From: an uncultured Chitinophagales bacterium
GTDB lineage: Bacteria; Bacteroidota; Ignavibacteria; UBA10030; F1-140-MAGs086
Assembly: GCA_964358705.1 (NCBI GenBank)
Contig: CAYHPL010000002.1
Span: forward strand, 173,017 to 237,016
Reading direction: 5' to 3'
DNA length: 64,000 bases
In this document: in pieces, positions 1 to 64,000 of the stretch
Layout of the letters: the number at the start of each line of letters is the position of its first letter
Position numbering within the stretch: the stretch's first letter is position 1
Notes under the pieces: generated by a model
Told to the model about the DNA's origin: nothing
The model's input: only the letters and a program-made list of their open reading frames with translations
Databases searched by the model: none
Program-made: the position numbers and the translations under genes

Positions 1-211
1 GCCAGGTTGTGCCCGTTGCAGATTTATATTCTAATTTCCAACCGGAAAGGTCAATAACTGCGTCAGTAGGATTGTACAGTTCACAGAATTCATCCGTCGC
101 TGCCGATGAGCCGCGCGTTGCAAATTCTGATATTACAAGATGTTGTGCATTCACGATTACTGAAGTAAAAGCGAAAAGTACAATTAAAAACAATGTGTGA
201 AGTTTATTCAT
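1..211 (-). CDS. Secreted lamin-tail-domain (LTD) protein, 5' part only. The ATG is at 211-209 and the gene continues beyond the window start.
   Basis: Reverse-strand translation from the ATG at 211 gives MNKLHTLFLIVLFAFTSVIVNAQ, a signal peptide. It is followed by HLVISEF..DEFCELYNPTDAVIDLSGWKLEY, which matches the LTD signature. The ORF runs open to the window edge and is absent from the ORF track because it has no stop in the window. Confidence 0.5.
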   Translation of the reverse strand, partial: MNKLHTLFLIVLFAFTSVIVNAQHLVISEFATRGSSAATDEFCELYNPTDAVIDLSGWKLEYKSATGTTW

Positions 212-240
212 TTGAGTATAGTTAGTAAAAAAATATGGTG

Positions 241-313
241 TGCCCTCGACAAGACTCGAACTTGTATTAGAAGTTTAGGAAACTCCCGTTCTTTCCTGTT
301 GAACTACGAGGGC
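241..313 (-). tRNA. tRNA-Arg (anticodon CCT)
   Basis: The reverse complement folds as a cloverleaf: acceptor GCCCTCG/CGAGGGC, D-arm GTTC..GAAC, anticodon stem GGAGT/ACTTC with loop TTCCTAA (U33, anticodon CCT, A37), T-arm ACAAG-TTCGAGT-CTTGT, discriminator A. CCA is not encoded. Confidence 0.8.
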
Positions 314-572
314 AATATTTTTTGGAAAATTGCGTGAATCGTTTGGAGGAACAGCAAAAAATGCGTGATTAAAATAGGGAAAACTTGCAACTGCAACAAA
401 GAACGATTCCGTATTTCAGATTTTAAAAAAGAAAAGCGAAGCGTATTTTCTGTACACTAATTTTTCAACATTTTATTTTGCCAACGCATTGAAAAACCGT
501 ATTATTAACGCCAATAATTTTGAGAGTTTCTCTCAACACTATATTTACTAATAAAAATTACAAACAATAATA

Positions 573-1280
573 ATGAAACAAACCGGATTAATGATTCTCC
601 TTGCTTCAAGCGCGTTACTTTTCGCATGCCAAAGCAATACACAGGAAAAAATAACACTCAAGAGTTTTAAAGACAGCGTAAGTTACAGTATCGGAACGGA
701 CATTGGCAAAAACTTTAAGCATCAGGAACTTGATATTGATACAAAAATACTCGAGCAGGGTATTCGCGATGTATTGGACAGCGCGAAACTTCAACTGTCA
801 GAAGATGAAATGAAAGGCGTGATGGAAAATTTTCGCAAGGGAATAATGGCAAAACAGGAGGAGAAAATGAAAGCGCAGACCGAAAGCAATGTGAAAGAAG
901 GCGAAGCATTTCTTGAAGAAAATAAAAAGAAAGAAGGCGTTGTAACTATGCCAAGCGGATTGCAATATAAAGTCATAAAAAACGGCACAGGACCAAAACC
1001 AACAGCAGAACAAACTGTCAGCGTCAATTATCGCGGCAAATTTCTCGATGGAAAAGAATTTGATAATTCTTATGATAGAGGAGAGCCGGTATCATTTCAG
1101 GTGAGCGGCGTAATTCCCGGCTGGACAGAAGCATTGCAATTAATGTCAGTCGGTTCAAAATGGGAATTGTATATTCCTTCAAAATTGGGATATGGAACCC
1201 ACGGTGCCGGTCAGGTTATTCCGCCGAATGCAACATTGATTTTTGACGTTGAACTTCTTGAAATCAAAGCGAGCGAATAA
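573..1280 (+). CDS. fkpA: FKBP-type peptidyl-prolyl cis-trans isomerase. It has an N-terminal dimerisation helix and a lipoprotein-like signal (LLFAC).
   Basis: The C-terminal FKBP domain reads GLQYKVIKNGTG..VSVNYRGKFLDGKEFDNSYDRGEPVSFQVSGVIPGWTEALQLMSVGSKWELYIPSKLGYG..IPPNATLIFDVELLEI. Confidence 0.9.
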   Translation: MKQTGLMILLASSALLFACQSNTQEKITLKSFKDSVSYSIGTDIGKNFKHQELDIDTKILEQGIRDVLDSAKLQLSEDEMKGVMENFRKGIMAKQEEKMKAQTESNVKEGEAFLEENKKKEGVVTMPSGLQYKVIKNGTGPKPTAEQTVSVNYRGKFLDGKEFDNSYDRGEPVSFQVSGVIPGWTEALQLMSVGSKWELYIPSKLGYGTHGAGQVIPPNATLIFDVELLEIKASE

Positions 1281-1322
1281 ATTAAATTTCTCCGTAATAC
1301 AAATTTAATAATTACAGAAAAT

Positions 1323-1359
1323 GGAGTCTGTGCTTGATAAAAAAATCTTCGCAGACTCC
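1323..1359. terminator. Hairpin between convergent fkpA (+) and the BNR gene (-). Likely a bidirectional terminator.
   Basis: GGAGTCTG...CAGACTCC forms an 8-bp stem. T-rich sequence follows on both strands, though weakly. Confidence 0.35.
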
Positions 1360-1385
1360 ATTTTATATTCATTCAAATCCCGCTA

Positions 1386-4160
1386 TTATTTCGCCATCAG
1401 CATTTTATATGAATCTGTAAATTCTCTTCCGTCATTTCCCTGAGCGCGCATCTTACATAAGTAGAGACCGCTGGAAAGATTCGTTCCATCAAATATTATT
1501 TCGTAGTATCCCGCCTCTTTCAATCCGTTTATTATTTCTGCTACTTGTTTCCCATTTAAATCGTATATAGTTATTGTAACCGTTGCATCAACCGGTAATG
1601 CAAATTTTATTACAGTTTTTGGATTAAAGGGATTTGGGTAGTTTTGAAATAAGGAGAACTCTTTTGGAAGCTCGCGTAAATTATTTGTACGCATTTTCTG
1701 TTCATTCGGAATATCATGCGTAAGTATTTGAACGACATTTGAAATAACAGAATAGTTCGATGATGAATCCATTGTTTTTACATAGTAAAATAAACTCAAT
1801 GTATCACCATCCCAATATAAGTTTTCAGAAGCATCAGAATACGAAGTACCTGTTGTGGTTGCTCTGTATTGAAATGAGCCAGTCCATCCGCGCCGTTTGT
1901 ATATTTTGTATTCCTTTCTATCACTTTCCTCCGTGTGTTGCCAATAAATTGTAGGATGCACCTGACCTTCTTCCAAGACACTTATTGTTGGCGCTTCAGG
2001 AGCAGGATCAATTTTAAAAACACCTCCTGCTGTTGCCGCATAAATAATTCTTTTGTTTGTTGGATCACTTCGCAAATCATTCACCGGCTTCGGAAGTGTT
2101 GTGATATTCACAGAGTCCCACGAATTGCCGCCGTTCGTGGTTTTAAAAATCTGATTACCATTTGCAGTAAAAATCCAAACGTGATTGACTGAGGAAGGAT
2201 AACTTGGATGCATTAATATACGCTTTGTTCCGTTGAATGGCGTGTTTATTGATGAAACATTTGAAAAACCATTAACAGATTTCCACAGACTATCATCGCC
2301 TCCTGCATAGACAGTTTGCGCCGTTGTCGTGTTTTTACCATTCACTGCTATAGAACGAATACCATATCCGGATAATTTTTGACTCCACACATCTCCACCA
2401 TCGGAAGATTTGTATACTCCCGATGTCCCACCTAATCCAGCGTATAAGTTTTTTGAATGATAACTTCCATCAAATGAAATTCCCTCGCTTGTATCTATTG
2501 CCAAACAATAGACTGGGACAGAGGCAGTTCCGATTTCTTTACGGTAATTATTATTCGAAGCGGGCCAAGTTTTTCCGGTATCTTTGCTGATATAAAAATT
2601 ATAAGATGCTGTACACGTTCCACCAAGATATACTCTGGCGGAACCTATCTTCGGATCTGATGCAACGACATAAAATCGAGTTACAAAATTTGATGTAGGA
2701 TTTATATCTATTTTTTGCCATACACCATTACTTGTCATACGTACGTATGCGGCTGACTCTCTGTCATCTGTTCCAAAATGATCATTATTCCACTTCCCGC
2801 TATCGCCGCAAACGTATGCAAAATCAGGAAATTTTGAATTGATGTCTGCACACTCTCCACTAAAGTTTCTGCTTGGCTCGCCGTTTTTTTGTTTGATGCC
2901 GATAAATATGGGCCAATTCCAACCGCTATTATAGCGGATGACTGATGAATAATATTTACTAACAGTTATGTTTTCTGCAGCGCGTGGTGCTACGGAATTT
3001 ATGTTGAGAGCCATATATCCTGCATTTATATCCATCCACGCAACTCCTAAATTTGTACTTTTATAAACGGATGTGAATGTTGAGAGATACACTGTATTTC
3101 CTGTTGCATCGTCCAAATCGAATACAATGTATCTTGCATCCTTATCGCTCCATTCTGAATCATTACGCAGAGACCAATTTTCACCGCGATCGGTACTCAA
3201 TGCAAATCCTTCGTCTGTTGCAGCAACGAGTGTTTCTGGCTTTACAGGATGTACTTTCATTGCATTGACAATTTCTATGCCGTTACCCATATCATCTGAT
3301 TTTTCGTTCCATGTTGAGCCAAAATCGGAAGAATAGAATATTTGTGCTGCATTTGTACCTTTATTTGCAGCAAGCAAATACGTATTTGATGCTTTAATAG
3401 ATAGAGCCAATGCTGATATGTTACTGTGACTTGATGAAAGCCCGTTGTCGTAAATGCTTTGACGATGCCAATATAATCCGCCGTCAGTTGATTGCCAGAT
3501 GCCTTTCTCTTTGACCGTTTTTGTTTCTTCATCATCAGTTTTTGGTGGTTCAACTATATCATCCTCTGAGCCGCCCACCCACACGTAGTTTTGATAACTT
3601 CCCGCTAACGGATACGGTAATATTGCGTTTATATACATTCGTACGCTGTCACGAAAATATTCATTGGCTTCAAAATTTTCACCATTATCATCACTTCGGA
3701 AAAAATTTGCAAACGATGAAGTATCTGGTATTTTATCCATTCCGAAAAATGCAAGGTTCGGATCTCCCTCTGAGATTTCTATACTTTGAACATAGAGCCC
3801 TCCTCCTGGTCTACCAGCAGGCGTTACTTCAGGCCATAAATTTCCACCACTTGTAGTTCTGTGTATAAATGCTATACTTCGTACTCCAAGTACGACATTT
3901 GGATTGTTTTTTTGGCAAGCGACCAAAACGGGAGCGCCGGGAAAAATTTCTGATGGTGAATTCCACGAAGTTCCTCCATTTGATGAATAACGCATTTGCT
4001 CTCCATCATTTGCGACCCAGATTTTTTGTGTTGAGCCGCTTTTACCTATTGATAAGCCCAGTGAAGGGTATTTTCTATTTGGACCGTTTGTATTCGTCCA
4101 ACTCTGTCCGTATGATTCTTGTAATGTGCAGGCGAGAAGTGCAAACATCGTCATAAGCAT
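1386..4160 (-). CDS. BNR/Asp-box repeat secreted protein (sialidase-like or sortilin-like beta-propeller) with a T9SS C-terminal sorting domain
   Basis: There are multiple S-x-D-x-G-x-T-W Asp-boxes: STDGGLYW, SSDFGSTW, STDRGENW, STNLGVAW, SKDTGKTW, SSDGGDVW, TTNGGNSW. The C-terminus is LFQNYPNPFNPKTVIKFALP...IYDLNGKQV..GLYLCKMRA, a Por_Secre_tail. The start is taken at the internal MLMTMFALLACTLQ signal peptide (ATG 4160). The longer ORF to 4391 has no signal peptide. Confidence 0.8.
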   Translation of the reverse strand: MLMTMFALLACTLQESYGQSWTNTNGPNRKYPSLGLSIGKSGSTQKIWVANDGEQMRYSSNGGTSWNSPSEIFPGAPVLVACQKNNPNVVLGVRSIAFIHRTTSGGNLWPEVTPAGRPGGGLYVQSIEISEGDPNLAFFGMDKIPDTSSFANFFRSDDNGENFEANEYFRDSVRMYINAILPYPLAGSYQNYVWVGGSEDDIVEPPKTDDEETKTVKEKGIWQSTDGGLYWHRQSIYDNGLSSSHSNISALALSIKASNTYLLAANKGTNAAQIFYSSDFGSTWNEKSDDMGNGIEIVNAMKVHPVKPETLVAATDEGFALSTDRGENWSLRNDSEWSDKDARYIVFDLDDATGNTVYLSTFTSVYKSTNLGVAWMDINAGYMALNINSVAPRAAENITVSKYYSSVIRYNSGWNWPIFIGIKQKNGEPSRNFSGECADINSKFPDFAYVCGDSGKWNNDHFGTDDRESAAYVRMTSNGVWQKIDINPTSNFVTRFYVVASDPKIGSARVYLGGTCTASYNFYISKDTGKTWPASNNNYRKEIGTASVPVYCLAIDTSEGISFDGSYHSKNLYAGLGGTSGVYKSSDGGDVWSQKLSGYGIRSIAVNGKNTTTAQTVYAGGDDSLWKSVNGFSNVSSINTPFNGTKRILMHPSYPSSVNHVWIFTANGNQIFKTTNGGNSWDSVNITTLPKPVNDLRSDPTNKRIIYAATAGGVFKIDPAPEAPTISVLEEGQVHPTIYWQHTEESDRKEYKIYKRRGWTGSFQYRATTTGTSYSDASENLYWDGDTLSLFYYVKTMDSSSNYSVISNVVQILTHDIPNEQKMRTNNLRELPKEFSLFQNYPNPFNPKTVIKFALPVDATVTITIYDLNGKQVAEIINGLKEAGYYEIIFDGTNLSSGLYLCKMRAQGNDGREFTDSYKMLMAK

Positions 4161-4486
4161 TATCTGCTTAATAGACGAAGAGTTTTTCAATGTTTGATTG
4201 TAAAACATAATAATTAAAAAAAAATGCGGCATACTGTTATATTGCCAAGACACAAAATAAAAATATACCGCGAGTTTTCGATATATTTGCAATGCAATAA
4301 TGCGGTTTAGCGATAAAGTTTGGATACGTCTGTCGCAGAAATCGTTGCTATTGCATTCTGTAGTAGTGGCATCTGCCTTGGTAGATGCCATTGCTGTTTT
4401 AAGACAGCAAACTCTTTTGTTAATTATCTTCTCACATGTGAAGTTATGTGTAAAGAGACCTCTAAAAAAGTCACATAAAATTAAAT

Positions 4487-4530
4487 GTCATTCCCGCGAA
4501 AGCGGGAATCCATTGAAGAATAATGGATCC
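4487..4530. repeat. Palindromic fragment GTCATTCCCGCGAAAGCGGGAATCC. It is a partial copy of the hairpin-rich repeat element seen at 35613-35682 and 55905-56045.
   Basis: It is a perfect inverted repeat, CATTCCCGC-GAAA-GCGGGAATC. It is near-identical to TTGTCTTTCCCGCGAAAGCGTGAATC at 35613. Confidence 0.6.
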
Positions 4531-4582
4531 CTAATCAAGTGCGGAAGGAGAAATGGGCTTTTCAGATGTCTCGTTGAGAATA

Positions 4583-6067
4583 TTATTTCATCAAAACCAT
4601 TTTTTTCGTAATAACAGATGTTTTTCCAGTTGCATCTGTTACAGACAGGCGGTAAAAATACAGTCCGCTTGCAAAACCTTCCGCATTCCACTCAGCACTG
4701 TGTTCCCCCGGCTCCATTTTTTCATTCACTATAACTGCCACTTCTTCTCCCAAAATATCATATATTTTTAGTGATACATTTCCAACAGCCATTAATGAAA
4801 AGCCAATAACCGTCTGCGGATTGAATGGATTGGGATAGTTTTGCTCTAGTACAATTGCTTTCGGTAGTTCGTTGGTTTCATCAGGTGAGGAAGTTAAAAG
4901 AGAGCCGTGACGGTAAAAAATATGGAATCCTGTTGTTGTATATCTGTACCAAACAATGTGGAATCCGGATGAGGAAATTGCACTCTTTGGTTTAAGATTT
5001 TTCTCAGTATTCGATGTATCTGTCGGAAAGCAAATAGAAGTCCAGGTGTTTCCCGTATCCAAACTATAACGAAACTGAATATGTGAATTCGATATTGAAA
5101 TTGTCTTTGCCCATGCAAATCCGACAATATTATTCATTATTGCAAATTTTCCATTTTCTGCTGGCAAACCATCAGATTGGTTTGTCAATAATATTTCCTC
5201 TGACCATGATTTCCCGCTGTTTTTGGAAAGCCTCATTGGGATACTACACCCTATATCAATGCAACCAAATTTAGCATCTTTCCAGAGAGTATATACATAA
5301 TGTGATATATTTACTCCGATTGAAATATTTGACGAAAAATTTCCATCGTTTGTTGAGAGCATTGTGGACGGTTGCCATGAGTTTCCTAAATCACTTGACT
5401 TAGTAAATCGCACTTCGCCATTTACTGTGTCTCCAAATACTCTATGTAATAAGCCATCGGGTGCAATCTCCACTTTATCTGCATACCACGTCATTACTGC
5501 TGATTGTGGGTTATACCAATAACTGCCGCCGTCAGTGGAGAGTGAAAATTTCCATTCTGAACTGTTATAATTCTCTCTATAAATAATAAGGACAGAGTCC
5601 CCATTTATTGATGCATATAGTAATTGACTGGTAGTGTCATTAGTAACCTGTAATGGCTGACTCCAATTTACTCCCGCATCAGAAGAAAAAAACAAAAAAA
5701 CAGGTGAAAATCCCTGCCCTGAAGTTCCAGCGATAAATAAGAAAACTTTATTTTTATTTGCAACAATCTTTTGATAGGGAGCTTGGAGAAAATCAGGATA
5801 ATTTTGTAATAAATCTCTGGGTTGCTCAAATGTTAATCCACCGTCTGTGGATCGTGTATAAGGCAGTTTGTAAAAATTTTCATCCCCCCTCCAGGTGACA
5901 TGAATAGTATCTCCCTGTGCCCACAATTCCGGCAAGACATCGTTTGCACTATCAAGAGATATCAGCACACTTTGTCCCCACACCAATCCGCAACTTGTGT
6001 CCCGTGCAAAAGAAATCTGAGTTAATCCAAAATAATACACAAACATTCCAAAAATCCACAAATTCAT
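4583..6067 (-). CDS. BNR/Asp-box repeat secreted protein with a T9SS C-terminal sorting domain. A second, tandem paralog of 1386..4160.
   Basis: Asp-boxes are STDGGLTF, SSDAGVNW, STDGGSYW, SSDLGNSW, SKNSGKSW, SLDTGNTW. The C-terminus is LEQNYPNPFNPQTVIGFSL...IYDILGEEV...GLYFYRL. The start is at MNLWIFGMFVYYFGLTQISFA, a signal peptide (ATG 6067). Confidence 0.8.
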   Translation of the reverse strand: MNLWIFGMFVYYFGLTQISFARDTSCGLVWGQSVLISLDSANDVLPELWAQGDTIHVTWRGDENFYKLPYTRSTDGGLTFEQPRDLLQNYPDFLQAPYQKIVANKNKVFLFIAGTSGQGFSPVFLFFSSDAGVNWSQPLQVTNDTTSQLLYASINGDSVLIIYRENYNSSEWKFSLSTDGGSYWYNPQSAVMTWYADKVEIAPDGLLHRVFGDTVNGEVRFTKSSDLGNSWQPSTMLSTNDGNFSSNISIGVNISHYVYTLWKDAKFGCIDIGCSIPMRLSKNSGKSWSEEILLTNQSDGLPAENGKFAIMNNIVGFAWAKTISISNSHIQFRYSLDTGNTWTSICFPTDTSNTEKNLKPKSAISSSGFHIVWYRYTTTGFHIFYRHGSLLTSSPDETNELPKAIVLEQNYPNPFNPQTVIGFSLMAVGNVSLKIYDILGEEVAVIVNEKMEPGEHSAEWNAEGFASGLYFYRLSVTDATGKTSVITKKMVLMK

Positions 6068-6479
6068 TTGCACAGTGAACTGGGATTTTTTTACTAATCT
6101 AAAAATCGTTGATAAAGTCATAAAATATATACACTGTTTTGGTTTAGAATTGAAAATAATATGATTTTTACTGCACACTAAAAATAGTGTTGATTTTAAA
6201 GTCTCAATATGTGTGCCATACTAAATATTGCGTTTTTAATCAATTTTTCAAAAAAAAAAAAAAAATAGATGTCAAAACAAATATTTATTTTTCTCAACTA
6301 TGATATATGAAATATCAAGAATGAAAATTATTTATATAAAATATGATTATTTTCTTACAGAGTTATTTCTCCGTTATTTGAATAAAAATTCAAAAGTATC
6401 ACACCTTTTTTTCCTTGTTTTTCATAATGTTATTCAATAACTTTTCCCCGCATTTTTTTTAAAATTGCTCTAAGTTTAC

Positions 6480-7292
6480 TTGAATAACAATCACTCGTCT
6501 ATACCGTCCCGATTATACGATACCATCCGTGTAACAGCCGAAGAATCCATTGCAACAATTACGTTGTTTCGTCCTGAAAAACGCAACGCACTGAATGATG
6601 CAATGGTGCAGGAACTCACGGATGTTTTTTCGTTTTTTTATCGCTCGCTTTCCATCCGCGCAATTATTTTAAAAGGAGAAGGTGCATCTTTTTGCGCCGG
6701 CGCAGATTTGGAGTATTTGCAAAAACTTTCTGCATATTCTCTTGAACAAAATCAGGAAGATTCCCGTAATCTGATGAAATTATTCCGCCTCATTTATGAG
6801 TTGAAAAAACCTGTTATTGCAATCGTGAAAGGACCTGCACTCGCTGGTGGATGTGGACTTGCAACGGTGTGCGATTTTATTTTTGCATCGAAAGAAAAAG
6901 CAAAATTCGGTTATACAGAAGCGCGCATCGGATTCATTCCGGCAATCGTTATGATTTTTCTTGTGCGCCGCATTGGCGAGGGACGCGCGCGCGAAATGGT
7001 TTTGAGCAGCAGAATTTTTTCAGCAAAAGAAGCCTACGATATCGGTTTAATTTCCGATGTGATTGACGATGAAGATGTTGAGCAATTTTCCTACGAATTT
7101 ACGAAGCAACTTATTGAAGAAAACAGCCCGTCGTCTCTCGCGCGTTCAAAAGAAATGTTTGCGACAATTTCCGATATGGAATTAACAAAAGCCCTTGATT
7201 ACGCCGCGATGATGAATGCCGTTACAAGAATGAGCGCAGATTGTAAAAAAGGCATTGCTTCTTTTTTGAATAAAGAAAAAATCGTGTGGTAG
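6480..7292 (+). CDS. Enoyl-CoA hydratase/isomerase (crotonase) family protein
   Basis: The crotonase fold motifs are ATITLFRPEKRNALNDAM, FCAGADL and PVIAIVKGPALAGGCGLA. Confidence 0.85.
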   Translation: MNNNHSSIPSRLYDTIRVTAEESIATITLFRPEKRNALNDAMVQELTDVFSFFYRSLSIRAIILKGEGASFCAGADLEYLQKLSAYSLEQNQEDSRNLMKLFRLIYELKKPVIAIVKGPALAGGCGLATVCDFIFASKEKAKFGYTEARIGFIPAIVMIFLVRRIGEGRAREMVLSSRIFSAKEAYDIGLISDVIDDEDVEQFSYEFTKQLIEENSPSSLARSKEMFATISDMELTKALDYAAMMNAVTRMSADCKKGIASFLNKEKIVW

Positions 7293-7348
7293 TGTTTGAA
7301 GCAAGAAGCAAGAAGTCAGAAACAAGAAGTAAAAATTTGTAATTTAAC

Positions 7349-7930
7349 GTGAAGCAAATATCTACGAGCCAACAGATAAAAACTAAAAGTAAACCTTCCA
7401 TTAATTTCAAAAAGTATATTCGCAACGTTCCTGATTTTCCGAAATCGGGAATTATGTTTCGCGATATTACTACGCTTTTGATGAATGAGAAAGTTCTTCG
7501 TGCGGCGGTAGATGCGCTCGCAAAAAAATTTCAAAGAAAAAAAATTCAAAAAATTATTGCAATCGAATCACGGGGATTTATTTTCGGCGCAATGCTTGCG
7601 TATAAACTGAAATGCGGTTTTGTTCCCGTACGCAAACCGAATAAACTTCCGATGGTTGGCTTACTTATTTGTCAGGAATACTCTCTCGAATATGGAAAAG
7701 ACAAATTGGAAATGCACAGTGATGCGCTGAAAAAAAATGAGCGTGTTGTATTGATTGATGATTTGCTTGCAACGGGCGGAACAATGGAAGCGGCTTGCTG
7801 GATGGTTGAAAAAACTGGCGCGAAAATTCAAGGCATTGCATTTCTCATTGAACTCGATTTTTTACACGGACGTGATAAATTAAAAAATTACGATGTCTTT
7901 TCGTTAGTTCACTACATTGATGAAAAATGA
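7349..7930 (+). CDS. apt: Adenine phosphoribosyltransferase
   Basis: Diagnostic motifs are IRNVPDFPKSGIMFRDIT, IAIESRGFIFGA and the PRPP-binding VVLIDDLLATGGT. Confidence 0.9.
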   Translation: MKQISTSQQIKTKSKPSINFKKYIRNVPDFPKSGIMFRDITTLLMNEKVLRAAVDALAKKFQRKKIQKIIAIESRGFIFGAMLAYKLKCGFVPVRKPNKLPMVGLLICQEYSLEYGKDKLEMHSDALKKNERVVLIDDLLATGGTMEAACWMVEKTGAKIQGIAFLIELDFLHGRDKLKNYDVFSLVHYIDEK

Positions 7931-9297
7931 AAACAATAATTGAGCCATTCCGTATTAAATCTGTCGAGCCGATTCGTTTTACTTCGATAGAAGAGCGAAA
8001 AGAAATATTGCGCAATGCTTTTTTCAATCCGTTTTTTATCAAAGCGGATGACGTGCTGATTGATTTGCTTACGGATAGCGGAACGTCTGCAATGAGCGCG
8101 AAACAATGGGCGGGAATTATGGAAGGCGATGAATCGTACGCAGGGGCACGGAGTTTTTTCCGATTTGAAAAAGCAGTGCATCAATTAACAGGATTGCAGC
8201 ATATTATTCCCACGCATCAGGGGCGCGCGGCGGAAAAAATTTTATTTTCTATTATTGGCGGTAAAGGAAAATTTATTCCGAATAATTCGCACTTTGATAC
8301 AACACGCGCCAATATAGAATTCAGCGGCGCAACAGCAGTAGATTTACCGACAGAAATTGGAAAACATCCCGAAATAATTGCGCCATTCAAAGGCAATATG
8401 GATGTTGTTGCGCTGGAAAATTTTATTCAGAAAACAGGAGCGGAAAATATTCCTGTAATTTTTATCACTGTTACCAATAATTCTCTTGGCGGACAACCTG
8501 TTTCGATGCAAAATATCCGCGAAGTGAAGGAAGTTGCAGTAAAATATAATCTTCCGTTATTTCTTGATGCGTGCAGATTTGCAGAGAACGCATATTTTAT
8601 CAAGTTGCGCGAAAAAGGTTATGCGGAAAAATCCGTACGGGAAATTGTGCAGGAAATGTTTTCGTATTGCGATGGAGCAACAATGAGCGCTAAAAAAGAT
8701 GCGCTTGTCAATATGGGAGGATTTCTCGCACTGAATGATGACGAACTCGCAATTAAATCGAGAAATCTTCTCGTGATAACAGAAGGGTTTCCAACGTATG
8801 GCGGGCTTGCAGGAAGAGATTTGGAAGCAATTGCGCAAGGGCTTGAAGAAGTGTTAGATGAACATTATTTACAGTATCGCCTTCGTTCAATAGAATATCT
8901 CGGTGAAAAATTAACACAGGCGGGAGTTCCGATTTTACAACCTCCCGGCGGTCACGCAATTTATCTTGATGCAAAAAAAATCGCTTCACATATTTCTCCC
9001 GAGCATTTTCCGGGACAGGCAGTCGTGTGCGATTTGTATGAGCGCGGTGGAATTCGCGGCGTGGAAATTGGCAGTGTGATGTTCGGAAAATATGACGCGC
9101 AGAAAAAATTTATTCCCGCTATGATGGAACTCGTCCGACTCGCTATTCCGCGCCGTGTGTACACACAAAGTCACATTGATTATGTCATCGAAGTCGTGGT
9201 GGATTCTTATAATCATCGTAATGAACTTCCCGGATATACAATTACTTGGGAGCCTCCGTTGCTTCGCCATTTTACCGCAAGATTCAATCAGCAATGA
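7927..9297 (+). CDS. tnaA: Tryptophanase / tyrosine phenol-lyase family beta-eliminating lyase
   Basis: The N-terminus EPFRIKSVEPIRFTSIEERKEIL..NPFFIKADDVLIDLLTDSGTSAMS..IPTHQGRAAE is characteristic of the TnaA/TPL family. It is about 456 aa. Its start overlaps the apt stop. Confidence 0.8.
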   Translation: MKTIIEPFRIKSVEPIRFTSIEERKEILRNAFFNPFFIKADDVLIDLLTDSGTSAMSAKQWAGIMEGDESYAGARSFFRFEKAVHQLTGLQHIIPTHQGRAAEKILFSIIGGKGKFIPNNSHFDTTRANIEFSGATAVDLPTEIGKHPEIIAPFKGNMDVVALENFIQKTGAENIPVIFITVTNNSLGGQPVSMQNIREVKEVAVKYNLPLFLDACRFAENAYFIKLREKGYAEKSVREIVQEMFSYCDGATMSAKKDALVNMGGFLALNDDELAIKSRNLLVITEGFPTYGGLAGRDLEAIAQGLEEVLDEHYLQYRLRSIEYLGEKLTQAGVPILQPPGGHAIYLDAKKIASHISPEHFPGQAVVCDLYERGGIRGVEIGSVMFGKYDAQKKFIPAMMELVRLAIPRRVYTQSHIDYVIEVVVDSYNHRNELPGYTITWEPPLLRHFTARFNQQ

Positions 9298-9665
9298 CAC
9301 GAGAACAGTTTGAAGACCTTGCGCAAATTGCTTATGACGAATTACCAGAATTTTTTAAACAAAAAATTGACAACGTGCGTATCATTGTCGAAGAGTATCC
9401 GACAGAAAAAGAAATGCACAGCGTCCATTTACGTTCAAAACATCACTTGCTCGGTTTGTATCAAGGCGTTCCAACAACATTTCGCAATACGTGGTATGGC
9501 GCAACTCCAATGATGCCCGATACAATTATTCTCTATCAAAAAAATATTGAGAGTGTTTGTACAACCGATGAGGAAATCGGGAAAAAAATACGGGATGTTC
9601 TCATACACGAAATTGCGCATTATTTTGGAATGAATGAAGAGCAGGTGCGCTCAGCAGGATATTAA
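9294..9665 (+). CDS. Zincin-like metallopeptidase family protein (HExxH)
   Basis: It contains the HEIAHYFG motif near the C-terminus. It resembles small DUF-type 'metallopeptidase family' proteins. Its ATG (9294) overlaps the tnaA stop codon as ATGA, which implies translational coupling. Confidence 0.6.
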   Translation: MTREQFEDLAQIAYDELPEFFKQKIDNVRIIVEEYPTEKEMHSVHLRSKHHLLGLYQGVPTTFRNTWYGATPMMPDTIILYQKNIESVCTTDEEIGKKIRDVLIHEIAHYFGMNEEQVRSAGY

Positions 9666-9725
9666 ATTTTATACGACTTCACAACTTAATTACTATTATA
9701 ATACAACTACTTAGAAAATTTACTT

Positions 9726-10028
9726 ATGGCACGAATAATTTTTACAACAGCTTATCAGGTTCACCCTGCGTTGCGCGCGTCGTATCTTTCGCTTGCAGAC
9801 GATATGAAAAAATATTTCCTTGACCAGAAAAATATTGATTTCAGCGTGTATGAACAGCAGGGAAAAGAAAATAATTTTTCCGAAGTGTTCATTTTTGAGA
9901 CGGAGGAAGAATTTGAAACGTACGAAGATGGCAAGGATGAACAATGGAAACAACTTGAGCATCGCCTCGAAGAATATGTTCTCGATGGAAAGATGCAATA
10001 TTCCGTACTTGTAGAGCGCGTTGAATAA
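9726..10028 (+). CDS. Hypothetical acidic small protein
   Basis: It is a clean 100-aa ORF with no competing ORF. No motif was recognised. Confidence 0.4.
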   Translation: MARIIFTTAYQVHPALRASYLSLADDMKKYFLDQKNIDFSVYEQQGKENNFSEVFIFETEEEFETYEDGKDEQWKQLEHRLEEYVLDGKMQYSVLVERVE

Positions 10029-10066
10029 CAGTACGTTTCCATATTAATTTTTATTTTACAATTCAA

Positions 10067-10558
10067 ATGACAAAACGGAAGAAAGAACCATTTGACCCGA
10101 TTGCTGAATTTATGCAGGAGCATGATGATGCCGTGCATCAGTTGCATCAGTTAAATGATGCTGCAAAGCAACTTGCTGCTCATGGCTATTCAAAAGAGGC
10201 GTTTAAAAAAGTACTGCTCGGTTTGCGCTATATGCAAAATGAAGTTGGCGACCACAACAAAAAAGAAGAAGATGCGTTGTTCCCGGTTTTAGAACGCTAC
10301 GTTGAAGGTCCGACACAAGTGATGCGTGACGAACATATTATTTTGTACAAGCAGTTTGTGAAATTTCAGGAGTGTGTGGACGCGGTGAAAAAAGATTCTG
10401 ATGATAAAAAATTACTCCAACGATTAGTAATATTATCGCGGGGCATTGTGAAAATATTTGTCAATCATATTCATAAAGAAAATTATATTCTCTTTCCACT
10501 GGTGCAGCGTTTTTTAACGAAAGAGGAACTTCGCGAAGTTGCTAAAAAAATGCACTAA
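10067..10558 (+). CDS. Hemerythrin-like (HHE cation-binding) domain protein
   Basis: Spaced His/Glu ligand motifs are present: EHDDAVHQL, HNKKEEDALFP, DEH, HIHKENYILFP. Confidence 0.55.
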   Translation: MTKRKKEPFDPIAEFMQEHDDAVHQLHQLNDAAKQLAAHGYSKEAFKKVLLGLRYMQNEVGDHNKKEEDALFPVLERYVEGPTQVMRDEHIILYKQFVKFQECVDAVKKDSDDKKLLQRLVILSRGIVKIFVNHIHKENYILFPLVQRFLTKEELREVAKKMH

Positions 10559-10998
10559 AGTATTTCGACATTCGTTCCTTCAAATTTTCGAACAATTTCT
10601 CTGAAATGTTCCGGAACGCTCGTTGCAGTATCCGTTTGAGGGTCGAGCCACACATGATATGCTATTCCATCTGCAATTATTTTTCCCGTCTCTGCCTCTT
10701 CAATAATTCCTTCAAATGTAAAGCTTGTGTTACCAATGCGGGAAATTCTTGTGCGAATAGTCAGGAGTTGATTGAATACCGCGGGAGATTTGTAATTGAT
10801 TTCATTCCTTACCAGCACCACTTTCGCATCGTTTTGAATGGTGTGCATATTTACTGTTACACCAAGATGCTGAAGATATTCTAACCTCCCGACTTCAAAA
10901 TACATCAGATAATTTGCATTGTGTACAATTCCTTGCCAATCTATTTCATAATTACGAACGCGCAGAGAAGAAGCGAATTTAAAAGTAGTTCTATCCAT
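10555..10998 (-). CDS. Acyl-CoA thioesterase, hotdog fold (YbgC / 4HBT family)
   Basis: YEIDWQGIVHNANYLMYFEVGRLEYL and the overall ~145-aa layout match the 4HBT family. Confidence 0.75.
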   Translation of the reverse strand: MDRTTFKFASSLRVRNYEIDWQGIVHNANYLMYFEVGRLEYLQHLGVTVNMHTIQNDAKVVLVRNEINYKSPAVFNQLLTIRTRISRIGNTSFTFEGIIEEAETGKIIADGIAYHVWLDPQTDTATSVPEHFREIVRKFEGTNVEIL

Positions 10999-11016
10999 AG
11001 AATTTTATTTTTAAAA

Positions 11017-12060
11017 CTACGAAAAAAGTTTTTTGAAAATTTCTGTTGCGTGTTGCATATCATCCATAGAAACGTCAAGATGTGTTACCGCGCGGATGCT
11101 GTTCCAATTGCCGGGAGTCAGCAATACATTGTGTTCTTTTAAAAGCGCTAGAACTTCATCGGTGGATTTTCCCGTGTGCTCTGTTTCGATTAAAATAATA
11201 TTTGTTTGCACTGCATCCATATCAATGTGCAACGAACCTATCTGTGAAATTTTTCCTGCAAAAAATTTTGCTTTCTCATGGTCTTCGCGTAATCGCTGTA
11301 TATTATTCTGTACTGCATACAGAGCTGCAGCGGCAAGTATTCCCGCTTGTCTCATTCCGCCGCCAAAAAGTTTGCGAAACCGAAGAGCGCGTGCAACAAA
11401 TTCTTTTGTTCCTGCAAGCAATGAGCCAACAGGCGCGCCAAGTCCTTTTGAAAAACATACAGAAACAGAATCAAAGTGCGATGCATATTCTTTGGGAGAA
11501 ATTCCTGCTGCAACGGATGCATTCCACAAGCGCGCGCCATCAAGATGCATTGCGATATTTCTTTCTTGTGCAAATGCGCGGATTCGTTTTATTTCTTCTA
11601 TTGGAAAAATAGTACCACCTGCGCGATTGTGTGTGTTTTCTATTTCTATCAATCGTGTTATAGGCATATAATATGCTTTTGGACGTATCGCTCGCTGCAA
11701 TTGTTCAACAGTATAAACACCGTGCAATCCTTTTACAGTTTTTATTTGTACGCCAGAAAGAAATGCAGGCGCGCCGACTTCATAATTAAAAATATGTGCT
11801 CCTTCTTCACAAATAATTTCATCACCCGGTTCTGTATGTGTTTTGATGCAGATTTGATTACTCATTGAGCCGGACGGAACATAGAGCGCGGCTTCTTTTC
11901 CGAGCAACTCTGCAACGTAATTCTGCAATTGCATTACTGTTGGGTCCTCTCGGAATACATCATCGCCGACTTCTGCATTTGCCATTGCATTTCTCATTTC
12001 TGCAGATGGCTTCGTTACTGTATCGCTTCGTAAATCAATATTAGTTGTTGTCATAAACAT
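11017..12060 (-). CDS. ltaE: Low-specificity L-threonine aldolase
   Basis: The PLP-aldolase motifs are [30 protein letters not shown] and a [11 protein letters not shown] lysine region. Confidence 0.85.
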
Positions 12061-12070
12061 TCATAAAATT

Positions 12071-13702
12071 TTACATAAAAAATTGTTTTGTAACTGCAAT
12101 TGAAATCAGTAATGTGGAAAAAAATACGCACCACAATGCAAACCAATCCGCATGTTCAGCATAAAAAGTTTTTGTGTGAGAAAGTGAAATTTCTTTACTG
12201 ATAATTGCGCGAGAGTTATACTCTGTTGATTGATGTATTTTTCCGTACGGGTCAATGAAGCAGGAAATGCCTCCATTTGCAGAGCGCACAATCCACCTGC
12301 GATTTTCTATTGCACGGAATACTGCAAACCGTAAATGCTGATATGCTCCCGAAGTATTTCCCCACCAACTGTCGTTTGTCATTATTGTAAAAAATTCTGC
12401 ATTGCTGTTTGCAAAGTTTGAGGCAAGTTGAGGGAAAATAGATTCGTAGCAAATCATATTACTGTAAAAAAATCTTGAACCATCTTTTTTAATACACTCA
12501 AAAATTGTTGAATCATTGCCTTGTCCCCAGCCGCCAATGCCAATATCCCATTGAAAAATTTTAAGCCATTCTAAATTTCCTGCGTACGGAACGCGCTCTG
12601 CAAAAGGAACAAGAAACATCTTTGCATACTTTTGAATGTTGTCAGAATTCGGTTGCAGCAGCATTGACGAGTTGAATATTTTATAACGGATGTGCGAATC
12701 AGAAAATATTTTAGTATCATTCGGAGCAGTTGATGAATCCTCATAAAATTCAACGTCGGGTATTCCAGTCATAATATTTAGCTGCATTGTATCAATGAAT
12801 GTTTTGAATGATGCGAAATACAATTCATTTTGCGGCTGCAAAATATACATTGGAATTGCTGTCTCGGGATAAACGACAAGGTCCGGTTGAAATATGGCGG
12901 CTTCGCTTGACATTTGATATAAAATATTCATTTGATAATCAATCGTGTTTTGCCATTTTTCCCACGGGTCAATATTGGGTTGAATAATTGCAACACGTAC
13001 CGTATTTTTTTCTTCACTTATTGTTTGTTCTTCCAGAATTATTTTTCCAATTATTTTTGGAGCGAGAAAAAAAATAAGAATACAGATACCGCATATACTG
13101 CTTTGTGTGGAAAAAAAATGCCATCGTTTGTTTAATAGATTTTGAAACAGGATTACGCAAATAACATTAACGCATAAAACGAGGAACGAAATTCCATACA
13201 CTCCGGTAAATGAGGCAATTTGAATGTACGAAAGGTTGTACGTTTGAGTGTTTCCGATAAGCATCCACGGAAAAGCAAAATCAGTATGTGCGCGAAAGTA
13301 TTCAAATGCAACCCAAAGAAATGGAAACGAAATTATTGCAACAAGTTTGCTGATATTATTTTTTACAAATAGAAATGCGACTATCGGAATAAAATAAAAT
13401 AGCGGATGTGCAAGCAAGACGGCAATTCCGGCAGTCATAAGATACGTATCGCGCCCGTGAGTAAATCCGCCAATCCAGTACAGCGTAATAACATTAACGG
13501 TAAATAACATTACATAAGAATATCGTAAAGCTGTTGCATACGATTCCTGATGAGTGATTACAAACAGAAATGGAACAAATGCAATAAAAGCAAAATATCC
13601 AAATGGATTAGGCGGATACGATATTCCCCACAACGCGCCGGAAATAATCATCGCAGCAATATTGCGAAGTAGTTGAGATGATGGAGTTGACAAAAGTTTC
13701 AT
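12071..13702 (-). CDS. lnt: Apolipoprotein N-acyltransferase
   Basis: It has multiple N-terminal TM helices. A C-terminal CN-hydrolase domain follows (VRVAIIQPNIDPWEKW ... ICYESIFP, with the catalytic Cys). Confidence 0.85.
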   Translation of the reverse strand: MKLLSTPSSQLLRNIAAMIISGALWGISYPPNPFGYFAFIAFVPFLFVITHQESYATALRYSYVMLFTVNVITLYWIGGFTHGRDTYLMTAGIAVLLAHPLFYFIPIVAFLFVKNNISKLVAIISFPFLWVAFEYFRAHTDFAFPWMLIGNTQTYNLSYIQIASFTGVYGISFLVLCVNVICVILFQNLLNKRWHFFSTQSSICGICILIFFLAPKIIGKIILEEQTISEEKNTVRVAIIQPNIDPWEKWQNTIDYQMNILYQMSSEAAIFQPDLVVYPETAIPMYILQPQNELYFASFKTFIDTMQLNIMTGIPDVEFYEDSSTAPNDTKIFSDSHIRYKIFNSSMLLQPNSDNIQKYAKMFLVPFAERVPYAGNLEWLKIFQWDIGIGGWGQGNDSTIFECIKKDGSRFFYSNMICYESIFPQLASNFANSNAEFFTIMTNDSWWGNTSGAYQHLRFAVFRAIENRRWIVRSANGGISCFIDPYGKIHQSTEYNSRAIISKEISLSHTKTFYAEHADWFALWCVFFSTLLISIAVTKQFFM

Positions 13703-14286
13703 CTCTTTTCAATAAAAAAGAAATTCAGTTTGGGAAAAAATTTTGGTTGAAAGTAATTTCTCCACAAATAAAGAATAATGCACCCGCAGAATATTCCAAT
13801 TCCTGTGCCAAGAAGTATATCGGAAAGATAATGAACGCCGACATAGACACGCGAGTATGCAACGAATGCAGCAAATGCAATAAAATATTTTTGTTGCTTT
13901 TTGAAAAAAAAAGAGAGAACAGTCGCACCGGCAAAATTATTTACAGCGTGCGATGAAGGCAGAGAATAACCGCTTCCACAAGGAACAAGGAGATGAATAT
14001 GTTCAAAAATTTTGCACGGACGAGGGCGCTGCACAATATATTTTACAAGATTGCTTAACTGGTCGGAGAAAATTATTGTTGGAATGAGAAGCAACATTGC
14101 TACTTGTAAACGTTTGTTGCCGCGCCATAAAACAAACGCATAAAATATTCCAAGAAGAATTTTTACAAAAAGTTGCTTATTTAAATCAGTAATGAACGGC
14201 ATAAGAACATCGAGCGCAGGATGCGTTACCGCTGTATTGAGAAAAAAAAATATTTGTGAGTCAATTGCTTGAAGTATTTCAAGCAT
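13699..14286 (-). CDS. PAP2-family phosphatase (undecaprenyl-diphosphatase / PgpB-like)
   Basis: The PAP2 motifs are KxxxxxxRP (VQRPRPC), PSSH and SRVYVGVHYLSD. It is a membrane protein. Confidence 0.8.
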   Translation of the reverse strand: MLEILQAIDSQIFFFLNTAVTHPALDVLMPFITDLNKQLFVKILLGIFYAFVLWRGNKRLQVAMLLLIPTIIFSDQLSNLVKYIVQRPRPCKIFEHIHLLVPCGSGYSLPSSHAVNNFAGATVLSFFFKKQQKYFIAFAAFVAYSRVYVGVHYLSDILLGTGIGIFCGCIILYLWRNYFQPKFFPKLNFFFIEKR

Positions 14287-14321
14287 CGTCTGGAATGTTT
14301 TTTAGTGGAGTGTGAAAAAAT

Positions 14322-15575
14322 TTATGATGTAATTTCTTCCTGCGCGAGTGCAGTTGTTTTTTTCTTGTTGCGCAATAATGAAACAGCGACACCAACGATT
14401 GCAATTCCAATGATAACATAGAGCAACAGATGACTGTATCGCCCCATCACGTCAAGCGCCTGATGCCAGTTTTTACCAAGTTTCAAGCCGCCATAAAGGA
14501 GTAGCGCATTCCAAGCAAGCGCGCTGAAAAAACTTAAAATTGTTGTTATGAGAAGTGGTAAACCTGAAAGTCCGGCAAAAAACGAAACGACAGCGCGTGT
14601 TCCAGCAAGAAAGCGATTAACAATGATGAGCCAGTAACCGTATTTTGAAAACCACGCACCAACTTTTATAAGCGCGTCCACTGGAATGTATTTATTTTTT
14701 AACTGAGAAATTTTTGCTGTTGAACATTTTACACCGATATGATACGCAAGCATAAATCCAAGCGTGCTTCCTATTGTGGAAGTGAGAAGCAAAACAATGT
14801 ACGATACTTTGCCAACGCCTGCGAGAAATCCGCCGAATACAACTACTCCATCGCTTGGAAATGGCGGAAAAACATTTTCAATGAAGGCTATGAAAGAAAT
14901 GATGAGATAAATCCAGAACGGTTTCATTTTCCCCAATTTCTCGATGAATTTTGTAGTGTATTCTTCGATGATTCCAATCTTGTTTTCCTGTTGCGGAACT
15001 TCGAGAAACTCCTGCTCGTACTCAGTTGAATTTTTGAGTGAAAAGTTCACCAGCTTTTCGTCGGATGGAATTGAAAATGTTATCGTTGCTGTTGAAGAAT
15101 CTTCTGTTGCAAACAGCGACGATGAAATTTTTAAACTTGTATTCTCGAATATTAATTCACCGGTAATTACAGCATCGGCGAAAAAATTATTTCCTAACGA
15201 GATTACTGTTGCATTATCAATGGGTGTTCCAATCGGAATTTTTCGTTCAAGAAGTTCAATGATAACAAGTTGAGAATCAACAATTTCAAATCCTTCGTTT
15301 TTTCTGATGGAAGAGGAAAGTTTTGAGCGGATGTAACTTCCAAGCACTGAAATGGAATGTTCTTTTGTCCAGAAATCCAAAATGAGAATGCGTGTGCGTT
15401 CTGTGCCGGAAAGTTGTGGGACAAAAGAGGCTGCAATTTTTTCAATTTTTTCGTTGAGTGCAGAGGAAGAGGCAAGTTGCTCATATCCGAGAGAATCTGA
15501 ACACAACACGGCGTCACTTTTCAAAAAAGTGAAAATAATCGCTAAAAAAATTAAAACGTTTTTTGCTAAAATCAT
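14322..15575 (-). CDS. Fusion protein: an N-terminal secreted domain of unknown function (~200 aa) followed by a DedA / SNARE-associated (TVP38) membrane domain
   Basis: There is an N-terminal signal peptide. The C-terminal half reads [18 protein letters not shown]...[25 protein letters not shown], the DedA signature. Confidence 0.7.
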
Positions 15576-16087
15576 AATTCAAAAGTTACCAGTTCGCGCT
15601 CATCAACAGGCAATTTTTCAAGGGAGGCAATTGCATAAACTGCAATTCCTTCTTCTCTGCCAACAAAACCAAGATGTTCTGTTGTTGTGGCTTTTACTGA
15701 TATCATATCGTCAGTAATGGTAAGAGCGCGGGCAATATTTTTTCGCATCTGTTCAATGTACGGACTGATTTTTGGTTGCTGCAGGACTATTGTAGAATCA
15801 ATATTTATAATTTCAAATTTTGTGTTGCGGATTTTTTCACCGGTGTATTGCAACAGATTTACACTTGAAATATTCTTGTACGCATCATCTACATCAGGAA
15901 AATGTGTTCCGATATCGCCCAATGATGCTGCCCCAAGTAATGCATCGCAAATTGCGTGCAACAATGCATCTGCATCCGAGTGTCCGAGAAGTCCTTTTTC
16001 AAAAGGAATCTGCACGCCACCCAGAATTAATTTTCGTCCCTCAACAAGAGGATGTACATCATAACCTAATCCAATTCTCGCCGCCAT
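15572..16087 (-). CDS. ispF: 2-C-methyl-D-erythritol 2,4-cyclodiphosphate synthase
   Basis: [41 protein letters not shown] is canonical IspF. Confidence 0.9.
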
Positions 16088-16093
16088 AAGATA

Positions 16094-16363
16094 TTAGAAT
16101 ATTTCAAATTTTTTGAATTTATACTCGCATTTATTCCATTCTGCTTTTATATTTGCAACATGCGCCGAACGTGGTCCGATACGGAGTGAATTCAGCATAT
16201 CTTCTATCATTCCGCGTTCGCCCTCGACTTCAATTTCAACGTCGCCAGAATAGAGATTGCGAGTATAACCATTTAATTTCAATCGTTTTGCAATGTTAAA
16301 TACAAAATAACGGAACCCAACTCCTTGCACGAGTCCGCTGACAATTATTTTGCAATGTACCAT
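16094..16363 (-). CDS. acyP: Acylphosphatase
   Basis: VSGLVQGVGFRYFV...GYTRNLYSGDVEIEVEG is the acylphosphatase signature. The start is taken at MVHCKIIV. Confidence 0.8.
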   Translation of the reverse strand: MVHCKIIVSGLVQGVGFRYFVFNIAKRLKLNGYTRNLYSGDVEIEVEGERGMIEDMLNSLRIGPRSAHVANIKAEWNKCEYKFKKFEIF

Positions 16364-16555
16364 TTCGTCATGAAATTTGTTATAAAAAAGGCAGTCAATT
16401 ATACGAGGAAAAAGAAGAAGAAACAAGAAAAAAATAAAAAATAATTCTTACGAAATTTCTCTGACTTCATTCTTTTTTGGGTTATATTACTTTGCAAACA
16501 GATGTAATCGTTGTATATTTTTCGCGCAATTTTTATGAACTTACAAACAATTTTT

Positions 16556-18307
16556 ATGTATAAAATATTATTACTCACCTTCTTCTCCACAGGATTGCTG
16601 TTATTCAATTCCTGCGGAACGAAAGAACAACCTATGCTTACTGCAGACCAGCAATTTGAACAACTAACAAAAGAATTTTTAACAGAATTTTTTCTCTCAA
16701 GTCCTATTTCCGCGACGTGGATTGGCGTACATGATTACGATAATCTTCTCGATGATATTTCTGCCGAAGGTATGGCGAAAGATTTGCAACGTATAAAAAA
16801 ATATAAAGCCCGACTCGACTCTATTGATGTATCACACTTGACGAAAACAAATTCTATTGATGCGAGAATTTTGGCTGAAAACCTTGATGAAGGAATTTTC
16901 GGTTATGAGGAGTTGCGTGAATTTGAATGGAATCCGATGGGATATACAGGCGCAATTGGAAATGCAATTATGACTCTGGTAACTCAGGAATTTGCACCGC
17001 TTGACACACGACTAAAAAATGCAATAGAACGTGCAAAACTTGTTCCTGCATTTTTAGAAAATGCAAAAAAGAATTTAAAAACCTCTCCGAAGATTCACGT
17101 AGAAACTGCGATTATGCAAAACGGCGGCAACGTTGCAATTTTTCGCGAAGAATTACCAAAAGCGGCAATGAATTCTTCCGCAGAACTTCAGGCGCAAATA
17201 AAAGAACACGGAGAAAAAGCAGCCATTGCACTTGAAGAATTTGGAAAATGGTTGCAGGAAGATTTGCTTCCGCGCGCAACAAAAGATTTTCGGTTGGGAA
17301 AAGAAATGTTTGCAAAAAAACTGCGCCATACATTAAAATCTACAATGACGACCGATGAAGTATTAATGCGTGCAGAAGCGGAAAAGAAACGTGTTCACGA
17401 GGAAATGTTTGCACTTGCCGCGCCATTGTATAAAGAATACTATAATAAAGATGCAATGAAAGAAAAAGATTCTTTGAAAGTAATCAAGATGGTGCTGGAT
17501 AAAATTGTACTTGACCATAGCAAGAAAGAAGAAGTGATGGATAAAATAAAAGCAATGATGCCGGAAATAGAAAATTTTGTAAAAGAAAAAGATTTACTAA
17601 CGCTTGACGCAACACAGCCATTAGTGATTCGTGAAACGCCGGAGTATCAGCGCGGTGTTGCTGTTGCATCATTGGAAAGCCCGGGTCCATTAGAGAAAAA
17701 TTTGAAAACTTTTTATAATGTAACACCAATCCCGACAGAATGGACTCCGCAACAGGTAGAATCCTATCTTCGAGAATACAATAACTGGTCACTTTATGAT
17801 TTAAGTATTCACGAAGGTATTCCGGGACATTATGTACAATTGTATTATTCCAATCGTTTTCCGTCCATTCTTCGTACGTTAATGGGAAGCGGCGTGATGA
17901 TTGAAGGCTGGGCTGTTTATGCAGAGCGAATGATGATGGAAGCAGGATTTATGAATAATGACCCGCGCATGAAACTCATCAATCTGAAATGGTACATTCG
18001 CGCTGTTTGCAATACCATTCTTGATAACAATATTCACGCGGGAACAATGTCAGAACAACAAGCAATGGATTTGATGATGCACGATGCATTTCAGGAAGAA
18101 AGAGAAGCGGCAGGAAAATGGCGTCGTGCGAATTTAACTTCGACACAACTCTCTACGTATTTTGTCGGTTATCAGGAAATAATGGATTTGCGCAATGAGT
18201 ATAAAACAAAAATGGGAGAGAAGTACAGTCTGAAACAATTCCACGAAACATTTTTAAGTTTCGGTTCGCCGAGTGTGAAATACATTCGTGAAATGATGAT
18301 GGAATAA
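16556..18307 (+). CDS. DUF885-family lipoprotein (putative metallopeptidase-like)
   Basis: The conserved DUF885 motif IHEGIPGHYVQ is present. Lipoprotein signal MYKILLLTFFSTGLLLFNSC. Confidence 0.7.
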   Translation: MYKILLLTFFSTGLLLFNSCGTKEQPMLTADQQFEQLTKEFLTEFFLSSPISATWIGVHDYDNLLDDISAEGMAKDLQRIKKYKARLDSIDVSHLTKTNSIDARILAENLDEGIFGYEELREFEWNPMGYTGAIGNAIMTLVTQEFAPLDTRLKNAIERAKLVPAFLENAKKNLKTSPKIHVETAIMQNGGNVAIFREELPKAAMNSSAELQAQIKEHGEKAAIALEEFGKWLQEDLLPRATKDFRLGKEMFAKKLRHTLKSTMTTDEVLMRAEAEKKRVHEEMFALAAPLYKEYYNKDAMKEKDSLKVIKMVLDKIVLDHSKKEEVMDKIKAMMPEIENFVKEKDLLTLDATQPLVIRETPEYQRGVAVASLESPGPLEKNLKTFYNVTPIPTEWTPQQVESYLREYNNWSLYDLSIHEGIPGHYVQLYYSNRFPSILRTLMGSGVMIEGWAVYAERMMMEAGFMNNDPRMKLINLKWYIRAVCNTILDNNIHAGTMSEQQAMDLMMHDAFQEEREAAGKWRRANLTSTQLSTYFVGYQEIMDLRNEYKTKMGEKYSLKQFHETFLSFGSPSVKYIREMMME

Positions 18308-18399
18308 ATTATTTCTTGCCAAAAATAATTGCGGTAGCAACAATAGTAAAATAATTTTTCGCAAGAGAAACGATTGCTATATTTGCTCCGCAATTTTTT

Positions 18400-18472
18400 G
18401 GGGTTGTAGCTCAGTTGGGAGAGCGTTCGGTTCGCATCCGAAAGGTCGAGAGTTCGAATCTCTTCAACTCCA
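18400..18472 (+). tRNA. tRNA-Ala (anticodon CGC)
   Basis: Cloverleaf: acceptor GGGGTTG/CAACTCC with a G3:U70 Ala identity pair, D-arm GCTC-AGTTGGGA-GAGC, anticodon stem TTCGG/CCGAA with loop TTCGCAT, T-loop TTCGAAT, discriminator A. Confidence 0.8.
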
Positions 18473-18477
18473 CAAAA

Positions 18478-18512
18478 AGAAAAACCACATCGTTACGGTG
18501 TGGTTTTTTTAT
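18478..18512. terminator. Bidirectional rho-independent terminator. It serves tRNA-Ala (+) and the small ORF 18493..18687 (-).
   Basis: The hairpin AACCACAtcgttacggTGTGGTT is flanked by an A-run upstream and a T7 run downstream. It therefore reads as a hairpin plus T-run on both strands. Confidence 0.55.
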
Positions 18513-18687
18513 TTCTTTTTTGCCATTCCTTTATTTCTTCTGCAAGTGTTTCCGGCATTGGACGGCATTGACAATTCTTTTGATGCTCAAGATGCCACTG
18601 CATTCGTTGCTCAAATTTAGGATTCTTCGGCATTTTATTTGCGAGATGCCATTCCTTATTTATTGAGGAATTTACTTTCATTACCAA
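18493..18687 (-). CDS. Small hypothetical protein with a C-x-C motif
   Basis: It ends in the bidirectional terminator. Sequence: WHLANKMPKNPKFEQRMQWHLEHQKNCQCRPMP. No recognised family. Confidence 0.35.
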   Translation of the reverse strand: MVMKVNSSINKEWHLANKMPKNPKFEQRMQWHLEHQKNCQCRPMPETLAEEIKEWQKRNKKTTP

Positions 18688-18784
18688 TAGAAACAGTCAT
18701 CAATACGATGCAAAACAGAAGATAACGACAAGTCGAAAGAGAAAGTGCGATAAGGAGACAACTTTCTCTTGCGGTGCTCTAATT

Positions 18785-19201
18785 TCATTTGTGTGTCGGC
18801 ATCTTACTTGTATCCATATACAACACATTCCAGCGATGCCCATCCAAATCAGCAAATCCGCAGCCGTACATCCATCCTTGATTATCTCCGGGTTCGGCAT
18901 AAATTGTTCCGCCCGCTTCTAATGCTTTTTTTGCCAATGCATCTACTTCTTCTCTGTTTTCCGCATCAATGGAAATCAAAATTTCAGAACCTTGTGAAGT
19001 ATCAGCAGTTTTGTTTTTAGTAAATCCTTCAAACATTGATGCGGTGAACAGCATTACGACAATATTTTTACTTCCGATGAGTAAACAAGCCGATACATCG
19101 CTGCTATATTGATTATTAAATGAAAACCCAAGTTTGGTGAAAAACTCAATTGATTTTTTAACGTCTTTCACAGGAAGATTGAGCCATAATTCTTTTGTCA
19201 T
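18785..19201 (-). CDS. VOC / glyoxalase-bleomycin resistance family protein
   Basis: ~138 aa. The N-terminal LWLNLPVKDVKKSIEFFTKLGF is the characteristic VOC beta-alpha-beta start. The C-terminal part matches the same family. Confidence 0.7.
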   Translation of the reverse strand: MTKELWLNLPVKDVKKSIEFFTKLGFSFNNQYSSDVSACLLIGSKNIVVMLFTASMFEGFTKNKTADTSQGSEILISIDAENREEVDALAKKALEAGGTIYAEPGDNQGWMYGCGFADLDGHRWNVLYMDTSKMPTHK

Positions 19202-19237
19202 AACTATTTCTTTGATTTAGTGAAGTGATTTCCTACT

Positions 19238-19519
19238 CTATTGGCTTTTCGGATACGCCCCGTTTTTTTGAATGGGTTCTGTCTCCATTGATAATTTCGC
19301 AATTCTAAATTTGAATCTTCTATCATTCCAAGAAAAAGGAAATAATTTTGAAAGATTATTTTTTGTTGCTTCAATTAATAATTCCATTGATTTTTCTGTC
19401 GTATCAAAGACATCGTGCAACATAATATTCCTTCCATCAGAACTTGCAATTTGAACAATAAATTCTCTTTCGCTTTCTAAAAATTTATTTTTAGAAAATA
19501 TTTTTACTGACCACCACAT
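19238..19519 (-). CDS. Hypothetical protein
   Basis: 93-aa ORF. No motif recognised. Confidence 0.3.
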   Translation of the reverse strand: MWWSVKIFSKNKFLESEREFIVQIASSDGRNIMLHDVFDTTEKSMELLIEATKNNLSKLFPFSWNDRRFKFRIAKLSMETEPIQKNGAYPKSQ

Positions 19520-19639
19520 ACTTTTGATACGCCGTATAAAACATGTTTTTTTTCCAAGCCAAATTTACTAAATCTTTCTCAATCCGTCTTATTCCATCCA
19601 ATTTGCAACGCACTTCAAAAGTGGTAGCAAATGCTTCAA

Positions 19640-19900
19640 TTCCATCAAAAACTCAATACTTCAATAATCGAACAAATTATCTCAAAAATTGAATTTCGTA
19701 TTTCAAAAAACGAGATAATTATTTCTGAAATTGAACAAATTACCTCAAAAGTTAAACTACCTTTTTCAAAAATTGAACTCATTAGTTTGAAAACCGAAGT
19801 AGTTAGTTTAAAAATCAAGCAAATTAGTTCAAAATTAAACAAGTTAGTTTAAAATCAAGTAAATTAGTTTAAAATCGAACTACCTATTTCGTTTTTAAGC
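19640..19900. repeat. AT-rich degenerate ~22-bp tandem repeats
   Basis: Recurring words are caaattatctcaaaaattgaa, caaattacctcaaaagttaaa, agttagtttaaaaatcaagcaaatt, agttagtttaaaatcaagtaaattagtttaaaatcgaactacc. Confidence 0.55.
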
Positions 19901-20089
19901 AAATTTGAGCAATTAGTAAACTCCGTAGTTTTTACAATAATTGACAGAAAGCAACCGTTTTTTAAATGATTTCTCACCATTGATAAGGGGTTTACGCAAC
20001 TTTTATTAAGATGTCGGGACAGATTCTTTTCAAAGGGGAATTTTATTTCTGCTATAATTTACGTAAATCTCACATCGCAAATCTCAAAT

Positions 20090-21907
20090 CTATTTATCCA
20101 TCTCAATTCTCTGCAATTGAAATTCTTCAGCGCCAAATCCTTTGAGATTGATGAAAAGTTCTTGTGTAGTGCAAGATTGTTTCCTGAGTAATTCTTTTAC
20201 TTCCGGGTCGTTGAATACATTGCGTGAAATGAGAATATCATTTCCCTGCGATGCATCCACTAATCGAGCGGCAAGGTTAATTGTCGAACCAAAATAGTCA
20301 AGTTTATCATTGAGATTTACTGCGATAGAAGGTCCGAAATGTATTCCTGCTTTAAGAATGAGCGGTACAGTGGATATGCTTTTTTTCTTCAATGCAATCT
20401 GCGCTTCAATTACTGCCCGCATTGCATTTGCAGGACGTTTAAAAACAGCCATCACTGCATCACCCATTGTTTTAATAATCGCGCCTTCTTCGTTTGCAAT
20501 TGCTTCTTTCAGTACATCAAAGTGTTGCATTACCCGCCCGAATGCAGGCGCATCACCAATTTCTTTATACATTTTTGTCGAGCCGCGCAAATCCGTAAAG
20601 AGAATTGCAAGACTTCCGACTGAAATTTGTTCGCCCGGTCGCAATGCTTCATTGGCAAATAAATCACGGAACAATTGAAGTGAAGTTACGTCTGCGGCGG
20701 TTGCTGCCTGGTCGTTCCATTCCATTCGCTCAAAAATAAATAATTGTTCCTGTGATGTTTCGTTCCTGAATACGATAGTTGCTTTTGGGTGAAATGCAAT
20801 TTCTTCATTATTCCATCCGTTAAGTGTTGCAGAAAAAATTACTTCGCGCATTCCCTCATCATTAACAACGGCAAACGTTCCTCCATCAAGTTGTAATGTA
20901 CGTAAACGATAGCGACCTTTTTCAAGTAACGGATTTACTTTTCGCTCAGTCTTTGCTGGCAACAACTGCTGAATAGTAACGTGCGGTGTAACTTGCGGAC
21001 CTGCAATACAAAACTCCGCTGCGTCAATTTTTCTTATTGAAGAATTTGGTCTGAACGTGAGTTCTACTGAGCGGTCAAAATTAACGGTAAAATCAATATG
21101 GCAACTATCGCAATGAACCTGTGATTGAATTTTTGAAAGAGAATTTGCGGTGAATTTTGCACCGCGACAGAGCGGACATAATAAATCCCAGCGGAAGTCA
21201 AGCAAGCCCTCGCGTGTTGCAATTAAAAATGTTTCGAGAGTTTTTCTGCGCGAAACACTCCAATAATCTGCAAGAGCGTACGGACGAATACGGGAAAGCG
21301 TTAAATCATCAGAGGCAGAAATTATTTCTATGAGGTGATTGACTATTTGCAAATCCGCTCCCTGTTTTACAATGGATTGCTGAAGGTTACTCATTCGTTC
21401 TTTTCCCCCGGGTACAAATGTAACAGGAGTAGAAAAAAAGTGAGTATCGAAAAACAATTTTTTCTGATGTGCGGCAGTATCGTATTTGCGAAAAATTGAT
21501 TCGAATTTTTTTGCACTAATAAATCCTATCTGAAAAGGAATCGCCGCGTATCCGAGAATATTTTTAGGGATAGCCCATACTTCATACGAAAGGAATGTGC
21601 CTGTGCTTTCTGGAGTAAGTTCTGCAAGAACGCGCATCTCTGCAACTGGTCCGCTCGCATAACGCCGTACAACGCCAAAACGAAACGGGCGAATCCATTC
21701 AAAAGGTTCTTCAATCCATTCCACTGGAATGCCAAAGCGGTAGAGTCTGAGTTTGCGGCGTGCGTTGTGCAGTTCGCTGGTATCAAGTTGCTCAATTTCC
21801 GGCACGTCTGTATCGTGATTGAATTTATTGGTATCCGCAATCAGCGCCCAGAGTTGTTCAGGAGTTGACGAGAGATGCCATTCCCATTTATAATAAAATT
21901 CTTTACT
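20090..21907 (-). CDS. Class III adenylate/guanylate cyclase. It has an N-terminal SRPBCC-like domain and a central Cys4 (C-x2-C...C-x2-C) region.
   Basis: The C-terminal CHD domain contains FTDLRGSTKMY..IKTMGDAVMAVF..FGSTINLAARL. The start is moved to MSKEFYYKWEWHL (ATG 21907). The longer ORF to 21952 would read through the upstream terminator hairpin. Confidence 0.8.
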   Translation of the reverse strand, partial: SKEFYYKWEWHLSSTPEQLWALIADTNKFNHDTDVPEIEQLDTSELHNARRKLRLYRFGIPVEWIEEPFEWIRPFRFGVVRRYASGPVAEMRVLAELTPESTGTFLSYEVWAIPKNILGYAAIPFQIGFISAKKFESIFRKYDTAAHQKKLFFDTHFFSTPVTFVPGGKERMSNLQQSIVKQGADLQIVNHLIEIISASDDLTLSRIRPYALADYWSVSRRKTLETFLIATREGLLDFRWDLLCPLCRGAKFTANSLSKIQSQVHCDSCHIDFTVNFDRSVELTFRPNSSIRKIDAAEFCIAGPQVTPHVTIQQLLPAKTERKVNPLLEKGRYRLRTLQLDGGTFAVVNDEGMREVIFSATLNGWNNEEIAFHPKATIVFRNETSQEQLFIFERMEWNDQAATAADVTSLQLFRDLFANEALRPGEQISVGSLAILFTDLRGSTKMYKEIGDAPAFGRVMQHFDVLKEAIANEEGAIIKTMGDAVMAVFKRPANAMRAVIEAQIALKKKSISTVPLILKAGIHFGPSIAVNLNDKLDYFGSTINLAARLVDASQGNDILISRNVFNDPEVKELLRKQSCTTQELFINLKGFGAEEFQLQRIEMDK

Positions 21908-21926
21908 CATATATAAAAAAAGCCGA

Positions 21927-21958
21927 AGCAAAATGCACTCGGCTTGATACAAAATCTT
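21927..21958 (-). terminator. Rho-independent terminator closing the cox-ctaA-ctaB operon
   Basis: On the minus strand GCCGAgtgcattttgcTTCGGC is followed by TTTTTTT. It lies 18 nt after the ctaB stop. Confidence 0.65.
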
Positions 21959-21975
21959 TTTTTAAAAAATTCTGT

Positions 21976-22902
21976 TTACAAAAACAGTGAAATTCCTTTA
22001 TCAATAAAAATCAGCGCAAGTAATAATGGAATATAAAAAATAGAAGCGAGTAACATTTTTTTTGCGTTTGCATTTGATTTATCGCGAACAAGAACGATTC
22101 CATACCAAAGGAAGTATAATCCCAATACAATTGCTCCGTATAAATACACTTGTGAAGTAAGACTGAAATAATAGGGGAGAATACTCACAGGAATTAATGC
22201 AATACAATGATACAGAATTTGTTTGCTTGTGGAGATGCCATCGGGTTCGACAACAGGTAACATAGGAAATCCTGCGCGTTCGTAGTCTTTTCTGTACATC
22301 CATGCGATAGCGAGAAAGTGAGGAATCTGCCAGAGATACAGAATTGCAAACAATACCCACGCTTCAATAGAAATTTCGTTACGAACAGCAGTCCAACCCA
22401 TCATCGGAGGAATTGCGCCTGGAAATCCACCAATAATTGTTGAAAGCGATGTATGTTTTTTTAGCGGTGTGTAAATAAAAAGGTAGCCGCCAATCGTAAG
22501 CGCACCGAGAATACTCGTGAGTACATTGACGAATAACGCGAGATAGACAATGCCAATAATAGAAGAAACAGTGCCGAATAATAATCCTTCGAAGTAAGAA
22601 ATTTTTCCCGAAGGAATCGGTCTGTTTTTGGTTCGATTCATCAATTGGTCAATATCGTGTTCAAGTACCATATTGAGAGAACCACCACCTGCGGCGACAA
22701 AGAACGTACCGAGCAATGTATGAATCAACAAAGGGAAATTCAATCCATTGAAAGTCGCGAGAATAAAACCAGTGAGCGTTGTGGTAAGTGCGAGGTATGA
22801 AATTCCCGGTTTAGAAAGTTCGTGAAAAAGAGAGACCTTCGATTTGACAACAGGAATTTCTATGGGAAGTTCGGGCGCAAAAGATTCTGAAGTAGGAGGC
22901 AC
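21976..22902 (-). CDS. ctaB: Protoheme IX farnesyltransferase (heme O synthase)
   Basis: UbiA-family membrane protein with NMVLEHDIDQLMNRTKNRPIPSG. Confidence 0.9.
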   Translation of the reverse strand: MPPTSESFAPELPIEIPVVKSKVSLFHELSKPGISYLALTTTLTGFILATFNGLNFPLLIHTLLGTFFVAAGGGSLNMVLEHDIDQLMNRTKNRPIPSGKISYFEGLLFGTVSSIIGIVYLALFVNVLTSILGALTIGGYLFIYTPLKKHTSLSTIIGGFPGAIPPMMGWTAVRNEISIEAWVLFAILYLWQIPHFLAIAWMYRKDYERAGFPMLPVVEPDGISTSKQILYHCIALIPVSILPYYFSLTSQVYLYGAIVLGLYFLWYGIVLVRDKSNANAKKMLLASIFYIPLLLALIFIDKGISLFL

Positions 22903-22906
22903 GGTT

Positions 22907-23833
22907 TTATTTTATTGCAAAGGAAAAATTTTCTGAAGTTTGATGCGCAGTTTTATAATATCTTCGTATGCGAAGCGAAACGACTAAACTTGTTGCTAAC
23001 ATTCCTGCGCCAGTTGCAAGATGGAGTACAGTAGTAATAACAGAAACCCAGTTTGTATTGACGTCATCTAATGTAAAATACCGGATAAAAAATGAAGCAA
23101 TTCCTAAACCAATTTGTACCTGAAGCAGTATGAAAAACATTGTTGATGGAAAGAGAATCAGGGAATTATCTGTTGCAGATTTTATTTTTTTATATGCTTT
23201 TGTACCGAAATAAAGAACAGCGATTGCTCCGGTAATATGAAGATACAAATACCAACTTGTAATACTGCCGCTGTGTCTGAGAAGAGCGCCGGCAATTAAT
23301 TGTACAAAAGTAGTTGTTGTTAAAATTGTCGTGATGGAGTACAGAGACGGAGTTGAATCATCCTGAACGGTGTTATCAGTGGGAGTGAACCATTCGCGTG
23401 AAGTAAATAAGGCAATACTTGTAACAATGCAGAAAAATGTCTGCGCAAGAGTTGCATGGGTTGCAGAAACAAATTGCGGCAAATAATACTTGACAGTGAT
23501 GCCGCCAAAAATTCCCTGCACGATTACTACTCCTAATGCAACAAAACCAAGTTTTCTCATCCAAAGGCGTGCATCTTTTTTCCAAATCCAGAATGCAAGA
23601 ATTACAGTAAGAAATCCGACAAAAGAAGCAAGCAGGCGATGACCGTGTTCAAAAAGAATTCCTCCCACCATTTGTGAAAGAGGAAAAGCAAACATATTTT
23701 CTCCATACGTATTTGGCCAATCAGGAACAGATAAACCAGAGCCCGTGCTTGTTACTAAGCCTCCTGCGAAAAGCAAAAAGTATATACAAACTGCAACGAA
23801 AACTGAAAAACGATGGAGGAATTTATTGTACAT
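22907..23833 (-). CDS. ctaA: Heme A synthase (COX15/CtaA)
   Basis: Multi-TM protein. LFAGGLVTSTGSGLSVPDWP..FEHGHRLLA carries the conserved His ligands. Confidence 0.85.
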   Translation of the reverse strand: MYNKFLHRFSVFVAVCIYFLLFAGGLVTSTGSGLSVPDWPNTYGENMFAFPLSQMVGGILFEHGHRLLASFVGFLTVILAFWIWKKDARLWMRKLGFVALGVVIVQGIFGGITVKYYLPQFVSATHATLAQTFFCIVTSIALFTSREWFTPTDNTVQDDSTPSLYSITTILTTTTFVQLIAGALLRHSGSITSWYLYLHITGAIAVLYFGTKAYKKIKSATDNSLILFPSTMFFILLQVQIGLGIASFFIRYFTLDDVNTNWVSVITTVLHLATGAGMLATSLVVSLRIRRYYKTAHQTSENFSFAIK

Positions 23834-23837
23834 TTAC

Positions 23838-24581
23838 TTACATAGAAAGGTTCGCTTCTTCATCAGCAAGCCATTGATTAAAATCTTCCATCGTCATAAT
23901 GGACATATAGCCACGCATGCGATAGTGACCTAATCCGCAAAGTTGAGCGCATGCAATTTCATATTCACCAATTACGCTTGGCGTAAACCAAATAGGTGTT
24001 TGTAAGCCGGGAATTGCATCTTGTGTAATACGCATTACAGGAAGTTTAAAACTGTGAATAACATCTTTGCTCGAAATATTAACAATTACAGGTTTATTTA
24101 CAGGCAAATTCAATTGATTGATTGTCGCAATGTCATCTTTTGCGTCAGCGTCATTGCGGTCGAGTCCCAGTGGATTATCGGAATCCACAAGTGCAATATC
24201 ACGTTTCCCGAATTTTCCATCTTTGCCGGGATAGTGAATATTCCATGCAAACTGCTCAGCAACGACATTAATGACAACAGCATCTTTTTCCTTCGGGAAC
24301 TCATTTACTCTTTTTGCCCAAAGCGGAATGGAAAAAACAACGAGCAATACAACTTCAAATGCAGCAACAGCAATTTCAAGATAGTTTGATGCATGGCTTT
24401 TTACGCCGTGATAATCTGCATGAGGGTTCTTGGCTTTTCTGAAGCGAAAAATTGTGTACATAAAGAAGATGCCCCAACCGATGAACAGTACGAACATCAA
24501 ATAATGAAGGATGATGATTAAATTATCTACTTCGTGCCCGGAAGCAGAAGCATCTATGGGTAATCCTAAAAATTGTTCCAT
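23838..24581 (-). CDS. coxB: Cytochrome c oxidase subunit II (CuA-containing). It has no fused cytochrome c domain.
   Basis: The CuA site is H..CAQLCGLGHYRM. There are two N-terminal TM helices and no CxxCH motif. Confidence 0.9.
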   Translation of the reverse strand: MEQFLGLPIDASASGHEVDNLIIILHYLMFVLFIGWGIFFMYTIFRFRKAKNPHADYHGVKSHASNYLEIAVAAFEVVLLVVFSIPLWAKRVNEFPKEKDAVVINVVAEQFAWNIHYPGKDGKFGKRDIALVDSDNPLGLDRNDADAKDDIATINQLNLPVNKPVIVNISSKDVIHSFKLPVMRITQDAIPGLQTPIWFTPSVIGEYEIACAQLCGLGHYRMRGYMSIMTMEDFNQWLADEEANLSM

Positions 24582-24600
24582 GAATTGTTTCTTTGATAAG

Positions 24601-24831
24601 TTAAATTGATTGCGAGAGAGTATTCCCGCGATGATATTTGATTCTTTTTCGCATCATTACAAAAAAAATAGTGACGCAACACAGCATACTTCCTGTTATG
24701 CCAAGCATTGTTGCGATGGCTGCATTCATTCCGTCTATCATTGGTCCAGAAGATGAACCATAACATGAAGGGCAGGCAAACAACGCTGAAGGAAATAATA
24801 AAATTCCTAAAATGACAAGAGCAAATTTCAC
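24601..24831 (-). CDS. Small membrane protein with a CPSC motif, of unknown function
   Basis: 76 aa. It has a signal/TM helix, ACPSCYG, then a second TM. It lies inside the cox operon. Confidence 0.4.
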   Translation of the reverse strand: MKFALVILGILLFPSALFACPSCYGSSSGPMIDGMNAAIATMLGITGSMLCCVTIFFVMMRKRIKYHRGNTLSQSI

Positions 24832-25034
24832 AAAAAACTAATGTGTCTTAATTTATGAAGGAATCGAATTCCGTAAATAATCAGTGAAATACCTGTCATC
24901 GCAGAAAGCGTTGAATAAGCAAGATAAATCATTTCGCTGTTGCTGATAAATTCCTTAGCAAGCCATGCAGAAAACCCAAATGCGGTAAGTACGGACAGCG
25001 AGATAAAAAAAATGTGAAATGTTTTCAGTGACAT
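24828..25034 (-). CDS. Small two-TM membrane protein of unknown function
   Basis: 68 aa. It is translationally coupled to its neighbours; its stop overlaps the next start. Confidence 0.4.
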   Translation of the reverse strand: MSLKTFHIFFISLSVLTAFGFSAWLAKEFISNSEMIYLAYSTLSAMTGISLIIYGIRFLHKLRHISFL

Positions 25035-25345
25035 TATAAAGTTTTATATAAAAGTGGGTCTAATGATGTAAAAATCGGCAATGACATTAACACGATAAAT
25101 AATACAGCAGTTAATATCAATGTCCAGTAAATCATTTTCTTTTCAGAAAGTAAATGCATAAAGTAACTTGCAACTAAAGTGCCTTTTATAGTTGCGACAA
25201 TGAGTGCGGCAATAATTGCATTTGTTGTATCTAAATGCAAATATGAAATTGCGACGGTAACAATAGTCAATGCCATTAAGGCGACAAAGACCATGATGTA
25301 CGTGCGTACGTGTTTTTTAATATCTTCTGTGTGTGATGCATCCAT
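25034..25345 (-). CDS. coxD: Cytochrome c oxidase subunit IV (prokaryotic COX4_pro family)
   Basis: Three TM helices. HVRTYIMVFVALMALTIVTV matches the bacterial subunit IV pattern. The start is taken at MDASHTEDIKK. Confidence 0.6.
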   Translation of the reverse strand: MDASHTEDIKKHVRTYIMVFVALMALTIVTVAISYLHLDTTNAIIAALIVATIKGTLVASYFMHLLSEKKMIYWTLILTAVLFIVLMSLPIFTSLDPLLYKTL

Positions 25346-25350
25346 AGTGT

Positions 25351-25941
25351 TTATAACAAATAAAGTACGGGAAATAAGAAAATCCAAACTAAATCAACAA
25401 AGTGCCAGTACAGACCAGCAACTTCAATGCGGTTGGTAAATCGCTGAGGGTCAGTGTACCACATTTTACTTCCTGGTCCCCAGAAATATGTGTTCACAAT
25501 TACGCCTCCGAGAATATGTAATCCGTGTAAACCGGTCAGTGTATAGTATATTGCAAAAAAAGTATTATGACTTGGTCCCTCTCCGAGATGAAGATGTTCA
25601 CTATATTCAATATACTTGATGACGAGAAATACTAAAGCGCAAAGAATTGTCAATCCCATGTACATTTTATATTTCTTAAAATCATTCATCATCAAAGAAG
25701 CCCAGGACATTACCATTGTAACACTCGAACTTATCAAAATAATTGTGTTCACCGTTGCGAGAGGAACACTTAAAATAGAAGAACCGTGCGGCCACACGGG
25801 TGCACCAACACGCAATAATATATAGGAAGTAAAAAGCGCTCCGAAAAGCATTACTTCAGAAGCAAGGAAAAGCCAAATTCCTAACTTGGCATTGTAAACA
25901 CCCGTTTCAGGATGTGCAGTACTTGTGTATGGTATTTGCAT
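25351..25941 (-). CDS. coxC: Cytochrome c oxidase subunit III
   Basis: GIWLFLASEVMLFGALFTSY and the C-terminal YWHFVDLVWIFLFPVLY are present. Confidence 0.9.
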   Translation of the reverse strand: MQIPYTSTAHPETGVYNAKLGIWLFLASEVMLFGALFTSYILLRVGAPVWPHGSSILSVPLATVNTIILISSSVTMVMSWASLMMNDFKKYKMYMGLTILCALVFLVIKYIEYSEHLHLGEGPSHNTFFAIYYTLTGLHGLHILGGVIVNTYFWGPGSKMWYTDPQRFTNRIEVAGLYWHFVDLVWIFLFPVLYLL

Positions 25942-25953
25942 TAATCGTAAGAA

Positions 25954-27837
25954 TTAGTTTTGATGTTGTGGATAAAAATCTGTCGAATGTCCGGGTACAC
26001 TATATTCGTAAGGTCCACGATACACTTCCGGAACCTGGGCGAAATTGCCATGTCCGAGTGGAGGAGAAGTGGTTGCTGCCCAATCCAACGTTGTTGCTTC
26101 CCACGGATTGTCATTTACCTCTTTTCCTTTTTTAATGCTCCAGAAAAGATTAATGATAAAAAATACCTGAAAGCCAGCCATTATCCATGCGCCGACAGAC
26201 ATTACTTCATTCAAATAAAGAACTCCTTGTGCATGTGCGTACTGAGTGCCGCCATCATAAAGACGACGGGATACACCTGCGAGACCTTGAATTAACATCG
26301 GAAAGAAAATTATATTCATACAAATAAATGAACCCCAGAAGTGAATTTTTCCAAGCGTTTCGTTCATTCTTCGCTTTGTTAATTTTGGAAACCAATAATA
26401 AATTCCGGCAAATAATGCGAAGATAGTTCCCGGTGCTACAACGTAATGAAAATGTCCGATTACGTAATACGTATCATGTAAATGAATATCTGAAGTACTC
26501 AACCCTAATGGCAGTCCTGTGAGCCCTCCGATACCAAACATAGGCAGAAAAGCAAGTGCGAAAAGCATCGGGGTATTCATTCGTATAGAGCCGCCGTATA
26601 ATGATATAACTAATGCTGAGAGAATTATAACAGAAGGGATTGAAATAATCATCGTCGTTGTTTGGAAAAAAGCACTTATAGTTGAACCCATTCCGGTCAT
26701 AAACATATGGTGTGCCCAAACTACAAAGGACATAAATCCCAGAAAAACAGAAGAATACACAAGTGATTTATATCCCCACAAAGGTTTGCGAGTATTGTTT
26801 GCAATTATTTCTGCTACAATCCCCATTGCAGGAAGAATAAGCACGTACACTTCAGGATGCGCAAGAAACCAGAACAGATGTTGCCAAAGAAGGGGGCTTC
26901 CACCACCGGAATTTGTAAGCGGCACTCCCGACACTACTAATCCGCTGGGAAGGAAAAAACTTGTTCCGGCAACTCTATCCATCAATTGTAAAACGCCAGC
27001 GGCTTCAAGTGGAGGAAAAGCAAGAAGAAGAAGAAAAGAAGTAACAAACTGCGCCCATACAAAAAATGGTAAACGCATAAATGATAATCCCTTCGCACGC
27101 AATTGCACAATTGTTACAATAAAATTTACAGAGCCGAGTAATGAAGATGTAATTAAAAATACCATTCCGAGAAGCCAAACCGTTTGACCTGTAGTTGCAA
27201 TATCAGAAAGCGGTGGATAAGAAGTCCATCCTGAATTTGCAGCTCCACCTGGCACAAAGAAACTTACTAACATCGTAACTCCACCAGCAAAGAAAACCCA
27301 ATAACTCATCATATTCAGTTTCGGATATGCCATATCAGGTGCGCCAATTTGTAATGGCATTACATAATTTCCAAATGCACCGACAGCAAGCGGTACAACT
27401 CCGAGAAAAACCATTATCGTGCCGTGCATTGCTCCTAACTGGTTATAAAATTCTGGCAACATAATTCCATCAGGCATATTTTGCTCAAGTGTAGAAATAT
27501 ACCATAAGAGTGCGGCTATGCCTACAAGCGATAATCCGATAAGCATATTCAACGATAATTTTAAGCCACGCAGAAACATTACAATCAAACCTATTCCAGC
27601 AACGGGAAGAACAAATCTCATTGTAGGAAATGGTTGCTCCGGATAAGCGAGTTGCCATCTCATAATTGCCATCAAAAAGAAACCAAATAAGAGAAATATC
27701 AATGATGTTAATCCATATTGAATTCCAATAATTTTATGGTCTGTTGAAAAAACATATTTTCTCAAAAAACTTTCATGATGATGAGACTCTTCAGTGTGTG
27801 CATTGTTGTTTGAATGCGCTGTAGGATTTATTGACAT
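25954..27837 (-). CDS. coxA: Cytochrome c oxidase subunit I (heme-copper oxidase catalytic subunit)
   Basis: Twelve or more TM helices. GHPEVYVLILP, WAHHMF and HDTYYVIGHFHYV carry the His ligands. Confidence 0.95.
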   Translation of the reverse strand: MSINPTAHSNNNAHTEESHHHESFLRKYVFSTDHKIIGIQYGLTSLIFLLFGFFLMAIMRWQLAYPEQPFPTMRFVLPVAGIGLIVMFLRGLKLSLNMLIGLSLVGIAALLWYISTLEQNMPDGIMLPEFYNQLGAMHGTIMVFLGVVPLAVGAFGNYVMPLQIGAPDMAYPKLNMMSYWVFFAGGVTMLVSFFVPGGAANSGWTSYPPLSDIATTGQTVWLLGMVFLITSSLLGSVNFIVTIVQLRAKGLSFMRLPFFVWAQFVTSFLLLLAFPPLEAAGVLQLMDRVAGTSFFLPSGLVVSGVPLTNSGGGSPLLWQHLFWFLAHPEVYVLILPAMGIVAEIIANNTRKPLWGYKSLVYSSVFLGFMSFVVWAHHMFMTGMGSTISAFFQTTTMIISIPSVIILSALVISLYGGSIRMNTPMLFALAFLPMFGIGGLTGLPLGLSTSDIHLHDTYYVIGHFHYVVAPGTIFALFAGIYYWFPKLTKRRMNETLGKIHFWGSFICMNIIFFPMLIQGLAGVSRRLYDGGTQYAHAQGVLYLNEVMSVGAWIMAGFQVFFIINLFWSIKKGKEVNDNPWEATTLDWAATTSPPLGHGNFAQVPEVYRGPYEYSVPGHSTDFYPQHQN

Positions 27838-27927
27838 AGAATAAAATTTGTTAGTTGAAATGTGTAAGTATGCGAAAAAGGGCTTAAGATATTATTCTTA
27901 AACCCTTTTTGTAGCATTGAAATAGAT

Positions 27928-28644
27928 TTATTTGCCCTCGAAAGTGAAATCGGCAGTTGCGTCTTTATCCGATACTTTTACTTTCATAACAGCAGTGCCG
28001 AGTTTTTCCTGCCAAGCAGTTATTTCGTAATCCCCTGCCGGAAGATTTTTAAGTGTAAAACTTCCCTGCTCGTTACTTACTGCAAAAAATGGGTGATCCA
28101 TTACTCCAACATACGTTGACATCCAGTTATGTACTTCACATTTTACTTTTACCATTTGCTCTGATGCAGTAAAAGTTTTTGTCATCTTCATTCCTTGTTT
28201 TGGTTGAGCAACATTGAATTGCGGACTGTTTTTAGAAAGAGAGTGTACATTATGAAGAGTGTTGTCGCTGTTAATAATTTCTACGGGCTGATTTACCATG
28301 ACTCCCAAAACGTGTGGAGTGTACATACAGCCTTCCTGATTTAATTTCACCGTTTCTTTTGATGGAGGAAATTTCTTTCCTTCCAAGCCCTTCGATACAT
28401 AAATGAACACATTTTTCAACGTGCTATTTGTATTGATGACGATAGCATCAGATAAAACTTCTTTTTTATCGTGAAGTTTTACACATTTTGCATCAGCATT
28501 CATTTTAATTTTTTGCGGTTTTGGTGCAGTTCCTTTAAAATTGACTTTTCCGGTTACATTACCTGCCAAAGTAAAATTAAATACGAATACAGATGTTAGC
28601 AATAATAGTGCGATTTTTTTCATTTGTTTTTTTTCCTGTTTCAA
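27928..28644 (-). CDS. Secreted cupredoxin-like (type-1 copper) protein with a CarboxypepD_reg-like beta-sandwich. A candidate electron donor to the oxidase.
   Basis: Signal peptide present. An upstream His lies in TLHNVHS. A C-terminal C-x2-H-x2-M (CEVHNWM) gives an amicyanin-type ligand spacing. The C-terminal tail is SFTLKNLPAGDYEITAWQ. It lies immediately upstream of coxA in the same orientation. Confidence 0.5.
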   Translation of the reverse strand: MKQEKKQMKKIALLLLTSVFVFNFTLAGNVTGKVNFKGTAPKPQKIKMNADAKCVKLHDKKEVLSDAIVINTNSTLKNVFIYVSKGLEGKKFPPSKETVKLNQEGCMYTPHVLGVMVNQPVEIINSDNTLHNVHSLSKNSPQFNVAQPKQGMKMTKTFTASEQMVKVKCEVHNWMSTYVGVMDHPFFAVSNEQGSFTLKNLPAGDYEITAWQEKLGTAVMKVKVSDKDATADFTFEGK

Positions 28645-28764
28645 GTTTTTAGTTTTAAGGAGTGAAATGGGATACGAGTTGTTTTAAAAAAGCGGACAAA
28701 AAATACAAAAAAATAAATATCGTGCAAAAAAACTTTGATTTTTTTTAAAAAAACGGAATTTTGC

Positions 28765-29172
28765 CTATTCATCCATTGTCCATCCAAATGCAGAACTTAC
28801 AACAGAAATAATCGAAATTGTAACAGATACATTATACATTTCTGTTAGTTTTTTGCTTTTGGATTTAAAAGAAATTGCGTCTTCGGTAGTAGTTGCATTC
28901 TCATACTTTTCGAAATATTTATCACTTTCACTCTGCAAATAAATTGTCGCACCTATTGCAACTATAGAGGCAACAGACATTCCCCATTTTTCTTTTTCCC
29001 AAAAATTTGAAGTTTCATTTTTTTCTAAAGGTTCGGTGAGCAAATCAAGACGTGATTGATGAATCAGGGAATCCTCCTGCAAATGAATTTGAGCAGAATC
29101 CAATTCTTGAGATTTGAGAATTACGTTAATACTGAAAAGAATAATCACAAAAATAATAAAGCGATACATCAT
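28765..29172 (-). CDS. Hypothetical membrane-anchored protein
   Basis: The start is taken at MMYRFIIFVIILFSINVIL, a TM helix. The longer ORF would overlap the Fn3 gene's stop. A second hydrophobic stretch lies at the C-terminus. Confidence 0.4.
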   Translation of the reverse strand: MMYRFIIFVIILFSINVILKSQELDSAQIHLQEDSLIHQSRLDLLTEPLEKNETSNFWEKEKWGMSVASIVAIGATIYLQSESDKYFEKYENATTTEDAISFKSKSKKLTEMYNVSVTISIISVVSSAFGWTMDE

Positions 29173-29177
29173 AATGT

Positions 29178-32100
29178 TTACGGTAAATTTTCCCACTGCC
29201 AGCTTGCGTATGGTCGCAATGCATATACTCCTGCATTTACACCGCTTTCTACCGGATACCAATATGTGCCGTTCCATCTTGCAACATACGAAATCGTGTT
29301 TCCATTAGCGGTAGTAAATAAACCTCCTGCATATAATTCATTTTGAAAAACTGACAAAGTCCAAACACTATTGTTCATTCCAGTTCCAACTGAAGACCAA
29401 TCAATGCCATCATACCGTGCGATATGATTTAAAGTAACACTGCCGGAATTTTCAAATTCGCCGCCTGCAAATATCTGATTATTAAAATTCGTGAATGACC
29501 AAACAATCTGGTCAACTCCAGAGCCAACAGCGGACCAAACATTTCCATTCCATTTTGCTATTCTTTTCATTTCGTTGCCGGCTACATTTAGAAAATTTCC
29601 TCCCACATATAATTCATTATTAAAAACGGAAAGTGTGGTAACTGTTCCATCAATTCCACCGGGCACTGCAGACCACGAAGTTCCGTTCCATTTGGCTAAA
29701 TAATTTGCAGCAATTCCTCCTGCTGTTGTAAATGCGCCGCCTGCATACAATTCATTTTCAAATACTGAAAGCGTGAGTACAGGATTATCGAATCCACCGC
29801 CGACTTGTTCCCAGTTGCTTCCATTCCATTTTGCGATGTAATTTACTGAATTTCCATCTGCAACGGTGAAATAACCGCAAGCATACAATTCATTGTTGTA
29901 TTGTGCAAAATTTCTTACTGTACTGTTCATTCCGATGCCAATTGAACTCCACGCAGTTCCATTCCATTTTGCAACGCGATATGCTTCGATGCCATTCACA
30001 CTTGTAAAATCACCTCCAAGGTACAATTCCTTTCCGCTTGAATACAATGCAAATACTGTTCCGCTTACTCCATTTCCTATCGGCTTCCATTCAATGCCGT
30101 TCCATCGTGCAATTCTTTTTGCATTCTGTCCTCCAGCTGTTAAAAATGCGCCGGCTGCAATAAGTTCGCTTGTATAAAATACTTTTACAGTATTTGAAAA
30201 TCCACTAACGCTTGATGCATTTTTTGCCCGTACTTTAAAATAGTACACGGATGATTGCAAATATGGTCCGAGTATTGCCACAGAATTAGCGTTGATGCCC
30301 ACATTTTGTATGTGTGTAAAATTTATTCCATCAATGCTTCTGAATATTTCAAAAACACTTTCATTTGCACTATTATCCTGCCATTGGAGAGTAACAATAT
30401 TATTACTAACGCTAGATATATTCAATAAAGAAGGTGCAGGAAAATTCGGTGTTGCATTGGAGATTTGAGAATATGCGCTCACATTGTAGTTTGAAATTGC
30501 CTGTATCCTGAACGAATAATTGAATACAGTAGAAAAACTTCCAGTGATAGATGCGCTGGTAGAATTTGCAGGGATAATTTGCAACACAGAGAAATTTATT
30601 CCGTCCGTGCTTTGCTCAATGGAAAATCCCGTTTCAAAATTACTTCGGTCTGTCCAATGTGCAGAAAAAATCGCTGTTGTAAATTCCGTAATTTGAAAAT
30701 TTGCCGGTGATGGAAATTGCAGGCGGATGGAATCCATATTTGCAAAACCGCTTTGAATATTTTCCTTTATTGCCTGTACGCGAAAATAGTACATCTGGTT
30801 TGTATAAAATGTATCCTGAATCGAAGCAACGGTACTATTTGCTTCCACGGATTTTATAAATGCAAAATGAACTCCATCAATGCTTTTTTGAATTTCAAAT
30901 GCTGTTTCATTTTGTGTTCTGTCTTGCCATTGTACAATTGCAATGCTTTCATTTATTGAGCTGATGCGTACATTTGATGGTGCAAGAAATACAAAACTTC
31001 CCTGCGCAACATTGGAATTGCCGCTGCTATTCATGCCATCCGATGCACGGATTCTGAAATGGTAAGTCGTGTTTGCGGAAAAATTTCCCGTTACAAATCC
31101 GCTTGTAGAATTTGCATTGTACGTCGCGGCTAATGAAAAAATATTGCCGTCATTGCTTGTGTCAATTTCAAATCCTGTTTCGATGGCGCTGTTATCAGTC
31201 CATTGCAATAATGCAACGCTGTCTGACATACCAAGCACTGCAAGATTTGATGGAGCAGGAAAAGAAGGTGAGCCGGAAGTTGTGTTTGTGTAATTACTGA
31301 CATTAAACAAGGAAACAGCACGCAGTCTGAAATAATAAATGGTATTAGCATTAAAGTTTCGTGCAATTGCAGCGGTTGTTGAATCTGCGCTAATAGTATC
31401 TATTGCAGTAAAATTTATTCCGTCAGTACTTTGCTCAATCTGAAAAAAAATTTCAAAACTGCTGTTATCCTGCCACTGTATATTTACTTGTTCCATCGTG
31501 ATTGAGTGTAAAAGCAGATTACTTGGCGCAGGAAATATCAGCGTTGAAAAAACTACATTGGAAAAATCACTCGCATTAGTGTTTGTTTTTGCCCGCACTT
31601 TGAAATAGTATGTTGTCGTCGTTAGATAATTTCCTGCAATAATAGTATTCGTAATATTTGCGCCCACATCTCCGATGTGAATAAAATTTGTACCATCGGT
31701 ACTTCTGTATATTTCAAATACTGTTTCAAACGCAGTATTATCAACCCACTGCAAACCAAACGTGTTTTCAGTAATAGAAGTAAATAGCAGATTTGAAGGC
31801 GGAGGAAATTGTACCATCGCTGTTGCAGTATTAGAATAACCGCTTGTTGTCGCACCGCTTACAGTTCTCATTCTAAAATAGTAGGGGAGTGCGGCAATAT
31901 AATTTCCGGGAATAACTGCAGAGGAAGTGTTTGGCTGCACTGATTGCACAAATGCAAAATTCATTCCGTCAAGACTGCGCTCAATTTCGTAGCCGGTTTC
32001 CGAAAAACTGTTATCAATCCACGAGAGAACAATATTCTGCTCTGTTGCAGATGTAACAATGACGTTTCCCGGAGGAGAAATTACTGCGCTCCCCACAACA

Positions 32101-35100
32101 TTATTTGAAAAACTGCTGAAATTATAGAGAGATTTTGCGCGCACGCGAAAAATATAATTTTCCCCAAGTGAAAAATTTCCGTGCACTGTTGTAGCAGTCG
32201 CATTCGGACCGATGCTATCAACAAGTGTAAAACCTCCGCCGCCACCGCTTTGTTCAATTTGAAATTGCGTTTCAAAATCACTGTTATCCTGCCATTGCAG
32301 CGCTGCGGTATTTTCTGTTAATGAAACGAGTGCGAGATTAGTTGGCTTCGGAAAAATGAGATTCGCAGTTGGAATATTGGAATAAAATCCAATGTTGTTT
32401 GCGTTGCGAGCGCGAACACGGAAATAGTACGAGCGCGTCGTGAGATACGGTCCCGACACACTTGCTTCTGTAATATTTGCGCCGACAGTATTTTGTAAAA
32501 CATAGTTAATGCCGTTTGAACTTTTTTCAACTTCAAATACTGTTTCATTTGTTGTATTATCAGTCCATATAAGATTTACAGAATGTTCCGTTATCAAACC
32601 AATCGCAAGGTCAGGCGCTGAAAAAATATTTGCAGGAATGATATTTGAATATTCACTGAAATTTAATTCTGTAAAAGCGCGCACGCGGTAATAATAAGTG
32701 ATGCTTTGCAAAAAATTATTGGCATCCTGATAAAACGTTGTATTCGGAGATAAAAATGCATTGAGTATTTCAAATGAAATTCCATCGGTACTTCTTTCTA
32801 AACTGTAACCCGATTCAAAATCACAATTATCCAACCATTGTAATTGTATTGTATCAGGAGAAGTGAACAGCACGCGCATATCTGTTGGAAACGGAAATGT
32901 AACAGTTGCGCTCGTATAGTTAGAGTACGGACTGGAAAGAATTCCTGCAGTAACACGGACACGGAAAAAATATGTTTCCGTCGTAAGATAGTCGCCGGGA
33001 ACATTTGCAACAGTTATATTCGGCGGCAACGTCATTATGCGTGTGTAGTTAATATTGTCGGTGCTGCGTTCTATAAAAGTAAATATTTCACTGTTGCAAT
33101 TATCTATCCATTGCAGCATCATCGAATGTTCTGTTGTTGAAGTTACCACCAAATCAGTTGGCTCAGGAAGTGCAATTTCCGTGTTGATTATATTTGAATA
33201 CGGACTTGCATTATTTTCAGTAACCGCGCGTACACGAAAGTAATAAATGGAATCATCAACAAATGTTCCGAGTATCATTGCGCTTCTTATATTTGCACCG
33301 ACTGTTTTCACCCACGAAAAATCAGAATCATTTACACCTTCTTCAATTTCAAATCCTGTTTCCGAGTTACTATTATCTGTCCATTGCACAATTGCAGAAT
33401 TGGAAGTAACAACGAGCAATTGCATATTTGATGGCGCGTTGAAAATAAATTTTCCGACAGCAATATTTGAATACGCGCTGTACCCATGCAATGACCGCGC
33501 GCGTACTCTGAAATAGTACGTTTGTGTTGTAAGAAAAATTCCGTGAACAGTATCAGTCGTCTTATTCGCTCCGACAGTATCCACCATAAAAAAATTCATA
33601 CTGTCTTCGCTTTCTTCAATATCAAACCCTAATTCATTGCTCGTACTATCTTCCCACACGAGTATCATAGTAGATTCTGTTACATCAGTTACCGCCACGT
33701 TTTTTGGCGGAGCAACAAACGGTGATTTTGATACGACATTAGAAAAATCGCTGGTATTATACAGAGAGCGCGCCTGTACGCGGAAATAATATTTTACTCC
33801 CGGAACAAAAATTGCAGAGACCGTTGAAATTGTAACATTGGCAATTGTGGAAAACAGCGTATTGTAATGTCCGCTGTCTCTGCTCATCTGAATATCAAAC
33901 GCTATTTCATTCAATGTATTATCATGCCACGAAAGCGTAACCTGTGTTTCTGAAAGTGAATCTACTCGTAAATTTGTAGGGCGTAAAAATTCAAAATACA
34001 CTGGCACGGCTGTTGAATACGGACTGGAATTTATTTCTCCAACCGCACGCACGCGAAAATAATAATTATATCTCCAATAGAAAGGTCCTGATATGATTGC
34101 ACCGGCTTCGTTTGCAGGAACTTGCGCGACAAGTGCGTACGTGTTTCCGCTGTCCAGACTTTGCTCTACTTCAAAACCTGTTTCAAAATATGTTTGGTCA
34201 TTCCATTGCAAGCGTAATTCTTCCTCATTGAAAACAAGAACAACAAGTTCTGTTGGTGCGTTAAACTGAAATGCAATAGAATCACTATTGGAATAACCGC
34301 TCACATTTATATCCGTAGTTGCGCGTAAGCGAAAATAGTAATTACTATCTGCAAGAAATTTTTCAAAATACATTCCATGCGTGGAATCTGGTTTAAAGAG
34401 TGCAACAGGAGCAAAAAATACATTATCAGAACTTTGCTCAAGAGTAAACCCTGTTTCAAAACTGCTGTTATCTTCCCATCGCACTTCAATAAATGTTTCT
34501 CCAAAAGAAATTATGCGTAAATTATTTGGCGCTGGGAAATCAAATGCAGTAGAATCAATATTAGAATATTCGCTCGTATTAATATTCGATTTTGCGCGTA
34601 TGCGAAAATAGTATGTCGAATCAGCAAAATAATTTCCCGCAATACCTATCTGATGTGTATCGCGCGGAGCAGTAACTACCTCTGTAAAATGAATTGCATC
34701 GGTGCTTTGCTCTATGGAAAAGATGGATTCAAAATCATTGTTGTCGCTCCAGCGCAAATGGACATTGTGTTCGGAAGATTCAGTAATTGTTAAATTGGTA
34801 GGCGCAGGAAAAGAGAGTGTGTTGCTGATGATGTTGGAATAGCCGCTTGCATTGTTTCCCGCTTTCACTCGTAGTCGGAAATAATATGTTGTGTCCTTGA
34901 AATTTTCAGTAGTAAAAGTTGCCTGCAGTGATTCTGCTTTTACTTTTGCAAAAAAAGAAAAATTTCTTCCATTTGTGCTGCGCTCGATTTCAAAATATGG
35001 CTTTGTATTGGGAAATGCGCGGAAATTATTTTCATTTTTCCATTCAAGCCGTATGTTCGTTTCTTTAAAATGCACCATTCGCAATTTCTTCGGCGATTTC

Positions 35101-35231
35101 AGTTGAACATCGGTATCTACCGGATTATTGTACTCTCTTTTTTTACAGGAAAGTTGCAGCAAAATAACTCCAACAAATACTGTAAAAAGCATTTGGCCAA
35201 AACAAAATATATATTTTGAGAATCGTTTCAT
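29178..35231 (-). CDS. Giant (2017-aa) cell-surface protein. It has about 19 tandem fibronectin-type-III-like repeats plus a C-terminal array of ~48-aa beta-propeller-like repeats. It has a lipoprotein-like signal peptide and no T9SS C-terminal domain.
   Basis: ~95-aa units recur with the pattern P.NL......(T/S)...L.W.DNS..E.GF.IE.S.DG..F...V.AN.T...I.G.....YYFRVRA.....S.YSN. The C-terminal repeats read AKWNG..W..(V/I)G.G....V..L..(F/Y).NELY.GG.FT.A(G/D)G. The N-terminus is MKRFSKYIFCFGQMLFTVFVGVILLQLSC. Confidence 0.85.
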   Translation of the reverse strand: MKRFSKYIFCFGQMLFTVFVGVILLQLSCKKREYNNPVDTDVQLKSPKKLRMVHFKETNIRLEWKNENNFRAFPNTKPYFEIERSTNGRNFSFFAKVKAESLQATFTTENFKDTTYYFRLRVKAGNNASGYSNIISNTLSFPAPTNLTITESSEHNVHLRWSDNNDFESIFSIEQSTDAIHFTEVVTAPRDTHQIGIAGNYFADSTYYFRIRAKSNINTSEYSNIDSTAFDFPAPNNLRIISFGETFIEVRWEDNSSFETGFTLEQSSDNVFFAPVALFKPDSTHGMYFEKFLADSNYYFRLRATTDINVSGYSNSDSIAFQFNAPTELVVLVFNEEELRLQWNDQTYFETGFEVEQSLDSGNTYALVAQVPANEAGAIISGPFYWRYNYYFRVRAVGEINSSPYSTAVPVYFEFLRPTNLRVDSLSETQVTLSWHDNTLNEIAFDIQMSRDSGHYNTLFSTIANVTISTVSAIFVPGVKYYFRVQARSLYNTSDFSNVVSKSPFVAPPKNVAVTDVTESTMILVWEDSTSNELGFDIEESEDSMNFFMVDTVGANKTTDTVHGIFLTTQTYYFRVRARSLHGYSAYSNIAVGKFIFNAPSNMQLLVVTSNSAIVQWTDNSNSETGFEIEEGVNDSDFSWVKTVGANIRSAMILGTFVDDSIYYFRVRAVTENNASPYSNIINTEIALPEPTDLVVTSTTEHSMMLQWIDNCNSEIFTFIERSTDNINYTRIMTLPPNITVANVPGDYLTTETYFFRVRVTAGILSSPYSNYTSATVTFPFPTDMRVLFTSPDTIQLQWLDNCDFESGYSLERSTDGISFEILNAFLSPNTTFYQDANNFLQSITYYYRVRAFTELNFSEYSNIIPANIFSAPDLAIGLITEHSVNLIWTDNTTNETVFEVEKSSNGINYVLQNTVGANITEASVSGPYLTTRSYYFRVRARNANNIGFYSNIPTANLIFPKPTNLALVSLTENTAALQWQDNSDFETQFQIEQSGGGGGFTLVDSIGPNATATTVHGNFSLGENYIFRVRAKSLYNFSSFSNNVVGSAVISPPGNVIVTSATEQNIVLSWIDNSFSETGYEIERSLDGMNFAFVQSVQPNTSSAVIPGNYIAALPYYFRMRTVSGATTSGYSNTATAMVQFPPPSNLLFTSITENTFGLQWVDNTAFETVFEIYRSTDGTNFIHIGDVGANITNTIIAGNYLTTTTYYFKVRAKTNTNASDFSNVVFSTLIFPAPSNLLLHSITMEQVNIQWQDNSSFEIFFQIEQSTDGINFTAIDTISADSTTAAIARNFNANTIYYFRLRAVSLFNVSNYTNTTSGSPSFPAPSNLAVLGMSDSVALLQWTDNSAIETGFEIDTSNDGNIFSLAATYNANSTSGFVTGNFSANTTYHFRIRASDGMNSSGNSNVAQGSFVFLAPSNVRISSINESIAIVQWQDRTQNETAFEIQKSIDGVHFAFIKSVEANSTVASIQDTFYTNQMYYFRVQAIKENIQSGFANMDSIRLQFPSPANFQITEFTTAIFSAHWTDRSNFETGFSIEQSTDGINFSVLQIIPANSTSASITGSFSTVFNYSFRIQAISNYNVSAYSQISNATPNFPAPSLLNISSVSNNIVTLQWQDNSANESVFEIFRSIDGINFTHIQNVGINANSVAILGPYLQSSVYYFKVRAKNASSVSGFSNTVKVFYTSELIAAGAFLTAGGQNAKRIARWNGIEWKPIGNGVSGTVFALYSSGKELYLGGDFTSVNGIEAYRVAKWNGTAWSSIGIGMNSTVRNFAQYNNELYACGYFTVADGNSVNYIAKWNGSNWEQVGGGFDNPVLTLSVFENELYAGGAFTTAGGIAANYLAKWNGTSWSAVPGGIDGTVTTLSVFNNELYVGGNFLNVAGNEMKRIAKWNGNVWSAVGSGVDQIVWSFTNFNNQIFAGGEFENSGSVTLNHIARYDGIDWSSVGTGMNNSVWTLSVFQNELYAGGLFTTANGNTISYVARWNGTYWYPVESGVNAGVYALRPYASWQWENLP

Positions 35232-35329
35232 TTGCAGTGATTATTTGCGTCAAAAATATACTTAAATAATCATTTCAATTTTAATGGAAAAAAGTAAATT
35301 TGAGACAACGAAAAAAGTCAGTAAAAAAA

Positions 35330-35405
35330 TTGTCTTTCCCGCTGACAATTCGGGAGAGGAATCTGCGATAAGAACGTAGATTTCGTGTTAAGCAAAGAAT
35401 GACAC
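35330..35405. repeat. Partial copy of the hairpin-rich repeat element. It matches 35613-35682.
   Basis: It has the same termini, TTGTCTTTCCCGC...GTGTTAAGCAAAGAATGACAC versus ...GTGTCAAGCAAGGAATGACAAT. Confidence 0.55.
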
Positions 35406-35518
35406 TACAATGCAAAGAGAAGCAGAGGCGATGTGAGATTTGTGATATGCGTTCTGCGATATGCTTTCCGGGAATTTTAGATTTTAGAAGTGAGATTTTA
35501 GATTGTTTTGTACAACTT

Positions 35519-35579
35519 CCTTTGCGTTACTCTGCGCTATCCTTTGCGTTACTCTGCGCTATCCTTTGCGGACTCTGCG
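35519..35579. repeat. 22-bp direct tandem repeat, about 2.7 copies (CCTTTGCGTTACTCTGCGCTAT)
   Basis: The copies are exact at 35519-35540 and 35541-35562, followed by a degenerate third. A related sequence occurs inverted at 56000-56045. Confidence 0.7.
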
Positions 35580-35612
35580 TTTAAGAAAGTTCGTTCTGAA
35601 CCGCACACCATA

Positions 35613-35682
35613 TTGTCTTTCCCGCGAAAGCGTGAATCTATGGTAATAACGTGGATTCCGTGTCAAGCAAGGAATGACAATG
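35613..35682. repeat. ~70-bp hairpin-rich repeat element with two inverted repeats (CCCGCGAAAGCG and ATTCCGTGTCAAGCAAGGAATGA)
   Basis: An inverted, near-identical copy lies at 55905-55975 (TTGTCATTCCGTGCTTGACACGGAATC ... ACCCGCTTGCGCGGGTAAGACAA). The flanking ~90 bp are also shared (35563-35612 versus 55976-56045). Confidence 0.7.
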
Positions 35683-35783
35683 CACCGAGAAGGCACACAA
35701 AGTATTTCGCAAAGGTACGCAAAGAGGGAAATGTCTGAATGTATGGCTTTCTCAAAAATAAAAAAGAGTGAAACATCTGTTTT

Positions 35784-35947
35784 ATACCATTTCCAAAAGT
35801 GGAAACAGGGCAAAACGTTTGGAGGATACCATTTCCAAAATTGGAAACAGGGCAAAACGTTTGGAGGATACCATTTCCAAAATTGGAAATAGGGCAAAAC
35901 GTTTGTTGGATGGCATTCCCAAAATTGGGAATAAGGCAAATAGTTCT
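35784..35947. repeat. 42-bp-period tandem array, 4 units. Each unit contains the palindrome TTTCCAAAATTGGAAA.
   Basis: The unit is ATACCATTTCCAAAATTGGAAACAGGGCAAAACGTTTGGAGG. It occurs at 35784, 35826 and 35868, with a degenerate fourth copy. There are no unique spacers. Confidence 0.85.
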
Positions 35948-35959
35948 ATTTCAGATGTC

Positions 35960-37114
35960 TCAATATGACATTGTATTTTGCACTTCCTCGACAGATATTT
36001 CTTTCATACATCGCGCATTGTACGGACAAACAAATGTTTTTGCATCGTAAATATTCATACATGGACTGCAGGAAATATTTTTATAAATCACTCTATTGCG
36101 CCCGCCAATCGGTCCGTAAAATTCCGGTGTCTCAGGTCCGAATAATGAAATCGTGCGCGTTCCCAGCGCTGAGGCAATGTGCAATGGTCCACTGTCATTT
36201 GTCAGTAGCAATGTTGCTCTGCGCAGCAATGCAAGTAATTCTCCAAACGTAAGTTTCCCTGCGACATTGAGTACGCTATTTTTGTTTATTGAAGTAACAA
36301 TGCTTTCCACATAATCAAATTCGTCGTTGCTTCCTGTAAAAAAATAGAGTGCAGTTTCATCATACGCTATTGATAGAAGTTCTGCAAATTTATCAGCATC
36401 CCAACGGCGTTCGAGAAAAGTATTTCCTGCGTTAACGTTTATACAAATGAGTGTCTTGTTTTTTATATCAATGCCAAAATGAGTTTTTATTGTGTATTCC
36501 AAAGAAATTTCATCGCTCTCCAAAATTTCCGGTGAAGAAAGTGCAATGGATGTTTTTTTCAATGTATCGCTTGTTACCTGTGAAAGAAACGCCTCTGCAA
36601 CGTGGTGAAGTTTATTGAGCGGCATCGGATGTGTAACGTGAAATTTTCTCCACTGTGTCGGAAGCGCAAATGCAAATCGTTGCGGTGCAGAAGTAAGCGC
36701 AGAAAGTAGTGTTGAAAATTTAGAAAAGAATTCAAAATCGAAAACGACATCGAATTTTTTATTTTTGCACTCGCGCAACGCAACAATTGTACCGCGGATA
36801 AAATCATCAAGTGTTGCTGTGGATATCGCTATAATAGAATCTATGAATGGCAGGCGTTTCAGTAATTCTTTTTGTGCATTGAAACTTATGAAAGTAATTG
36901 CTGCATTCGGAAAACGCTTATGGATTTCCCGCAATGCGGGAGTGAGAAGAATAATGCTTCCCATACCAAAAAATTTGATTACTAAAATTTGTTTTACATT
37001 TGCATCCGCAACAGCATATCTGCGCCTTTGAAATATCAGTCTCCAAATGCCGAGAAGCCAGCAAAGTGGAATTCCGGCGAAGCGGTCAAGAGCACGCATC
37101 AAACGCACAGTCAT
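35960..37114 (-). CDS. Glycosyltransferase family 9 (ADP-heptose:LPS heptosyltransferase-like)
   Basis: ILVIKFFGMGSIILLTPALREI, LICINVNAG and the C-terminal LLTNDSGPLHIASALGTRTISLFG are present. Confidence 0.85.
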   Translation of the reverse strand: MTVRLMRALDRFAGIPLCWLLGIWRLIFQRRRYAVADANVKQILVIKFFGMGSIILLTPALREIHKRFPNAAITFISFNAQKELLKRLPFIDSIIAISTATLDDFIRGTIVALRECKNKKFDVVFDFEFFSKFSTLLSALTSAPQRFAFALPTQWRKFHVTHPMPLNKLHHVAEAFLSQVTSDTLKKTSIALSSPEILESDEISLEYTIKTHFGIDIKNKTLICINVNAGNTFLERRWDADKFAELLSIAYDETALYFFTGSNDEFDYVESIVTSINKNSVLNVAGKLTFGELLALLRRATLLLTNDSGPLHIASALGTRTISLFGPETPEFYGPIGGRNRVIYKNISCSPCMNIYDAKTFVCPYNARCMKEISVEEVQNTMSY

Positions 37115-37899
37115 TGCTTTTGCAGGACAATTACAACGTGGTCGGAAAAATTATAGAGTGGAAAAGTATGCCGCCGTTCTTCTTCCCATTGCAAAAGTGT
37201 TGAGCATAATGCAGGATGACGTTCATAAAATCCCATCGCATTCGGATTCGGAGAAATGAAATTCAGCCCATAAATTTCACGGCAGAAAAATTCGCGGGAG
37301 GACATTCTGACGATGTCATTTGCAAAATAGTAATGGGTGCGGATTGTCTTTCCGAAAACATTTGCATCCGTTCCATTGCTTTGCACTCTGCGAAATGCAT
37401 CATGAATTTTTCCCTTGAGTAAAAATGCGAGAGTTTCCCACAGGCAGAATTTATTTAAAATGTTGAGAATAAAATATCCCTGCGGTTGAATGAGTGTTGC
37501 AATATTTTTCATTGTCGTCCGAATATCTGCTGCGCAATTTAATCCGCCGAAATTGGAAAGAACGCCGTCATAAATCATCGGGGAGAGCGATAAAATATTT
37601 TCAAAGGAAAGTTGCTGCGTGGAGATAAATTCCGAGAGATTTTCCTGCGAAATTTTTTCATTTGTTTTCTGAATCATTCCTTCCGAAGCATCTGTGGCGT
37701 GTACTTTCATTCCATTGCGTGCGAGAAAGAGTGCGTCTGTTCCGGTGCCGCAGTTTAATTCGAGTATGGAATTTCCATTTCTGAAATAATGCACCATTGT
37801 GTGTTGCACTGTTGCGCGGATTTTTTTTGTAATGGGATTACTTTCAAAATGCGTATCGTAATATTGCGCATACGAATCGAAAGGAGAGTGTGAATCCAT
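37111..37899 (-). CDS. Class I SAM-dependent methyltransferase
   Basis: Motif I is ILELNCGTGTDALFLARNGMKVHATDASEGM. It overlaps the GT9 gene by 4 nt. Confidence 0.8.
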   Translation of the reverse strand: MDSHSPFDSYAQYYDTHFESNPITKKIRATVQHTMVHYFRNGNSILELNCGTGTDALFLARNGMKVHATDASEGMIQKTNEKISQENLSEFISTQQLSFENILSLSPMIYDGVLSNFGGLNCAADIRTTMKNIATLIQPQGYFILNILNKFCLWETLAFLLKGKIHDAFRRVQSNGTDANVFGKTIRTHYYFANDIVRMSSREFFCREIYGLNFISPNPNAMGFYERHPALCSTLLQWEEERRHTFPLYNFSDHVVIVLQKQ

Positions 37900-37905
37900 A
37901 TCGTG

Positions 37906-39294
37906 CTAATAATTTTGCGCAAGCAAATCCATCATCAGTCGCGATGTTTTTGATTTTGCAAATGTAGAAATTACTTTTTTAAAACTGGCTGCATTATTCT
38001 GGGATAATTTCTGAAACTCCACTTCATTAACGACATAACGATTTGCAAAAAAATAAAATCTATCGGAGAATCTTCCTGAAAAACGAAGTTGCCTGTCACT
38101 TGTTTCATCCCATGCAACATTGGTGGTAATTTTCTTTTCTACTTTTTCATAAAATGGCGTTCCTTTTATCGGATAAGCGACTGTCGTGAGAAAAATATCC
38201 GGCTGCGCAGTTGTCAGCAATTGAACTGTTGCTTCAATATCATCAAGTGTTTCGCCGGGGTAGCCAAGCATTATGAAATATCCTGCTTCTATGCCGAAAT
38301 GTTTTGCAAATCGTGTTACGCGATGAATTTCTTCGACAGTTACTCTGCGTTGCATTGCATCAAGAATTTTTTGTGAACCGCTTTCCGCGCCATACCAAAT
38401 GCGAAATGCACCGAGTTCTGCCATCTTTTGCAAAATATCTTCATTCAATCTGTCTGCGCGCGAAATACATTCAAAAGGAATTTTTATGCCGCGCTTTTTC
38501 ATTTCAGCATAAAATTCATAAAACCATTTCTGATTTATGGTGAAGACATCATCCGCAAACCAGAGCATATCCGGTTTGTACTCGTCAATGAGCAATGCAA
38601 TTTCATTCACCACATTTATTGCGGAGCGTCTTCTGTGCGTTTCACCGAATACAGAACGACTGCACCACGTACACGTGTACGGACATCCGCGCGCGCAAAT
38701 AAGTGAAACAGAACCCATTCCATGATGAGTTTTCCACGTTTGCACATAGCGAGGTACATCAATTGCCGCACGGTCGGGAAACGGAAGTGAATCTAAATTT
38801 TGAATTAACGGACGCGAAGGAGTATGAATATATTTTCCATCTTCGTCGCGAAATACAATGCCATTTATTGATTGCAACTGATGTACGCCCGATTGTTGTA
38901 TTGCAGGAAGAAGTTCTGCAATTGTTTCTTCTCCTTCTCCGATAACTGCTACATCTGCGCCGATGTTCAGATAATTATCTGCATACTTTGGCACATCAGG
39001 ACCTCCGACAATAATTTTACAATTGAATTTTTTACAAAAGCGAATTTGCTCTACCACATTGAACTTCGTCATTAAATTTGAATAAATTCCAACAAAGGAA
39101 GGACGCTCTGTTTCAATGAAAGTGCAAAATTCTTTTTTGGAAGAAAAAGTTGAGTCGAAGATTGATACGGAAAAACCTTTTGATTTCAGATACGCTGAAA
39201 TGTAGAGAATGCCCAGTGTCGGATAGGGTTTCATCACACGCCGTTCCGCTTCATCTTCAAAAAGAAAGTAACCGTGTGTAAGAAGTATATCCAA
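37906..39294 (-). CDS. B12-binding domain radical SAM protein
   Basis: The N-terminal cobalamin-binding Rossmann region reads LGILYISAYLKSKGFSV...IVGGPDV...VAVIGEGEET. The radical SAM cluster motif is ICARGCPYTCTWCS. Confidence 0.85.
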   Translation of the reverse strand: MDILLTHGYFLFEDEAERRVMKPYPTLGILYISAYLKSKGFSVSIFDSTFSSKKEFCTFIETERPSFVGIYSNLMTKFNVVEQIRFCKKFNCKIIVGGPDVPKYADNYLNIGADVAVIGEGEETIAELLPAIQQSGVHQLQSINGIVFRDEDGKYIHTPSRPLIQNLDSLPFPDRAAIDVPRYVQTWKTHHGMGSVSLICARGCPYTCTWCSRSVFGETHRRRSAINVVNEIALLIDEYKPDMLWFADDVFTINQKWFYEFYAEMKKRGIKIPFECISRADRLNEDILQKMAELGAFRIWYGAESGSQKILDAMQRRVTVEEIHRVTRFAKHFGIEAGYFIMLGYPGETLDDIEATVQLLTTAQPDIFLTTVAYPIKGTPFYEKVEKKITTNVAWDETSDRQLRFSGRFSDRFYFFANRYVVNEVEFQKLSQNNAASFKKVISTFAKSKTSRLMMDLLAQNY

Positions 39295-39333
39295 GAATGA
39301 TGAAAAAAATAATTATTAAAGATGTATGAATAT

Positions 39334-40623
39334 TTATTTCATACTTGAAAGAACTTTACGAAACACTCCAATCGTTTTTGAAAGTTCTATTTCTGAGTGC
39401 GCAGTGGAAACAAACATTGCTTCAAACTGCGCTGGTGGAAGGTAAATACCGTTCTGGAGCATCAGAGTGAAAAATTGAGCAAACTTTTTCGTATCAGAAG
39501 CAAGCGCTGATGAGTAATCATATACTTCATTCAGCGTGAAAAATATTGTTATCATTGAGCCGATTTGATTGACCTGCATCGGCATGCCAAATTCAGCAAT
39601 AATGTTGCGGAACGATTCAGCAAGGAAGGTGGATTTTTTATCAAGTTCTTTGTAAACATTTTTTTTCCCGGAAAGTATTTTCAGCATTGCAAATCCTGCG
39701 CGCATTGCAAGCGGATTTCCCGAAAGCGTTCCCGCCTGATACACAGGACCGGAAGGCGCAATGAGTTGCATTATTTCTTTTTTGCCGCCATACGCTCCCA
39801 CTGGCAAACCGCCGCCAATAATTTTTCCTAATGTTGTCAAATCCGGTGTGATGCCAAATAATTCCTGTGCTCCGCCGGGAGCAAGTCGGAATCCCGTCAT
39901 TACTTCATCGAAAATTAATACCATTTTTTCTCTGTTGCAGATTGTCCGCAGATTTTCGAGGAAAAATTCTTTCGGTATAACAACGCCCATATTTCCTACA
40001 ACAGGTTCAATAATTATTGCGGCAATATCTTTTTTATTTTCGCTGATAAGTTTTTCTACTGATGCAATATTATTGTATTGTGCGTTCAATGTAAGAGAAG
40101 CGATGGCTTCTGGAACGCCCGGACTGCTCGGCGTTCCGAGTGTTGTAGCGCCCGAACCTGCTTTGACCAGAAAACTATCGCCGTGTCCGTGATAGCATCC
40201 TTCAAATTTTATAATTTTATTCTTTCCGGTAAAAGCCCGCGCTGCCCGGATTGCGCTCATTGTTGCTTCCGTGCCTGAATTTACCATCCGAACAAGTTCT
40301 ATTGATGGCATCATCGCTTTGATGAGTTCCGCAATTTTTATTTCTATTTCAGATGGTGTACCGAAACTTGTTCCTGCGTTAACTTGTGATTTTATTTCTG
40401 CAACAATTTTAGGATGCGAATGACCAAGGATGAGCGGACCCCACGATAAAACATAATCAATGTAATTATTACCATCTGCATCGGTTATATATGCACCTTT
40501 GCCTCTTTTCATAAAAAGGGGAGAGCCGCCCACGGATTTAAATGCCCGCACCGGCGAATTGACGCCTCCGGGAATATGCTGCTGGGCTTTAATAAAAAGA
40601 TGGTTGCTTTTTGTCGTTTTCAT
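39334..40623 (-). CDS. hemL: Glutamate-1-semialdehyde 2,1-aminomutase
   Basis: GGVNSPVRAFKSVGGSPLFMKRGKGAYITDADGNNYIDYVLSWGPLILGH and the rest match HemL. Confidence 0.95.
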   Translation of the reverse strand: MKTTKSNHLFIKAQQHIPGGVNSPVRAFKSVGGSPLFMKRGKGAYITDADGNNYIDYVLSWGPLILGHSHPKIVAEIKSQVNAGTSFGTPSEIEIKIAELIKAMMPSIELVRMVNSGTEATMSAIRAARAFTGKNKIIKFEGCYHGHGDSFLVKAGSGATTLGTPSSPGVPEAIASLTLNAQYNNIASVEKLISENKKDIAAIIIEPVVGNMGVVIPKEFFLENLRTICNREKMVLIFDEVMTGFRLAPGGAQELFGITPDLTTLGKIIGGGLPVGAYGGKKEIMQLIAPSGPVYQAGTLSGNPLAMRAGFAMLKILSGKKNVYKELDKKSTFLAESFRNIIAEFGMPMQVNQIGSMITIFFTLNEVYDYSSALASDTKKFAQFFTLMLQNGIYLPPAQFEAMFVSTAHSEIELSKTIGVFRKVLSSMK

Positions 40624-40781
40624 ACAGTGTAATAATTTCGGCGGGAGAATATATTCAAAAGAGAAGAAAAGGAAATAGGATACACCGAAGTCTGTTTCTA
40701 AATTATATTATTTTTTTTAAACACAAAACAGAATGCAGAAAGTTTTTTTGAACAATTTATTTCAAACAAAAATCTCAAATC

Positions 40782-41777
40782 TCATTTTCTCCTTAACACT
40801 TTCGCGGCATCTTTTGCAAAATATGTTAAAATCATATCTGCGCCTGCGCGTTTGATTCCTGTCAGCATTTCAAGCATTACGCGCTCTTCATCTATCCAGC
40901 CAAGTTGCGCTGCCGCTTTTACCATTGAATACTCGCCGCTTACGTTGTACGCCGCAGTTGGCATTTGAAATGTATCTTTCACGCGACGGATGATATCAAG
41001 ATAGGGCATTGCTGGCTTTACCATAACAATATCAGCCCCTTCTTCAATATCCGCGAGTACTTCGCGCATTGCTTCATTTGAATTTGCGGAATCCATCTGA
41101 TGGCTTCTTCTGTCGCCGAATTTCGGTGTGCTTTCTGCGGCTTCTCTGAATGGTCCGTAAAATCCTGATGCATATTTTGCAGCATACGACATTATTGGAA
41201 GATTTAAGAATCCGTTCTCGTCTAATATTGTTCTGATTGCAAGAATTCTTCCATCGAACATATCCGAAGGCGCAACCATATCGCAACCTGCCACTGCATG
41301 CGAAAGCGCTTCTTTCATCAATAGTTCTACGGATTCATCATTAACAATTTCATTGCCGCGTACGATTCCGCAGTGTCCATGCGAAGTATATTCGCACATA
41401 CACACATCGGTGATAATACAAAGTTCCGGCACTTCTTTTTTAATTGCGCGCACTGCTTGCTGTACGACGCCATTTTCCATATATCCTTCACTGCCAATTT
41501 CGTCTTTGTGTTCGGGAATACCAAAAAGAATCACTGCCGGAATGCCGAGCGAATATACTTCGATACATTCGCGTACAATTACATCCACAGACATTTGATA
41601 CACGCCGGGCATTGATGAAATTTCTTTTTTTATTTTTGTTCCTGCAACAACAAATAATGGATATATAAAATCATTTGTCGCAAGTTCCGTTTCACGCACC
41701 ATTGAGCGAAGTGTCGCATTCATTCTTGTGCGGCGGAGACGATTAAAATTGAGATTTGTAACAGGGGATTTGTGCAT
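40782..41777 (-). CDS. hemB: Porphobilinogen synthase (delta-aminolevulinate dehydratase)
   Basis: [27 protein letters not shown], an active-site Lys region and a metal-binding Cys cluster ([12 protein letters not shown]) are present. Confidence 0.95.
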
Positions 41778-42012
41778 GGGAATTTGTGTAGTAAGTTTTC
41801 AGTGTAATATTTTTTTGTGGACAAAAATACGGAGAAGGAGAGGAAAATAAAAAATGTAAAGGAATTTGTCATACCGAATTCGCCGAATTGAATGAAGAAT
41901 CTTTTCTGATGCCATATTTTTTACAGTAAAAGTATTACTCATAAAATTTTTGGCTTACAAAATAATATTAGTATCTTTTTCCCGCATTTTGTAACACTTA
42001 TATAAAAACTGT

Positions 42013-42249
42013 ATGCAAACATCTACAATGACGGTGAAAGGACAAATCCTTGTTCCCTCAAAAATCCGCAAACAAAAAGGAATGAAAAAAGGAACAGTAA
42101 TTATCTTCATCGAAAAGGGCGATGATGTAATTATCCGTCCTTTGACGAAAGATTACTTTGAGCGGTACGCGGGTATATTTAACGACAAGGAGAGTGAACT
42201 GGAAATTTTACTGGAAGAGCGGAAGAAAGATAAAGCCAAAGGAAAATAA
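42013..42249 (+). CDS. vapB: AbrB/SpoVT-domain antitoxin (VapB/MazE-like)
   Basis: MTVKGQILVPSKIRKQKGMKKGTVI is a swapped-hairpin domain. It lies 5 nt upstream of the PIN toxin gene. Confidence 0.7.
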   Translation: MQTSTMTVKGQILVPSKIRKQKGMKKGTVIIFIEKGDDVIIRPLTKDYFERYAGIFNDKESELEILLEERKKDKAKGK

Positions 42250-42254
42250 CCCGA

Positions 42255-42656
42255 ATGAAAAAATACGTTCTTGATAGTTATGCGCTGATTGTGTATTTCC
42301 GCAAACAAAAAGGATGGGAAATTGTCCGCGATTTGCTCTTTGAAGCATTTCAATCCGACCAAAAAATGTTTCTTACTTCGATTAACTGGGGGGAAGTATA
42401 TTACACACGCTTACAAACCGGCGATGAAGAGAAAGCGGAAGAAGCAGTCCGCGCAATAAAAAATATGCCCATTGACGTGGTTGAAGAAATTGATACGCGT
42501 CTTACAAAACAGGCAGGAAAATATAAAGCGCTCGGCGGAATTGCCTACGCAGATTGCTTCGCCGCCGCTCTCGCCAAAAAAGAAAACGCAATACTCGTTA
42601 CGGGCGATAAAGAGCTTGCACAATTGGAAAAAGAAATTAAAATTTTGTGGATTTAG
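42255..42656 (+). CDS. vapC: PIN-domain ribonuclease toxin (VapC)
   Basis: YVLDSYALIVYF..INWGEVYY..GIAYADCFAAALAKKENAILVTGDKEL carries the PIN acidic residues. Confidence 0.8.
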   Translation: MKKYVLDSYALIVYFRKQKGWEIVRDLLFEAFQSDQKMFLTSINWGEVYYTRLQTGDEEKAEEAVRAIKNMPIDVVEEIDTRLTKQAGKYKALGGIAYADCFAAALAKKENAILVTGDKELAQLEKEIKILWI

Positions 42657-42773
42657 AAAGGGAAAATTAAAATGAACATAGAAAAATTATTTCAAGCAGT
42701 GAAAGACGAACCAATGGAGCACACTCTCATAATAGCGGTTAGCGAATTAAAGCGGCAAGGTTTTAAGTAACTG

Positions 42774-43550
42774 TTAATATTTTTTTTCAAATATTTCTCT
42801 TGAATGATAATCGAGAAATTCTTTTCCTGGTAAAAACTTCTCAGGTAATATTATTTTGATGTTGTCATATTTTTCGAACATTGTTTCTATCGCTTTGTCA
42901 TTTTTTGTTTTGTAAATATTTTTGGAAACTTTTGTTTTAAATTCTGAGGTAATTGTGATTAAGCCACTATCAAATGCTTTGTCGTGAAGATAATTTAAAC
43001 ATAAACCATTAGAAGGATTCAACCTATTTTTTTCGTCAACCGACCAAGGAATGATATGGCTTGCAACAAGTAATTCTGAAATTGTCAAACCTGTAATACA
43101 GCATTTATTATTGTAAGATGAGAGAACAACCCTTCTGAAAAAATTTTGATTTATTCTTGATTTTATTATGGTTTCTCTTTCTTTTCCAATCGGAATATCC
43201 GCAGTATTTATTTCTGAAATATTTTCTAACGGTTGATTAGAAAGCTTTGCGATTAGTAATTCACTTTCATAGGCAAGATTATTCCAATCATTATTAAATT
43301 CATTCCATACGATTTCATCTAATTTACTAGTGTTTCCTAAACCTACAATTCCTCTCTTCTTTAATTCTGGGTCGAAACTTCCAAAGTTTCCAATTTTCAT
43401 TTTTACAGAATTTGGAGTTCTTCCAATAATTTTTGAAATCCGAATTATATCTGGATGGTTTGAACTTACTCTGTTGAATGGAATTTTGCAGTAAAGATTT
43501 AATGCAATAATAGTTTGTTCTCTTGTCCAAATAGTGTTTTCTCTTTTCAT
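42774..43550 (-). CDS. HNH endonuclease (HNH_2 / COG3183-like putative restriction endonuclease)
   Basis: The C-terminal segment CCITGL...ASHIIPWS...NGLCLNYLHDKAFDSGLITI is HNH-type. No adjacent methyltransferase gene was seen. Confidence 0.6.
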   Translation of the reverse strand: MKRENTIWTREQTIIALNLYCKIPFNRVSSNHPDIIRISKIIGRTPNSVKMKIGNFGSFDPELKKRGIVGLGNTSKLDEIVWNEFNNDWNNLAYESELLIAKLSNQPLENISEINTADIPIGKERETIIKSRINQNFFRRVVLSSYNNKCCITGLTISELLVASHIIPWSVDEKNRLNPSNGLCLNYLHDKAFDSGLITITSEFKTKVSKNIYKTKNDKAIETMFEKYDNIKIILPEKFLPGKEFLDYHSREIFEKKY

Positions 43551-43559
43551 AAGTTTACT

Positions 43560-43855
43560 GAATTAATTTTATCAAGTTCAATATTACGTTCATTATTTTT
43601 CTTCCACCACATTGTTCTTGTTATGGGAATTATAGCATATTTACAATTTTCATGTCAAAAACAACTATGAACAAAAATAACTGTTTTATATTTCGGTAAA
43701 ACTATGTCTGGCTTTCCCGGAAGTTTTTTATCATGGAGTTTGTAACGATAACCATTAGCAAAAAGAAATTTTCGTACAATCATTTCGGGTTTAGTGTCTT
43801 TGCTTCTGACCCGACTCAAATTGTAACTTCTTGTTTTCTTATCGTGAATATTCAT
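43560..43855 (-). pseudogene. vsr: Very-short-patch repair endonuclease (vsr) remnant. It is truncated by a stop after ~66 codons, with degenerate downstream homology.
   Basis: RSYNLSRVRSKDTKPEMIVRKFLFANGYRYKLHDKKLPGKPDIVLPKYKTVIFVHSCF matches the Vsr N-terminal half and then hits a stop. Downstream frames still show WWKKNNERNIELDKIN-like remnants. Confidence 0.55.
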
Positions 43856-43940
43856 TACGTTTTACAAATCTTCTATCATTCTCGCCACTTTTTCCCTACT
43901 CATCACGCAATCGCCCACCGAAATTTTTCTCTAACGATGT

Positions 43941-44159
43941 TCATTGTAGTTTCATAAACTCTTCTACCGTTAAACCAGCATCACGAATTATTTGACGTAG
44001 TGTCCCGCGTGCTATTTCTTTATGATTGGGAATAGTGAGGGGTTTTCGAGTTGTGTACCGGAGATGAATATGGCTGCCTTCCTGGTCCCGAAAGTAATAA
44101 CCAATTCGCTGCAATATTTTGAAAATTTCTTTTCCAGAAAGCACCGGAAGTTTACTCAT
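43941..44159 (-). CDS. hicA: HicA-family mRNA interferase toxin
   Basis: MSKLPVLSGKEIFKILQRIGYYFRDQEGSHIHL is the YcfA/HicA signature. Confidence 0.8.
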   Translation of the reverse strand: MSKLPVLSGKEIFKILQRIGYYFRDQEGSHIHLRYTTRKPLTIPNHKEIARGTLRQIIRDAGLTVEEFMKLQ

Positions 44160-44377
44160 ACAGCAACCGAAACAAGCAATTCTTTTTTTCCGTTTTCAGA
44201 ATGAAGCGGGATACCATCTTCCGAAAGAGAGCGCAAATGCAAGTGAATTGCTTCCTTCATATTTTTCACTGCTTGCTTTTCAGTTTTCCCTTGCGAAATG
44301 CATCCGGGAAGCGACGGGCATGTTGCAACATACCAATTATCTTCATCTTGTTCGAGAATTATTTTAAAGTTGAGCAT
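44156..44377 (-). CDS. hicB: HicB-family antitoxin
   Basis: FKIILEQDEDNWYVATCPSLPGCISQGKTEKQAVKNMKEAIHLHL is the UPF0150/HicB fold. It overlaps hicA by 4 nt. The start is moved to MLNFKIIL to avoid overlapping hemY. Confidence 0.75.
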   Translation of the reverse strand: MLNFKIILEQDEDNWYVATCPSLPGCISQGKTEKQAVKNMKEAIHLHLRSLSEDGIPLHSENGKKELLVSVAV

Positions 44378-44423
44378 AAAAATTTGTGTTGAGTTTCTGT
44401 TGAAAAATATATTGAATTGAAAA

Positions 44424-45830
44424 CTATATATCAATTTTAACTGATTCGTCTATTCTCCTCGCCACACTTTCTCCGCTCATCACGCAATCACCAACAGAAA
44501 TTCCGCCACGAAAATTTGCACAGAGGAATGTTCCGCGAAAATTTTTTTCAAACTTATCCATTTCCTGTTCAATTTTGTAATAGCCGAGTTCATATTGCGG
44601 AATTGCTTTTTGCCAGCGATTGATTTGCACGAAATACGGCTCTCCTTCAATGCGCATTATTGATTGCAATTCTTCCAGTACTGTTTTCTGTAATTGCGCA
44701 TCATCTAAATTACAAATTTCCGGTTGACGCGAACCGCCTGCAAAAGTAGTCAGTGCAATACTATCATCCGGCGCGCGATTGGGAAACAGTGAAGATGACC
44801 AGATTGTGCCGAGTATTTTTCGTTGCTCTTTTTCAGGAATTAAAAACCCAAATCCGTCAAGTGCTCTTTTCATTTGCGATTTTTTAAATCCGAAAAATAT
44901 TTCTGCGACAGGCGGATAGTAAATATTGCTCAATGTAATTGCCATATTCGGGTCAATCTGTGCAATAATTTTTGCGAGCGCGTATGCTGGAATTGCAAAG
45001 AGAACATTGTGCGATTGCAATGTTTCTGCGCTTCCATTTTGCGTAAAAGAAACAGTGAACATACATTTATTTCCATCGCGCATCGGAATAACATGCTCCA
45101 CTGTTGCATTAAAGTGAATATCGTCTCCAAGAAATTTTGCAATCGCTTTCGGAAACGTTTGCATGCCGTTTTTAAAAGAAAACATTTTCGCAGATTCTTT
45201 GCTCTGTTCTCCGCTCCGGGCTTTTCTCTTCCGTTCTTTTTTTCCGCGAATAACTCCTTTAAAAATTCCACCGTATTTTTCTTCCAATGCAAATAATTTC
45301 GGAAACGCAGAACGCACGCTTAATTTTTTCGGGTCGCCTGCAAATACTCCTGCGACAAACGGGTTGATAAAATAATCGAGAAATTCTTTGCCTAATCTTC
45401 GCTCAACAAATTGCGCAATAGATTCTTCGTGCATTGCTCTTCCCTGGAATAATTCACCTGCAACACGAAACTTTCCTTTCCAGCTGAGTAATTTTGTTTT
45501 TAAAAATGCGGGCGGACTCATTGGCATTTCCTCGAGTTGTCCGTTTTTTAAAATGTATCGCTTGTTCGATGATGCGCTTGCGTAAAGCATTTCATCTGCG
45601 ATGCCGAGTTCGTTGACCATTTGTTTGAAAAGAGGAGTTGTTTCGAGTGCGCTGTTCGGTCCGCTTTCAATCATAAATCCATCAATGACTGCTGTTTTCA
45701 TTGTTCCGCCGACATCCGCGTCTGCTTCGAGAATTGTAACATTCCAGCCGCTTTTTTTGAGAAAATATGCAGCAGTCAATCCTGAAATTCCTGCGCCGAT
45801 AATAATAATGTGCTTGTTATTGTTCATCAA
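44424..45830 (-). CDS. hemY: Protoporphyrinogen oxidase, FAD-dependent (HemY/PgoX)
   Basis: An N-terminal FAD fold IIIIGAGISGLTAAYFLKKSGWNVTILEADADVGG is present. It is ~468 aa and sits in the heme gene context. Confidence 0.8.
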   Translation of the reverse strand: MMNNNKHIIIIGAGISGLTAAYFLKKSGWNVTILEADADVGGTMKTAVIDGFMIESGPNSALETTPLFKQMVNELGIADEMLYASASSNKRYILKNGQLEEMPMSPPAFLKTKLLSWKGKFRVAGELFQGRAMHEESIAQFVERRLGKEFLDYFINPFVAGVFAGDPKKLSVRSAFPKLFALEEKYGGIFKGVIRGKKERKRKARSGEQSKESAKMFSFKNGMQTFPKAIAKFLGDDIHFNATVEHVIPMRDGNKCMFTVSFTQNGSAETLQSHNVLFAIPAYALAKIIAQIDPNMAITLSNIYYPPVAEIFFGFKKSQMKRALDGFGFLIPEKEQRKILGTIWSSSLFPNRAPDDSIALTTFAGGSRQPEICNLDDAQLQKTVLEELQSIMRIEGEPYFVQINRWQKAIPQYELGYYKIEQEMDKFEKNFRGTFLCANFRGGISVGDCVMSGESVARRIDESVKIDI

Positions 45831-48800
45831 GTGTTTCTCGAATTTTTCTCAGTACAAATGGGATGTCGTACGGTTTTTGAAGAAATGATTTAACTCCTGT
45901 GCCGGAGAACGATGAATAAATGTTCGGTTCAAATAACCCGCTGACGAAAATTATTTTCAATTGCGGATTCATCAGTAACATTTTTCTGCAGGCATCTGCG
46001 CCATTTAATTTCGGCAATCCGATATCGGAGAGTACTAATGAAATATTGTGCCGATTATCCGTGTATATGTTCACTGCTTCTTCTCCGTCTTTTGCCCAGA
46101 GTACATTGTATCCTGTTTTTGTTAAATTCGCACAGACGATTTCACCGAGTAACTCTTCATCCTCGACGACTAACAGCGTTTCTTTTCCATGAAAATTTTC
46201 TGTTTTCAAATGTTGCTGCTGTTTTGATTCCCACTGAATTTCGTACATCGGAAGATATATCGAAAATTTTGTTCCTTTCCCTTGTGTACTTTCGACATCA
46301 ATGAATCCGTTATGAGACCGGACAATTCCATAAGTTACAGATAATCCTAATCCCGTACCTTTTCCTTGTTCTTTCGTAGTGAAAAATGGTTCAAAAATAT
46401 GTTGTTTTATATCCTCCTGCATTCCAACTCCCGTATCAGCGACAGAAATACATACATATTCATTTGCAGAAGCGGAGGGATATTTAATTTGCAGAAAGGA
46501 ACTTTTCACCGTTGAAGCAGAGAGAGTGATGCACCCGCCATCCGGCATTGCATCTCTTGCATTAATGCAAAGGTTTGTGATTGCCTGATGCAACTGATTG
46601 CTGTCAGCAATGACAAACGGAATATTTTCGTCATTCTGAATTTTGCATTCAATAGTTTTAGGAAATGTATCCGTGATGATTTTAAAAATTTCGTGAAAAA
46701 AATCAAATAGAATGACTGGTTCGAAAGTAGTTTCATTTTTGCGTGCAAAAGTGAGTAATTGTTCAACTAATTTTGCGCCGCGCTTCACCGCTTTCTGAAT
46801 TGCAACCGTGCTTTTTTCGACCGTTGGATTATTCTGTATTTGTTCGGTGAGGAGAGAGCTGTATCCGCTAATAATGCCGAGAAGATTATTGAAATCGTGT
46901 GCAATACCGCCGGCAAGTTTTCCGATGGTTTCCATTTTTTGCGATTGGCGCAGTTGTGCTTCTATTTCTCTGTGTTCGGTAACATCACGCATAATGCCGC
47001 GTATTGCAATAAAATCTCCGCGCTTATTCCGAACAGCGGTGGATGTTTCAAGAATGTAAAGTTTTTTTCCGGTTTTTGTTTTCAGAACGAGTTCATAATT
47101 TTTCAGATATCCTGTATTTGCAATTATTTGTATGATGGGCGTGCGTGATTTCGGATTGAAGTATAAATCATTTGCAATGTCAATTTTCAGCATTTCTTCT
47201 TTTGAAGCGTACCCAAAAACGTCAAGTCCTGTCTGATTGATATCAAGTAATTTTCCCTGCGGTGTGCCGAAATAAATTATATCTTTTGATTCTTCAAATA
47301 ATTCCTGATAGCGTGTTTCGCTTTCCAACAATTCTCGTGCGTGGGTTGTTTTACGTGCTTTCAGTGTTATCCAGAGTACAATAATCATCAGGAACATTGC
47401 GCCGGTAGGCAGATAGAATACTGGTCTTTTATACCATTGCAAAGGGGTGGTAAATATTTTGTGCGTTCCGTTGACATCAAAATTTCCAAACAGTGTTCGC
47501 GCCTGCAGTAGAATTGAATGTTCGCCGGAACAAATTTTTTGAAGTGAAATTTCACGCAGTGTGCTCCATTCAGACCAAGCAAGCGTATCTAATCGAAATC
47601 GTGTCTGAATAAACTGCGGCATCGGTTCTCCCCAATATCCAAAAACATTCCATCGAATAACAGTTTGTTCATTATCGGTAATTGGTTCCTGAATTATGAT
47701 GCGCGGATACGGTTGAACATTTTCTTTGAGATTCAATATTGCAAGTCCCGCTCCCAGTGTGCCTGCAAGGATTTTATCTTTTATCGGTAGCAATGACCAA
47801 AGGCGGGAATTATGCAAGCCGGTGCTTCCTCCAAAAGTACTCCACTGATTATTGGCAAAACATCCTAATCCTCCGCTTGAAGCATACCAGAGAGTACCAT
47901 TTGAAGCAACGCATAATTCCCAAACTTTTGCGCTAATCAATCCATCAGAAGTTGAGTAGTAGTGAATTTCATCATGTGCATTTATCGTCCCGATACCGTT
48001 AAACTGGTCTGCAAACCAGAGTTGATTACTGCTATCTATTACAACAGTGAAAATTCTATTGGAAATTAATCCCTGGTCGCTTGTCCAATGTTTCCATTTG
48101 CCATTTTTCCATTTACTGATTCCACCAATTGTTGCAAACCAAAATGCGCCATCTTTTCCTTCAACAAAAGAGTACACACGTCCGTGAATAAGTCCTTCGG
48201 CAGTACTCCACCGTGTAAATTTTCCGCTCTCAAATACATACGCGCCGGGCTGCTGTTCTTTTGATGTAAAAGGTGAGGGAGACAATCCTAAAAACCATAA
48301 TCGTCCTTTGTGGTCTTTGCGGATTTTATGAATATACACGCCGTCGTCGTTATTGAGAATTGGAAAATGTTCCCATTGATTGTTGTACCATCGAAAAGTT
48401 CCTTTAAAAGAATTGCCGCTGCCGAGCCATATTCCACCTTCATTATCTTCACCTAATGCAGTGATTTCGTTGAGCGGAATTTTTCCAATGTGTGTCGTAG
48501 AAGTTTTTTCTCCGCCTGGAGAAAGAATTTCAACACCGGAACCTGTTCCAAACCAGATTTCGTCCCGGGAAGTTTTTAAAATTTCATTGATGCGATTTCG
48601 TGAATCGGGAGTCGTATATTTTTTACTGCTCCAACGGGATGACGATTGACGGAAGAGATACAAACCATTGTTTGTTCCAATCCAGGCATCGCCATTATTT
48701 CGGTAACAAATGTATTGTATGTTTTGAATATGCTGAGGCAGCGGTGGAAGCGCAATCCATTTGTCGTGTTTTCTCAACCGCAATTCATTGGATTCGTGAT

Positions 48801-49584
48801 ATGCAAGTACATCTCCGTTCGGGGCAATATCTCCGGAATGAATGTATTCGCCGTATTCTGTAGTATTACGTATGAACGTGCCATTATTTTTCCATTCCCA
48901 CAATCCGCGTATTTCTACCGGTGCAGCAATGGAAGCAAACCCATTGCCGTATTTATCTTCGATAATGCTGTTTACAGATAATCTTATTTTTTGTACGGAA
49001 AGTTTTTGTATCCATTGTCCATTTTCTAAACAATATAATCCGTTCAATACGTTCAGCCATATTTTTCCGGATTTTGTACGGAACAAATTTAAAACTAATC
49101 TACCACCTGCATCAACGGGAAGTGCAAAAGGAGTAACCATTCCATTCTCGTAAATGGAAAGAGTTACATCCTGGATGATGAGTAGTTTATTTTTTTCAAA
49201 TACAATAATGTTATTTACATTTTCAAGAGGAAGGAGTTGAAATCCGTTTTTATTTCCTTCGTAAGCTCTTCCATCAATAATGACGAATATGCGATTATTA
49301 TACGATTCATTGATGAGAGCAGGCAATCCGTGTGGAATTCCTTTCGATTCATCTATGGGAATCCATTGATAGCCATCAAAATATGCAATGCCATTTGAAG
49401 TACAGACCCAAATTGTGCCATCGGAAGTTTCAAGAACAGTTAAAATATTATTGGAAGGTAATCCGCTTGCAGTTGTGAACTGAACCCAACGCCATTCTTC
49501 TGCAAATTTTTCTTCCTGAGTATAAACAATACCCGTGCAGTTGAGAATAAAAATTAACACACAGTATAATGGAACCGATTTCAT
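45817..49584 (-). CDS. Hybrid sensor histidine kinase / response regulator. A periplasmic two-component-regulator-propeller plus Y_Y_Y sensor is followed by a TM helix, PAS, HisKA, HATPase and REC. There is no DNA-binding domain.
   Basis: The N-terminus has a signal peptide plus repeated beta-propeller blades. The kinase core includes an H-box IAHDFNNLL, an N-box ITNLCINARDAM and a G-box DTGVGM. The REC domain reads LLVVEDEELL...LVLSDIGLPKLNG. Confidence 0.85.
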   Translation of the reverse strand: MKSVPLYCVLIFILNCTGIVYTQEEKFAEEWRWVQFTTASGLPSNNILTVLETSDGTIWVCTSNGIAYFDGYQWIPIDESKGIPHGLPALINESYNNRIFVIIDGRAYEGNKNGFQLLPLENVNNIIVFEKNKLLIIQDVTLSIYENGMVTPFALPVDAGGRLVLNLFRTKSGKIWLNVLNGLYCLENGQWIQKLSVQKIRLSVNSIIEDKYGNGFASIAAPVEIRGLWEWKNNGTFIRNTTEYGEYIHSGDIAPNGDVLAYHESNELRLRKHDKWIALPPLPQHIQNIQYICYRNNGDAWIGTNNGLYLFRQSSSRWSSKKYTTPDSRNRINEILKTSRDEIWFGTGSGVEILSPGGEKTSTTHIGKIPLNEITALGEDNEGGIWLGSGNSFKGTFRWYNNQWEHFPILNNDDGVYIHKIRKDHKGRLWFLGLSPSPFTSKEQQPGAYVFESGKFTRWSTAEGLIHGRVYSFVEGKDGAFWFATIGGISKWKNGKWKHWTSDQGLISNRIFTVVIDSSNQLWFADQFNGIGTINAHDEIHYYSTSDGLISAKVWELCVASNGTLWYASSGGLGCFANNQWSTFGGSTGLHNSRLWSLLPIKDKILAGTLGAGLAILNLKENVQPYPRIIIQEPITDNEQTVIRWNVFGYWGEPMPQFIQTRFRLDTLAWSEWSTLREISLQKICSGEHSILLQARTLFGNFDVNGTHKIFTTPLQWYKRPVFYLPTGAMFLMIIVLWITLKARKTTHARELLESETRYQELFEESKDIIYFGTPQGKLLDINQTGLDVFGYASKEEMLKIDIANDLYFNPKSRTPIIQIIANTGYLKNYELVLKTKTGKKLYILETSTAVRNKRGDFIAIRGIMRDVTEHREIEAQLRQSQKMETIGKLAGGIAHDFNNLLGIISGYSSLLTEQIQNNPTVEKSTVAIQKAVKRGAKLVEQLLTFARKNETTFEPVILFDFFHEIFKIITDTFPKTIECKIQNDENIPFVIADSNQLHQAITNLCINARDAMPDGGCITLSASTVKSSFLQIKYPSASANEYVCISVADTGVGMQEDIKQHIFEPFFTTKEQGKGTGLGLSVTYGIVRSHNGFIDVESTQGKGTKFSIYLPMYEIQWESKQQQHLKTENFHGKETLLVVEDEELLGEIVCANLTKTGYNVLWAKDGEEAVNIYTDNRHNISLVLSDIGLPKLNGADACRKMLLMNPQLKIIFVSGLFEPNIYSSFSGTGVKSFLQKPYDIPFVLRKIRETLDEQ

Positions 49585-49768
49585 TGATATTTCAGAGGAA
49601 TTTATAGTGGACGACTTTTTTTTGTTTTGCTGTCCGCAAAAAAAATTCCCCCTGCATTCAACAATGCTGCATTATTTTACGGACAAATTGGATGTAAAAA
49701 TAAACGATTTGGAAGAATAAAAAAAATGAAATCATTCAATTCTTCATACACAATTTGTATGCGGATTG

Positions 49769-50644
49769 TTACACCCAGTCACGAGGCGCTTGTAACACGC
49801 GCAATAATTTTTCTTCTTCAGAATTAATTACAGGAGAATGATTGTATTTCCAATGAACAACAGAAGGCAGAGACATTAAAATTGATTCAATCCGTCCGTT
49901 CGTTTCCAAGCCGAACAAAGTTCCTCTGTCGTAGAGCAAATTAAATTCCACGTAACGTCCGCGGCGAATGAGTTGCCATTCTTTCTGTTGTGTGCTCCAA
50001 TTTTCATTTCTTCGTCGTTGTAAAATAGGAATGTAAGCATCGAGAAATGCATTGCCAACATCTTGTACAAATGAAAATGTTTTTTCCATTTCCTCTTTGA
50101 GATAATCAAAAAATATTCCCCCAATGCCGCGCGTTTCATTTCTGTGCCTGATAAAAAAATATTCATCGCATTTTTTTTTGAATGAAGGATACAACGTTGT
50201 ATCGTGTGCGTCGCAAACTTTTTTTAACACGGAGTGAAAATGTATTGCATCTTCTTCAAATAAATAATACGGAGTTAAATCCATTCCGCCACCAAACCAC
50301 GCCATTCCATTTTCTAATTCTAAGTAACGGACATTCATATGCACTGTTGGAATTAATGGTGAAAACGGATGCAAGACAAGTGAAACACCAGTAGCAAAAT
50401 ATTGTTGCGGAGCCACATTCATTCTTTTGGCGAGCGCATCAGAAAATACTCCTGATACAGCAGAAAAATTCACACCCGCTTTTTCAAAGACATTTCCGTT
50501 TTGAATTATTCGTGATTTTCCGCCGCCGCCACTGTGATGTTGCCAACTCTCTTCGCTGAATTTTTCATTGCCATCAACTTCTTCCAGTGCTGCGCAGATT
50601 GTATTTTGCAGTTGTTCGAAAAAAATCTGAACGTTTTTTTTCAT
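49769..50644 (-). CDS. hemF: Oxygen-dependent coproporphyrinogen III oxidase
   Basis: SWQHHSGGGGKSRIIQNGNVFEKAGVNFS...RGIGGIFFDYL match HemF. Confidence 0.9.
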   Translation of the reverse strand: MKKNVQIFFEQLQNTICAALEEVDGNEKFSEESWQHHSGGGGKSRIIQNGNVFEKAGVNFSAVSGVFSDALAKRMNVAPQQYFATGVSLVLHPFSPLIPTVHMNVRYLELENGMAWFGGGMDLTPYYLFEEDAIHFHSVLKKVCDAHDTTLYPSFKKKCDEYFFIRHRNETRGIGGIFFDYLKEEMEKTFSFVQDVGNAFLDAYIPILQRRRNENWSTQQKEWQLIRRGRYVEFNLLYDRGTLFGLETNGRIESILMSLPSVVHWKYNHSPVINSEEEKLLRVLQAPRDWV

Positions 50645-50647
50645 ACG

Positions 50648-51703
50648 CTATTTGCTATGATACTTTTTACTTTCTTCTTTCACTGTTTCCACCAAAAGTT
50701 TTGCATTTTCGACTGGTGTTTCAGGTAAAATTCCGTGTCCGAGATTGAAAATGTGTCCATCGCCTTCGCCGAATTTATCGAGAATTGTTTTTGCTTCGTC
50801 CACAATTTTTTCCTGCGTTGAAAGAAGAATCAGCGGGTCAAGATTTCCCTGCAATGCAGTACGTCCTCCGACAAGATAGCGCGCGATTGCAACATCCATC
50901 GTCCAGTCAATGCCGATAACGTCGCAGTGTGTTTTTGTTTGGTCATCAAGCCACGTTCCCGTTCCTTTTGAAAATAGGATGATGGGAACGTTATGAAATT
51001 TTGCTTTTACTTTTTGAATGATGAAATGAATGTATTGCAATGAAAATTCTCTGAAATCATCGTAACTCAACATGCCGCCCCACGTGTCAAAAATCTGCAC
51101 TGCATCCGCGCCTGCTTCAATTTTTGCGCAAAGATATTCTGCAACAGCGTCTGCAATTTTTTCCAATAATTTGTGAGCAAGTTTTGGTTCAGAAAATAAC
51201 AACGTTTTTGCTTTTTTAAAATCTTTTGTTCCGTTTCCTTCAACCATATATGCAAAAAGTGTCCAAGGAGAGCCAGCAAATCCAATGAGCGGAACACGTG
51301 CGTTCAGCATTTTTTTTGTTAATGAAACTGCATCGAGAACATATTTCAGTTTGTCAGTCGGGTCAGGAATAATTAATCGTTCAATATCATTCGCTGTTGC
51401 GATTGGATTTTCTAAACGTGGTCCGCGTCCTTCATCAATTGTCAATATCATTCCCATCGCTTCGGGAATGACGAGTATGTCGGAAAATATTATTGCTGCA
51501 TCAACGCCAACAATATCAATTGGTTGCATTGTTACTTCGGCGGCGAGTTCCGGCGTTTTGCACATTGTGAGAAAATCATATTTACTGCGTATTGCGCGAT
51601 ATTCAGGAAGATAACGTCCTGCTTGACGCATCATCCAAATCGGAGTACGTTCAGTGTGTTGCTGTTTGCAGGCGCGGAGAAATAAATCATTTTGTAAAGG
51701 CAT
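50648..51703 (-). CDS. hemE: Uroporphyrinogen decarboxylase
   Basis: NDLFLRACKQQHTERTPIWMMRQAGRYLPEYR is canonical HemE. Confidence 0.95.
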   Translation of the reverse strand: MPLQNDLFLRACKQQHTERTPIWMMRQAGRYLPEYRAIRSKYDFLTMCKTPELAAEVTMQPIDIVGVDAAIIFSDILVIPEAMGMILTIDEGRGPRLENPIATANDIERLIIPDPTDKLKYVLDAVSLTKKMLNARVPLIGFAGSPWTLFAYMVEGNGTKDFKKAKTLLFSEPKLAHKLLEKIADAVAEYLCAKIEAGADAVQIFDTWGGMLSYDDFREFSLQYIHFIIQKVKAKFHNVPIILFSKGTGTWLDDQTKTHCDVIGIDWTMDVAIARYLVGGRTALQGNLDPLILLSTQEKIVDEAKTILDKFGEGDGHIFNLGHGILPETPVENAKLLVETVKEESKKYHSK

Positions 51704-51712
51704 TGATGTGTG

Positions 51713-52468
51713 TTATTTTTGTTGTGTTAAAAAATCGTTGTGAAAAAGGGTGTCAATTAAAATTATCTGCGAAGGATGTATGCCGTATTTTATGCACGCT
51801 TGTTTTGTCGTTTCGCCGATAACCGCGAATGTAATGGCACTTGAATTTTTACATTCCGAAAATATTTCGAGGAAATGCTGCACGCTTGAGGGAGAAAAAA
51901 ATGTAACGACAGAAATTAAACCGAATGCAAGTTGATATGCAATTGATATTTTTTCATCTTCATTTATTTGCGGTTGTATTGTGCGATATACTACTATGGA
52001 ATCAATTGCAATTCCATTTTCCTTTAAAATTGCTTGTAGTGTTTCATCGCTTAAATCGCCGTGTGGAAACAGGAATATTTTTTTCTTTGCAGCGCTGCTG
52101 TGTACAATTGCTTCCGCCAACTCTTTTGCAGAAAATTTTTCAGGAATTGTTTCGATACGGAATCCGGCATTTTCTGTTGTTTGCTTCGTGGTTGCGCCAA
52201 CTGCGTGAAATATTTTATCCGAAAGTTTTTCAAAAGCGCTCTTTGTTTTACAACGGGTGAAAAAATAATGAACTGCGTTTGTGCTGGTAAAAATTATGTC
52301 TGAGTACGTGTCAATCGCATTTATTTTTTCATCCGCATCATTCCACGAAAGGGGAGAAGTAATTTCAATTGTTGGGAAAAATAGCGGTTCGTAATTGTGT
52401 GCAATGAGTCGCGATGCAAATTCTTCTGATTGTTCTTTGGTGCGGGTAATAAGTACTCTTTTCATCAC
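51713..52468 (-). CDS. hemD: Uroporphyrinogen-III synthase
   Basis: It is ~250 aa and lies between hemC and hemE. RVLITR...FFPTIEI matches the HemD family start. Confidence 0.75.
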   Translation of the reverse strand: MMKRVLITRTKEQSEEFASRLIAHNYEPLFFPTIEITSPLSWNDADEKINAIDTYSDIIFTSTNAVHYFFTRCKTKSAFEKLSDKIFHAVGATTKQTTENAGFRIETIPEKFSAKELAEAIVHSSAAKKKIFLFPHGDLSDETLQAILKENGIAIDSIVVYRTIQPQINEDEKISIAYQLAFGLISVVTFFSPSSVQHFLEIFSECKNSSAITFAVIGETTKQACIKYGIHPSQIILIDTLFHNDFLTQQK

Positions 52469-53382
52469 TTGCGGATTTCGTCAAGTATTTTTTCTCCTCC
52501 CGATTGTAATAATTTTTCTGCAAGAGAAACGCCGATACGTTCTGCATCGTTGCAATTCCCGTTGAGTGCATCGCGCACAAATAATTTTCCATCAAGACTG
52601 GTAATTGTTCCTGTAAGAATAATTTGATTACCGGAGACAATTGCATTTGCGCCGATAGGAACCTGACAGCCTCCCTCCAGCCGTCGTAATAATGCGCGTT
52701 CTGCTTTCACTGCATAACCGGTTTCTGCATGATGAAGTTTCTGCACAATTTCTTTTGTTGCGATATCATCGTTGCGTGTTTCTATTGCAATTGCACCTTG
52801 TCCGACAGCCGGTAAAAGTATTGCAGAAGAAATTATTTCTGCAATGCGCTCTGCATAGTTCATTCGCTTCACTCCTGCGCACGCAAGTATCATTCCGTCC
52901 CACTCTGATTCATCAAATTTTCTGAAACGTGTATCTACATTTCCGCGCAATTCTACAATAGTAAAATCGCTGCGAAAATGCATTAACTGTGCGCGTCGTC
53001 GTAAACTTCCTGTTGCAATTGTCGCATTGAGCGGAAGTTGTGCAAGCGGAATATTATTTCTTGAAATTAAAACATCGTGGACATCTTCACGCTCCAGAAT
53101 ACTTGCAAGCGTTAATTCATCGGGAAGAATGGACGGCACATCTTTTAAACTATGTACGGCAAGGTCCACTTCTTCATTCATCAACGCATTTTCCAGTTCT
53201 TTTGTGAAGAGTCCTTTATCGCCGATTTGCGAGAGCGCAGTATCAAGTATCTGGTCGCCGATAGTTTTGATGATAATAATTTCAAATGTATTTTCCGGAA
53301 AATATTTTTCTAATTCTGTTTTTACAAAATGCGTTTGCCAAAGTGCGAGTTTGCTGCCGCGTGTTCCGATACGAATATTCAT
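52465..53382 (-). CDS. hemC: Hydroxymethylbilane synthase (porphobilinogen deaminase)
   Basis: IRIGTRGSKLALWQT and the cofactor-binding Cys region (GGCQVPIG) are present. Confidence 0.95.
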   Translation of the reverse strand: MNIRIGTRGSKLALWQTHFVKTELEKYFPENTFEIIIIKTIGDQILDTALSQIGDKGLFTKELENALMNEEVDLAVHSLKDVPSILPDELTLASILEREDVHDVLISRNNIPLAQLPLNATIATGSLRRRAQLMHFRSDFTIVELRGNVDTRFRKFDESEWDGMILACAGVKRMNYAERIAEIISSAILLPAVGQGAIAIETRNDDIATKEIVQKLHHAETGYAVKAERALLRRLEGGCQVPIGANAIVSGNQIILTGTITSLDGKLFVRDALNGNCNDAERIGVSLAEKLLQSGGEKILDEIRK

Positions 53383-54650
53383 TGCTTATCTTTCTCTAAT
53401 CCAAACAAATGTTTCACTGTCTGGTTCAATGTGTGTTTATCAAAATGTTGCTGTCCGTTGCTTTCCTTCATACTGATAGTGGGCGTGTGGAGTATTTTAT
53501 TGATTATGGATTTTGTAATGATGTCCACTTTTTCCAATTCATTTGCAGAAAATTTGTGCTTATTTTTTTCCATTTCCTGAAAGCGGATTTCTTCAAATTT
53601 ATCGCGCAGGAGTTTTATTGTCGGCGTTACTTCCTGCGATTGTACCCACGCAATAAAATTGTGAAGTTCTTCATCAATTATTTTGTGCACTTTCGGAATT
53701 TCCGCAAGCCGTCTTTCATAGTTTGTTTTTGAAACCATTGCAAGCGAATCCATATCTTCGAGAAACACATTGTCTAGTTCCTTTGTACGCGGGTCAATAT
53801 TGCGCGGCACTCCGATATCAATTATCAACAGTGTTTTGGATGTTCGCTGTGCGCGTGCTTTGCGGACTTGCTGTGCAGTGAGTATGTATTCATTTGTGTT
53901 TACCGAACTGATAACAATATCCATCTCCTGCAATTTATCTGTCATCTCATCAAGCGCAATTGCTTTTCCGTGAAATTCTTTTGCAAGACGTTCTGCATTT
54001 TCCTTTGTACGGTTTGCAATCGTCAGTTCGCTGATTCCTTTTTCGACAAGATAGCGTGCGGTGAGTTCTGCAGTTTCTCCCGCACCGATGAGCATTGCTT
54101 TTTTATTGGTCAGTGTTGCAAATATTTTTTCGGAAAGTTCCACTGCGGCATAACTGACAGACACTGCCCCTTCATTTATTTTTGTTTCGCTGCGGACACG
54201 TTTTCCTGTACGCAACGCAACATTGAATAACTGGTGCAGCGTTGAGCCGACTGTGCCGCACGATGTTGCAAGTTCGTATGCGTCTTTTATTTGTTTTAAA
54301 ATCTGGTCTTCGCCAACGATAAGCGAATCAATACCTGCGGCAACTTCGAGCAAGTGCCGTGCTGCTTCATACGAATGTTGAATGTAAAAATGGGATGGGA
54401 GAATTGTTCCCTGCGCCGATTTTTTTTCGACAAGATACGTGATAATATTTTCCGGTTGCTCTGTTTCCTGTTCCGCATAACCAAACACTTCCGTTCTATT
54501 GCACGTAGAAAGTAACACGCCTTCTTTCAGATTTTTGCTGACAAATTCCGGCAAGAGCGGACGCGCTTCTTCTATCGTGTAATACAGTTTTTCCCGTATC
54601 TCCACCGATGCGGTTTTGTGATTGAGTCCGATGAGAAGCAAATCGTTCAT
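53379..54650 (-). CDS. hemA: Glutamyl-tRNA reductase
   Basis: LLIGLNHKTASVEIREKL, the catalytic Cys (LSTCNRTEV) and the NADPH-binding MLIGAGETAEL are present. Confidence 0.95.
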   Translation of the reverse strand: MNDLLLIGLNHKTASVEIREKLYYTIEEARPLLPEFVSKNLKEGVLLSTCNRTEVFGYAEQETEQPENIITYLVEKKSAQGTILPSHFYIQHSYEAARHLLEVAAGIDSLIVGEDQILKQIKDAYELATSCGTVGSTLHQLFNVALRTGKRVRSETKINEGAVSVSYAAVELSEKIFATLTNKKAMLIGAGETAELTARYLVEKGISELTIANRTKENAERLAKEFHGKAIALDEMTDKLQEMDIVISSVNTNEYILTAQQVRKARAQRTSKTLLIIDIGVPRNIDPRTKELDNVFLEDMDSLAMVSKTNYERRLAEIPKVHKIIDEELHNFIAWVQSQEVTPTIKLLRDKFEEIRFQEMEKNKHKFSANELEKVDIITKSIINKILHTPTISMKESNGQQHFDKHTLNQTVKHLFGLEKDKQ

Positions 54651-54669
54651 TTATATTTTTTACAATCTG

Positions 54670-55491
54670 CTAATTAAACCGGTGAAAACCTGAAATTGCA
54701 TTCGTCAGCGCCATCGAAAGAAACGTAATGACAAATCCGACAATCGAAATGACCGCTAATTTTTTTCCCTGAAAACCAATAATCTTTTTGAAAATAATTC
54801 CTATTGCATAAATCAGCCAGATAATCAGCGTAGTAATTACTTTCGGGTCGGTGTATGTAATATTGGGAAATGCCTGCGGCAACCAGATAAATCCGACAAT
54901 TAAAACAAAAGTAAAAGCAAAAAAACCCACAAGAACAGATTTCCATACGAGTGATTCAAGCGCTTCAAGACTTGGTAGATTGCGATAAATATTATCAAAC
55001 GTGCGCGTGCGGAGTTTTTTATACAGCATCATATACAGCAAGCCGTAAATTGCAGAAAGCACAAAGGCAGAATAACCAAGCAGTGCGGAAACAATATGAA
55101 ATGAGAGCAACTCGCTTTTAAAAATATCCAGTACACCGTATTTGTTCGGCGAAAAAATAGAAGCGATAGTAACAAGGAACGATGAAATTACCAACACAAA
55201 AAAGCCGGTATTTTTTACTTTGGTAATGTATTCAATAAAGATATACGCACCGGCAAGAGTAAAACCAAGAACGGAGAGCAATTCCGCCGGCGAAGTTACA
55301 GGTACATGTCGGAATTCCGCTGTGCGGAGGAGAAGATAGAGGAAATGAAATCCGAGCGTGGTAATTAAATAGTGCGGCTTCAGTTGGCTCGAACGGAAAT
55401 CGTTATTGTAAAATTCCCTGCCATACCGCCACGTTGTTGCGAGGTAGAGAACAGGGAGCGCGATTTGTAAAATAATTATTGCGTTGTACAT
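54670..55491 (-). CDS. hemX: HemX / CcsA-family integral membrane protein (cytochrome c assembly protein family). It is the first gene of the hem operon.
   Basis: It is an 8-TM, ~273-aa protein immediately upstream of hemA, as in hemAXCDBL-type operons. The assignment rests on position and topology. No WWD motif was seen. Confidence 0.5.
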   Translation of the reverse strand: MYNAIIILQIALPVLYLATTWRYGREFYNNDFRSSQLKPHYLITTLGFHFLYLLLRTAEFRHVPVTSPAELLSVLGFTLAGAYIFIEYITKVKNTGFFVLVISSFLVTIASIFSPNKYGVLDIFKSELLSFHIVSALLGYSAFVLSAIYGLLYMMLYKKLRTRTFDNIYRNLPSLEALESLVWKSVLVGFFAFTFVLIVGFIWLPQAFPNITYTDPKVITTLIIWLIYAIGIIFKKIIGFQGKKLAVISIVGFVITFLSMALTNAISGFHRFN

Positions 55492-55689
55492 TGCATAAGT
55501 TCAAATTTCGGGCGAAAATATACGAAGACGAGAAGTATAAACAGAAAATTCATTGTAAATTCTCAATATTGAAAAATAAAATAAGACATACCTGGCTTAT
55601 TTTGAGAATCGCAGTGCAATTTTAGCAAAATCTCCGTTTTCGTATGTATTCCCTCACTCATTAAATCAATAATTGTGCCAAAAAAAAAA

Positions 55690-55716
55690 GAGCATTTCGT
55701 AATTGGAAATGCTCTG
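55690..55716 (-). terminator. Rho-independent terminator (minus strand) ahead of the hem operon promoter
   Basis: On the minus strand AGAGCATTTCcaattacGAAATGCTCT forms a 10-bp stem followed by T9. Confidence 0.6.
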
Positions 55717-55756
55717 TAAATGGGAAACTCCGAAATTTTACTAAAAAAGGCATTTT

Positions 55757-55867
55757 GCCTATTGTAACTTTTTGCAATGCCACCGTGAACGTTCATTGCC
55801 CCATTGCAACTTTTTGCAATGGCACTGTGAACGTTCATTGCCCTATTGTAACTTTTTGCAATGGTAT
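55757..55867. repeat. 41-42-bp-period tandem array, ~2.7 units. Each unit contains the palindrome ATTGCAA-N4-TTGCAAT. It is related to the 35784-35947 array but in opposite orientation.
   Basis: The unit TGCCC(C/T)ATTG(C/T)AACTTTTTGCAATGGCAC(C/T)GTGAACGTTCAT starts at 55757, 55797 and 55838. Its reverse complement is GCCATTGCAAAAAGTTACAATAGGGCA.. , which aligns with ACCATTTCCAAAATTGGAAACAGGGCA.. of the first array. Confidence 0.8.
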
Positions 55868-55904
55868 AAACCAGACTTTTTACTCTTTGTTCATTTTTGT
55901 GGTT

Positions 55905-56045
55905 TATTGTCATTCCGTGCTTGACACGGAATCTATTTTCTTTCAATGGATACCCGCTTGCGCGGGTAAGACAATATGGTGTGCGGTTCATAACAATCTT
56001 TCTTAAACGCAAAGTCCGCAAAGGGAAGAGCAGAGTTACGCAAAG
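55905..56045. repeat. Inverted copy of the ~150-bp hairpin-rich repeat element (compare 35519-35682)
   Basis: GTCATTCCGTGCTTGACACGGAATC, ACCCGCTTGCGCGGGTAAGACAATATGGTGTGCGGTTCA and AAAGTCCGCAAAGG..CAGAGTTACGCAAAG are reverse complements of the 35519-35682 sequences. Confidence 0.7.
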
Positions 56046-56058
56046 AGTTTCTAAAGAT

Positions 56059-56709
56059 TCATTTCTCTTTTGTAATAATTTTTGGAACGATATGACAGTC
56101 AGTAAGTTTCCATTCATAGTCATCCATAATAGTTCCTCCAGTTTTTGTATGAAGGTTTACGATGCCGATGATTGGCACAATAGAATAAGTTGTTCTTCCG
56201 CGTGTATCAATTCCATAATTTCTATCTTCAACTATAAAACTTTGAGTATAATTACCATAAGGAACAGATACTTCGGTTTTACTCAATACCCGAATTGTAT
56301 CATATCCATATCCGGAAATTGATGGATTGAGCCAATAATTTCCTACAGTAAATGGGAGAATTAACAATAAATTCCGCGTAGAGTTTTCGAGTGTCGCATA
56401 GCGATAAAGTGTATCATTACAATTCGCAATGAACCAAAAATCTTTATCACCATCAATACTCCATTTGTATAATTTAGTTCCATCGAGATGACGGAGGGTA
56501 TCTGTAATAATAATGGTCATTTTGCGATGAGTATGTGCATAGTTATCAGTTACAGAGTATGTCCATGATGTACCGATGGTATTCGGGAAATATTCGTTGA
56601 TTGTTGTATGATTTTGATGTTGTGGGGCAGGTTCATCAATGATTGGTATTTCTTCTTTACACGAAGAAATAATAATGATTGCAAGGAGTAGTATATAAGT
56701 ATTTTTCAT
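56059..56709 (-). CDS. Hypothetical lipoprotein
   Basis: Lipoprotein signal MKNTYILLLAIIIISSC. No recognised domain. Confidence 0.45.
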   Translation of the reverse strand: MKNTYILLLAIIIISSCKEEIPIIDEPAPQHQNHTTINEYFPNTIGTSWTYSVTDNYAHTHRKMTIIITDTLRHLDGTKLYKWSIDGDKDFWFIANCNDTLYRYATLENSTRNLLLILPFTVGNYWLNPSISGYGYDTIRVLSKTEVSVPYGNYTQSFIVEDRNYGIDTRGRTTYSIVPIIGIVNLHTKTGGTIMDDYEWKLTDCHIVPKIITKEK

Positions 56710-56845
56710 AATTATTTCCTTAAAAAATTCGAGTGTAATAAACAAAATTATTCCAGTTTTTCCAACACATCCATTTCTCTTTCCAACTTCTTCACCGTCG
56801 CTTTGTGAAACACAGCAGAAGCAAGTGCGCGCGGCGAACTTCTTC

Positions 56846-59800
56846 TTATTTCATCAATACCATTTTCTTCATATCTGTAAAATTCCCTGCGGAGAGTTTG
56901 TAGATATAAATGCCGCTCGGTAAGTTTGTGGCATCAAACAGTACGGATTTGTATCCTGCTTCTTCAAATGTATTCTTCAGTGTTGTTATTTCTTTTCCGA
57001 GAATATCAAATATTTTCAGCGTTACAAATGAATTTTCCGGAATTGCATAGCGTATTGTTGTTGTTGGATTAAACGGATTGGGGTAATTTTGTTCGAGAGA
57101 AAATGTTTGTGGAAGAATATTTCTTCTTGATGTTTGTGAGAATATTTTTGCTTTGCTTTGTTGTTCGTTGCCCAAAATGATTTCTGTCCATGCTGGTTCA
57201 CGAAGTTTTTCTCTTTGACCTAATAAATGGATGCGTACATATACTTCCTTTCCACTGAATTCTCCAATGGGTTTTGTTATTACTCGCGTTACAACACTGT
57301 CTGTTTTATTCCATGCAAGTATTTGCTGTAATGAAATTTCATCCAGCACTGCAAGCGATTGATTATTCTGCGCTTTCACAAGTTCCATTATCAAAAACAT
57401 TGGATTGAGAGTTGGGTCAATTTCTGATGCACGGAAATTGGTGAACACAAAAGAATATTTTCCTTCTACTGCATCGTTCGTTGAAACCATAAATTTTTCC
57501 GTGCTTAACCAGTTCTGCAATTTACCGCGTTCCCGTTCCGAAGAAAATGAAAGGAGTGTTTGCCCGTCATTATTAACTTGAGAAAATGGCTCTACAATTG
57601 ACGATATTATTCCTTCGAGTTTGTTCTTTGTTCGTCCGGGAAGTTTTATGTTCTTTAAATTTACACTGCCACGACGCGGGTTAAACGACGTTTGTGTTGC
57701 AGAATTTTTCTCTGTCGTTGCCGGCAATTGCTGTATCTGTACTTTTTGCTGAGCATCTTCAAATGTATAAGTTTGAATATTGAATGGTTGAGAATTTCCC
57801 GCTGACCATAGCGCAAGTGTTCTATTCCCGTAACCGAAAAGATTCGGCGAGTGAATATACCTAACATCGGGACCTAAATCCTGCGGATGACTCCATTCAC
57901 CCGATGGAGAAATCTCTTTCGTTACATACGCAATGTGCGCCCCACATTCCCATGCACAGCGCAGTATATTATTTTCTGTTTCTATACTTGCGGAGGGATA
58001 CAAATGATTGTGTGGTTCATAATCGCCCTCGTGATAAAAATTAGTTAAATATTCTGACCAAAGACCACCCTGCTGATACGTATGATAAATTGAATATAAC
58101 TCATCGCCGGGATGAGCGCCTTGTGTTTGTCGTGATAACCCATGCCAAAAAATGTGTATCTGCTTATATGGTAAAACACTACTTACTGGCGTATAAATAA
58201 TTACCGGATTTCCTGAACGGGATATTTCAGGATGATTTGCAGTGAGTTCTGCATAATTTCTGTACGTTAAATCTCTCCAACGCATTGTATATTCACCTTC
58301 TTCATAGCATATTTGTCCTCGTTCTTCCCAAGCAAAATGAAACCGGATAAATTCGGGTAAAGCAGTATCACTCGTAGCGTATGTTTCCGTGATGAGAGTA
58401 GGATTCATGGAATGTTCCGTTGTATTTTCAACTGCGCACACTACTTCACTTTGCGCATCGTACTGTATGCGGCACATTAAACGATGTTCTGCCGCATTAC
58501 GCCAGAGAAGAACATAGAAAGGTTGTCCGTGATTTGTGCCGATGGAAAGAACCGGTGTTGCATAGAAATTTTCTTCTTCGGTAAATTCTGTACTTTTCCA
58601 AGAAAAATTCCATATTCCGCTTTCAAAATAATATAATCGTACACTGTGCAACCATTCACTGCCGTTATATAAAACATACTCCAATGAGAGATAGACGTTA
58701 CTTCCATCGCTTGCAAGTGAAGGTGAGCGCACGTGTTGACCTTCTGTTGCAAATGGTATATCTGTAAATTTTGTTTCTTCCTGCGACCACGAATTGCCGT
58801 TATTGGTGGAGAGAAGCGTGAAAATATTATTTGCGCTCTCATACACCATCAGTAATCTTCCATCGGGAAGTTGGATGAGTTTGTGTTCAGCATTACTTCC
58901 CGTGGCTGTAGAAACGGAAGTGCCGAGATGGGCTTTGTAAAGAGCGGTTACTTCTGCGTCTTCTTGACGAAACACAACAGGAGTTTCATATTCATCAGGA
59001 GAAATTATATCTGCTGTTCCAGGCACTGCATTCCAGCCATAAAAATATGTAGTAAAGCCACTAATTGGATTGGACTCTGGTACTCGAACAGAGTAATAAG
59101 GAACATTTGGGTCTAATGGATTTGGAAATTGATTCAAGAACACACCGTTATAGCTATTACTTGCATTCGGAGTAAACGGTGAGCCAACTTGATGGAATAT
59201 TGCATCATTTCCGCGATTGAGTGTGCCTTTACTATCCGATGAGTCAACATACCAAGGGTCTTTAAATTCAATCACTCCTCCATTTACATTCGGTGCATCA
59301 ATAAGTTCGTTACGTAAAGTAACACCATTTTTTGTAGGTTTGTATTGAGAAGTTATACGATTCGTATTTGCTTGAATAAGAAAAGATTTATGGTTAACTA
59401 CATTATTAATTGGTCCAATATCATTGGTACTCCAAAGATTATATTTTTGGTCAGAAATAATTTTTCTTGAGCCTCGTAGTATTTCATTTGTACCACTTCT
59501 AAACGGTAATCCGCGAGGAACTTTATACTGCTTAAATGTGGTTGTTTCCCAACGTGCTACGGAGTCCACCGAAGTTTCATCATCTTCTAATTTTTGGTCA
59601 ACGGTCACCGTAGGATAATCGAACGGCGAAATCCATCCTTGCGAATAGTTTGTATCAGGAAGGTGTGCATTCCAAATCGGATAACATCGGCCATCCATCG
59701 CTGCAATGCCGGAGTGTTCGCCATAATGCTTATCATTAAACGGAGGAATGGAAATACTGATTTCTTTAGTACGAAATGATGTATTATTCACGGGAAAATC

Positions 59801-61039
59801 CTCGAATGTTTCTCCACCATCGGATGAATGAGCAACATAATAGTCATATAAATTTTGCCCGACGTGCGCTCTATTATCGTAAAAAGAAATGAGAATATGT
59901 CCATTAATTGGGTCAACAGAAAGCCACGGATTAAATTGAATTGCATCACCAACATCGTTATTAACTCGTATTGGACTTGACCAACTTTGCCCTGAATTAC
60001 TTGAAGAAATTATATAAATATCAGGGTCTCCGTTATTAACTCCCGGTACTCCCTCATTTACCCAAACGATATAAATTTTTCCAGTTTGCATATTCACTCC
60101 CATTATTGGAAAACTATTTGTTGCAACGGGTAATGCAATAGCATCATATTCATCATTTCTTATTCCCTGAATATTATCTATTGCATATTTAGGAGCATAA
60201 GTGGTTCCCCAATTCGTGCCACCATTGGTTGATAAATTAAATCCTATACCATATTCAGTGTAAGGGCTGCTTTTTTTTCGCATTGCCCAGCACGCATACA
60301 CATATCCGTTTGGTCCTACTTGAAGATTTACTCCTTGTGGTCTGCGGGAAGCGTACCCTGGTGTAATTCCTGTACTAATATCTATACCGTCACTTGTCGG
60401 ACCTGTGCCTGGCAGCCATGTAGTTCCACGATTTGTAGAATACTTTACCGAGATATTACTATCAGGTGTTTCTTCTTTCCAACCGCAATATAGTCTTCCA
60501 GCATAAGAACTGCTTGGAGTATTATCAACCGTGAGATAATTCCTATCAACATCAATCGGATTTACGCTTCCGCCGTTTCTAATAGTATCATATAAATCCA
60601 TTACCCACGTTTCTCCTTGTTTGGTGAATCTATAAAAGACAATATATTCTTTATGGTCATTGAGCGCATCAGGGTCTAAATTCGCATTGACATAAAAATT
60701 TTCTTGCCTATCAATTGCAACACCGGGTTTGGCTAAATACAATACAGTATTTGGCATCGAATCGCTTCCTCTCCAATGTAATCCGCCGTCAGTTGAAAAA
60801 TAAAATCCTATTCCGGGGCTTTCTGGCTTATCAGTAATCGCCGAAGCGCACACAACATTTCGGTTCACAGGGCTCACGGCAACACTCATTTCAAATTGAT
60901 GCGAGTTATTGGTCGGATGAACGCGGATGTCCGTGCTATCATAACGAACAGTTTGAGAAATACCAGAATTCAGAAACATAGTGAACACAAAAATAAGTGT
61001 TATTAACACTTTCTTTAGATAGAATTGGAAATTAATCAT
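56846..61039 (-). CDS. Large (1397-aa) BNR/Asp-box repeat secreted protein with a T9SS C-terminal sorting domain
   Basis: Signal peptide present. Asp-boxes are FSTDGGLHW, STNRGTTW, STNGGTNW, SSNSGQSW, SSDGGETF, STNNGNSW. The C-terminal domain reads LEQNYPNPFNPTTTIRYAIP...IFDILGKEI..GIYIYKLSAG. Confidence 0.8.
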   Translation of the reverse strand: MINFQFYLKKVLITLIFVFTMFLNSGISQTVRYDSTDIRVHPTNNSHQFEMSVAVSPVNRNVVCASAITDKPESPGIGFYFSTDGGLHWRGSDSMPNTVLYLAKPGVAIDRQENFYVNANLDPDALNDHKEYIVFYRFTKQGETWVMDLYDTIRNGGSVNPIDVDRNYLTVDNTPSSSYAGRLYCGWKEETPDSNISVKYSTNRGTTWLPGTGPTSDGIDISTGITPGYASRRPQGVNLQVGPNGYVYACWAMRKKSSPYTEYGIGFNLSTNGGTNWGTTYAPKYAIDNIQGIRNDEYDAIALPVATNSFPIMGVNMQTGKIYIVWVNEGVPGVNNGDPDIYIISSSNSGQSWSSPIRVNNDVGDAIQFNPWLSVDPINGHILISFYDNRAHVGQNLYDYYVAHSSDGGETFEDFPVNNTSFRTKEISISIPPFNDKHYGEHSGIAAMDGRCYPIWNAHLPDTNYSQGWISPFDYPTVTVDQKLEDDETSVDSVARWETTTFKQYKVPRGLPFRSGTNEILRGSRKIISDQKYNLWSTNDIGPINNVVNHKSFLIQANTNRITSQYKPTKNGVTLRNELIDAPNVNGGVIEFKDPWYVDSSDSKGTLNRGNDAIFHQVGSPFTPNASNSYNGVFLNQFPNPLDPNVPYYSVRVPESNPISGFTTYFYGWNAVPGTADIISPDEYETPVVFRQEDAEVTALYKAHLGTSVSTATGSNAEHKLIQLPDGRLLMVYESANNIFTLLSTNNGNSWSQEETKFTDIPFATEGQHVRSPSLASDGSNVYLSLEYVLYNGSEWLHSVRLYYFESGIWNFSWKSTEFTEEENFYATPVLSIGTNHGQPFYVLLWRNAAEHRLMCRIQYDAQSEVVCAVENTTEHSMNPTLITETYATSDTALPEFIRFHFAWEERGQICYEEGEYTMRWRDLTYRNYAELTANHPEISRSGNPVIIYTPVSSVLPYKQIHIFWHGLSRQTQGAHPGDELYSIYHTYQQGGLWSEYLTNFYHEGDYEPHNHLYPSASIETENNILRCAWECGAHIAYVTKEISPSGEWSHPQDLGPDVRYIHSPNLFGYGNRTLALWSAGNSQPFNIQTYTFEDAQQKVQIQQLPATTEKNSATQTSFNPRRGSVNLKNIKLPGRTKNKLEGIISSIVEPFSQVNNDGQTLLSFSSERERGKLQNWLSTEKFMVSTNDAVEGKYSFVFTNFRASEIDPTLNPMFLIMELVKAQNNQSLAVLDEISLQQILAWNKTDSVVTRVITKPIGEFSGKEVYVRIHLLGQREKLREPAWTEIILGNEQQSKAKIFSQTSRRNILPQTFSLEQNYPNPFNPTTTIRYAIPENSFVTLKIFDILGKEITTLKNTFEEAGYKSVLFDATNLPSGIYIYKLSAGNFTDMKKMVLMK

Positions 61040-61081
61040 AAAAATTACCTTTCGTATTAATTGTGAAAAAAACCTGATTTA

Positions 61082-62428
61082 TTAACGCCTCATTCGTAGT
61101 ACAATCCCACGGTTTCCTAATTGACCTACAGTAAAAACGGTATTACCTTTTAATGCAATAGGACCGTAAGCACCATCGCTAAGCCCAGTACCACTTGTAC
61201 GATAACTCCGCCACGAAACCCCGTTAAAATGTAAAAATTCACCGTATGCTCCCGCTACAAAAACATTGTTTAAAAAAGTACCACGAACGCCAGCGGTAGA
61301 ATACGTAGTAATTTGTGTAGGTTCGTTTTGCCAACGTATGTCTGATAATCTTTGCTTTTCATAAATACCCGAACCTACCACATAATAATGCTTATTAGGA
61401 ATAAACCATACTCCACTTAATGTCCAGCTTATATTGCTATCAGAAAGAGTTGAAACAGATAAGTCGTAAATTTTCAAAATTATTCTGTCAACATTGTCTG
61501 GGTATAAATTCCCTACTGCAAGAATTTCTGTTTCATTTGTTTTCGGATTTGTTGCTCCCCAAATGTCATATATATTGTGTATTGTTCCGCTCTCAAGTTT
61601 TGTAAATGTTGTACCGTTGTAATGTATAATAAGCCCATTATTTGCAACAAAATACATATCGTTAGAACTTGTTCCCCATATTTTATTTGCTCGCCCAGGA
61701 CCTTCGGTAAGTAGAAAATTCATCATTACCCAGACATTATTTTTCAATCGCGTTACTCCTCCACAAACAAACCAAATATCATTTGGAGACGGTGCAAAGA
61801 CAGACCCAATTGGAATTTGATCTGTAATTGATACAGAAGTCCCATAATCAAGACGGAATGTTATACGAGTTAAATTCCAGCGAGTTCCATCCCAATGTGC
61901 TGCATTATACATTGGTCCAAAACCACCAGTAGAATCTCTCAAATATATTTCTCCCACTGCCCATACATCGTTTTCATTTATTATTGCTACGTCATACAAT
62001 GCACTGCTCGCACCATCCCCAAGCGTATCAATATCAAAAGTAAACTCATGGCTCGTCGTATCAATCGTAGTTGCAAATGCAATGATACTCGAGTCAATCA
62101 GTTTATTATTTTTTATGCGGTATGCTTTGTAGGTGTAGTTGTGGTGAGGTGAGAGTGCGGTATCAAGTAAAAGAGTATCTGCGTATGTTAGTACGGTAGT
62201 AAAAAGAGTTTGTCCGTCTCTCTTCACAATAAATTCTCTGTTCTTTACACTTTCCGGTATTGTTACTTGTAAAGTAATTTCTGTTACGCTGGTATCTACT
62301 ACAGAGAGAAAAATATTTCTCTTATACAGCGGTGTATCGGGTGGCTCGGGTGGTTTCTCTTTGCACGTTTGCATCGCAGTTATACACACGAGGAGCAAAA
62401 TTATTTTCATAAAATTATGGTCTTTCAT
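61082..62428 (-). CDS. Lipoprotein with an N-terminal Ig/Fn3-like region and a C-terminal beta-propeller-like repeat domain
   Basis: Lipoprotein signal ILLLVCITAMQTC. Repeated blades are VWAVG, IWFVCGG, MYFVANNGLIIHYNG, VFVAGAYGEFLHFNG. Confidence 0.55.
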   Translation of the reverse strand: MKDHNFMKIILLLVCITAMQTCKEKPPEPPDTPLYKRNIFLSVVDTSVTEITLQVTIPESVKNREFIVKRDGQTLFTTVLTYADTLLLDTALSPHHNYTYKAYRIKNNKLIDSSIIAFATTIDTTSHEFTFDIDTLGDGASSALYDVAIINENDVWAVGEIYLRDSTGGFGPMYNAAHWDGTRWNLTRITFRLDYGTSVSITDQIPIGSVFAPSPNDIWFVCGGVTRLKNNVWVMMNFLLTEGPGRANKIWGTSSNDMYFVANNGLIIHYNGTTFTKLESGTIHNIYDIWGATNPKTNETEILAVGNLYPDNVDRIILKIYDLSVSTLSDSNISWTLSGVWFIPNKHYYVVGSGIYEKQRLSDIRWQNEPTQITTYSTAGVRGTFLNNVFVAGAYGEFLHFNGVSWRSYRTSGTGLSDGAYGPIALKGNTVFTVGQLGNRGIVLRMRR

Positions 62429-62567
62429 TTCACTAAAAAATTTTCGGGAGTAATATACGTCAGAAATTTCGCAATGTCAATAGAGGAAACATTAAATTTT
62501 GTGAAAGGTAATTTTATTTTTTAATCAAATCTTTCTATCCGATTTAAGTACTATTTTTCATTTAGTG

Positions 62568-64000
62568 TCAGTTGTTGTTTCTCAAGTGGTACTGTTCATT
62601 TTCAAACACATCCATTTCTCTCTCTAACTTCTTCACAGTCGCTTTGTGAAACACTGCCGAAGCAAGTGCGCGTGGCGAATGTTTATTCCATTTTGTCGGA
62701 GAAGAAAACAGTTCTAATCCCTTCCATATACGAAATCGTTTGTGAATAAGTTTGTGCAATGCGCGATAAAAATCCGGCGGATATGTTCCTTCGTACATCA
62801 TTGCCAAATCCTGACTATCGAACCAATTTTGTTTTTCACCTAACTGCGCTTTTACATTTTCATAAAATTTTGTTCCAGGCAGCGGATATGAAACTGAAAC
62901 GCCGATTTCATCAGGCAAACAATCCTTCACCATTTGAAATGTTTTTTCAATGTCTTCTTTCGTTTCTCCTGTGTAACCGAATTGCAGAAAAAATCCTACG
63001 CGGATATTATTCTCTTTCAGTTTGCGTGACGATTCATAAATTTGCTCAACAGTTGTTCCTTTCTCCATCGCATCAAGAATTTTTTGCGAACCCGATTCTG
63101 CTCCCATCCATGTCGAAGTACATCCTGCGCGTGCCAGTGCGGGAATTGTATCACCTTTCACTAATAAATCCGCCCGCGAAAGACATTTAAACGGAATACG
63201 CGCATTCTGCCTCTGCACGTCATCTGCAAATTGCTGAATCCATCCCGGTTTCAATCCGAAAATATCATCGCAAAACCATAAATGGTCAGGTGCAAATGTT
63301 TCTTTCAGCCAGCGCATTTCTTTTGCTACATTTTCCGGTGAGCGTGTATTATATACTTGTCCGTAAATTGGTTTCGCACACCAGTTGCAATGAAACGGAC
63401 AGCCGCGCGTTGTTACAATATTCATTGAAAAAAATCCGTGCCGTTCTTTCCATACTTGACGATATTGTTCCACATCCACAATATCCCACGCGGGAAATGG
63501 GAGTTCATCAAGTTGATGGAGTACATCGCGTGGCGGTGTGCGGAGAATATTTACGTTTTCCTGTAATGCTAATCCGTGTATCAAAGAAATATTCTTTTCT
63601 GAATTTCCACTATATAATTCGAGCAATTCAAATAGTGTTTGTTCGCCTTCGCCAATTACAACAACGTCTGCGCCGTGTTCAAAATATTTTGAGAAATGGT
63701 CTGCCGCATCCGAACTGTGCATTATTACTTTGCATCCGAATTGTTTGCCGATTGCACACATCCGAAATGCAGCGATGCGCATTCTTTCCAAACACATTTT
63801 TGTGAGGTAATTGAAATCATCATCATAGATGACGAGAAATTTTGGTTGGTGAAGTTGGAGATGCGAGAGAAGTTCTTCTTCAGAAGTGGCAAGCATTGCA
63901 TCAAACAATGCAACGGAATAATTTTTCGTGCGGAGAAAACTTGCAGCGTACAATGTGCCAAGCGGTGCGTATGGCATCATCGAGCGAAATTCTTTTTCAT
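62568..64000 (-). CDS. B12-binding domain radical SAM protein, a paralog of 37906..39294. The 5' end may extend past the window edge.
   Basis: LGTLYAASFLRTKNYSVALFD..VVVIGEGEQT is the B12-binding region and VTTRGCPFHCNWCAK the radical SAM cluster. The reading frame stays open upstream of MMPYAPLG to the window end. Confidence 0.8.
   Translation of the reverse strand, partial: EKEFRSMMPYAPLGTLYAASFLRTKNYSVALFDAMLATSEEELLSHLQLHQPKFLVIYDDDFNYLTKMCLERMRIAAFRMCAIGKQFGCKVIMHSSDAADHFSKYFEHGADVVVIGEGEQTLFELLELYSGNSEKNISLIHGLALQENVNILRTPPRDVLHQLDELPFPAWDIVDVEQYRQVWKERHGFFSMNIVTTRGCPFHCNWCAKPIYGQVYNTRSPENVAKEMRWLKETFAPDHLWFCDDIFGLKPGWIQQFADDVQRQNARIPFKCLSRADLLVKGDTIPALARAGCTSTWMGAESGSQKILDAMEKGTTVEQIYESSRKLKENNIRVGFFLQFGYTGETKEDIEKTFQMVKDCLPDEIGVSVSYPLPGTKFYENVKAQLGEKQNWFDSQDLAMMYEGTYPPDFYRALHKLIHKRFRIWKGLELFSSPTKWNKHSPRALASAVFHKATVKKLEREMDVFENEQYHLRNNN

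Follow-up and report, generated by a model that had tools for sequence, protein, structure and literature searches.

The stretch of DNA analysed here, 64,000 nucleotides in length and referred to as the window, carries on its minus strand an oxidase operon in the order CUP–coxA–coxC–coxD–two small ORFs–coxB–ctaA–ctaB. The gene of interest, encoding the protein that we call CUP, is the first of these. The features of the locus are as follows:

27928–28644, minus strand: CUP gene, encoding a predicted secreted two-domain cupredoxin protein; 238 residues from TTG, 231 from the probable ATG at 28623
28561–28644, minus strand: signal peptide, residues 1–28 (...FTLA, then GNVTGK), assigned from the sequence; predicted helix at residues 2–22
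28351–28560, minus strand: residues 29–98, comprising the opening strand(s) of the predicted transthyretin-like sandwich and an arm that includes a short helix (boundaries deduced); contains Cys54 (nt 28483–28485), present in 140/142 representatives
28090–28350, minus strand: cupredoxin domain, residues 99–185, with Cys106 (nt 28327–28329) at its start
28240–28260, minus strand: TLHNVHS, residues 129–135; His131 is the predicted N-terminal copper ligand and Asn132 the hallmark Asn, from conservation and alignment to amicyanin His53 and plastocyanin His37
28120–28140, minus strand: CEVHNWM, residues 169–175; Cys169, His172 and Met175 make up the predicted ligand loop, spaced as in amicyanin, from conservation, alignment and pLDDT 91–95
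27931–28089, minus strand: residues 186–238, C-terminal strands of the transthyretin-like/CarboxypepD_reg β-sandwich
27870–27917, minus strand: strong hairpin plus U-run, terminator- or attenuator-like, between the CUP stop and the coxA start (dG −22 kcal/mol, z −8.1)
25954–27837, minus strand: coxA, subunit I, 627 residues (PF00115, E 1.6e-132)
25351–25941, minus strand: coxC, subunit III, 196 residues (PF00510)
25034–25387, minus strand: coxD, subunit IV, 117 residues (PF03626)
24828–25034, minus strand: conserved ORF of 68 residues with two TM helices (MSLKxFHIFFI...); homologues in 42 loci
24601–24831, minus strand: conserved ORF of 76 residues with a signal/lipobox-like segment, C-P-x-C-Y/F-G and one TM helix; homologues in 43 loci
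23838–24581, minus strand: coxB, subunit II, 247 residues, with a CuA motif and without a cytochrome c domain (PF00116, TIGR02866; no CxxCH)
22907–23833, minus strand: ctaA, heme A synthase (PF02628)
21976–22902, minus strand: ctaB, heme O synthase (PF01040)

The ORF that an earlier note on this DNA had placed directly upstream of coxA is real, the coxA start (at 27837) lying 90 nt downstream of it, and both CEVHNWM and TLHNVHS can be read straight off the window DNA. An in-frame ATG at residue 8, with AGGA just before it, is the probable start, and it is also the one used in public gene calls (P0001; 231 residues, 100% identical). The N-terminal signal peptide reads MKKIALLLLTSVFVFNFTLA/GNVTGK, where the slash marks the presumed cleavage site; in the window copy it is of the plain kind, having neither a lipobox cysteine nor a linker, unlike the membrane-tethered type exemplified by auracyanin B, halocyanin and sulfocyanin. 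Elsewhere in the family, a lipobox cysteine together with a Gly/Pro/Ala-rich linker is present in 63 of 142 homologues.

Subunit II has the properties previously described for it: the CuA motif (H...CAQLCGLGHYRM) is in place, the COX2 and TIGR02866 models both match and, as the protein has no fused CxxCH domain, it does not belong to the caa3 type. The oxidase needs a periplasmic electron donor: CoxB keeps the CuA ligands but lacks a heme c motif. The accompanying claim that no ORF of the window contains CxxCH is literally incorrect, as three stop-to-stop ORFs (of at least 50 residues) do so, namely, those for a DUF5939 plus nucleotide-cyclase protein, a membrane protein of the Cytochrom_C_asm family and a product of 112 residues; none of these is a cytochrome c, however, and the conclusion drawn from the claim stands. 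Genes for cytochrome c, Rieske and ACIII proteins were likewise not found in the window by a CxxCH scan and Pfam scans of 25 window ORFs, and CUP is the only candidate carrier within the operon of this lineage. Across 30 related loci, an octaheme ORF upstream of CUP (see below) is the sole multi-heme ORF; the other CxxCH ORFs are few, contain a single motif and lie outside the cox genes.

The AlphaFold2 model of CUP is confident (pLDDT 90.8) and comprises two domains: a cupredoxin domain (residues ~99–185), predicted to be a Greek-key β-sandwich, is nested within a predicted transthyretin-like (CarboxypepD_reg) β-sandwich, in keeping with the embedding that had been proposed from the sequence. 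The best fold matches to the modelled cupredoxin domain are amicyanin, plastocyanin, pseudoazurin and the Nitrosopumilus cupredoxin 5fc9, and the model superposes on 5fc9 and on amicyanin (1aac) at 1.5–1.8 Å. Within it, strand 162–169 ends at Cys169, and the ligand loop then runs into strand 176–182. The domain has diverged too far to be recognised by the existing Pfam cupredoxin models: neither Copper-bind (PF00127) nor Cupredoxin_1 (PF13473) matches the window protein at E ≤ 0.1, such that the profile search recommended by the earlier note fails to detect it, and the score of the homologue P0125, 21.9 bits, falls short of the cut-off of 27. Indeed, Pfam and NCBIfam scans of CUP gave no above-threshold matches, the only Pfam signal being a CarboxypepD_reg-like one below threshold (PF13620, a family of seven-strand prealbumin-like sandwiches), and a PDB sequence search returned marginal matches only (5fc9, with E values of 0.55 and 0.057). 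Given that NCBI names the family 'carboxypeptidase regulatory-like domain-containing protein' and that Pfam is blind to its cupredoxin domain, the family is easily missed.

The predicted copper ligands, His131(Asn132)...Cys169-x2-His172-x2-Met175, are spaced as in amicyanin, which bears out what had been noticed for CEVHNWM. Among 142 representatives that are 29–50% identical to the query, His131 and Cys169 are invariant (142/142 in each case), so that no homologue lacks the cysteine, and His172 and Met175 are each retained in 141. Of the two histidines in TLHNVHS, where a ligand had been suspected, it is the first, His131, that corresponds to the predicted ligand; His134 is less conserved (115/142). 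Asn132, which directly follows the first ligand, is present in 141/142; an asparagine in this position is a hallmark of cupredoxins. Trp174 (141/142) and Cys54 are similarly well conserved. The order His...Cys-Xn-His-Xm-Met, with the last three on a C-terminal loop, is kept across the family, and in a MAFFT alignment the ligand columns match those of amicyanin, plastocyanin and pseudoazurin, with a loop of the same length as that of amicyanin. Independently, HMMER pairs the HN and C-x2-H-x-W segments of CUP with 5fc9. Judged on sequence, the motif is far beyond chance; we infer that CUP binds copper, and it is most likely a type-1 (blue) copper protein with an amicyanin-length ligand loop. The same residues bear on the idea that CUP has neither metal nor redox function and is simply a structural periplasmic β-sandwich, in which the ligand-like residues are coincidental or structural. 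The sub-threshold Pfam signal, exclusively CarboxypepD_reg-like, and the corresponding NCBI family name would suit such a protein, but the retention of four ligands and the Asn in 141–142 of 142 representatives at this level of identity, the confidently predicted cupredoxin fold and the tight linkage to respiratory genes across several phyla make it exceedingly improbable, and we reject it on the basis of the ligand conservation.

Genomic context is the main evidence for the role of CUP. Across 80 species loci, the gene that follows is coxA in 55, a CUP–CoxB fusion in five and ctaA–ctaB in 13, the last of these arrangements being seen in Planctomycetia, Omnitrophota and Acidobacteriota; thus the proximity to coxA, whose conservation the earlier note had proposed as a check, holds in 55 of 80 loci, and 18 more have the fusion or ctaA next. 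Furthermore, an ORF of ~850–960 residues for an octaheme (8-CxxCH) cytochrome c ends just upstream of CUP in 52/80 loci, and at two of them (L065 and L029) the gene order is Rieske, cyt b(N), cyt b(C), octaheme c and then CUP. This Rieske/cyt b/octaheme module is not adjacent to CUP in the window lineage. A few paralogues occupy unrelated contexts (L058, L071 and L073). Members of the family occur in Ignavibacteriota/Bacteroidota, Planctomycetota, Omnitrophota, Acidobacteriota and Verrucomicrobiota, and a motif scan places it in at least 597 GTDB species; in a second homologue search, seeded with the copy from an Ignavibacterium sp., the best 120 matches were all MAG or metagenome proteins.

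In a number of relatives, CUP is physically joined to the oxidase, being fused via flexible linkers to CoxB at either end, and also to CoxD. The 514-residue ORF of locus L025 consists of a signal peptide, a full CUP, COX2_TM and the CuA domain; its CUP portion is 49% identical (E 5e-76), with the ligands intact, and the same arrangement recurs at L017, L036, L063 and L079 and in P0133. In P0153 the order is reversed, with the CoxB CuA domain leading through an acidic linker into CUP; this is the topology of caa3, with CUP in place of cytochrome c. In P0202, it is CoxD that is followed by a Pro/Ala linker and CUP. Tandem copies also occur: a free CUP precedes the CUP–CoxB fusion at five loci, and P0125 is a further instance. 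Neither the CoxB and CoxD fusions nor the octaheme c ORF directly upstream in most relatives (with Rieske/cytochrome b in the loci examined) had formed part of the case made in the earlier note.

We consider it probable that CUP is a periplasmic type-1 copper carrier that feeds CuA and functionally replaces cytochrome c; overall, the analysis supports the previous interpretation of a candidate blue-copper donor beside coxA. The cupredoxin domain would bind one copper via His131, Cys169, His172 and Met175, and the transthyretin-like sandwich would probably act as a docking or spacer module. Reduced CUP would pass electrons one at a time to the CuA centre of CoxB, within the heme-A oxidase encoded alongside it, thereby filling the role that a soluble or fused cytochrome c has in aa3/caa3 oxidases. 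The reductant in most relatives would presumably be the octaheme cytochrome c encoded immediately upstream; for the window organism, half of the proposed path is unsupported, because the window contains neither of the presumed reductants, the Rieske/cyt b/octaheme module and ACIII.

The presence of the assembly genes ctaA–ctaB next to CUP in Planctomycetia, Omnitrophota and Acidobacteriota would also fit a role in biogenesis, in which CUP would bind periplasmic Cu(I) as a chaperone or assembly factor and insert it into CuA or CuB, in the manner of PCuAC, or of CupA in copper trafficking. PCuAC is defined by the motif H(M)X10MX21HXM on a cupredoxin-like fold (PMC9145763); CUP has neither this motif nor a PCuAC Pfam match, and its ligands are instead the canonical electron-transfer set, His-Asn...Cys-x2-His-x2-Met, with an invariant cysteine. 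Moreover, Sco1 is encoded at L029 in addition to CUP, and both the permanent tethering to CoxB or CoxD through long linkers and the position right after the octaheme c ORF (behind Rieske/cyt b at L065 and L029) are easier to reconcile with a redox partner than with a chaperone that acts transiently. We judge a chaperone function to be unlikely.

Somewhat less unlikely, though still doubtful, is that CUP is a respiratory type-1 copper protein without being the direct donor to CuA: it could be an additional, permanently bound subunit of a complex III–IV supercomplex, or a branch-point carrier, which would either draw electrons from the octaheme protein for other acceptors or feed the chain from another periplasmic donor. 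The class-I cytochrome c domains of the octaheme protein could reduce CuA directly, which would leave CUP on a side branch; the transthyretin-like domain suggests stable docking; and the tandem copies and the paralogues in non-oxidase contexts also speak for a role of this kind. Against this, P0153, in which CUP is fused C-terminally to the CoxB CuA domain, copies the topology of the caa3 donor exactly, and the operon of the window lineage offers no other candidate carrier.

The concept of a blue-copper donor has precedents in auracyanin and sulfocyanin, and the earlier description of the arrangement as unusual was overstated: such donors to heme-copper oxidases are known, and the CUP family is widespread. 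Amicyanin (Paracoccus; PDB code: 1aac), which shares the ligand spacing, consists of one domain, is encoded in the mau cluster and receives its electrons from methylamine dehydrogenase. CUP differs in its additional, transthyretin-like domain and in its genomic linkage: its neighbours are cox and cta genes, along with bc genes in relatives, and the genes examined included no mau gene. Auracyanin (Chloroflexus/Roseiflexus) is also single-domain, has a longer ligand loop and is encoded far from the ACIII and cox operons; its partner is ACIII, as opposed to the Rieske/cyt b/octaheme complex proposed for CUP. Sulfocyanin (SoxE, of the archaeal SoxM supercomplex) is membrane-anchored, as is halocyanin, and in this respect both resemble about half of the CUP family; they are, however, archaeal, belong to a different cupredoxin subfamily and lack the transthyretin-like domain, and, unlike their systems, the CUP cluster also includes a multiheme cytochrome c. 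The cytochrome c domain of caa3 subunit II is a linker-tethered carrier on CoxB that feeds CuA, and P0153 has an identical topology with CUP swapped in; the domain itself is a heme protein of unrelated fold, and in the window the carrier has a gene of its own. AcoP and rusticyanin (Acidithiobacillus ferrooxidans) serve iron oxidation in an acidophile and are single-domain proteins with different ligand loops. In Nmar_1307 of Nitrosopumilus maritimus (PDB code: 5fc9), a single-domain archaeal protein described as a purple cupredoxin, an Arg aligns with Met175 of CUP. The respiratory study of Melioribacter roseus concerns a different oxidase, together with cytochrome c551 and ACIII.

The literature searched contained no description of the architecture of CUP, its linkage or its fusions. 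With a little more confidence than doubt, we would extend the proposal to a hitherto undescribed family of two-domain cupredoxins that, in several phyla, would take over from cytochrome c as the dedicated carrier connecting complexes III and IV, in forms that are free, lipid-tethered or fused to CoxB or CoxD. The complex III-like module would be Rieske/cytochrome b plus the octaheme subunit and complex IV an A-family heme-A oxidase, giving a 'cu-aa3' oxidase analogous to caa3, and the nested transthyretin-like domain would represent a novel means of docking a blue-copper protein. A donor of this kind would fill a gap in the respiratory chains reconstructed for uncultured Ignavibacteria, Bacteroidota, Planctomycetes, Omnitrophota and Acidobacteria, namely, the carrier between the quinol-oxidising complex and aa3-type oxidases with a cytochrome-c-less subunit II. 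If CUP is indeed the donor, hundreds of species (at least 597 in GTDB) would use a copper carrier, rather than a heme carrier, at this step, with consequences for how much copper, relative to iron, aerobic respiration requires in groundwater, soil and sediment. The natural CoxB– and CoxD–cupredoxin fusions would then be a copper-based counterpart of caa3 oxidases, and a cupredoxin nested in a transthyretin-like sandwich would offer a new architecture for the study of docking and electron transfer.

The hairpin between CUP and coxA is lineage-specific, as z is below −3 in just 5 of 56 intergenic regions, three of which are copies of the same contig; it is therefore not counted as part of the conserved system. 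A consensus terminator scan missed it, probably owing to base-pairing of the U-run within the extended stem; it was detected by direct folding.

The open reading frame proposed for the putative copper protein is real. It lies at 27928..28644 on the minus strand and, read from a TTG codon, specifies a secreted protein of 238 residues (hereafter CUP, numbered from the TTG), the N-terminus of which is a signal peptide. Public gene calls begin at the ATG of residue 8 (nt 28623), which is in frame and preceded by AGGA; the resulting protein of 231 residues (P0001) matches the window sequence exactly, and the contigs bearing the gene are named Hain_H52. The window, with a G+C content of 38%, also encodes type IX secretion substrates. 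CUP is the first gene of a minus-strand operon with the order CUP–coxA–coxC–coxD–two small membrane ORFs–coxB–ctaA–ctaB, the spacer between CUP and coxA being 90 nt.

Features in and around the CUP–cox operon (window positions)
29178..35231, minus: FN3-repeat protein of 2,017 aa with a C-terminal DUF5122 propeller region, upstream of the operon
27837..25954, minus: coxA
24828..25034, minus: 68-aa membrane ORF between coxD and coxB, starting MSLKxFHIFFI, with two TM helices
24601..24831, minus: 76-aa membrane ORF between coxD and coxB, conserved in related cox operons
24581..23838, minus: coxB
20090..21952, minus: DUF5939 and adenylate/guanylate cyclase protein that immediately follows ctaB, with a CxxCH
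54670..55491, minus: 273-aa membrane protein of the Cytochrom_C_asm family (CcsA/HemX-like), with one CxxCH
1386..4391, minus: BNR/sortilin-like protein with a type IX secretion C-terminal sorting domain, further from the operon
4583..6178, minus: BNR/sortilin-like protein with a type IX secretion C-terminal sorting domain, further from the operon

The earlier note had described subunit II (CoxB) as carrying a CuA site without a fused cytochrome c; indeed, the CuA motif H...CAQLCGLGHYRM is kept and a heme c motif is absent. Its statement that the window has no CxxCH-containing ORF requires amendment: the motif occurs three times, but none of the occurrences is a cytochrome c, and the electron donor is, therefore, not obvious. 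No cytochrome c gene was found within the window. The sole in-gene CxxCH near the operon, that of the cyclase protein, appears to be a chance occurrence. The CcsA/HemX-like protein suggests that heme handling for the maturation of cytochromes c probably takes place in this organism.

The two motifs singled out as candidate copper ligands are correctly positioned: TLHNVHS spans residues 129–135 (nt 28240..28260) and CEVHNWM residues 169–175 (nt 28120..28140). Across 32 close homologues, C54, H58, C106, H131, N132, H134, C169, H172, W174 and M175 are invariant. In a broader set, gathered by an exhaustive HMM search and comprising 142 representatives (29–50% identical to CUP), H131 and C169 are present in every sequence, such that no member is without the cysteine; N132, H172, W174 and M175 are each found in 141, and the less conserved H134 and H58 in 115 and 99, respectively. 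When aligned using MAFFT with amicyanin, plastocyanin and pseudoazurin (reference sequences entered by hand), H131, C169, H172 and M175 occupy the four ligand columns, and the ligand loop is of amicyanin length, in keeping with the spacing originally remarked on. Independently, HMMER matches the HN and C-x2-H-x-W segments to the Nitrosopumilus cupredoxin 5fc9.

Profile libraries barely detect CUP: Pfam gives no cupredoxin match, only sub-threshold CarboxypepD_reg-type matches at residues 186–235, and an NCBIfam scan of CUP returned nothing useful. A PDB sequence search found no solved structure of a close relative. The AlphaFold2 model, built with 32 homologues, has a mean pLDDT of 90.8 (91–96 in the ligand regions) and a pTM of 0.84, and a Foldseek search of the PDB with this model retrieves cupredoxins, namely, the cupredoxin domain of NirK, plastocyanins, amicyanins, 5fc9 and a pseudoazurin with an engineered amicyanin loop. 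In the model, C169 falls at the end of a β-strand, with H172 and M175 in the loop before the next strand; this predicted placement is the canonical cupredoxin arrangement, and no observation speaks against the four ligands meeting at one site. We consider it very likely that CUP is a type-1 copper cupredoxin.

Based on secondary structure and aligned lengths, the cupredoxin domain (approximately residues 99–185) would be inserted into a transthyretin-like sandwich (residues ~29–98 and 186–238); at the domain level, the earlier description of the segment as embedded in a CarboxypepD_reg-like sandwich was, therefore, apt. We speculate that the transthyretin-like domain could plausibly serve as a docking or spacing module. 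Outside the copper site there is a second pair of conserved cysteines, C54 (140 of 142; 28483..28485) and C106 (all 142; 28327..28329), which, most simply, would probably form a disulfide that holds the N-terminal arm against the cupredoxin domain. The nearby H58 and H111 are conserved only in part.

The decisive evidence on CUP comes from its genomic context, which was tallied for the best 80 species loci. In 55 of these, coxA lies directly downstream and is followed by coxC–coxD–two small ORFs–coxB–ctaA–ctaB, as in the window, which shows the conservation beside coxA that the earlier note proposed to check. The next gene encodes a CUP–CoxB fusion in five loci, the next genes are ctaA–ctaB in 13, and four have another neighbour (one with cox genes a few kb off); in the remaining three the flank is too short to tell. 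Upstream, 52 of the 80 loci have an ORF of ~850–960 aa with eight CxxCH motifs, the end of which is no more than a few hundred nucleotides from CUP (ORFs cut by a contig end being shorter, with fewer motifs); no such ORF is present in 16, and the flanks of the other 12 are short. This octaheme cytochrome c contains class-I and c7/c3-like domains, and its occurrence upstream of CUP, with cox/cta genes downstream, recurs across loci whose labels span several phyla. Two loci illustrate the arrangement. In L065, from an Ignavibacterium sp. MAG, the order is small 4Fe–4S protein–Rieske–cytochrome b (N)–cytochrome b (C)–octaheme c–CUP–coxA and following genes (Rieske/split cytochrome b/octaheme c cluster at 2351..7971); in L029, from an Omnitrophota MAG, it is Rieske–cytochrome b (N)–cytochrome b (C)–octaheme c–CUP–ctaA–ctaB–ABC transporter genes–Sco1–DUF420 (cluster at 2261..7957). 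In both, CUP is the exact junction of complex III-like and complex IV operons. The cluster is absent from the window, and in this lineage (the window plus L004, L005, L006, L007, L009, L012, L046 and L075) the upstream module is lost or moved, the upstream neighbours of CUP being a 170-aa ORF and the 2,017-aa FN3-repeat protein.

Elsewhere, L058 has a CUP paralogue near a 4Fe–4S protein, a hemerythrin and a radical-SAM/SPASM enzyme (~6400..10350), and a paralogue in L071 (also ~6400..10350) has a parallel layout, as judged by its ORF pattern. With no cox genes within 8 kb, these two copies may have another role.

Several independent fusions join the CUP domain to oxidase subunits. Directly after the free CUP gene in L025, a 514-aa ORF (5439..6983) comprises a signal peptide and a complete CUP, followed by the transmembrane hairpin of CoxB and the CuA domain. 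Its CUP part shares 49% identity with the window protein (E 5e-76) and retains both HNVH and KCDVHPWM. A free CUP followed by such a fusion is also found in L017, L036, L063 and L079, and P0133 is a further CUP–CoxB fusion. P0153, an N-truncated fragment, has a CoxB CuA domain, an acidic low-complexity linker and CUP at its C-terminus; its topology is that of caa3 subunit II, with CUP where caa3 has cytochrome c. In P0202, CoxD is joined to CUP by a ~230-residue Pro/Ala-rich linker.

Taken with the ligand conservation, context and fusions support the proposal of the earlier note, and we think it probable that CUP is the physiological electron donor to the co-encoded oxidase. Most simply, CUP would carry one electron at a time: the Cu(II) of its His2CysMet site would be reduced by the periplasmic hemes of a complex that oxidises quinol (in most relatives, presumably those of the octaheme cytochrome whose gene lies upstream) and re-oxidised by CuA of CoxB, from which electrons would pass to heme a and the heme a3–CuB site. 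An oxidase with an intact CuA requires a donor in the periplasm; this need, the lack of a fused cytochrome c or of any other carrier encoded in the operon, and the repeated evolutionary tethering of CUP to the oxidase all favour such a role. The octaheme protein has its own class-I cytochrome c domains, and it is possible that CUP is instead a fixed subunit of a supercomplex, or a carrier on a branch, rather than the direct donor to CuA. A copper chaperone might also be envisaged, given an operon without Sco, PCuAC or CtaG and the ctaA–ctaB neighbourhood in some phyla; however, CUP lacks the PCuAC motif (PMC9145763), its ligand set is of the electron-transfer type, Sco1 is present beside it in L029, and both permanent fusions and a place after a cytochrome c gene would ill suit a transient chaperone, so we disfavour this function. 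The conservation pattern argues strongly against a purely structural protein. As an electron carrier, CUP would not be without parallel. Other blue-copper proteins take the place of cytochrome c, including halocyanin, plastocyanin with the cyanobacterial oxidase, and AcoP/rusticyanin with the Acidithiobacillus aa3 operon. So, too, do auracyanin, which acts downstream of ACIII in Chloroflexus (PMC3150298), and sulfocyanin, part of the archaeal SoxM Rieske/cytochrome b/oxidase supercomplex (PMC3750248). Given these precedents, the principle is not new, and to call the arrangement unusual was an overstatement. The sole physiological study of a member of the Ignavibacteria concerns another oxidase, which receives electrons from ACIII through cytochrome c551 (PMC5492636). 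Full-text literature searches returned no description of a cupredoxin nested in a transthyretin-like sandwich, nor of its systematic siting between the octaheme c gene of a Rieske/cytochrome b cluster and an A-family oxidase operon, nor of natural CoxB–CUP and CoxD–CUP fusions. The finding can be tested directly and is of solid interest for bioenergetics and for the annotation of metagenomes, albeit not categorically new.

The family is large: ~1,500 to 2,700 proteins (90% clusters) match at stringent E-values, a 50% cluster library contains 2,445 representatives at E ≤ 1e-30 (some being giant CarboxypepD_reg repeat proteins), and, when one genome of each GTDB species was scanned by motif, at least 597 species had it. 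Labels among the species listed include Ignavibacteriota, Bacteroidota, Chlorobi-labelled MAGs, Planctomycetia, Omnitrophota, Acidobacteriota, Verrucomicrobiia and one Desulfobacterales MAG; among the closest homologues the labels are Ignavibacteria or Bacteroidota, and the best matches all derive from MAGs or metagenomes. NCBI names the homologues 'carboxypeptidase regulatory-like domain-containing protein', and the JGI pipeline labels many of them 'plastocyanin'. A lipobox cysteine and a Gly/Pro/Ala-rich linker identify 63 of the 142 diverse homologues as periplasmic proteins tethered to the membrane; in the window copy, the signal peptide is a plain one. The module is duplicated in tandem in P0125 (452 aa), and P0124 (559 aa) has two copies behind an N-terminal, anti-sigma-factor-like zf-HC2 zinc finger.

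The 76-aa and 68-aa ORFs are kept in 42–43 related cox operons and matched no Pfam or NCBIfam family. The former has a signal/lipobox-like segment ending ...FAC-P-x-C-Y/F-G, followed by one TM helix and RKR; the pair could represent additional subunits of the oxidase, or a CxxC copper/thiol factor. Lastly, a 15-bp hairpin with a U-run lies in the spacer that separates CUP from coxA (~27870..27917, minus strand; dG −22 kcal/mol, z −8.1). It was not detected by a consensus terminator scanner and is not conserved in most relatives (z < −3 in five of 56 intergenic regions, three of them in copies of this very contig). It looks like an intrinsic terminator or attenuator within the operon, and could allow the carrier transcript to be made in excess of that of the oxidase.

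Follow-up and report, generated by a model that had tools for sequence, protein, structure and literature searches.

The 64-kb stretch of DNA analyzed here, which we refer to as the window, contains a 728-bp intergenic gap (35232-35959; locus 1) bounded by the stop of a family-9 glycosyltransferase gene and the start of a gene encoding a giant, 2017-aa protein. All repeats listed in this gap by the initial annotation were recovered where it had placed them, far above chance, by Tandem Repeats Finder, alignment and pattern search. Both of the ~70-bp elements that it reported are present, but the first (35330..35405, plus strand) is a decayed REP head-head pair in which alignment and RNA folding revealed an insertion in the left hairpin and a mutated right-unit stem. 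On the same strand follow a 7-bp GATTTTA(GA) tandem repeat of 4.4 copies (35474..35504; Tandem Repeats Finder) and a 22-bp direct repeat of 2.9 copies (35518..35579; Tandem Repeats Finder, 95% matches) with an 11-nt sub-period (CTTTGCG / CTCTGCG). The GATTTTA module was also identified, by Tandem Repeats Finder and from the sequence, in another contig, L130 (738-774), immediately beside a homologous 42-bp array. A conserved linker, TTTAAGAAAG..GAACCGCACACCATA (35580..35611, plus strand), which is common to locus 2 by alignment, leads to the second ~70-bp element, a REP head-head heterodimer (35612..35682, plus strand) identified by pattern search, alignment and fold. Its left unit, TGTC-TTTCCCGC-GAAA-GCGTGAAT-CTA (35614-35641, plus strand), is NTS-like with 4 mismatches, and its right unit, TGTC-ATTCCTTG-CTTGA-CACGGAAT-CCA (35652-35679), lies on the minus strand. 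Beyond the heterodimer, alignment placed an insert specific to locus 1 (35683..35752, plus strand) with two inverted CGCAAAG copies (about 35709-35727) that can pair, as judged by folding, with the CTTTGCG module across the REP pair.

The gap ends with an array leader and a 42-bp tandem array, both on the plus strand. The leader (35753..35786), a degenerate 'unit 0' (GGCTTTCTCAAAAATA...TTTTATACC), is common to locus 2 and partly to the related contig L122 by alignment. The array (35784..35953) comprises four units, the last degenerate, that gave covariance model hits of 40-48 bits; Tandem Repeats Finder reported it at 35784-35940 with a period of 42, 3.7 copies, 92% matches and a score of 244. 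Each unit contains two inverted repeats, pal1 (TTTCCAA-AA-TTGGAAA) and pal2 (AAACGTTT). The 'perfect palindrome' TTTCCAAAATTGGAAA that had been ascribed to every unit does exist as an inverted repeat, but it consists of 7+7 nt around a central AA and is exact in just two of the four units, since one position of unit 1 is mismatched and unit 4 has its own compensated version, ATTCCCAAAATTGGGAAT.

As the initial annotation had noted, the element and the array recur in inverted orientation at a second site, locus 2. On the minus strand, this site comprises a linker with CTTTGCG-type repeats (55974..56050, repeats at 56008-56045; alignment and motif cluster scan) starting ~10 nt past the stop codon of a 228-aa lipoprotein gene, a REP head-head heterodimer (55901..55973; pattern search and alignment), an array leader (55886..55900; alignment) and a homologous array with about 3 units of 42 bp, of which the final one is truncated (55740..55885; covariance model hits, and 2.5 copies at 55758-55864 in Tandem Repeats Finder). 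The left unit of this heterodimer, TGTC-TTACCCGC-GCAA-GCGGGTAT-CCA (55946-55973, minus strand), fits the SRM pattern; the right unit, TGTC-ATTCCGTG-CTTGA-CACGGAAT-CTA (55908-55935), is on the plus strand. The inverted repeats of array 2 are pal1 CCATTGCAA-AAAG-TTGCAATGG and pal2 TGAACGTTCA. Two intrinsic-terminator-like hairpins (55680..55760, minus strand; 55760-55748, and 55715-55689 with a 10-bp stem and a T run) directly follow the array on the transcribed strand. A further, solitary REP copy at 4486..4552 (plus strand; alignment and pattern search) had been missed. It lies 31 nt past the stop of a T9SS-substrate gene and pairs an intact NTS/SRM-type unit, TGTCATTCCCGCGAAAGCGGGAATCCAT (4486-4513), with a decayed partner. 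By alignment the ~70-bp element is thus represented by four copies in the window (35330-35405, 35612-35682, inverted at 55901-55973, and half-decayed at 4486-4552), and a pattern search of the window gave 3 hits vs 0 expected.

Loci 1 and 2 share a 145-nt inverted repeat with 85% identity, plus the array leader with 78%, and are collinear over about 350 nt by alignment. The order of the composite is REP pair, 11/22-nt CTTTGCG repeat, linker, leader and 42-bp array. Alignment and the motif cluster scan identified the 22-bp direct repeat at 35518..35579 as the first module of the composite common to both loci, and this CTTTGCG module, sought in all fetched loci, was present in the window alone. 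As a block of ~350 nt, the composite has been copied to two sites in the window. The two composites have opposite orientations, and each begins or ends 10-13 nt past the stop codon of an unrelated upstream gene. All REP copies in the window lie between same-strand genes near the upstream stop codon, an intergenic position that is a known habit of REPs (PMC3733652).

In the ~70-bp element, two REP hairpins with CGTC/TGTC tags are joined as a head-head heterodimer. CGTC-tagged REPs are defined by an unpaired 5' tag (CGTC, or TGTC/CCTC), an 8-9 bp stem with A-T in the first two pairs, a loop of 4-5 nt and a short unpaired 3' tail of consensus CCA, and form families of tens to thousands of copies per genome, mostly as head-head dimers (PMC3733652). 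In the window, each unit has a tag followed by a stem of 8 bp that begins with AT, a loop of 4-5 nt and a CCA tail; the unpaired 5' tag is TGTC at every unit, the stems and loops (for example, ATTCCCGC-GAAA-GCGGGAAT and ATTCCGTG-CTTGA-CACGGAAT) agree with the definition, and the 3' tail is CCA or CTA. The tags point outward at both 35612-35682 and 55901-55973, as in head-head dimers. The initial annotation had proposed folding the element as a check, and the pair at 35612..35682 folded at -27.7 kcal/mol (z -5.4). As judged from its sequence, the left unit is the dRS3/NTS motif of Neisseria. The NTS sequence and the SRM search pattern, HGTCWYN(0-2)YYVSBRHN(0-5)WNVSBRGN(0-2)RNCYNB, were taken from published work (PMC11893778), and the pattern matched the window twice, at 4486-4513(+) and 55946-55973(-), vs 0.05 matches expected. 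The 4486 unit departs from the NTS consensus at 2 positions and is the only place in the window with the exact dRS3 core ATTCCC-N8-GGGAAT, whereas the unit inside the reported locus (35614-35641) is mutated, has 4 mismatches to NTS and does not fit the SRM pattern.

Beyond the window, a degenerate 24-nt pattern over the right unit was found at at least 120 loci in at least 95 assemblies of many phyla, including candidate-phyla-radiation bacteria. Among the matches listed, the same tag-outward partner was present in 53 of 122 scorable copies, with TGTC (32) or CGTC (17) tags, a GAAA loop in 29 and a CCA tail in 43 of the 53, and the stems of the copies from other phyla covary. This one-hairpin pattern, part of a 28-mer in most copies, is also found in many phyla without being tied to the other half. 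In loci from other phyla, GIY-YIG genes were close to such hairpins in 5 of 6 cases and were bracketed on both sides in 4; the association was seen in L118, L029, L042 and L107. A jackhmmer search found no GIY-YIG ORF among the ORFs of the 64-kb window. In Neisseria and Wolbachia, small GIY-YIG nucleases of the Ssn family bind and cleave such hairpins, and do so only when the DNA is single-stranded (PMC11893778). By analogy with this published family, the REP hairpins would act in single-stranded nucleic acid, and their origin and spread would most likely be through Ssn nucleases, whose genes, of the cd10448-type single-domain GIY-YIG class, are typically bracketed by the same hairpins. The idea that GIY-YIG proteins are a novel 'missing transposase' of CGTC REPs was dropped, as they are already published as the Ssn family. 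Viral contigs were scanned three times for the REP pair and the array, with no hits other than single chance matches within genes. A literature search for REP-derived peptide strings gave no match, and one with DNA strings led to the Neisseria sequence.

The 42-bp array is an independent, satellite-like family of double-hairpin units. Homologues were found on nine further contigs from eight further lineages (L122-L124 and L130-L136), with a period of exactly 42 bp in all ten lineages, a regularity that is partly an artefact as seven were found through open reading frames. In the array consensus, ATT-stem-AAAA-stem-AAT AGGGCA precedes a second, variable palindrome. Positions in pal1 were 90.5% paired, with CG/GC/UA and CG/AU/UA/GC variants at two pairs, vs 25-53% in slid-partner controls; compensatory changes keep the units palindromic. 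The arms of pal2 vary from lineage to lineage with palindromy kept, and the unpaired bases CCATT, AGGGCA and GGAT are conserved across lineages. The same holds within the window, where the palindrome arms differ between the two arrays and the unpaired bases are conserved. Together, the covarying arms, the variable yet palindromic pal2 and the conserved unpaired bases pointed to a constraint at the level of the hairpin and argued against a shared dimeric operator. The array model gave no hits in 647 kb of REP-bearing loci, indicating that array and REP are independent families. The edge units are decayed and copy number differs in related contigs, with 13.7 units in L122 vs about 7 in L124 between the same flanks, and the array therefore probably grows and shrinks, as it would by slippage or unequal exchange. 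A literature search for 42-bp tandem palindromic repeats in bacteria returned nothing relevant, and the array family seems to be undescribed. No hits were obtained when 14 frame/lineage translations of the array were compared with a large protein index, although a profile search of a representative protein library did find array homologues. Seven profile hits of 441-1561 aa (P0009, P0012, P0013, P0017, P0019, P0020 and P0030) were rejected as false positives and read as real proteins; several of the long false positives have 14-residue repeats.

At locus 2, the sense strand of the 3' UTR folded at -113.7 kcal/mol (z -6.1). Array 2 folded equally well on either strand. The minus strand of array 1 folded with a z of -5.3; at this locus it is the antisense of the units that folds better. 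No canonical terminator was predicted at locus 1. Terminator-like hairpins with T runs were also seen by eye after the array in L130. In E. coli, the REP325 cluster is both a terminator and a stabilizer (bioRxiv 10.64898/2026.03.23.713779). Hairpins transcribed at the 3' end of an upstream operon would similarly impede read-through and shield the mRNA from 3' exonucleases. At locus 1 they would act as a barrier between the glycosyltransferase operon and the giant gene, and at locus 2 they would form a structured 3' UTR ahead of the two terminators. We infer that the local effect, if any, would be 3'-end termination or mRNA stabilization. The 'expression tuning' that had been suggested for the surface-protein gene may be true solely in the generic sense of REP clusters as 3'-UTR terminators and stabilizers.

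The 20 kb between the two loci contain heme-biosynthesis genes, indicating a chromosomal housekeeping context, and array 2 occupies a 3' UTR that precedes a cytochrome c assembly gene and the heme operon. A giant secreted fn3-containing gene has an array 553 bp (in the window) or 618 bp (in L122) upstream of it, with the array oriented away from the gene; the L122 protein carries a T9SS sorting domain. Orthology of the two giant genes was considered and rejected, as they share fn3-type repeat similarity alone and the intervening DNA is unrelated. The placement of an array upstream of such a gene was seen in two of three array contexts, counting those found by DNA pattern or within the window, and is not predicted by a purely neutral model. 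Homologous arrays elsewhere occur in both orientations beside genes for a histidine kinase, an ABC permease, a TIR protein and a hydrolase, and relative to neighboring genes the orientation is random (3 sense, 3 antisense). All three REP sites in the window adjoin, or are one gene from, genes for large secreted proteins, three of which carry a T9SS sorting domain; secreted-protein genes, several with this domain, are common across the window. A Bacteroidetes-type -7 box was read by eye ~20 nt upstream of the ATG of the giant gene, far from the array. The Hainich groundwater population to which the window belongs is represented by three independent assemblies, which were 100% identical across locus 2, array included. 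All other contigs with the flanking genes are 100% identical to the window; they come from the same population and are therefore uninformative on variation.

Among the explanations offered by the initial annotation was an array of dimeric transcription-factor operators, under which the 42-bp array would be a binding platform for a dimeric DNA-binding protein, whether a regulator or a nucleoid/partition-type protein, that controls the giant-gene promoter. The two inverted repeats per unit suit this reading, with centers 21 bp (two helical turns) apart in two of three arrays and 19/23 bp in the third, as do the conserved non-palindromic CCATT, AGGGCA and GGAT, the position 553 or 618 bp upstream of a giant fn3 gene pointing away, and stems with no G-U vs A-C strand bias, which fits double-stranded DNA. 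However, the variable part of the units is the arms that would serve as half-sites, which differ even within this one genome from array to array, whereas the spacers are conserved. In addition, array 2 is placed in a 3' UTR before a cytochrome c assembly gene, the composites are oppositely oriented beside unrelated genes, and arrays elsewhere have either orientation beside histidine kinase, ABC permease, TIR protein and hydrolase genes. No regulator gene is adjacent (the 228-aa neighbor is a lipoprotein), and the putative -7 box of the giant gene is far from the array. We consider a dimeric-protein platform very unlikely. The same strand counts bear on another reading, in which the composite, or just the array, is a free-standing structured ncRNA gene equipped with a promoter and terminator of its own. 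Such a gene would account for the strong folds (locus 2 sense, z -6.1; array 1 minus strand, z -5.3), for covarying stems with conserved unpaired bases, and for the T-run hairpins past the array at locus 2 and, by eye, in L130. Yet G-U vs A-C in the stems on the unit-sense strand was 7 vs 14, which gives no strand signal; array 2 folds alike on both strands, and locus 1 favors the antisense of the units. A permissive Rfam scan of the locus gave no match even at an E-value of 10, no promoter-like site was predicted upstream of the leader, and array length is two-fold variable between related contigs. The proposal of a structured ncRNA gene was unsupported by Rfam or by a strand-specific G-U signal and is quite improbable.

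Phase variation had also been suggested, and in a broader form the repeats would be NIME-like hot spots where recombination occurs or incoming ssDNA is processed, raising variation of the adjacent surface-protein genes, or the array copy number would phase-vary expression. In Neisseria, dRS3/NTS motifs cluster near variable surface-protein genes (PMC1797815), and cutting by SsnA at NTS modulates transformation (PMC11893778). The dRS3/NTS character of the left REP unit, the three window REP sites near large secreted-protein genes and the difference between 13.7 and about 7 array units in related contigs are in keeping with this idea. Adjacency is weak evidence since secreted and T9SS genes are common in the window, the three assemblies of one population are identical at locus 2, array included, and other arrays have no surface-protein gene neighbors. 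The start codon is also more than 500 bp away from the array, which does not lie between promoter elements. A hot-spot or phase-variation role is, like the ncRNA gene, quite improbable. Of the four candidates in the initial annotation, a MITE-like mobile repeat family came closest for the ~70-bp element, in the form of a CGTC-tagged REP / NTS-SRM family of many phyla. An ordinary MITE, mobilized by a DDE transposase that leaves target-site duplications, is nonetheless the least probable reading, to the point of being almost negligible. The element is small, non-coding and multi-copy and has a terminal inverted repeat made up of its outer arms, TTGTCWT / ATGACAA, but no target-site duplication was seen by alignment and by eye at any of the four copies. 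In addition, it contains two REP-type tagged hairpins, which the literature ties to single-strand-specific enzymes and not to DDE transposases (PMC3733652, PMC11893778), and the 24-nt pattern of one hairpin recurs across phyla without the other half. A further reading is that the arrays are undescribed, widespread tandem structured repeats of T9SS-bearing (FCB-group) bacteria that have, as in the REP-RAYT and NTS-Ssn pairs, a hairpin-specific protein partner of their own, and would serve as sites of processing or recombination. Such a partner would explain the conserved unpaired bases, the covarying stems and the giant secreted-protein neighbors in two lineages, and we regard it as unlikely.

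On the question of whether these repeats are abundant or unique to the two loci, the family-level evidence leans toward the repeat-family side. The locus is probably a BIME/NIME-like mosaic of at least four short-repeat families and not a device dedicated to the giant gene. This result removes a tempting over-interpretation, that of a bespoke regulatory array for a giant adhesin-like gene, and places the locus in the known framework of REP/NTS hairpins recognized by single-strand-specific nucleases. The REP part is already known. The NTS-type pair, in one fixed heterodimer layout, occurs in far more phyla than the published surveys consulted here reported, and in this FCB-group groundwater bacterium a REP pair is welded to other modules, as in the Neisseria mosaics once thought genus-specific. 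The 42-bp arrays are routinely mistranslated by gene callers into spurious ORFs with a 14-residue period, and their recognition would clean annotations. The array family is worth study if a protein partner exists.

Several known systems resemble parts of this arrangement. The initial annotation had set aside a CRISPR and an IS, and both judgments held: the 42-bp units are contiguous, head to tail, without spacers, and the locus has no transposase. A search of Rfam with 35200-36000 returned nothing better than an E-value of 3, and window-wide hits at gathering thresholds were two tRNAs and a DUF805 RNA, all outside the locus. The sopC centromere of the F plasmid consists of tandem 43-bp units with a 7-bp inverted repeat in each, lies on a plasmid beside sopAB and has constant half-sites. 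The 42-bp array is similar in unit length and in having a 7-bp inverted repeat per unit, but unlike sopC-like centromere or iteron arrays it has variable half-sites and lies in a chromosomal heme-biosynthesis region. None of the flanking genes examined was noted to be ParB-like, the neighbors being heme-biosynthesis, glycosyltransferase and secreted-protein genes. Pneumococcal BOX elements (boxA, 45-bp boxB in variable number, and boxC) are likewise modular, with a variable number of ~42-45 bp tandem units, a stable fold and a dispersed intergenic distribution. There is no sequence relationship, however, and the A and C ends of BOX pair together, whereas the 42-bp array also occurs alone.

The REP component has closer counterparts. 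With the NIMEs of Neisseria it shares the 20-bp ATTCCC-N8-GGGAAT core, the mosaic arrangement with other repeat families and a position beside surface-protein genes. NIMEs, however, consist of numerous dRS3 and RS units that alternate over long stretches, and have been described as Neisseria-specific, whereas the window has one or two REP pairs per locus and its CTTTGCG repeat and 42-bp array are unrelated to RS. Sequence similarity to the NTS/SsnA system (PMC11893778) extends to the 4486 unit, 2 positions off NTS, to the fit of the 4486 and 55946 units to the SRM pattern, to a right unit that is NTSvar-like (tag CGTCAT, 5-nt loop, ATC tail), and to the small GIY-YIG genes that such hairpins adjoin, and often enclose, in loci of other phyla. 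It differs in that the window has no ssn gene, the unit within the reported locus is mutated, and the control of transformation seen in Neisseria cannot be assumed for this bacterium. The match to CGTC-tagged REPs (PMC3733652) includes the unpaired CGTC/TGTC tag, the 8-bp stem starting with AT, the GAAA or CTTGA loop, the CCA tail, the head-head dimer (here a heterodimer) and the intergenic position, flanked by same-strand genes and near the 3' end of the upstream ORF. That survey reported the family in 5 phyla, whereas the 24-nt right-unit pattern reached at least 95 assemblies of many more phyla, and the window family is low-copy (4 sites in 64 kb) and fused to other repeat modules. CGTC REPs were reported not to flank RAYT genes (PMC3733652), and the window tag is TGTC rather than the GTAG of REPIN/RAYT systems, in which REP doublets accompany a flanked, IS200-like RAYT gene. 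The REPs of E. coli are GTAG-tagged, RAYT-linked and unrelated in sequence to those of the window, yet its BIMEs and REP325, as clusters of palindromic units in the 3' UTRs of tandem gene pairs, suggest the working model that we propose for these loci.

Between the 2017-aa fn3 gene, which starts at 35231 (minus strand), and a family-9 glycosyltransferase gene, whose stop lies at 35960 (minus strand), there is a gap of 728 bp, designated locus 1. As the initial annotation had described, it is almost wholly repetitive. Tandem Repeats Finder identified within it a 42-bp array at 35784-35940, with 3.7 copies and a score of 244, along with repeats of 22 bp (35518-35579, 2.9 copies) and of 7 bp (GATTTTA, 35474-35504). 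At locus 2 it identified a second 42-bp array (array 2; 55758-55864, 2.5 copies). The palindrome annotated as perfect in each 42-bp unit is an inverted repeat of 7+7 nt centred on AA, which two of the four units carry in exact form, and the ~70-nt element copy annotated at 35330 is present but degenerate. The inverted recurrence of element and array near 55757-56045 was borne out by a repeat finder run on the window: 35542-35686 and 55901-56045 form a 145-nt inverted repeat with 85% identity, and the sequences leading into the two arrays are 78% identical. Placed in a common orientation, both loci were collinear over ~350 nt, in the order CTTTGCG-type repeats, conserved linker, ~70-nt element, leader and array, with a 64-nt insert between element and leader in locus 1 only. 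This shows block duplication of the composite at two loci. The repeat finder and a pattern search added a fourth copy of the ~70-nt element, half decayed, at 4486-4552. The two 145-nt composites flank the whole 20-kb haem-biosynthesis segment, which recombination between them would hypothetically invert.

Each copy of the ~70-nt element consists of two hairpins face to face. The left hairpin reads TGTC-ATTCCCGC-GAAA-GCGGGAAT-CCA and the right hairpin, on the opposite strand, TGTC-ATTCCGTG-CTTGA-CACGGAAT-CCA. Such an anatomy is that of the CGTC-tagged REP superfamily, whose members carry a tag (CGTC or TGTC), a stem of 8-9 bp that begins with AT, a loop of 4-5 nt and a CCA tail, and occur mostly as head-head dimers with the tags outside (PMC3733652). 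The neisserial CGTC-1 class of this superfamily is dRS3 (PMC3733652), and CGTCATTCCCGCGAAAGCGGGAATC was found in the published sequence upstream of N. gonorrhoeae pilE. The NTS, a 28-nt extension of dRS3 (CGTCATTCCCGCGMAVGCGGGAATCYRG), was defined in a 2025 study and is bound and cut, as single-stranded DNA only, by the small GIY-YIG protein SsnA; bacterial ssn genes are typically flanked by Ssn-related motifs (SRM) (PMC11893778). The SRM pattern matched the window twice, at 4486-4513 and 55946-55973 (0.05 matches expected); the unit at 35614, which has a mutated stem, does not match it. These results show the REP/SRM identity of the ~70-nt element. The REP pair is not new: its family was described in 2013, and a functional explanation followed in 2025.

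Species-representative genomes were scanned with a degenerate 24-nt pattern over the right unit, which matched at least 120 loci in at least 95 assemblies (counted by accession prefix). The taxa listed were Ignavibacteria, Flavobacteriia, Nitrospirota, Nitrospinota, Chloroflexota, Planctomycetota, Campylobacterota, Syntrophia and other Thermodesulfobacteriota, Elusimicrobia, Melainabacteria, Caldisericia, WOR-3 and several candidate-phyla-radiation groups. CGTC REPs were listed in five phyla in 2013 (PMC3733652); a spread over so many phyla, candidate-phyla-radiation groups included, goes far beyond that and is striking for a non-coding repeat. Among the matches listed, 53 of 122 scorable copies had an upstream inverted tagged hairpin with its tag outward, as in the window. 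In the upstream partner, the loop was mostly GAAA and the tail mostly CCA, and the stem covaried (CGC/GCG, TGC/GCA, GGC/GCC and others), again among the matches listed. The right-hand REP 28-mer, TGGATTCCGTGTCAAGCACGGAATGACA, was unchanged in most of the at least 120 loci (L001-L120), and a TGG prefix preceded nearly always the same core in 79 of the 122 scorable copies among the matches listed.

Small GIY-YIG genes adjoined the hairpins in Pareuzebyella, a Flavobacterium, a Syntrophaceae MAG and an Endomicrobia MAG. A hairpin lay close to five of six such genes and bracketed four of the six on both sides. Loci with a GIY-YIG gene (PF01541) and CGTC-type hairpins were L118 3499-4841, L029 5586-6117, L042 1100-6730 and L107 6300-6700. 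One REP-gene-REP cassette in L042 is accompanied by a 46-nt direct target duplication that takes in the start of the neighbouring gene, which hints at mobility. In Pareuzebyella sediminis (L118), the REP heterodimer is tandemly repeated with a period of 98-101 bp on each side of the GIY-YIG gene (3499-3821 and 4243-4841; 3.3 and 5.8 copies), a NIME-like array outside Neisseria. No GIY-YIG gene was found in the 64-kb window.

The 42-bp array belongs to a family distinct from the REP pair. Run on the window, a covariance model of its unit (R1) recovered the 4+3 units alone; in 647 kb of REP-bearing loci it had no matches, indicating that array and REP travel separately. A pattern scan found homologous arrays in three metagenome contigs (L122, L123 and L124), none with a REP beside the array. 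L122 and L123 overlap, with no differences noticed, and L122 carries 13.7 units where the related contig L124, with the same flanks, carries ~7, showing copy-number variation. A search of 1.84 billion representative proteins with a profile built from the translated arrays gave 31 matches. Many shorter ones showed a 14-residue periodicity (GI.K.GNRA.....D) and resemble spurious ORFs; all seven whose DNA was read were 42-bp arrays of 3.3-7.7 units. The long matches that were read are real repeat proteins and were rejected as array translations. Two of these, P0012 (1561 aa) and P0009 (1354 aa), have long 14-residue repeat runs (ITKTGNSRI... and FGNDAARLE...); their match to the pseudo-translation is probably coincidence, though the shared 14-codon period is curious. 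An IS110-family transposase gene (L134 2645-3712) lies 1.3 kb from a 7.7-unit array; IS110 elements target REP-type palindromes. Other 42-bp (2 x 21) arrays lie 100-400 bp from REP hairpins in Flavobacteriaceae (L086 2178-2369 and L068 2538-2746), the L086 unit containing ATTTTAGAAG and a GCCAnnTGGC palindrome; since R1 detects neither, they are probably different families of the same period.

In L131, array and REP occur together again, a CGTC REP pair following the array; further arrays have REPs of other types or the GATTTTA module next to them. Relative to same-strand flanking genes, three arrays were sense and three antisense. In the window and in L122, a giant secreted fn3-containing gene lies 553 and 618 bp, respectively, from an array that is upstream and points away. 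The protein from L122 additionally carries a T9SS sorting domain, and the two giant proteins were rejected as orthologues. With so few contexts, this adjacency in two lineages may have arisen by chance, or may stem from the intergenic regions next to such genes being long and tolerant.

In the ten lineages compared, the unit kept its unpaired bases (CCATT, the A-rich loop, AAT-AGGGCA and GGAT), and inner-arm changes in the first inverted repeat were compensated: pair 7/18 was CG, GC or UA, pair 9/16 was CG, AU, UA or GC, and 90.5% of cells were paired compared with 25-53% with a slid partner. Compensated first-repeat arms were also seen separately in a three-lineage comparison. The second inverted repeat was a different palindrome in almost every lineage, for example AAACGTTT, TGAACGTTCA, ATAACGTTAT, CCTGAAACGTCAGG, AAACATGTTT and CGGAAGTTTCCG. 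Each array was decayed at both edges, the pattern expected where homogenisation of a satellite takes place in its centre. These results show that the 42-bp array is an independent family with compensated palindromes, and the sequence pattern suggests that the hairpin is the level at which selection, or templated correction, acts.

The three REP-bearing gaps of the window (four REP copies, two in locus 1) all lie between same-strand genes, and one end of each repeat block is 10-31 nt past the upstream stop codon; same-strand gaps close behind an upstream stop are the published habit of REPs. The locus 2 composite is sense, in the 3' UTR of a lipoprotein gene, and is followed on the transcribed strand by two predicted terminator-like hairpins; this stretch of 379 nt folds at z -6.1. 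The locus 1 units are antisense to the operon, and the transcribed strand of that array folds better (-47.9 kcal/mol, z -5.3, against -40.1). Between the loci lie 20 kb of ordinary chromosome, not plasmid or island, with genes for the haem pathway and a hybrid sensor kinase and a handful of small genes. Elsewhere in the window, an 81-nt direct repeat (91% identity) joins the 3' end of a radical-SAM gene (62599-62679, within 62568-63980) to 56758-56838, between genes for 1397 and 228 aa; the copy at 56758-56838 is thus an intergenic fragment of the coding end. Similarly, one copy of a 57-nt direct repeat (43869-43925 and 44446-44502; 79% identity) is the 3' coding end of an amine-oxidase-type (HemY/G-like) gene and the other, in the gap of 870 bp that follows downstream, may be what remains of a gene fragment. 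Positions 19226-19293 (minus strand) hold a DUF805 RNA motif (Rfam RF03081, 68.8 bits), ~500 bp from a 20-bp tandem repeat of 5.6 copies (19768-19882).

The initial annotation had proposed an array of dimeric transcription-factor operators. A shared operator should keep its arms, however, and the array does the reverse, with variable compensated arms and conserved unpaired bases, as expected of hairpin-level constraint; its neighbours are also unrelated (histidine kinase, ABC permease, TIR protein, hydrolase and glycosyltransferase). We consider operators improbable. A free-standing ncRNA, to which stable folding might seem suited, is likewise a poor candidate: on the unit-sense strand G-T mismatches showed no excess over A-C mismatches (7 against 14) and array 2 folds equally well on both strands, so no RNA polarity is singled out. 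There is little probability that the locus is a recombination or phase-variation hot-spot. Other assemblies that contain the flanking genes are identical and represent one and the same Hainich groundwater population, and are thus uninformative on variation. A classical MITE is an unlikely description of the ~70-nt element, whose two tagged hairpins are those of a REP dimer.

We conclude that locus 1 is a BIME/NIME-like mosaic. Its REP units may arise and spread via an Ssn-type single-strand nuclease, and the 42-bp arrays would change length by slippage. E. coli REP clusters act as read-through barriers and mRNA stabilisers (bioRxiv 10.64898/2026.03.23.713779), and by analogy the transcribed hairpins may combine both roles. 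The literature search found no published description of the 42-bp array family, and no Rfam model was found for it. The GIY-YIG loci in other phyla match the NTS-ssnA-NTS architecture (PMC11893778), and their association with hairpins reproduces the published Ssn link and is not new. The mosaic habit itself is already known from Neisseria (NIME) and enterobacteria (BIME).

Follow-up and report, generated by a model that had tools for sequence, protein, structure and literature searches.

The restriction endonuclease R.NgoAXIII (RM2R) of Neisseria gonorrhoeae is encoded by NGO0303, in a locus where NGO0300 encodes Vsr (V.NgoAXIII) and the methylase M.NgoAXIII is truncated and inactive; overexpression of the nuclease is lethal (PMC6789123; PMC11323468; PMC13321361). 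CCGG cuts are undetectable when both CCGG modules are deleted and are partly lost in the single mutants (PMC6789123; PMC11323468; PMC13321361). R.NgoAXIII reportedly cuts unmethylated CCGG, at low frequency, and the nucleases of the gonococcal CCGG modules have been termed paralogous (PMC13321361). The cleavage evidence is in vivo and genetic rather than biochemical, and low expression without protection is the reported gonococcal situation. HNH_2 enzymes that depend on DNA modification are rarely linked to a methylase (PMC6765204).

Here, we analysed a 64-kb stretch of DNA (the window) from a groundwater Ignavibacteriales bacterium, in which a variable patch of ~2.6 kb separates hemY from hemB, both heme-synthesis genes (Table 1). 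The coordinates and families that a sequence-only reading of this DNA had assigned to six ORFs were all confirmed by the ORF list and by profile matches. G+C content is 0.28-0.31 across 42600-43800 versus 0.37-0.45 in the flanks, and the 117-nt gap from the HNH gene to vapC contains a single ORF, of 32 codons, for which no relatives were detected. On balance, and with a little better than even confidence, we regard the vsr-HNH piece as the stump of a C5-methylation restriction-modification (R-M) cassette within a layered hot spot, and the HNH protein as a methylase-less, Type II-like nuclease, probably a cutter of CCGG.

Table 1 Features of the hemY-hemB junction in the window
Feature	Position	Strand	Evidence
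hemB, porphobilinogen synthase, ALAD family, right-hand core flank	40782..41777	-	PF00490 510 bits; NF006762 518 bits
Ancestral hemY-hemB intergenic spacer, still joined to hemB	41778..41855		blastn vs L087
vapB-like antitoxin, AbrB/SpoVT fold, 78 aa	42013..42249	+	TIGR01439 32.5 bits
vapC-like PIN toxin, 133 aa	42255..42656	+	PF01850 59.8 bits
Lineage-specific cargo (vsr remnant and HNH), low G+C	42671..43874		L089 homology limits; G+C
HTH-HNH_2 endonuclease gene, intact, 258 aa, R.NgoAXIII family	42774..43550	-	PF13391; PADLOC PDLC04132
vsr pseudogene	43547..43855	-	PF03852 99 bits; codons 1-66 = 43655-43855, 66 aa
Predicted sigma-70-type promoter, TTGACA, 18 nt, TGnTATAAT	43629..43658	-	12/12 match
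Ancestral hemY 3'-end relic (ISVGDCVMSREKVARMIEDL and stop)	43862..43924	-	57-nt direct repeat; L087 alignment
hicA toxin, 72 aa	43941..44159	-	PF07927 66 bits
hicB antitoxin, 73 aa from ATG	44156..44377	-	PF15919 43.6 bits
hemY, protoporphyrinogen oxidase, left-hand core flank	44424..45830	-	TIGR00562 354 bits

The block is an insertion, because an Ignavibacteriales relative (L087/L088, hemY 76% identical) has an empty site with hemY and hemB 60 bp apart; window positions 41855-40790 align by blastn to L087 starting at the base that directly follows its hemY stop codon. Another relative (L089/L090) carries hicBA and vapBC at the same junction with other cargo between them, so the islet is layered. 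Identity to the L089 counterparts is 89% for hicA, 88% for hicB, 87% for hemB and 63% for the vapB-like gene, with only 43% for the PIN gene, which has therefore probably been exchanged. Homology to L089 ends at 43875 on one side and at 42670 on the other, leaving ~1.2 kb (42671-43874) specific to this lineage. The older layer, common to L089, consists of hicBA (with the hemY 3' duplication) and vapBC. Fifty-seven nucleotides from the 3' end of hemY recur between vsr and hicA (43869-43925); this copy is 79% identical to 44446-44502 and 89% identical to the L087 hemY 3' end. The other copy of the duplicated stretch is today's hemY 3' end (44424-44502), and L089 has an equivalent relic after hicA. 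The window's two tRNA genes (240-313 and 18400-18473) are not close to the islet, which also has no recombinase. Its cargo is bordered by no direct or inverted repeat of note other than the hemY duplication.

These comparisons support the suggestion of the sequence-only reading that the block is accessory, since hemB and hemY are adjacent in L087/L088, and that it was recently acquired, as the cargo at the same site differs in L089/L090. The same reading had likened the block to the decayed remnant of a defence or R-M island, a description that holds for the vsr-HNH piece, given the family context in 80 genomes described below, but fails for the islet as a whole, which is layered.

The flanking toxin-antitoxin genes belong to familiar families. 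The vapB-like ORF exceeds the TIGR01439 cut-off of 28.3 bits, while Pfam MazE_antitoxin reaches 22 bits, under its cut-off. The PIN ORF follows it after 5 nt, with the antitoxin upstream, and retains by inspection all the acidic residues D7, E47, D100 and D118, so that the two are a predicted type II VapBC pair. On the other side, hicB lies upstream of hicA in the same orientation with a 4-nt overlap, and both encode the domains of a HicAB pair; hicB is annotated as 73 aa on L002.

Truncation of vsr after ~66 codons had been proposed from the sequence. The stop after codon 66 is real: codon 67 is an in-frame TGA at 43657-43655, a TGG to TGA change that gives CF-stop-H where Vsr has CFWH, and the 66-aa ORF covers PF03852 profile positions 1-66 of 74. 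Yet the frame stays Vsr-like to about codon 102 (HMM positions 3-67 and 71-102 of 143) and closes with a TGA that shares bases with the HNH start codon, with the C-terminal ~40 codons (HMM 103-143) absent. With codon 67 and HMM 103-143 lost, a complete Vsr fold of ~140 aa is not encoded here; and because vsr is a pseudogene whose Dcm partner is absent, it cannot function. The predicted promoter, with its extended -10 element, lies 79 nt ahead of the start codon of the HNH gene, is the only 12/12 extended -10 site among the window's upstream regions, and includes the vsr nonsense codon in its -35 hexamer.

The HNH protein matches PDLC04132 at 321.6 bits (residues 4-257 against profile positions 25-275 of 286), with PF13391 (HNH_2) at 44.8 bits over residues 150-200. 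Residues H165, N178, N181 and H189/D190 are invariant or nearly so in an alignment of 63 sequences that includes the window protein (core ASHI-PW ... N ... H/D), and the window protein retains every invariant residue. Against six relatives its dN/dS is 0.07-0.13, and the family is, on these substitution rates, under purifying selection. The family is very large and extends at 65-76% identity across phyla (Ignavibacteria, Bacteroidota, Nitrospirota, Cyanobacteria, Proteobacteria and Patescibacteria). Among 50,697 phage records there were three matches, one covering 94% of the protein at 44.5% identity and two distant and partial. The N-terminal domain may be a homeodomain/Myb/GcrA-like three-helix DNA binder, HTH-like in character; this fold assignment is tentative because the AlphaFold model is only moderate (full-length pLDDT 70, HNH core <50, with the full-length model used for the fold search).

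We next consider the neighbourhood of the family in 80 loci, all of which were recruited through HNH and thus carry an ascertainment bias. Parts of a cassette of C5 methylase, HpaII-like nuclease and Vsr lie within 3 kb of HNH in 61 of the 80 genomes, the remaining 19 having none. Methylase is complete in six loci and fragmentary in 15 (21 together), Vsr complete in 16 and fragmentary in 11 (27 together), and an HpaII-like nuclease occurs in 33 with our own HMM; in Pfam terms, RE_HpaII ORFs follow HNH in 21 of 77 neighbours. All six complete methylases are ≤3 kb upstream on the same strand. Two directly adjoin HNH, and in four Flavobacterium loci an NgoFVII-like nuclease gene stands between. 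Gene orders in the family include M-HNH-(86-aa ORF)-R-V and V-M-HNH, and the closest relatives of the window protein (84% identical) show the order Vsr, C5-methylase fragment, HNH. A truncated methylase or vsr directly adjoins an intact HNH gene in 21 loci, and the truncation points of the neighbouring genes vary. In the window, HNH is directly next to the vsr remnant and the methylase is missing. A six-frame HMM search of all 64 kb (filters off, E ≤ 0.1) returned no C5 methylase, HpaII-like nuclease, second Vsr or 86-aa partner ORF, in line, as far as the C5 class goes, with the earlier statement that the enzyme has no cognate methyltransferase. Hence the arrangement of a classical Type II system, with the cognate methylase beside the nuclease, is not found for the C5 class in the 64-kb window. 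The domains of the one methyltransferase noticed nearby, at 37111-37899 (Methyltransf_11/23/25/31, TehB), belong to no DNA-methylase family. We dropped the idea that the 86-aa ORF is a detached RE_HpaII N-terminus, as it gave no Pfam match even at E ≤ 10.

This pattern could also arise if HNH, with or without the 86-aa ORF, were a selfish gene that inserts into vsr, or between the methylase and nuclease genes of an HpaII-type cassette, after which the cassette decays, the window being an end state. DNA similarity among loci is limited to the HNH ORF, which fits such mobility, as does the 65-76% identity across phyla. HNH-free M-R-V cassettes of HpaII type also exist (L094-L097), and in L015 the HpaII-like nuclease is complete while the 3' half of the methylase is lost exactly at the position of HNH. 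Methylase fragments lie upstream of HNH on either strand, or downstream of it on the opposite one; since they vary in side and strand, several independent events are implied. On the other hand, with every locus recruited through HNH, decay by loss of HNH is invisible, and flanking repeats, a recombinase or an intron/intein context were not found. As for the phage, intron or intein carriage by which free-standing homing endonuclease genes are recognised, the family has no relatives among 2.9 million viral contigs of IMG/VR and only the three phage-record matches given above. The HNH-free metagenome cassettes are distant from the HNH-bearing ones (43-55% protein identity), so the comparison recovered no close allele pair with and without HNH that would define an insertion boundary or target site. 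We therefore hold this explanation to be unlikely. It is compatible with CCGG cleavage. A more specific version, in which HNH is a parasite that enters the methylase/nuclease junction or vsr, disables the methylase and persists for long without a linked one, its expression being so weak that the host chromosome is rarely cut, seems to us about as unlikely. If true, HNH could gain a second role in low-frequency double-strand breaks and recombination, as reported for gonococcal pilin variation, and in the window the perfect -35 box produced by the nonsense change in vsr would belong to this rewiring.

We return to the preferred reading, a methylase-less CCGG cutter, for which the gonococcal homologue, the only one studied, is the main point of reference. 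The window protein is 51% identical over residues 8-255 (96% of the protein; tblastn, E 1e-72) to a gonococcal ORF that follows vsr and a methylase stump of 133 aa in the pheS-pheT interval and that we equated with ngo0303 by gene order and locus-tag numbering rather than by published sequence. This ORF is the only matching place in the gonococcal chromosome, with no second HNH paralogue despite the paralogy stated for the two modules, and an RE_HpaII query gave no match there. By analogy with this homologue, the window enzyme most likely cleaves a short unmethylated site, probably CCGG, although its specificity may differ since the two are only 51% identical.

The sequence-only reading had offered, as one of two possibilities, a Type IV-like, modification-dependent nuclease. 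Such an enzyme would attack C5-methylated DNA in the manner of McrA and be incompatible with a resident methylase, so that adjacent methylases would often be truncated. The HNH_2 core does most resemble modification-dependent enzymes, namely VcaM4I (PDB 6yex, E 6e-10) and the phosphorothioate-dependent family NF045808, although the latter match covers the C-terminal half only and, at 59 bits, stays below the cut-off of 180. The state of the methylases agrees with incompatibility, being truncated in 15, absent in 59 and complete in six of the 80 loci, as does the finding that N. lactamica has the long methylase and N. gonorrhoeae a stump (PMC6789123), an RM2R orthologue being reported absent from N. 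lactamica (PMC13321361). However, no SRA, EVE/PUA, sulfur-binding or McrA reader domain was recognised in the HNH protein, whose N-terminus resembles a homeodomain/Myb HTH. The six complete methylases, two of them adjacent to HNH, together with the 15 fragments, show that the family is linked to DNA methylases, a link that is rare in modification-dependent enzymes. Moreover, the cleavage reported for the gonococcal homologue is at unmethylated CCGG (PMC13321361). We thus do not favour modification dependence, which we judge decidedly improbable.

An active CCGG cutter without protection would kill its host, which counts against the CCGG-cutting reading. The window holds 144 CCGG sites (observed/expected 0.88) and shows no avoidance, as is the case for most HNH-bearing loci without a nearby methylase, a pattern that would also suit a modification-dependent enzyme. 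Strong depletion, which would favour a CCGG cutter, occurs in seven of 65 HNH-bearing loci; observed versus expected counts are 0/22 in L015, 0/26 in L040, 1/24 in L026 and 2/21 in L041. We rejected avoidance as a sign of an active CCGG cutter, and because it is absent here and inconsistent among carriers, CCGG counts neither confirm nor exclude the specificity. The lack of avoidance, along with partner genes that are lost or dead, is also what one would expect if HNH were an inert relic, silent or inactive but as yet free of disabling mutations, with a promoter match of no consequence in this host. The native upstream regions of the window are modestly enriched in the Bacteroidetes-type TAnnTTTG (5/19 versus 1.8 expected) and have sigma-70-type scores no better than shuffled sequence, so the sigma-70-type promoter may be poorly used. 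Against inertness, the ORF is intact with all family-invariant residues, dN/dS is low along every pairwise path, and the same HNH sequence recurs in three independent assemblies from one aquifer, which together leave this explanation quite unlikely. An orphan tolerated by the host, the alternative offered by the sequence-only reading, is possible, though the ORF is intact and the family under purifying selection.

The data show the gene content, the insertion boundaries, the pseudogene state of vsr and the membership and context of the HNH family, from which we infer cleavage specificity, activity and host tolerance under the preferred reading of a methylase-less CCGG cutter. In this reading, the hemY-hemB junction of this Ignavibacteriales lineage is a small hot spot for accessory genes. 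In the older layer, hicBA entered the hemY 3' end, the tail of hemY being duplicated, and a vapBC-type pair lies beside hemB. The newer middle 1.2 kb is the stump of a cassette of vsr, C5 methylase and HNH, in some cases with an HpaII-like nuclease. A deletion took the methylase together with the last third of vsr, and a nonsense mutation then inactivated the leftover vsr, while the HNH gene remained intact. The N-terminal three-helix domain would pick the site and the HNH_2 (beta-beta-alpha-metal) domain would cleave it. The host might survive because an unlinked methylase guards the sites or because expression is very low.

The islet itself is ordinary genome flux, built of parts from known families and of little consequence for the host genome. 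Of wider relevance is that the HNH family is repeatedly intact beside a dead methylase or vsr, which reverses the usual order of R-M decay, in which the nuclease goes first. Low-level activity of such orphan nucleases, as reported for the gonococcal member, would make the family a potentially widespread cause of self-inflicted DNA breaks and of recombination, and the window would then offer a minimal natural example consisting of nuclease and promoter only.

Compared with known systems, the window's vapBC pair shares domain content, sizes, tight spacing and PIN acidic residues with VapBC, but its PIN protein falls short of the VapC NCBIfam equivalog model (20.6 versus 80 bits). The hicBA pair shares domain content, sizes and overlap with HicAB, in the less common order of hicB then hicA. 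R-M units reportedly insert with long target duplication, according to the Kobayashi group; similarly, direct copies of ~57-80 nt of the target gene's 3' end flank hicBA, but they are only 79% identical, the arrangement is old (also in L089), and the cargo is a toxin-antitoxin pair rather than an R-M unit. The vsr remnant is a true homologue (99 bits) of the Vsr of the E. coli Dcm-Vsr very-short-patch repair pair, but a pseudogene without Dcm. The HpaII-type cassette (C5 methylase, RE_HpaII, Vsr) is the family context from which the window fragment derives, although the window lacks both methylase and HpaII-like nuclease and its HNH is unrelated to RE_HpaII. With VcaM4I (EVE-HNH, 6yex), ScoMcrA-type enzymes (sulfur-binding-domain-HNH, NF045808) and SRA-HNH (TagI), the window enzyme shares the HNH_2 module with its preceding helical linker and a two-part layout of N-terminal targeting domain and C-terminal nuclease. 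Instead of their EVE, SRA or sulfur-binding reader, however, it has a small, predicted helical HTH-like domain, and its R.NgoAXIII-like family, unlike theirs, is often methylase-linked. The R.NgoAXIII locus differs in having an intact and active vsr, a 133-aa stump of an inactive methylase and a second CCGG methylase, M.NgoAXIV, whereas in the window vsr is dead, the methylase is gone and no second one is visible. Nevertheless, it resembles the window in full-length homology of the nuclease, in the order vsr, methylase remnant, HNH, in having its methylase inactive or lost, and in its position between two housekeeping genes of the same pathway.

The islet between hemB and hemY is real, and its components are members of known families: the sequence-only reading described it correctly, all of the ORFs it named being present at their coordinates with matches to the expected families (table below). 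The vsr-HNH part has a G+C of 0.28-0.31, lower than the 0.37-0.45 of the surrounding DNA. Searches of the whole 64-kb window detected neither a C5 methyltransferase nor an HpaII-like nuclease, nor any second Vsr. A 32-codon ORF (MNIEKLFQAVKDEPMEHTLIIAVSELKRQGFK; 42673-42771, + strand), which is a gene call on locus L002, fills the gap between vapC and the stop codon of HNH; a search for its relatives detected none, and it may be spurious. Within the heme gene set, a 1255-aa hybrid sensor kinase/response regulator (45817-49584, - strand) shares 14 nt with the start of hemY, an arrangement kept in the related loci L087 and L089.

Genes of the islet and its flanks (window coordinates), with the gonococcal locus used for comparison
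Feature	Position	Strand	Match or remark
hemB flank	40782-41777		ALAD, 510 bits
AbrB-type protein, 78 aa	42013-42249	+	TIGR01439, 32.5 bits
PIN protein, 133 aa	42255-42656	+	PF01850, 59.8 bits; D7, E47, D100, D118 present
HNH_2 protein (HNH), 258 aa	42774-43550	-	HNH_2 family match
Vsr N-terminus, 66 codons	43655-43855	-	PF03852, 99 bits
HicA	43941-44159	-	HicA family match
HicB	44156-44377	-	upstream of hicA, 4-nt overlap
hemY flank	44424-45830		protoporphyrinogen oxidase TIGR00562, 354 bits
L092, N. gonorrhoeae	NZ_CP119142.1, 369365-380099

The source organism is one of the Ignavibacteriales. Its hemY-hemB locus is present in three assemblies of Hainich aquifer samples, and the nearest named homologues of its hemY come from that order. 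In L087/L088 (GCA_018335975.1; hemY 76% identical), hemB lies 60 bp beyond hemY, representing an empty site whose ancestral 60-bp spacer corresponds to window 41778-41855. In L089/L090 (hemY 77% identical), hemY is followed by hicBA, a toxin pair of PemK type, four unknown ORFs and, before hemB, a PIN pair. DNA alignment of the window with L089 is collinear from hemY through hicBA and a relic of the hemY tail, as far as 43875, and resumes at 42670 (the end of vapC) into hemB; only 42671-43874, with the vsr remnant and HNH, is lineage-specific. The sequence-only reading held that an identical block in distant relatives would argue against a recent acquisition, and neither L087/L088 nor L089/L090 carries the block in identical form, in keeping with such an acquisition.

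The 3' end of hemY recurs as a 57-nt direct repeat between vsr and hicA (43869-43925 vs 44446-44502, 79% identical). The relic (43862-43924) translates to ISVGDCVMSREKVARMIEDL and a stop, the live hemY end to ISVGDCVMSGESVARRIDESVKIDI and a stop, and because the relic shares 89% identity with the genuine 3' end of hemY in L087, it represents the ancestral end. hicBA is bracketed by two diverged hemY 3'-end copies, the downstream one ancestral, and L089 likewise has a hemY-tail relic after hicA (about 9885-9955); the same bracket in a sister lineage indicates that the insertion is old, as does the 88-89% identity of hicBA to its L089 counterpart. The vapBC-type pair was probably exchanged, since antitoxin and toxin are only 63% and 43% identical despite their shared position (12859-13484 in L089). 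The low identity of this PIN pair beside a conserved hemB (87% identical), together with a loss of DNA similarity between 42136 and 42560, suggests that part of the module was replaced. The islet is thus layered, its older hicBA, probably exchanged vapBC-type pair and lineage-specific 42671-43874 differing in how they are shared with L089, and this layered structure of the hot spot is noteworthy.

We surveyed HNH neighbourhoods in 80 species-level genomes, calling ORFs, searching them with Pfam and locus-derived HMMs, and counting neighbours up to 3 kb away from HNH. A RE_HpaII-like nuclease ORF was near HNH at 33/80 loci, a complete C5 methylase at 6/80 and a methylase fragment at 15/80, a complete Vsr at 16/80 and a Vsr fragment at 11/80; a conserved 86-aa ORF overlapped the HNH stop codon at 19/80, and 19/80 had none of these elements. 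With M for the methylase, R for the HpaII-like nuclease and V for Vsr, the recurring gene orders were M-HNH-(86 aa)-R-V and V-M-HNH-(86 aa)-R. The closest HNH relatives (84% identical) have Vsr first, next, on the opposite strand, a 123-131-aa fragment from the C-terminal part of a C5 methylase, and after it HNH. At 21 of the 80 loci an intact HNH gene is directly abutted by a truncated methylase or vsr, six of them (L025, L039, L050, L069, L078 and L084) sharing the window-like layout in which a Vsr N-terminal fragment runs into HNH. This family-wide pattern of an intact nuclease next to dead methylase and vsr genes is noteworthy, although the apparent persistence of HNH is partly ascertainment because every locus was found through it. 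Since family neighbourhoods hold such cassettes, the vsr'-HNH segment is the stump of an M/HNH/R/V-type restriction-modification cassette. The proposal of a decayed R-M island is therefore supported, from family context, for this middle 1.2 kb, the rest of the islet consisting of other layers.

The 86-aa ORF (consensus ...YLRPSRTIETILL...RIVYVYNYEGWHFRVF...) is absent from the window and matched nothing in Pfam, even with the threshold relaxed to E<=10; its carriers are L007, L014, L020, L022, L023, L025, L027, L034-L036, L051, L054, L057, L058, L063, L066-L068 and L072. A second conserved small ORF, of about 70-80 aa (consensus ...FMDFFRD..KLN.L...DR.E.FS.IL.G.S.F...), runs up to the start codon of HNH in six loci, L008, L017, L024, L070, L073 and L079. 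In four Flavobacterium isolates (L028, L029, L037, L046), a complete C5 methylase and a 437-aa NgoFVII-like nuclease precede HNH, with Vsr after HNH in two loci; the family therefore also occurs beside R-M systems not of the HpaII type.

The same neighbourhoods could reflect a selfish insertion, in which HNH lands at the M/R junction, a scenario compatible with CCGG cleavage. Similarity between the loci compared is limited to the HNH ORF, methylase fragments occur in several orientations, and M-R-V cassettes without HNH exist (L094-L097), all of which this scenario would explain. L015 has a complete HpaII-like nuclease gene, and its methylase lacks the 3' half exactly at the HNH position. We nevertheless consider such an insertion unlikely; neither a defined target site nor closely related paired alleles were found for it.

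A PADLOC "HNH" model aligned along the whole HNH protein (321.6 bits), and a "Type II restriction enzyme" model derived from REBASE matched more weakly (148 bits); the NCBIfam phosphorothioate-dependent nuclease model reached 59 bits where its cut-off is 180, over the C-terminal two-thirds only. Solved structures matched the HNH core alone (residues 123-210 vs VcaM4I, PDB 6yex, E 6e-10). In the AlphaFold model of the protein (pLDDT 70), the confident part is residues 10-104, for which Pfam returned nothing but a sub-threshold Myb-like signal, and the HNH core is poorly predicted; the predicted layout joins a small HTH-like targeting domain to HNH_2. The family is very large (at least 7,756 matches at E<=1e-5) and unusually conserved across phyla (65-84% identical among the matches listed), spanning Ignavibacteria, Bacteroidota, Nitrospirota, Cyanobacteria, Proteobacteria, Patescibacteria and others; no relatives were found in IMG/VR viral contigs. 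Pairwise dN/dS was 0.07-0.13, a rough figure because synonymous sites are saturated. That HNH is an inert leftover is about as improbable as a selfish insertion; the intact and conserved ORF speaks against it.

The vsr gene is a pseudogene on account of two lesions, a nonsense codon and the loss of its last ~40 codons. It had been described as truncated after ~66 codons, and codon 67 is indeed a stop (TGA, at the Trp position of the Vsr CFWH), but the frame stays Vsr-like beyond it, reading HENCKYAIIPITRTMWWKKNNERN... (HMM positions 71-102 of 143), and ends at a TGA overlapping the HNH ATG. Inside the pseudogene, 79 nt upstream of the HNH start codon, lies a perfect TTGACA, 18 nt, TGnTATAAT (extended -10) at 43658-43629 (- strand). 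The noteworthy point is that the nonsense codon coincides with the -35 box: the A of the Trp-to-TGA change (TGG to TGA, 43655) is its fourth base, and relatives with an intact TGG have TTGGCA where the window has TTGACA. This is the sole 12-of-12 sigma-70-type site among the window's 19 upstream regions and may or may not be used by the host's polymerase; the remaining regions score no better than shuffles, and TAnnTTTG, the Bacteroidetes-type -7 motif, shows a modest excess (5/19 regions vs 1.8 expected).

Composition signals on CCGG are mixed. The site is nearly absent from some carrier loci of about 10-13 kb (observed vs expected: L015 0/22, L040 0/26, L026 1/24, L041 2/21), whereas the window has 144 sites without avoidance (observed/expected 0.88), and avoidance is likewise lacking in most of the carriers that have no linked methylase. 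L015 and L026 combine a truncated methylase with HNH and HpaII-like nuclease ORFs that both look intact. Against Markov expectation over window positions 1-64000, other 4-bp palindromes are strongly avoided, namely GATC (10 vs 165, 0.06), GGCC (7 vs 54, 0.13), AGCT (20 vs 106, 0.19), CATG (67 vs 231, 0.29) and CTAG (5 vs 33), with CCGG, GCGC and CGCG near expectation; the avoidance of GATC, GGCC, AGCT and CATG suggests long exposure to restriction there.

Our best reading is that HNH is an orphaned Type II-like nuclease, whose target would be a short site, probably CCGG, selected by the HTH-like domain and cut by the HNH domain. Because CCGG is not avoided in the window, an active enzyme would have to be methylase-protected or very weakly expressed; it might be tolerated through an unlinked methylase (none is visible in the 64 kb) or through very weak expression as in gonococcus.

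A tblastn search of plasmid records matched two N. gonorrhoeae chromosomes (2.17 Mb) filed as plasmids, with 51% identity over HNH residues 8-255. With hardly any annotation in their gene tables (17 features), the locus (L092) was read from raw ORFs: pheS, vsr (145 aa), a 133-aa N-terminal stump of a methylase that breaks off at motif IV, a 113-aa ORF, a 249-aa HNH homologue and pheT. NGO0300 is listed as Vsr and NGO0303 as a restriction endonuclease (PMC11323468); ngo0302 is part of a split methylase and ngo0303 is RM2R/R.NgoAXIII (PMC13321361). From gene order, we infer that ngo0303 is the HNH ORF of L092. CCGG cuts with CG overhangs become undetectable when both CCGG modules are deleted, are kept in part in single mutants and are restored by complementation; the cut sites are unmethylated, as are most CCGG sites of the genome, and overexpression is lethal (PMC13321361). 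"Paralogous" in that study probably refers to the modules and not to the HNH protein, because a search for a second HNH homologue in the gonococcal chromosome found only the one.

These data bear on the earlier suggestion that HNH could be a modification-dependent, Type IV-like nuclease, which would neatly account for the recurrent methylase truncations and fit the lack of CCGG avoidance. Such a role is not favoured and is the least probable of the alternatives, as the protein has no known reader domain, its family is methylase-linked, and the gonococcal results are contrary. Modification-dependent HNH_2 enzymes have the same modular plan as the orphaned Type II-like nuclease proposed here, but they possess reader domains, which HNH lacks. 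Gonococcal NgoAXIII has been published as Vsr followed by a truncated, inactive methylase of 133 aa in most strains and 362 aa in N. lactamica (PMC6789123), a layout with which our reading of L092 agrees.
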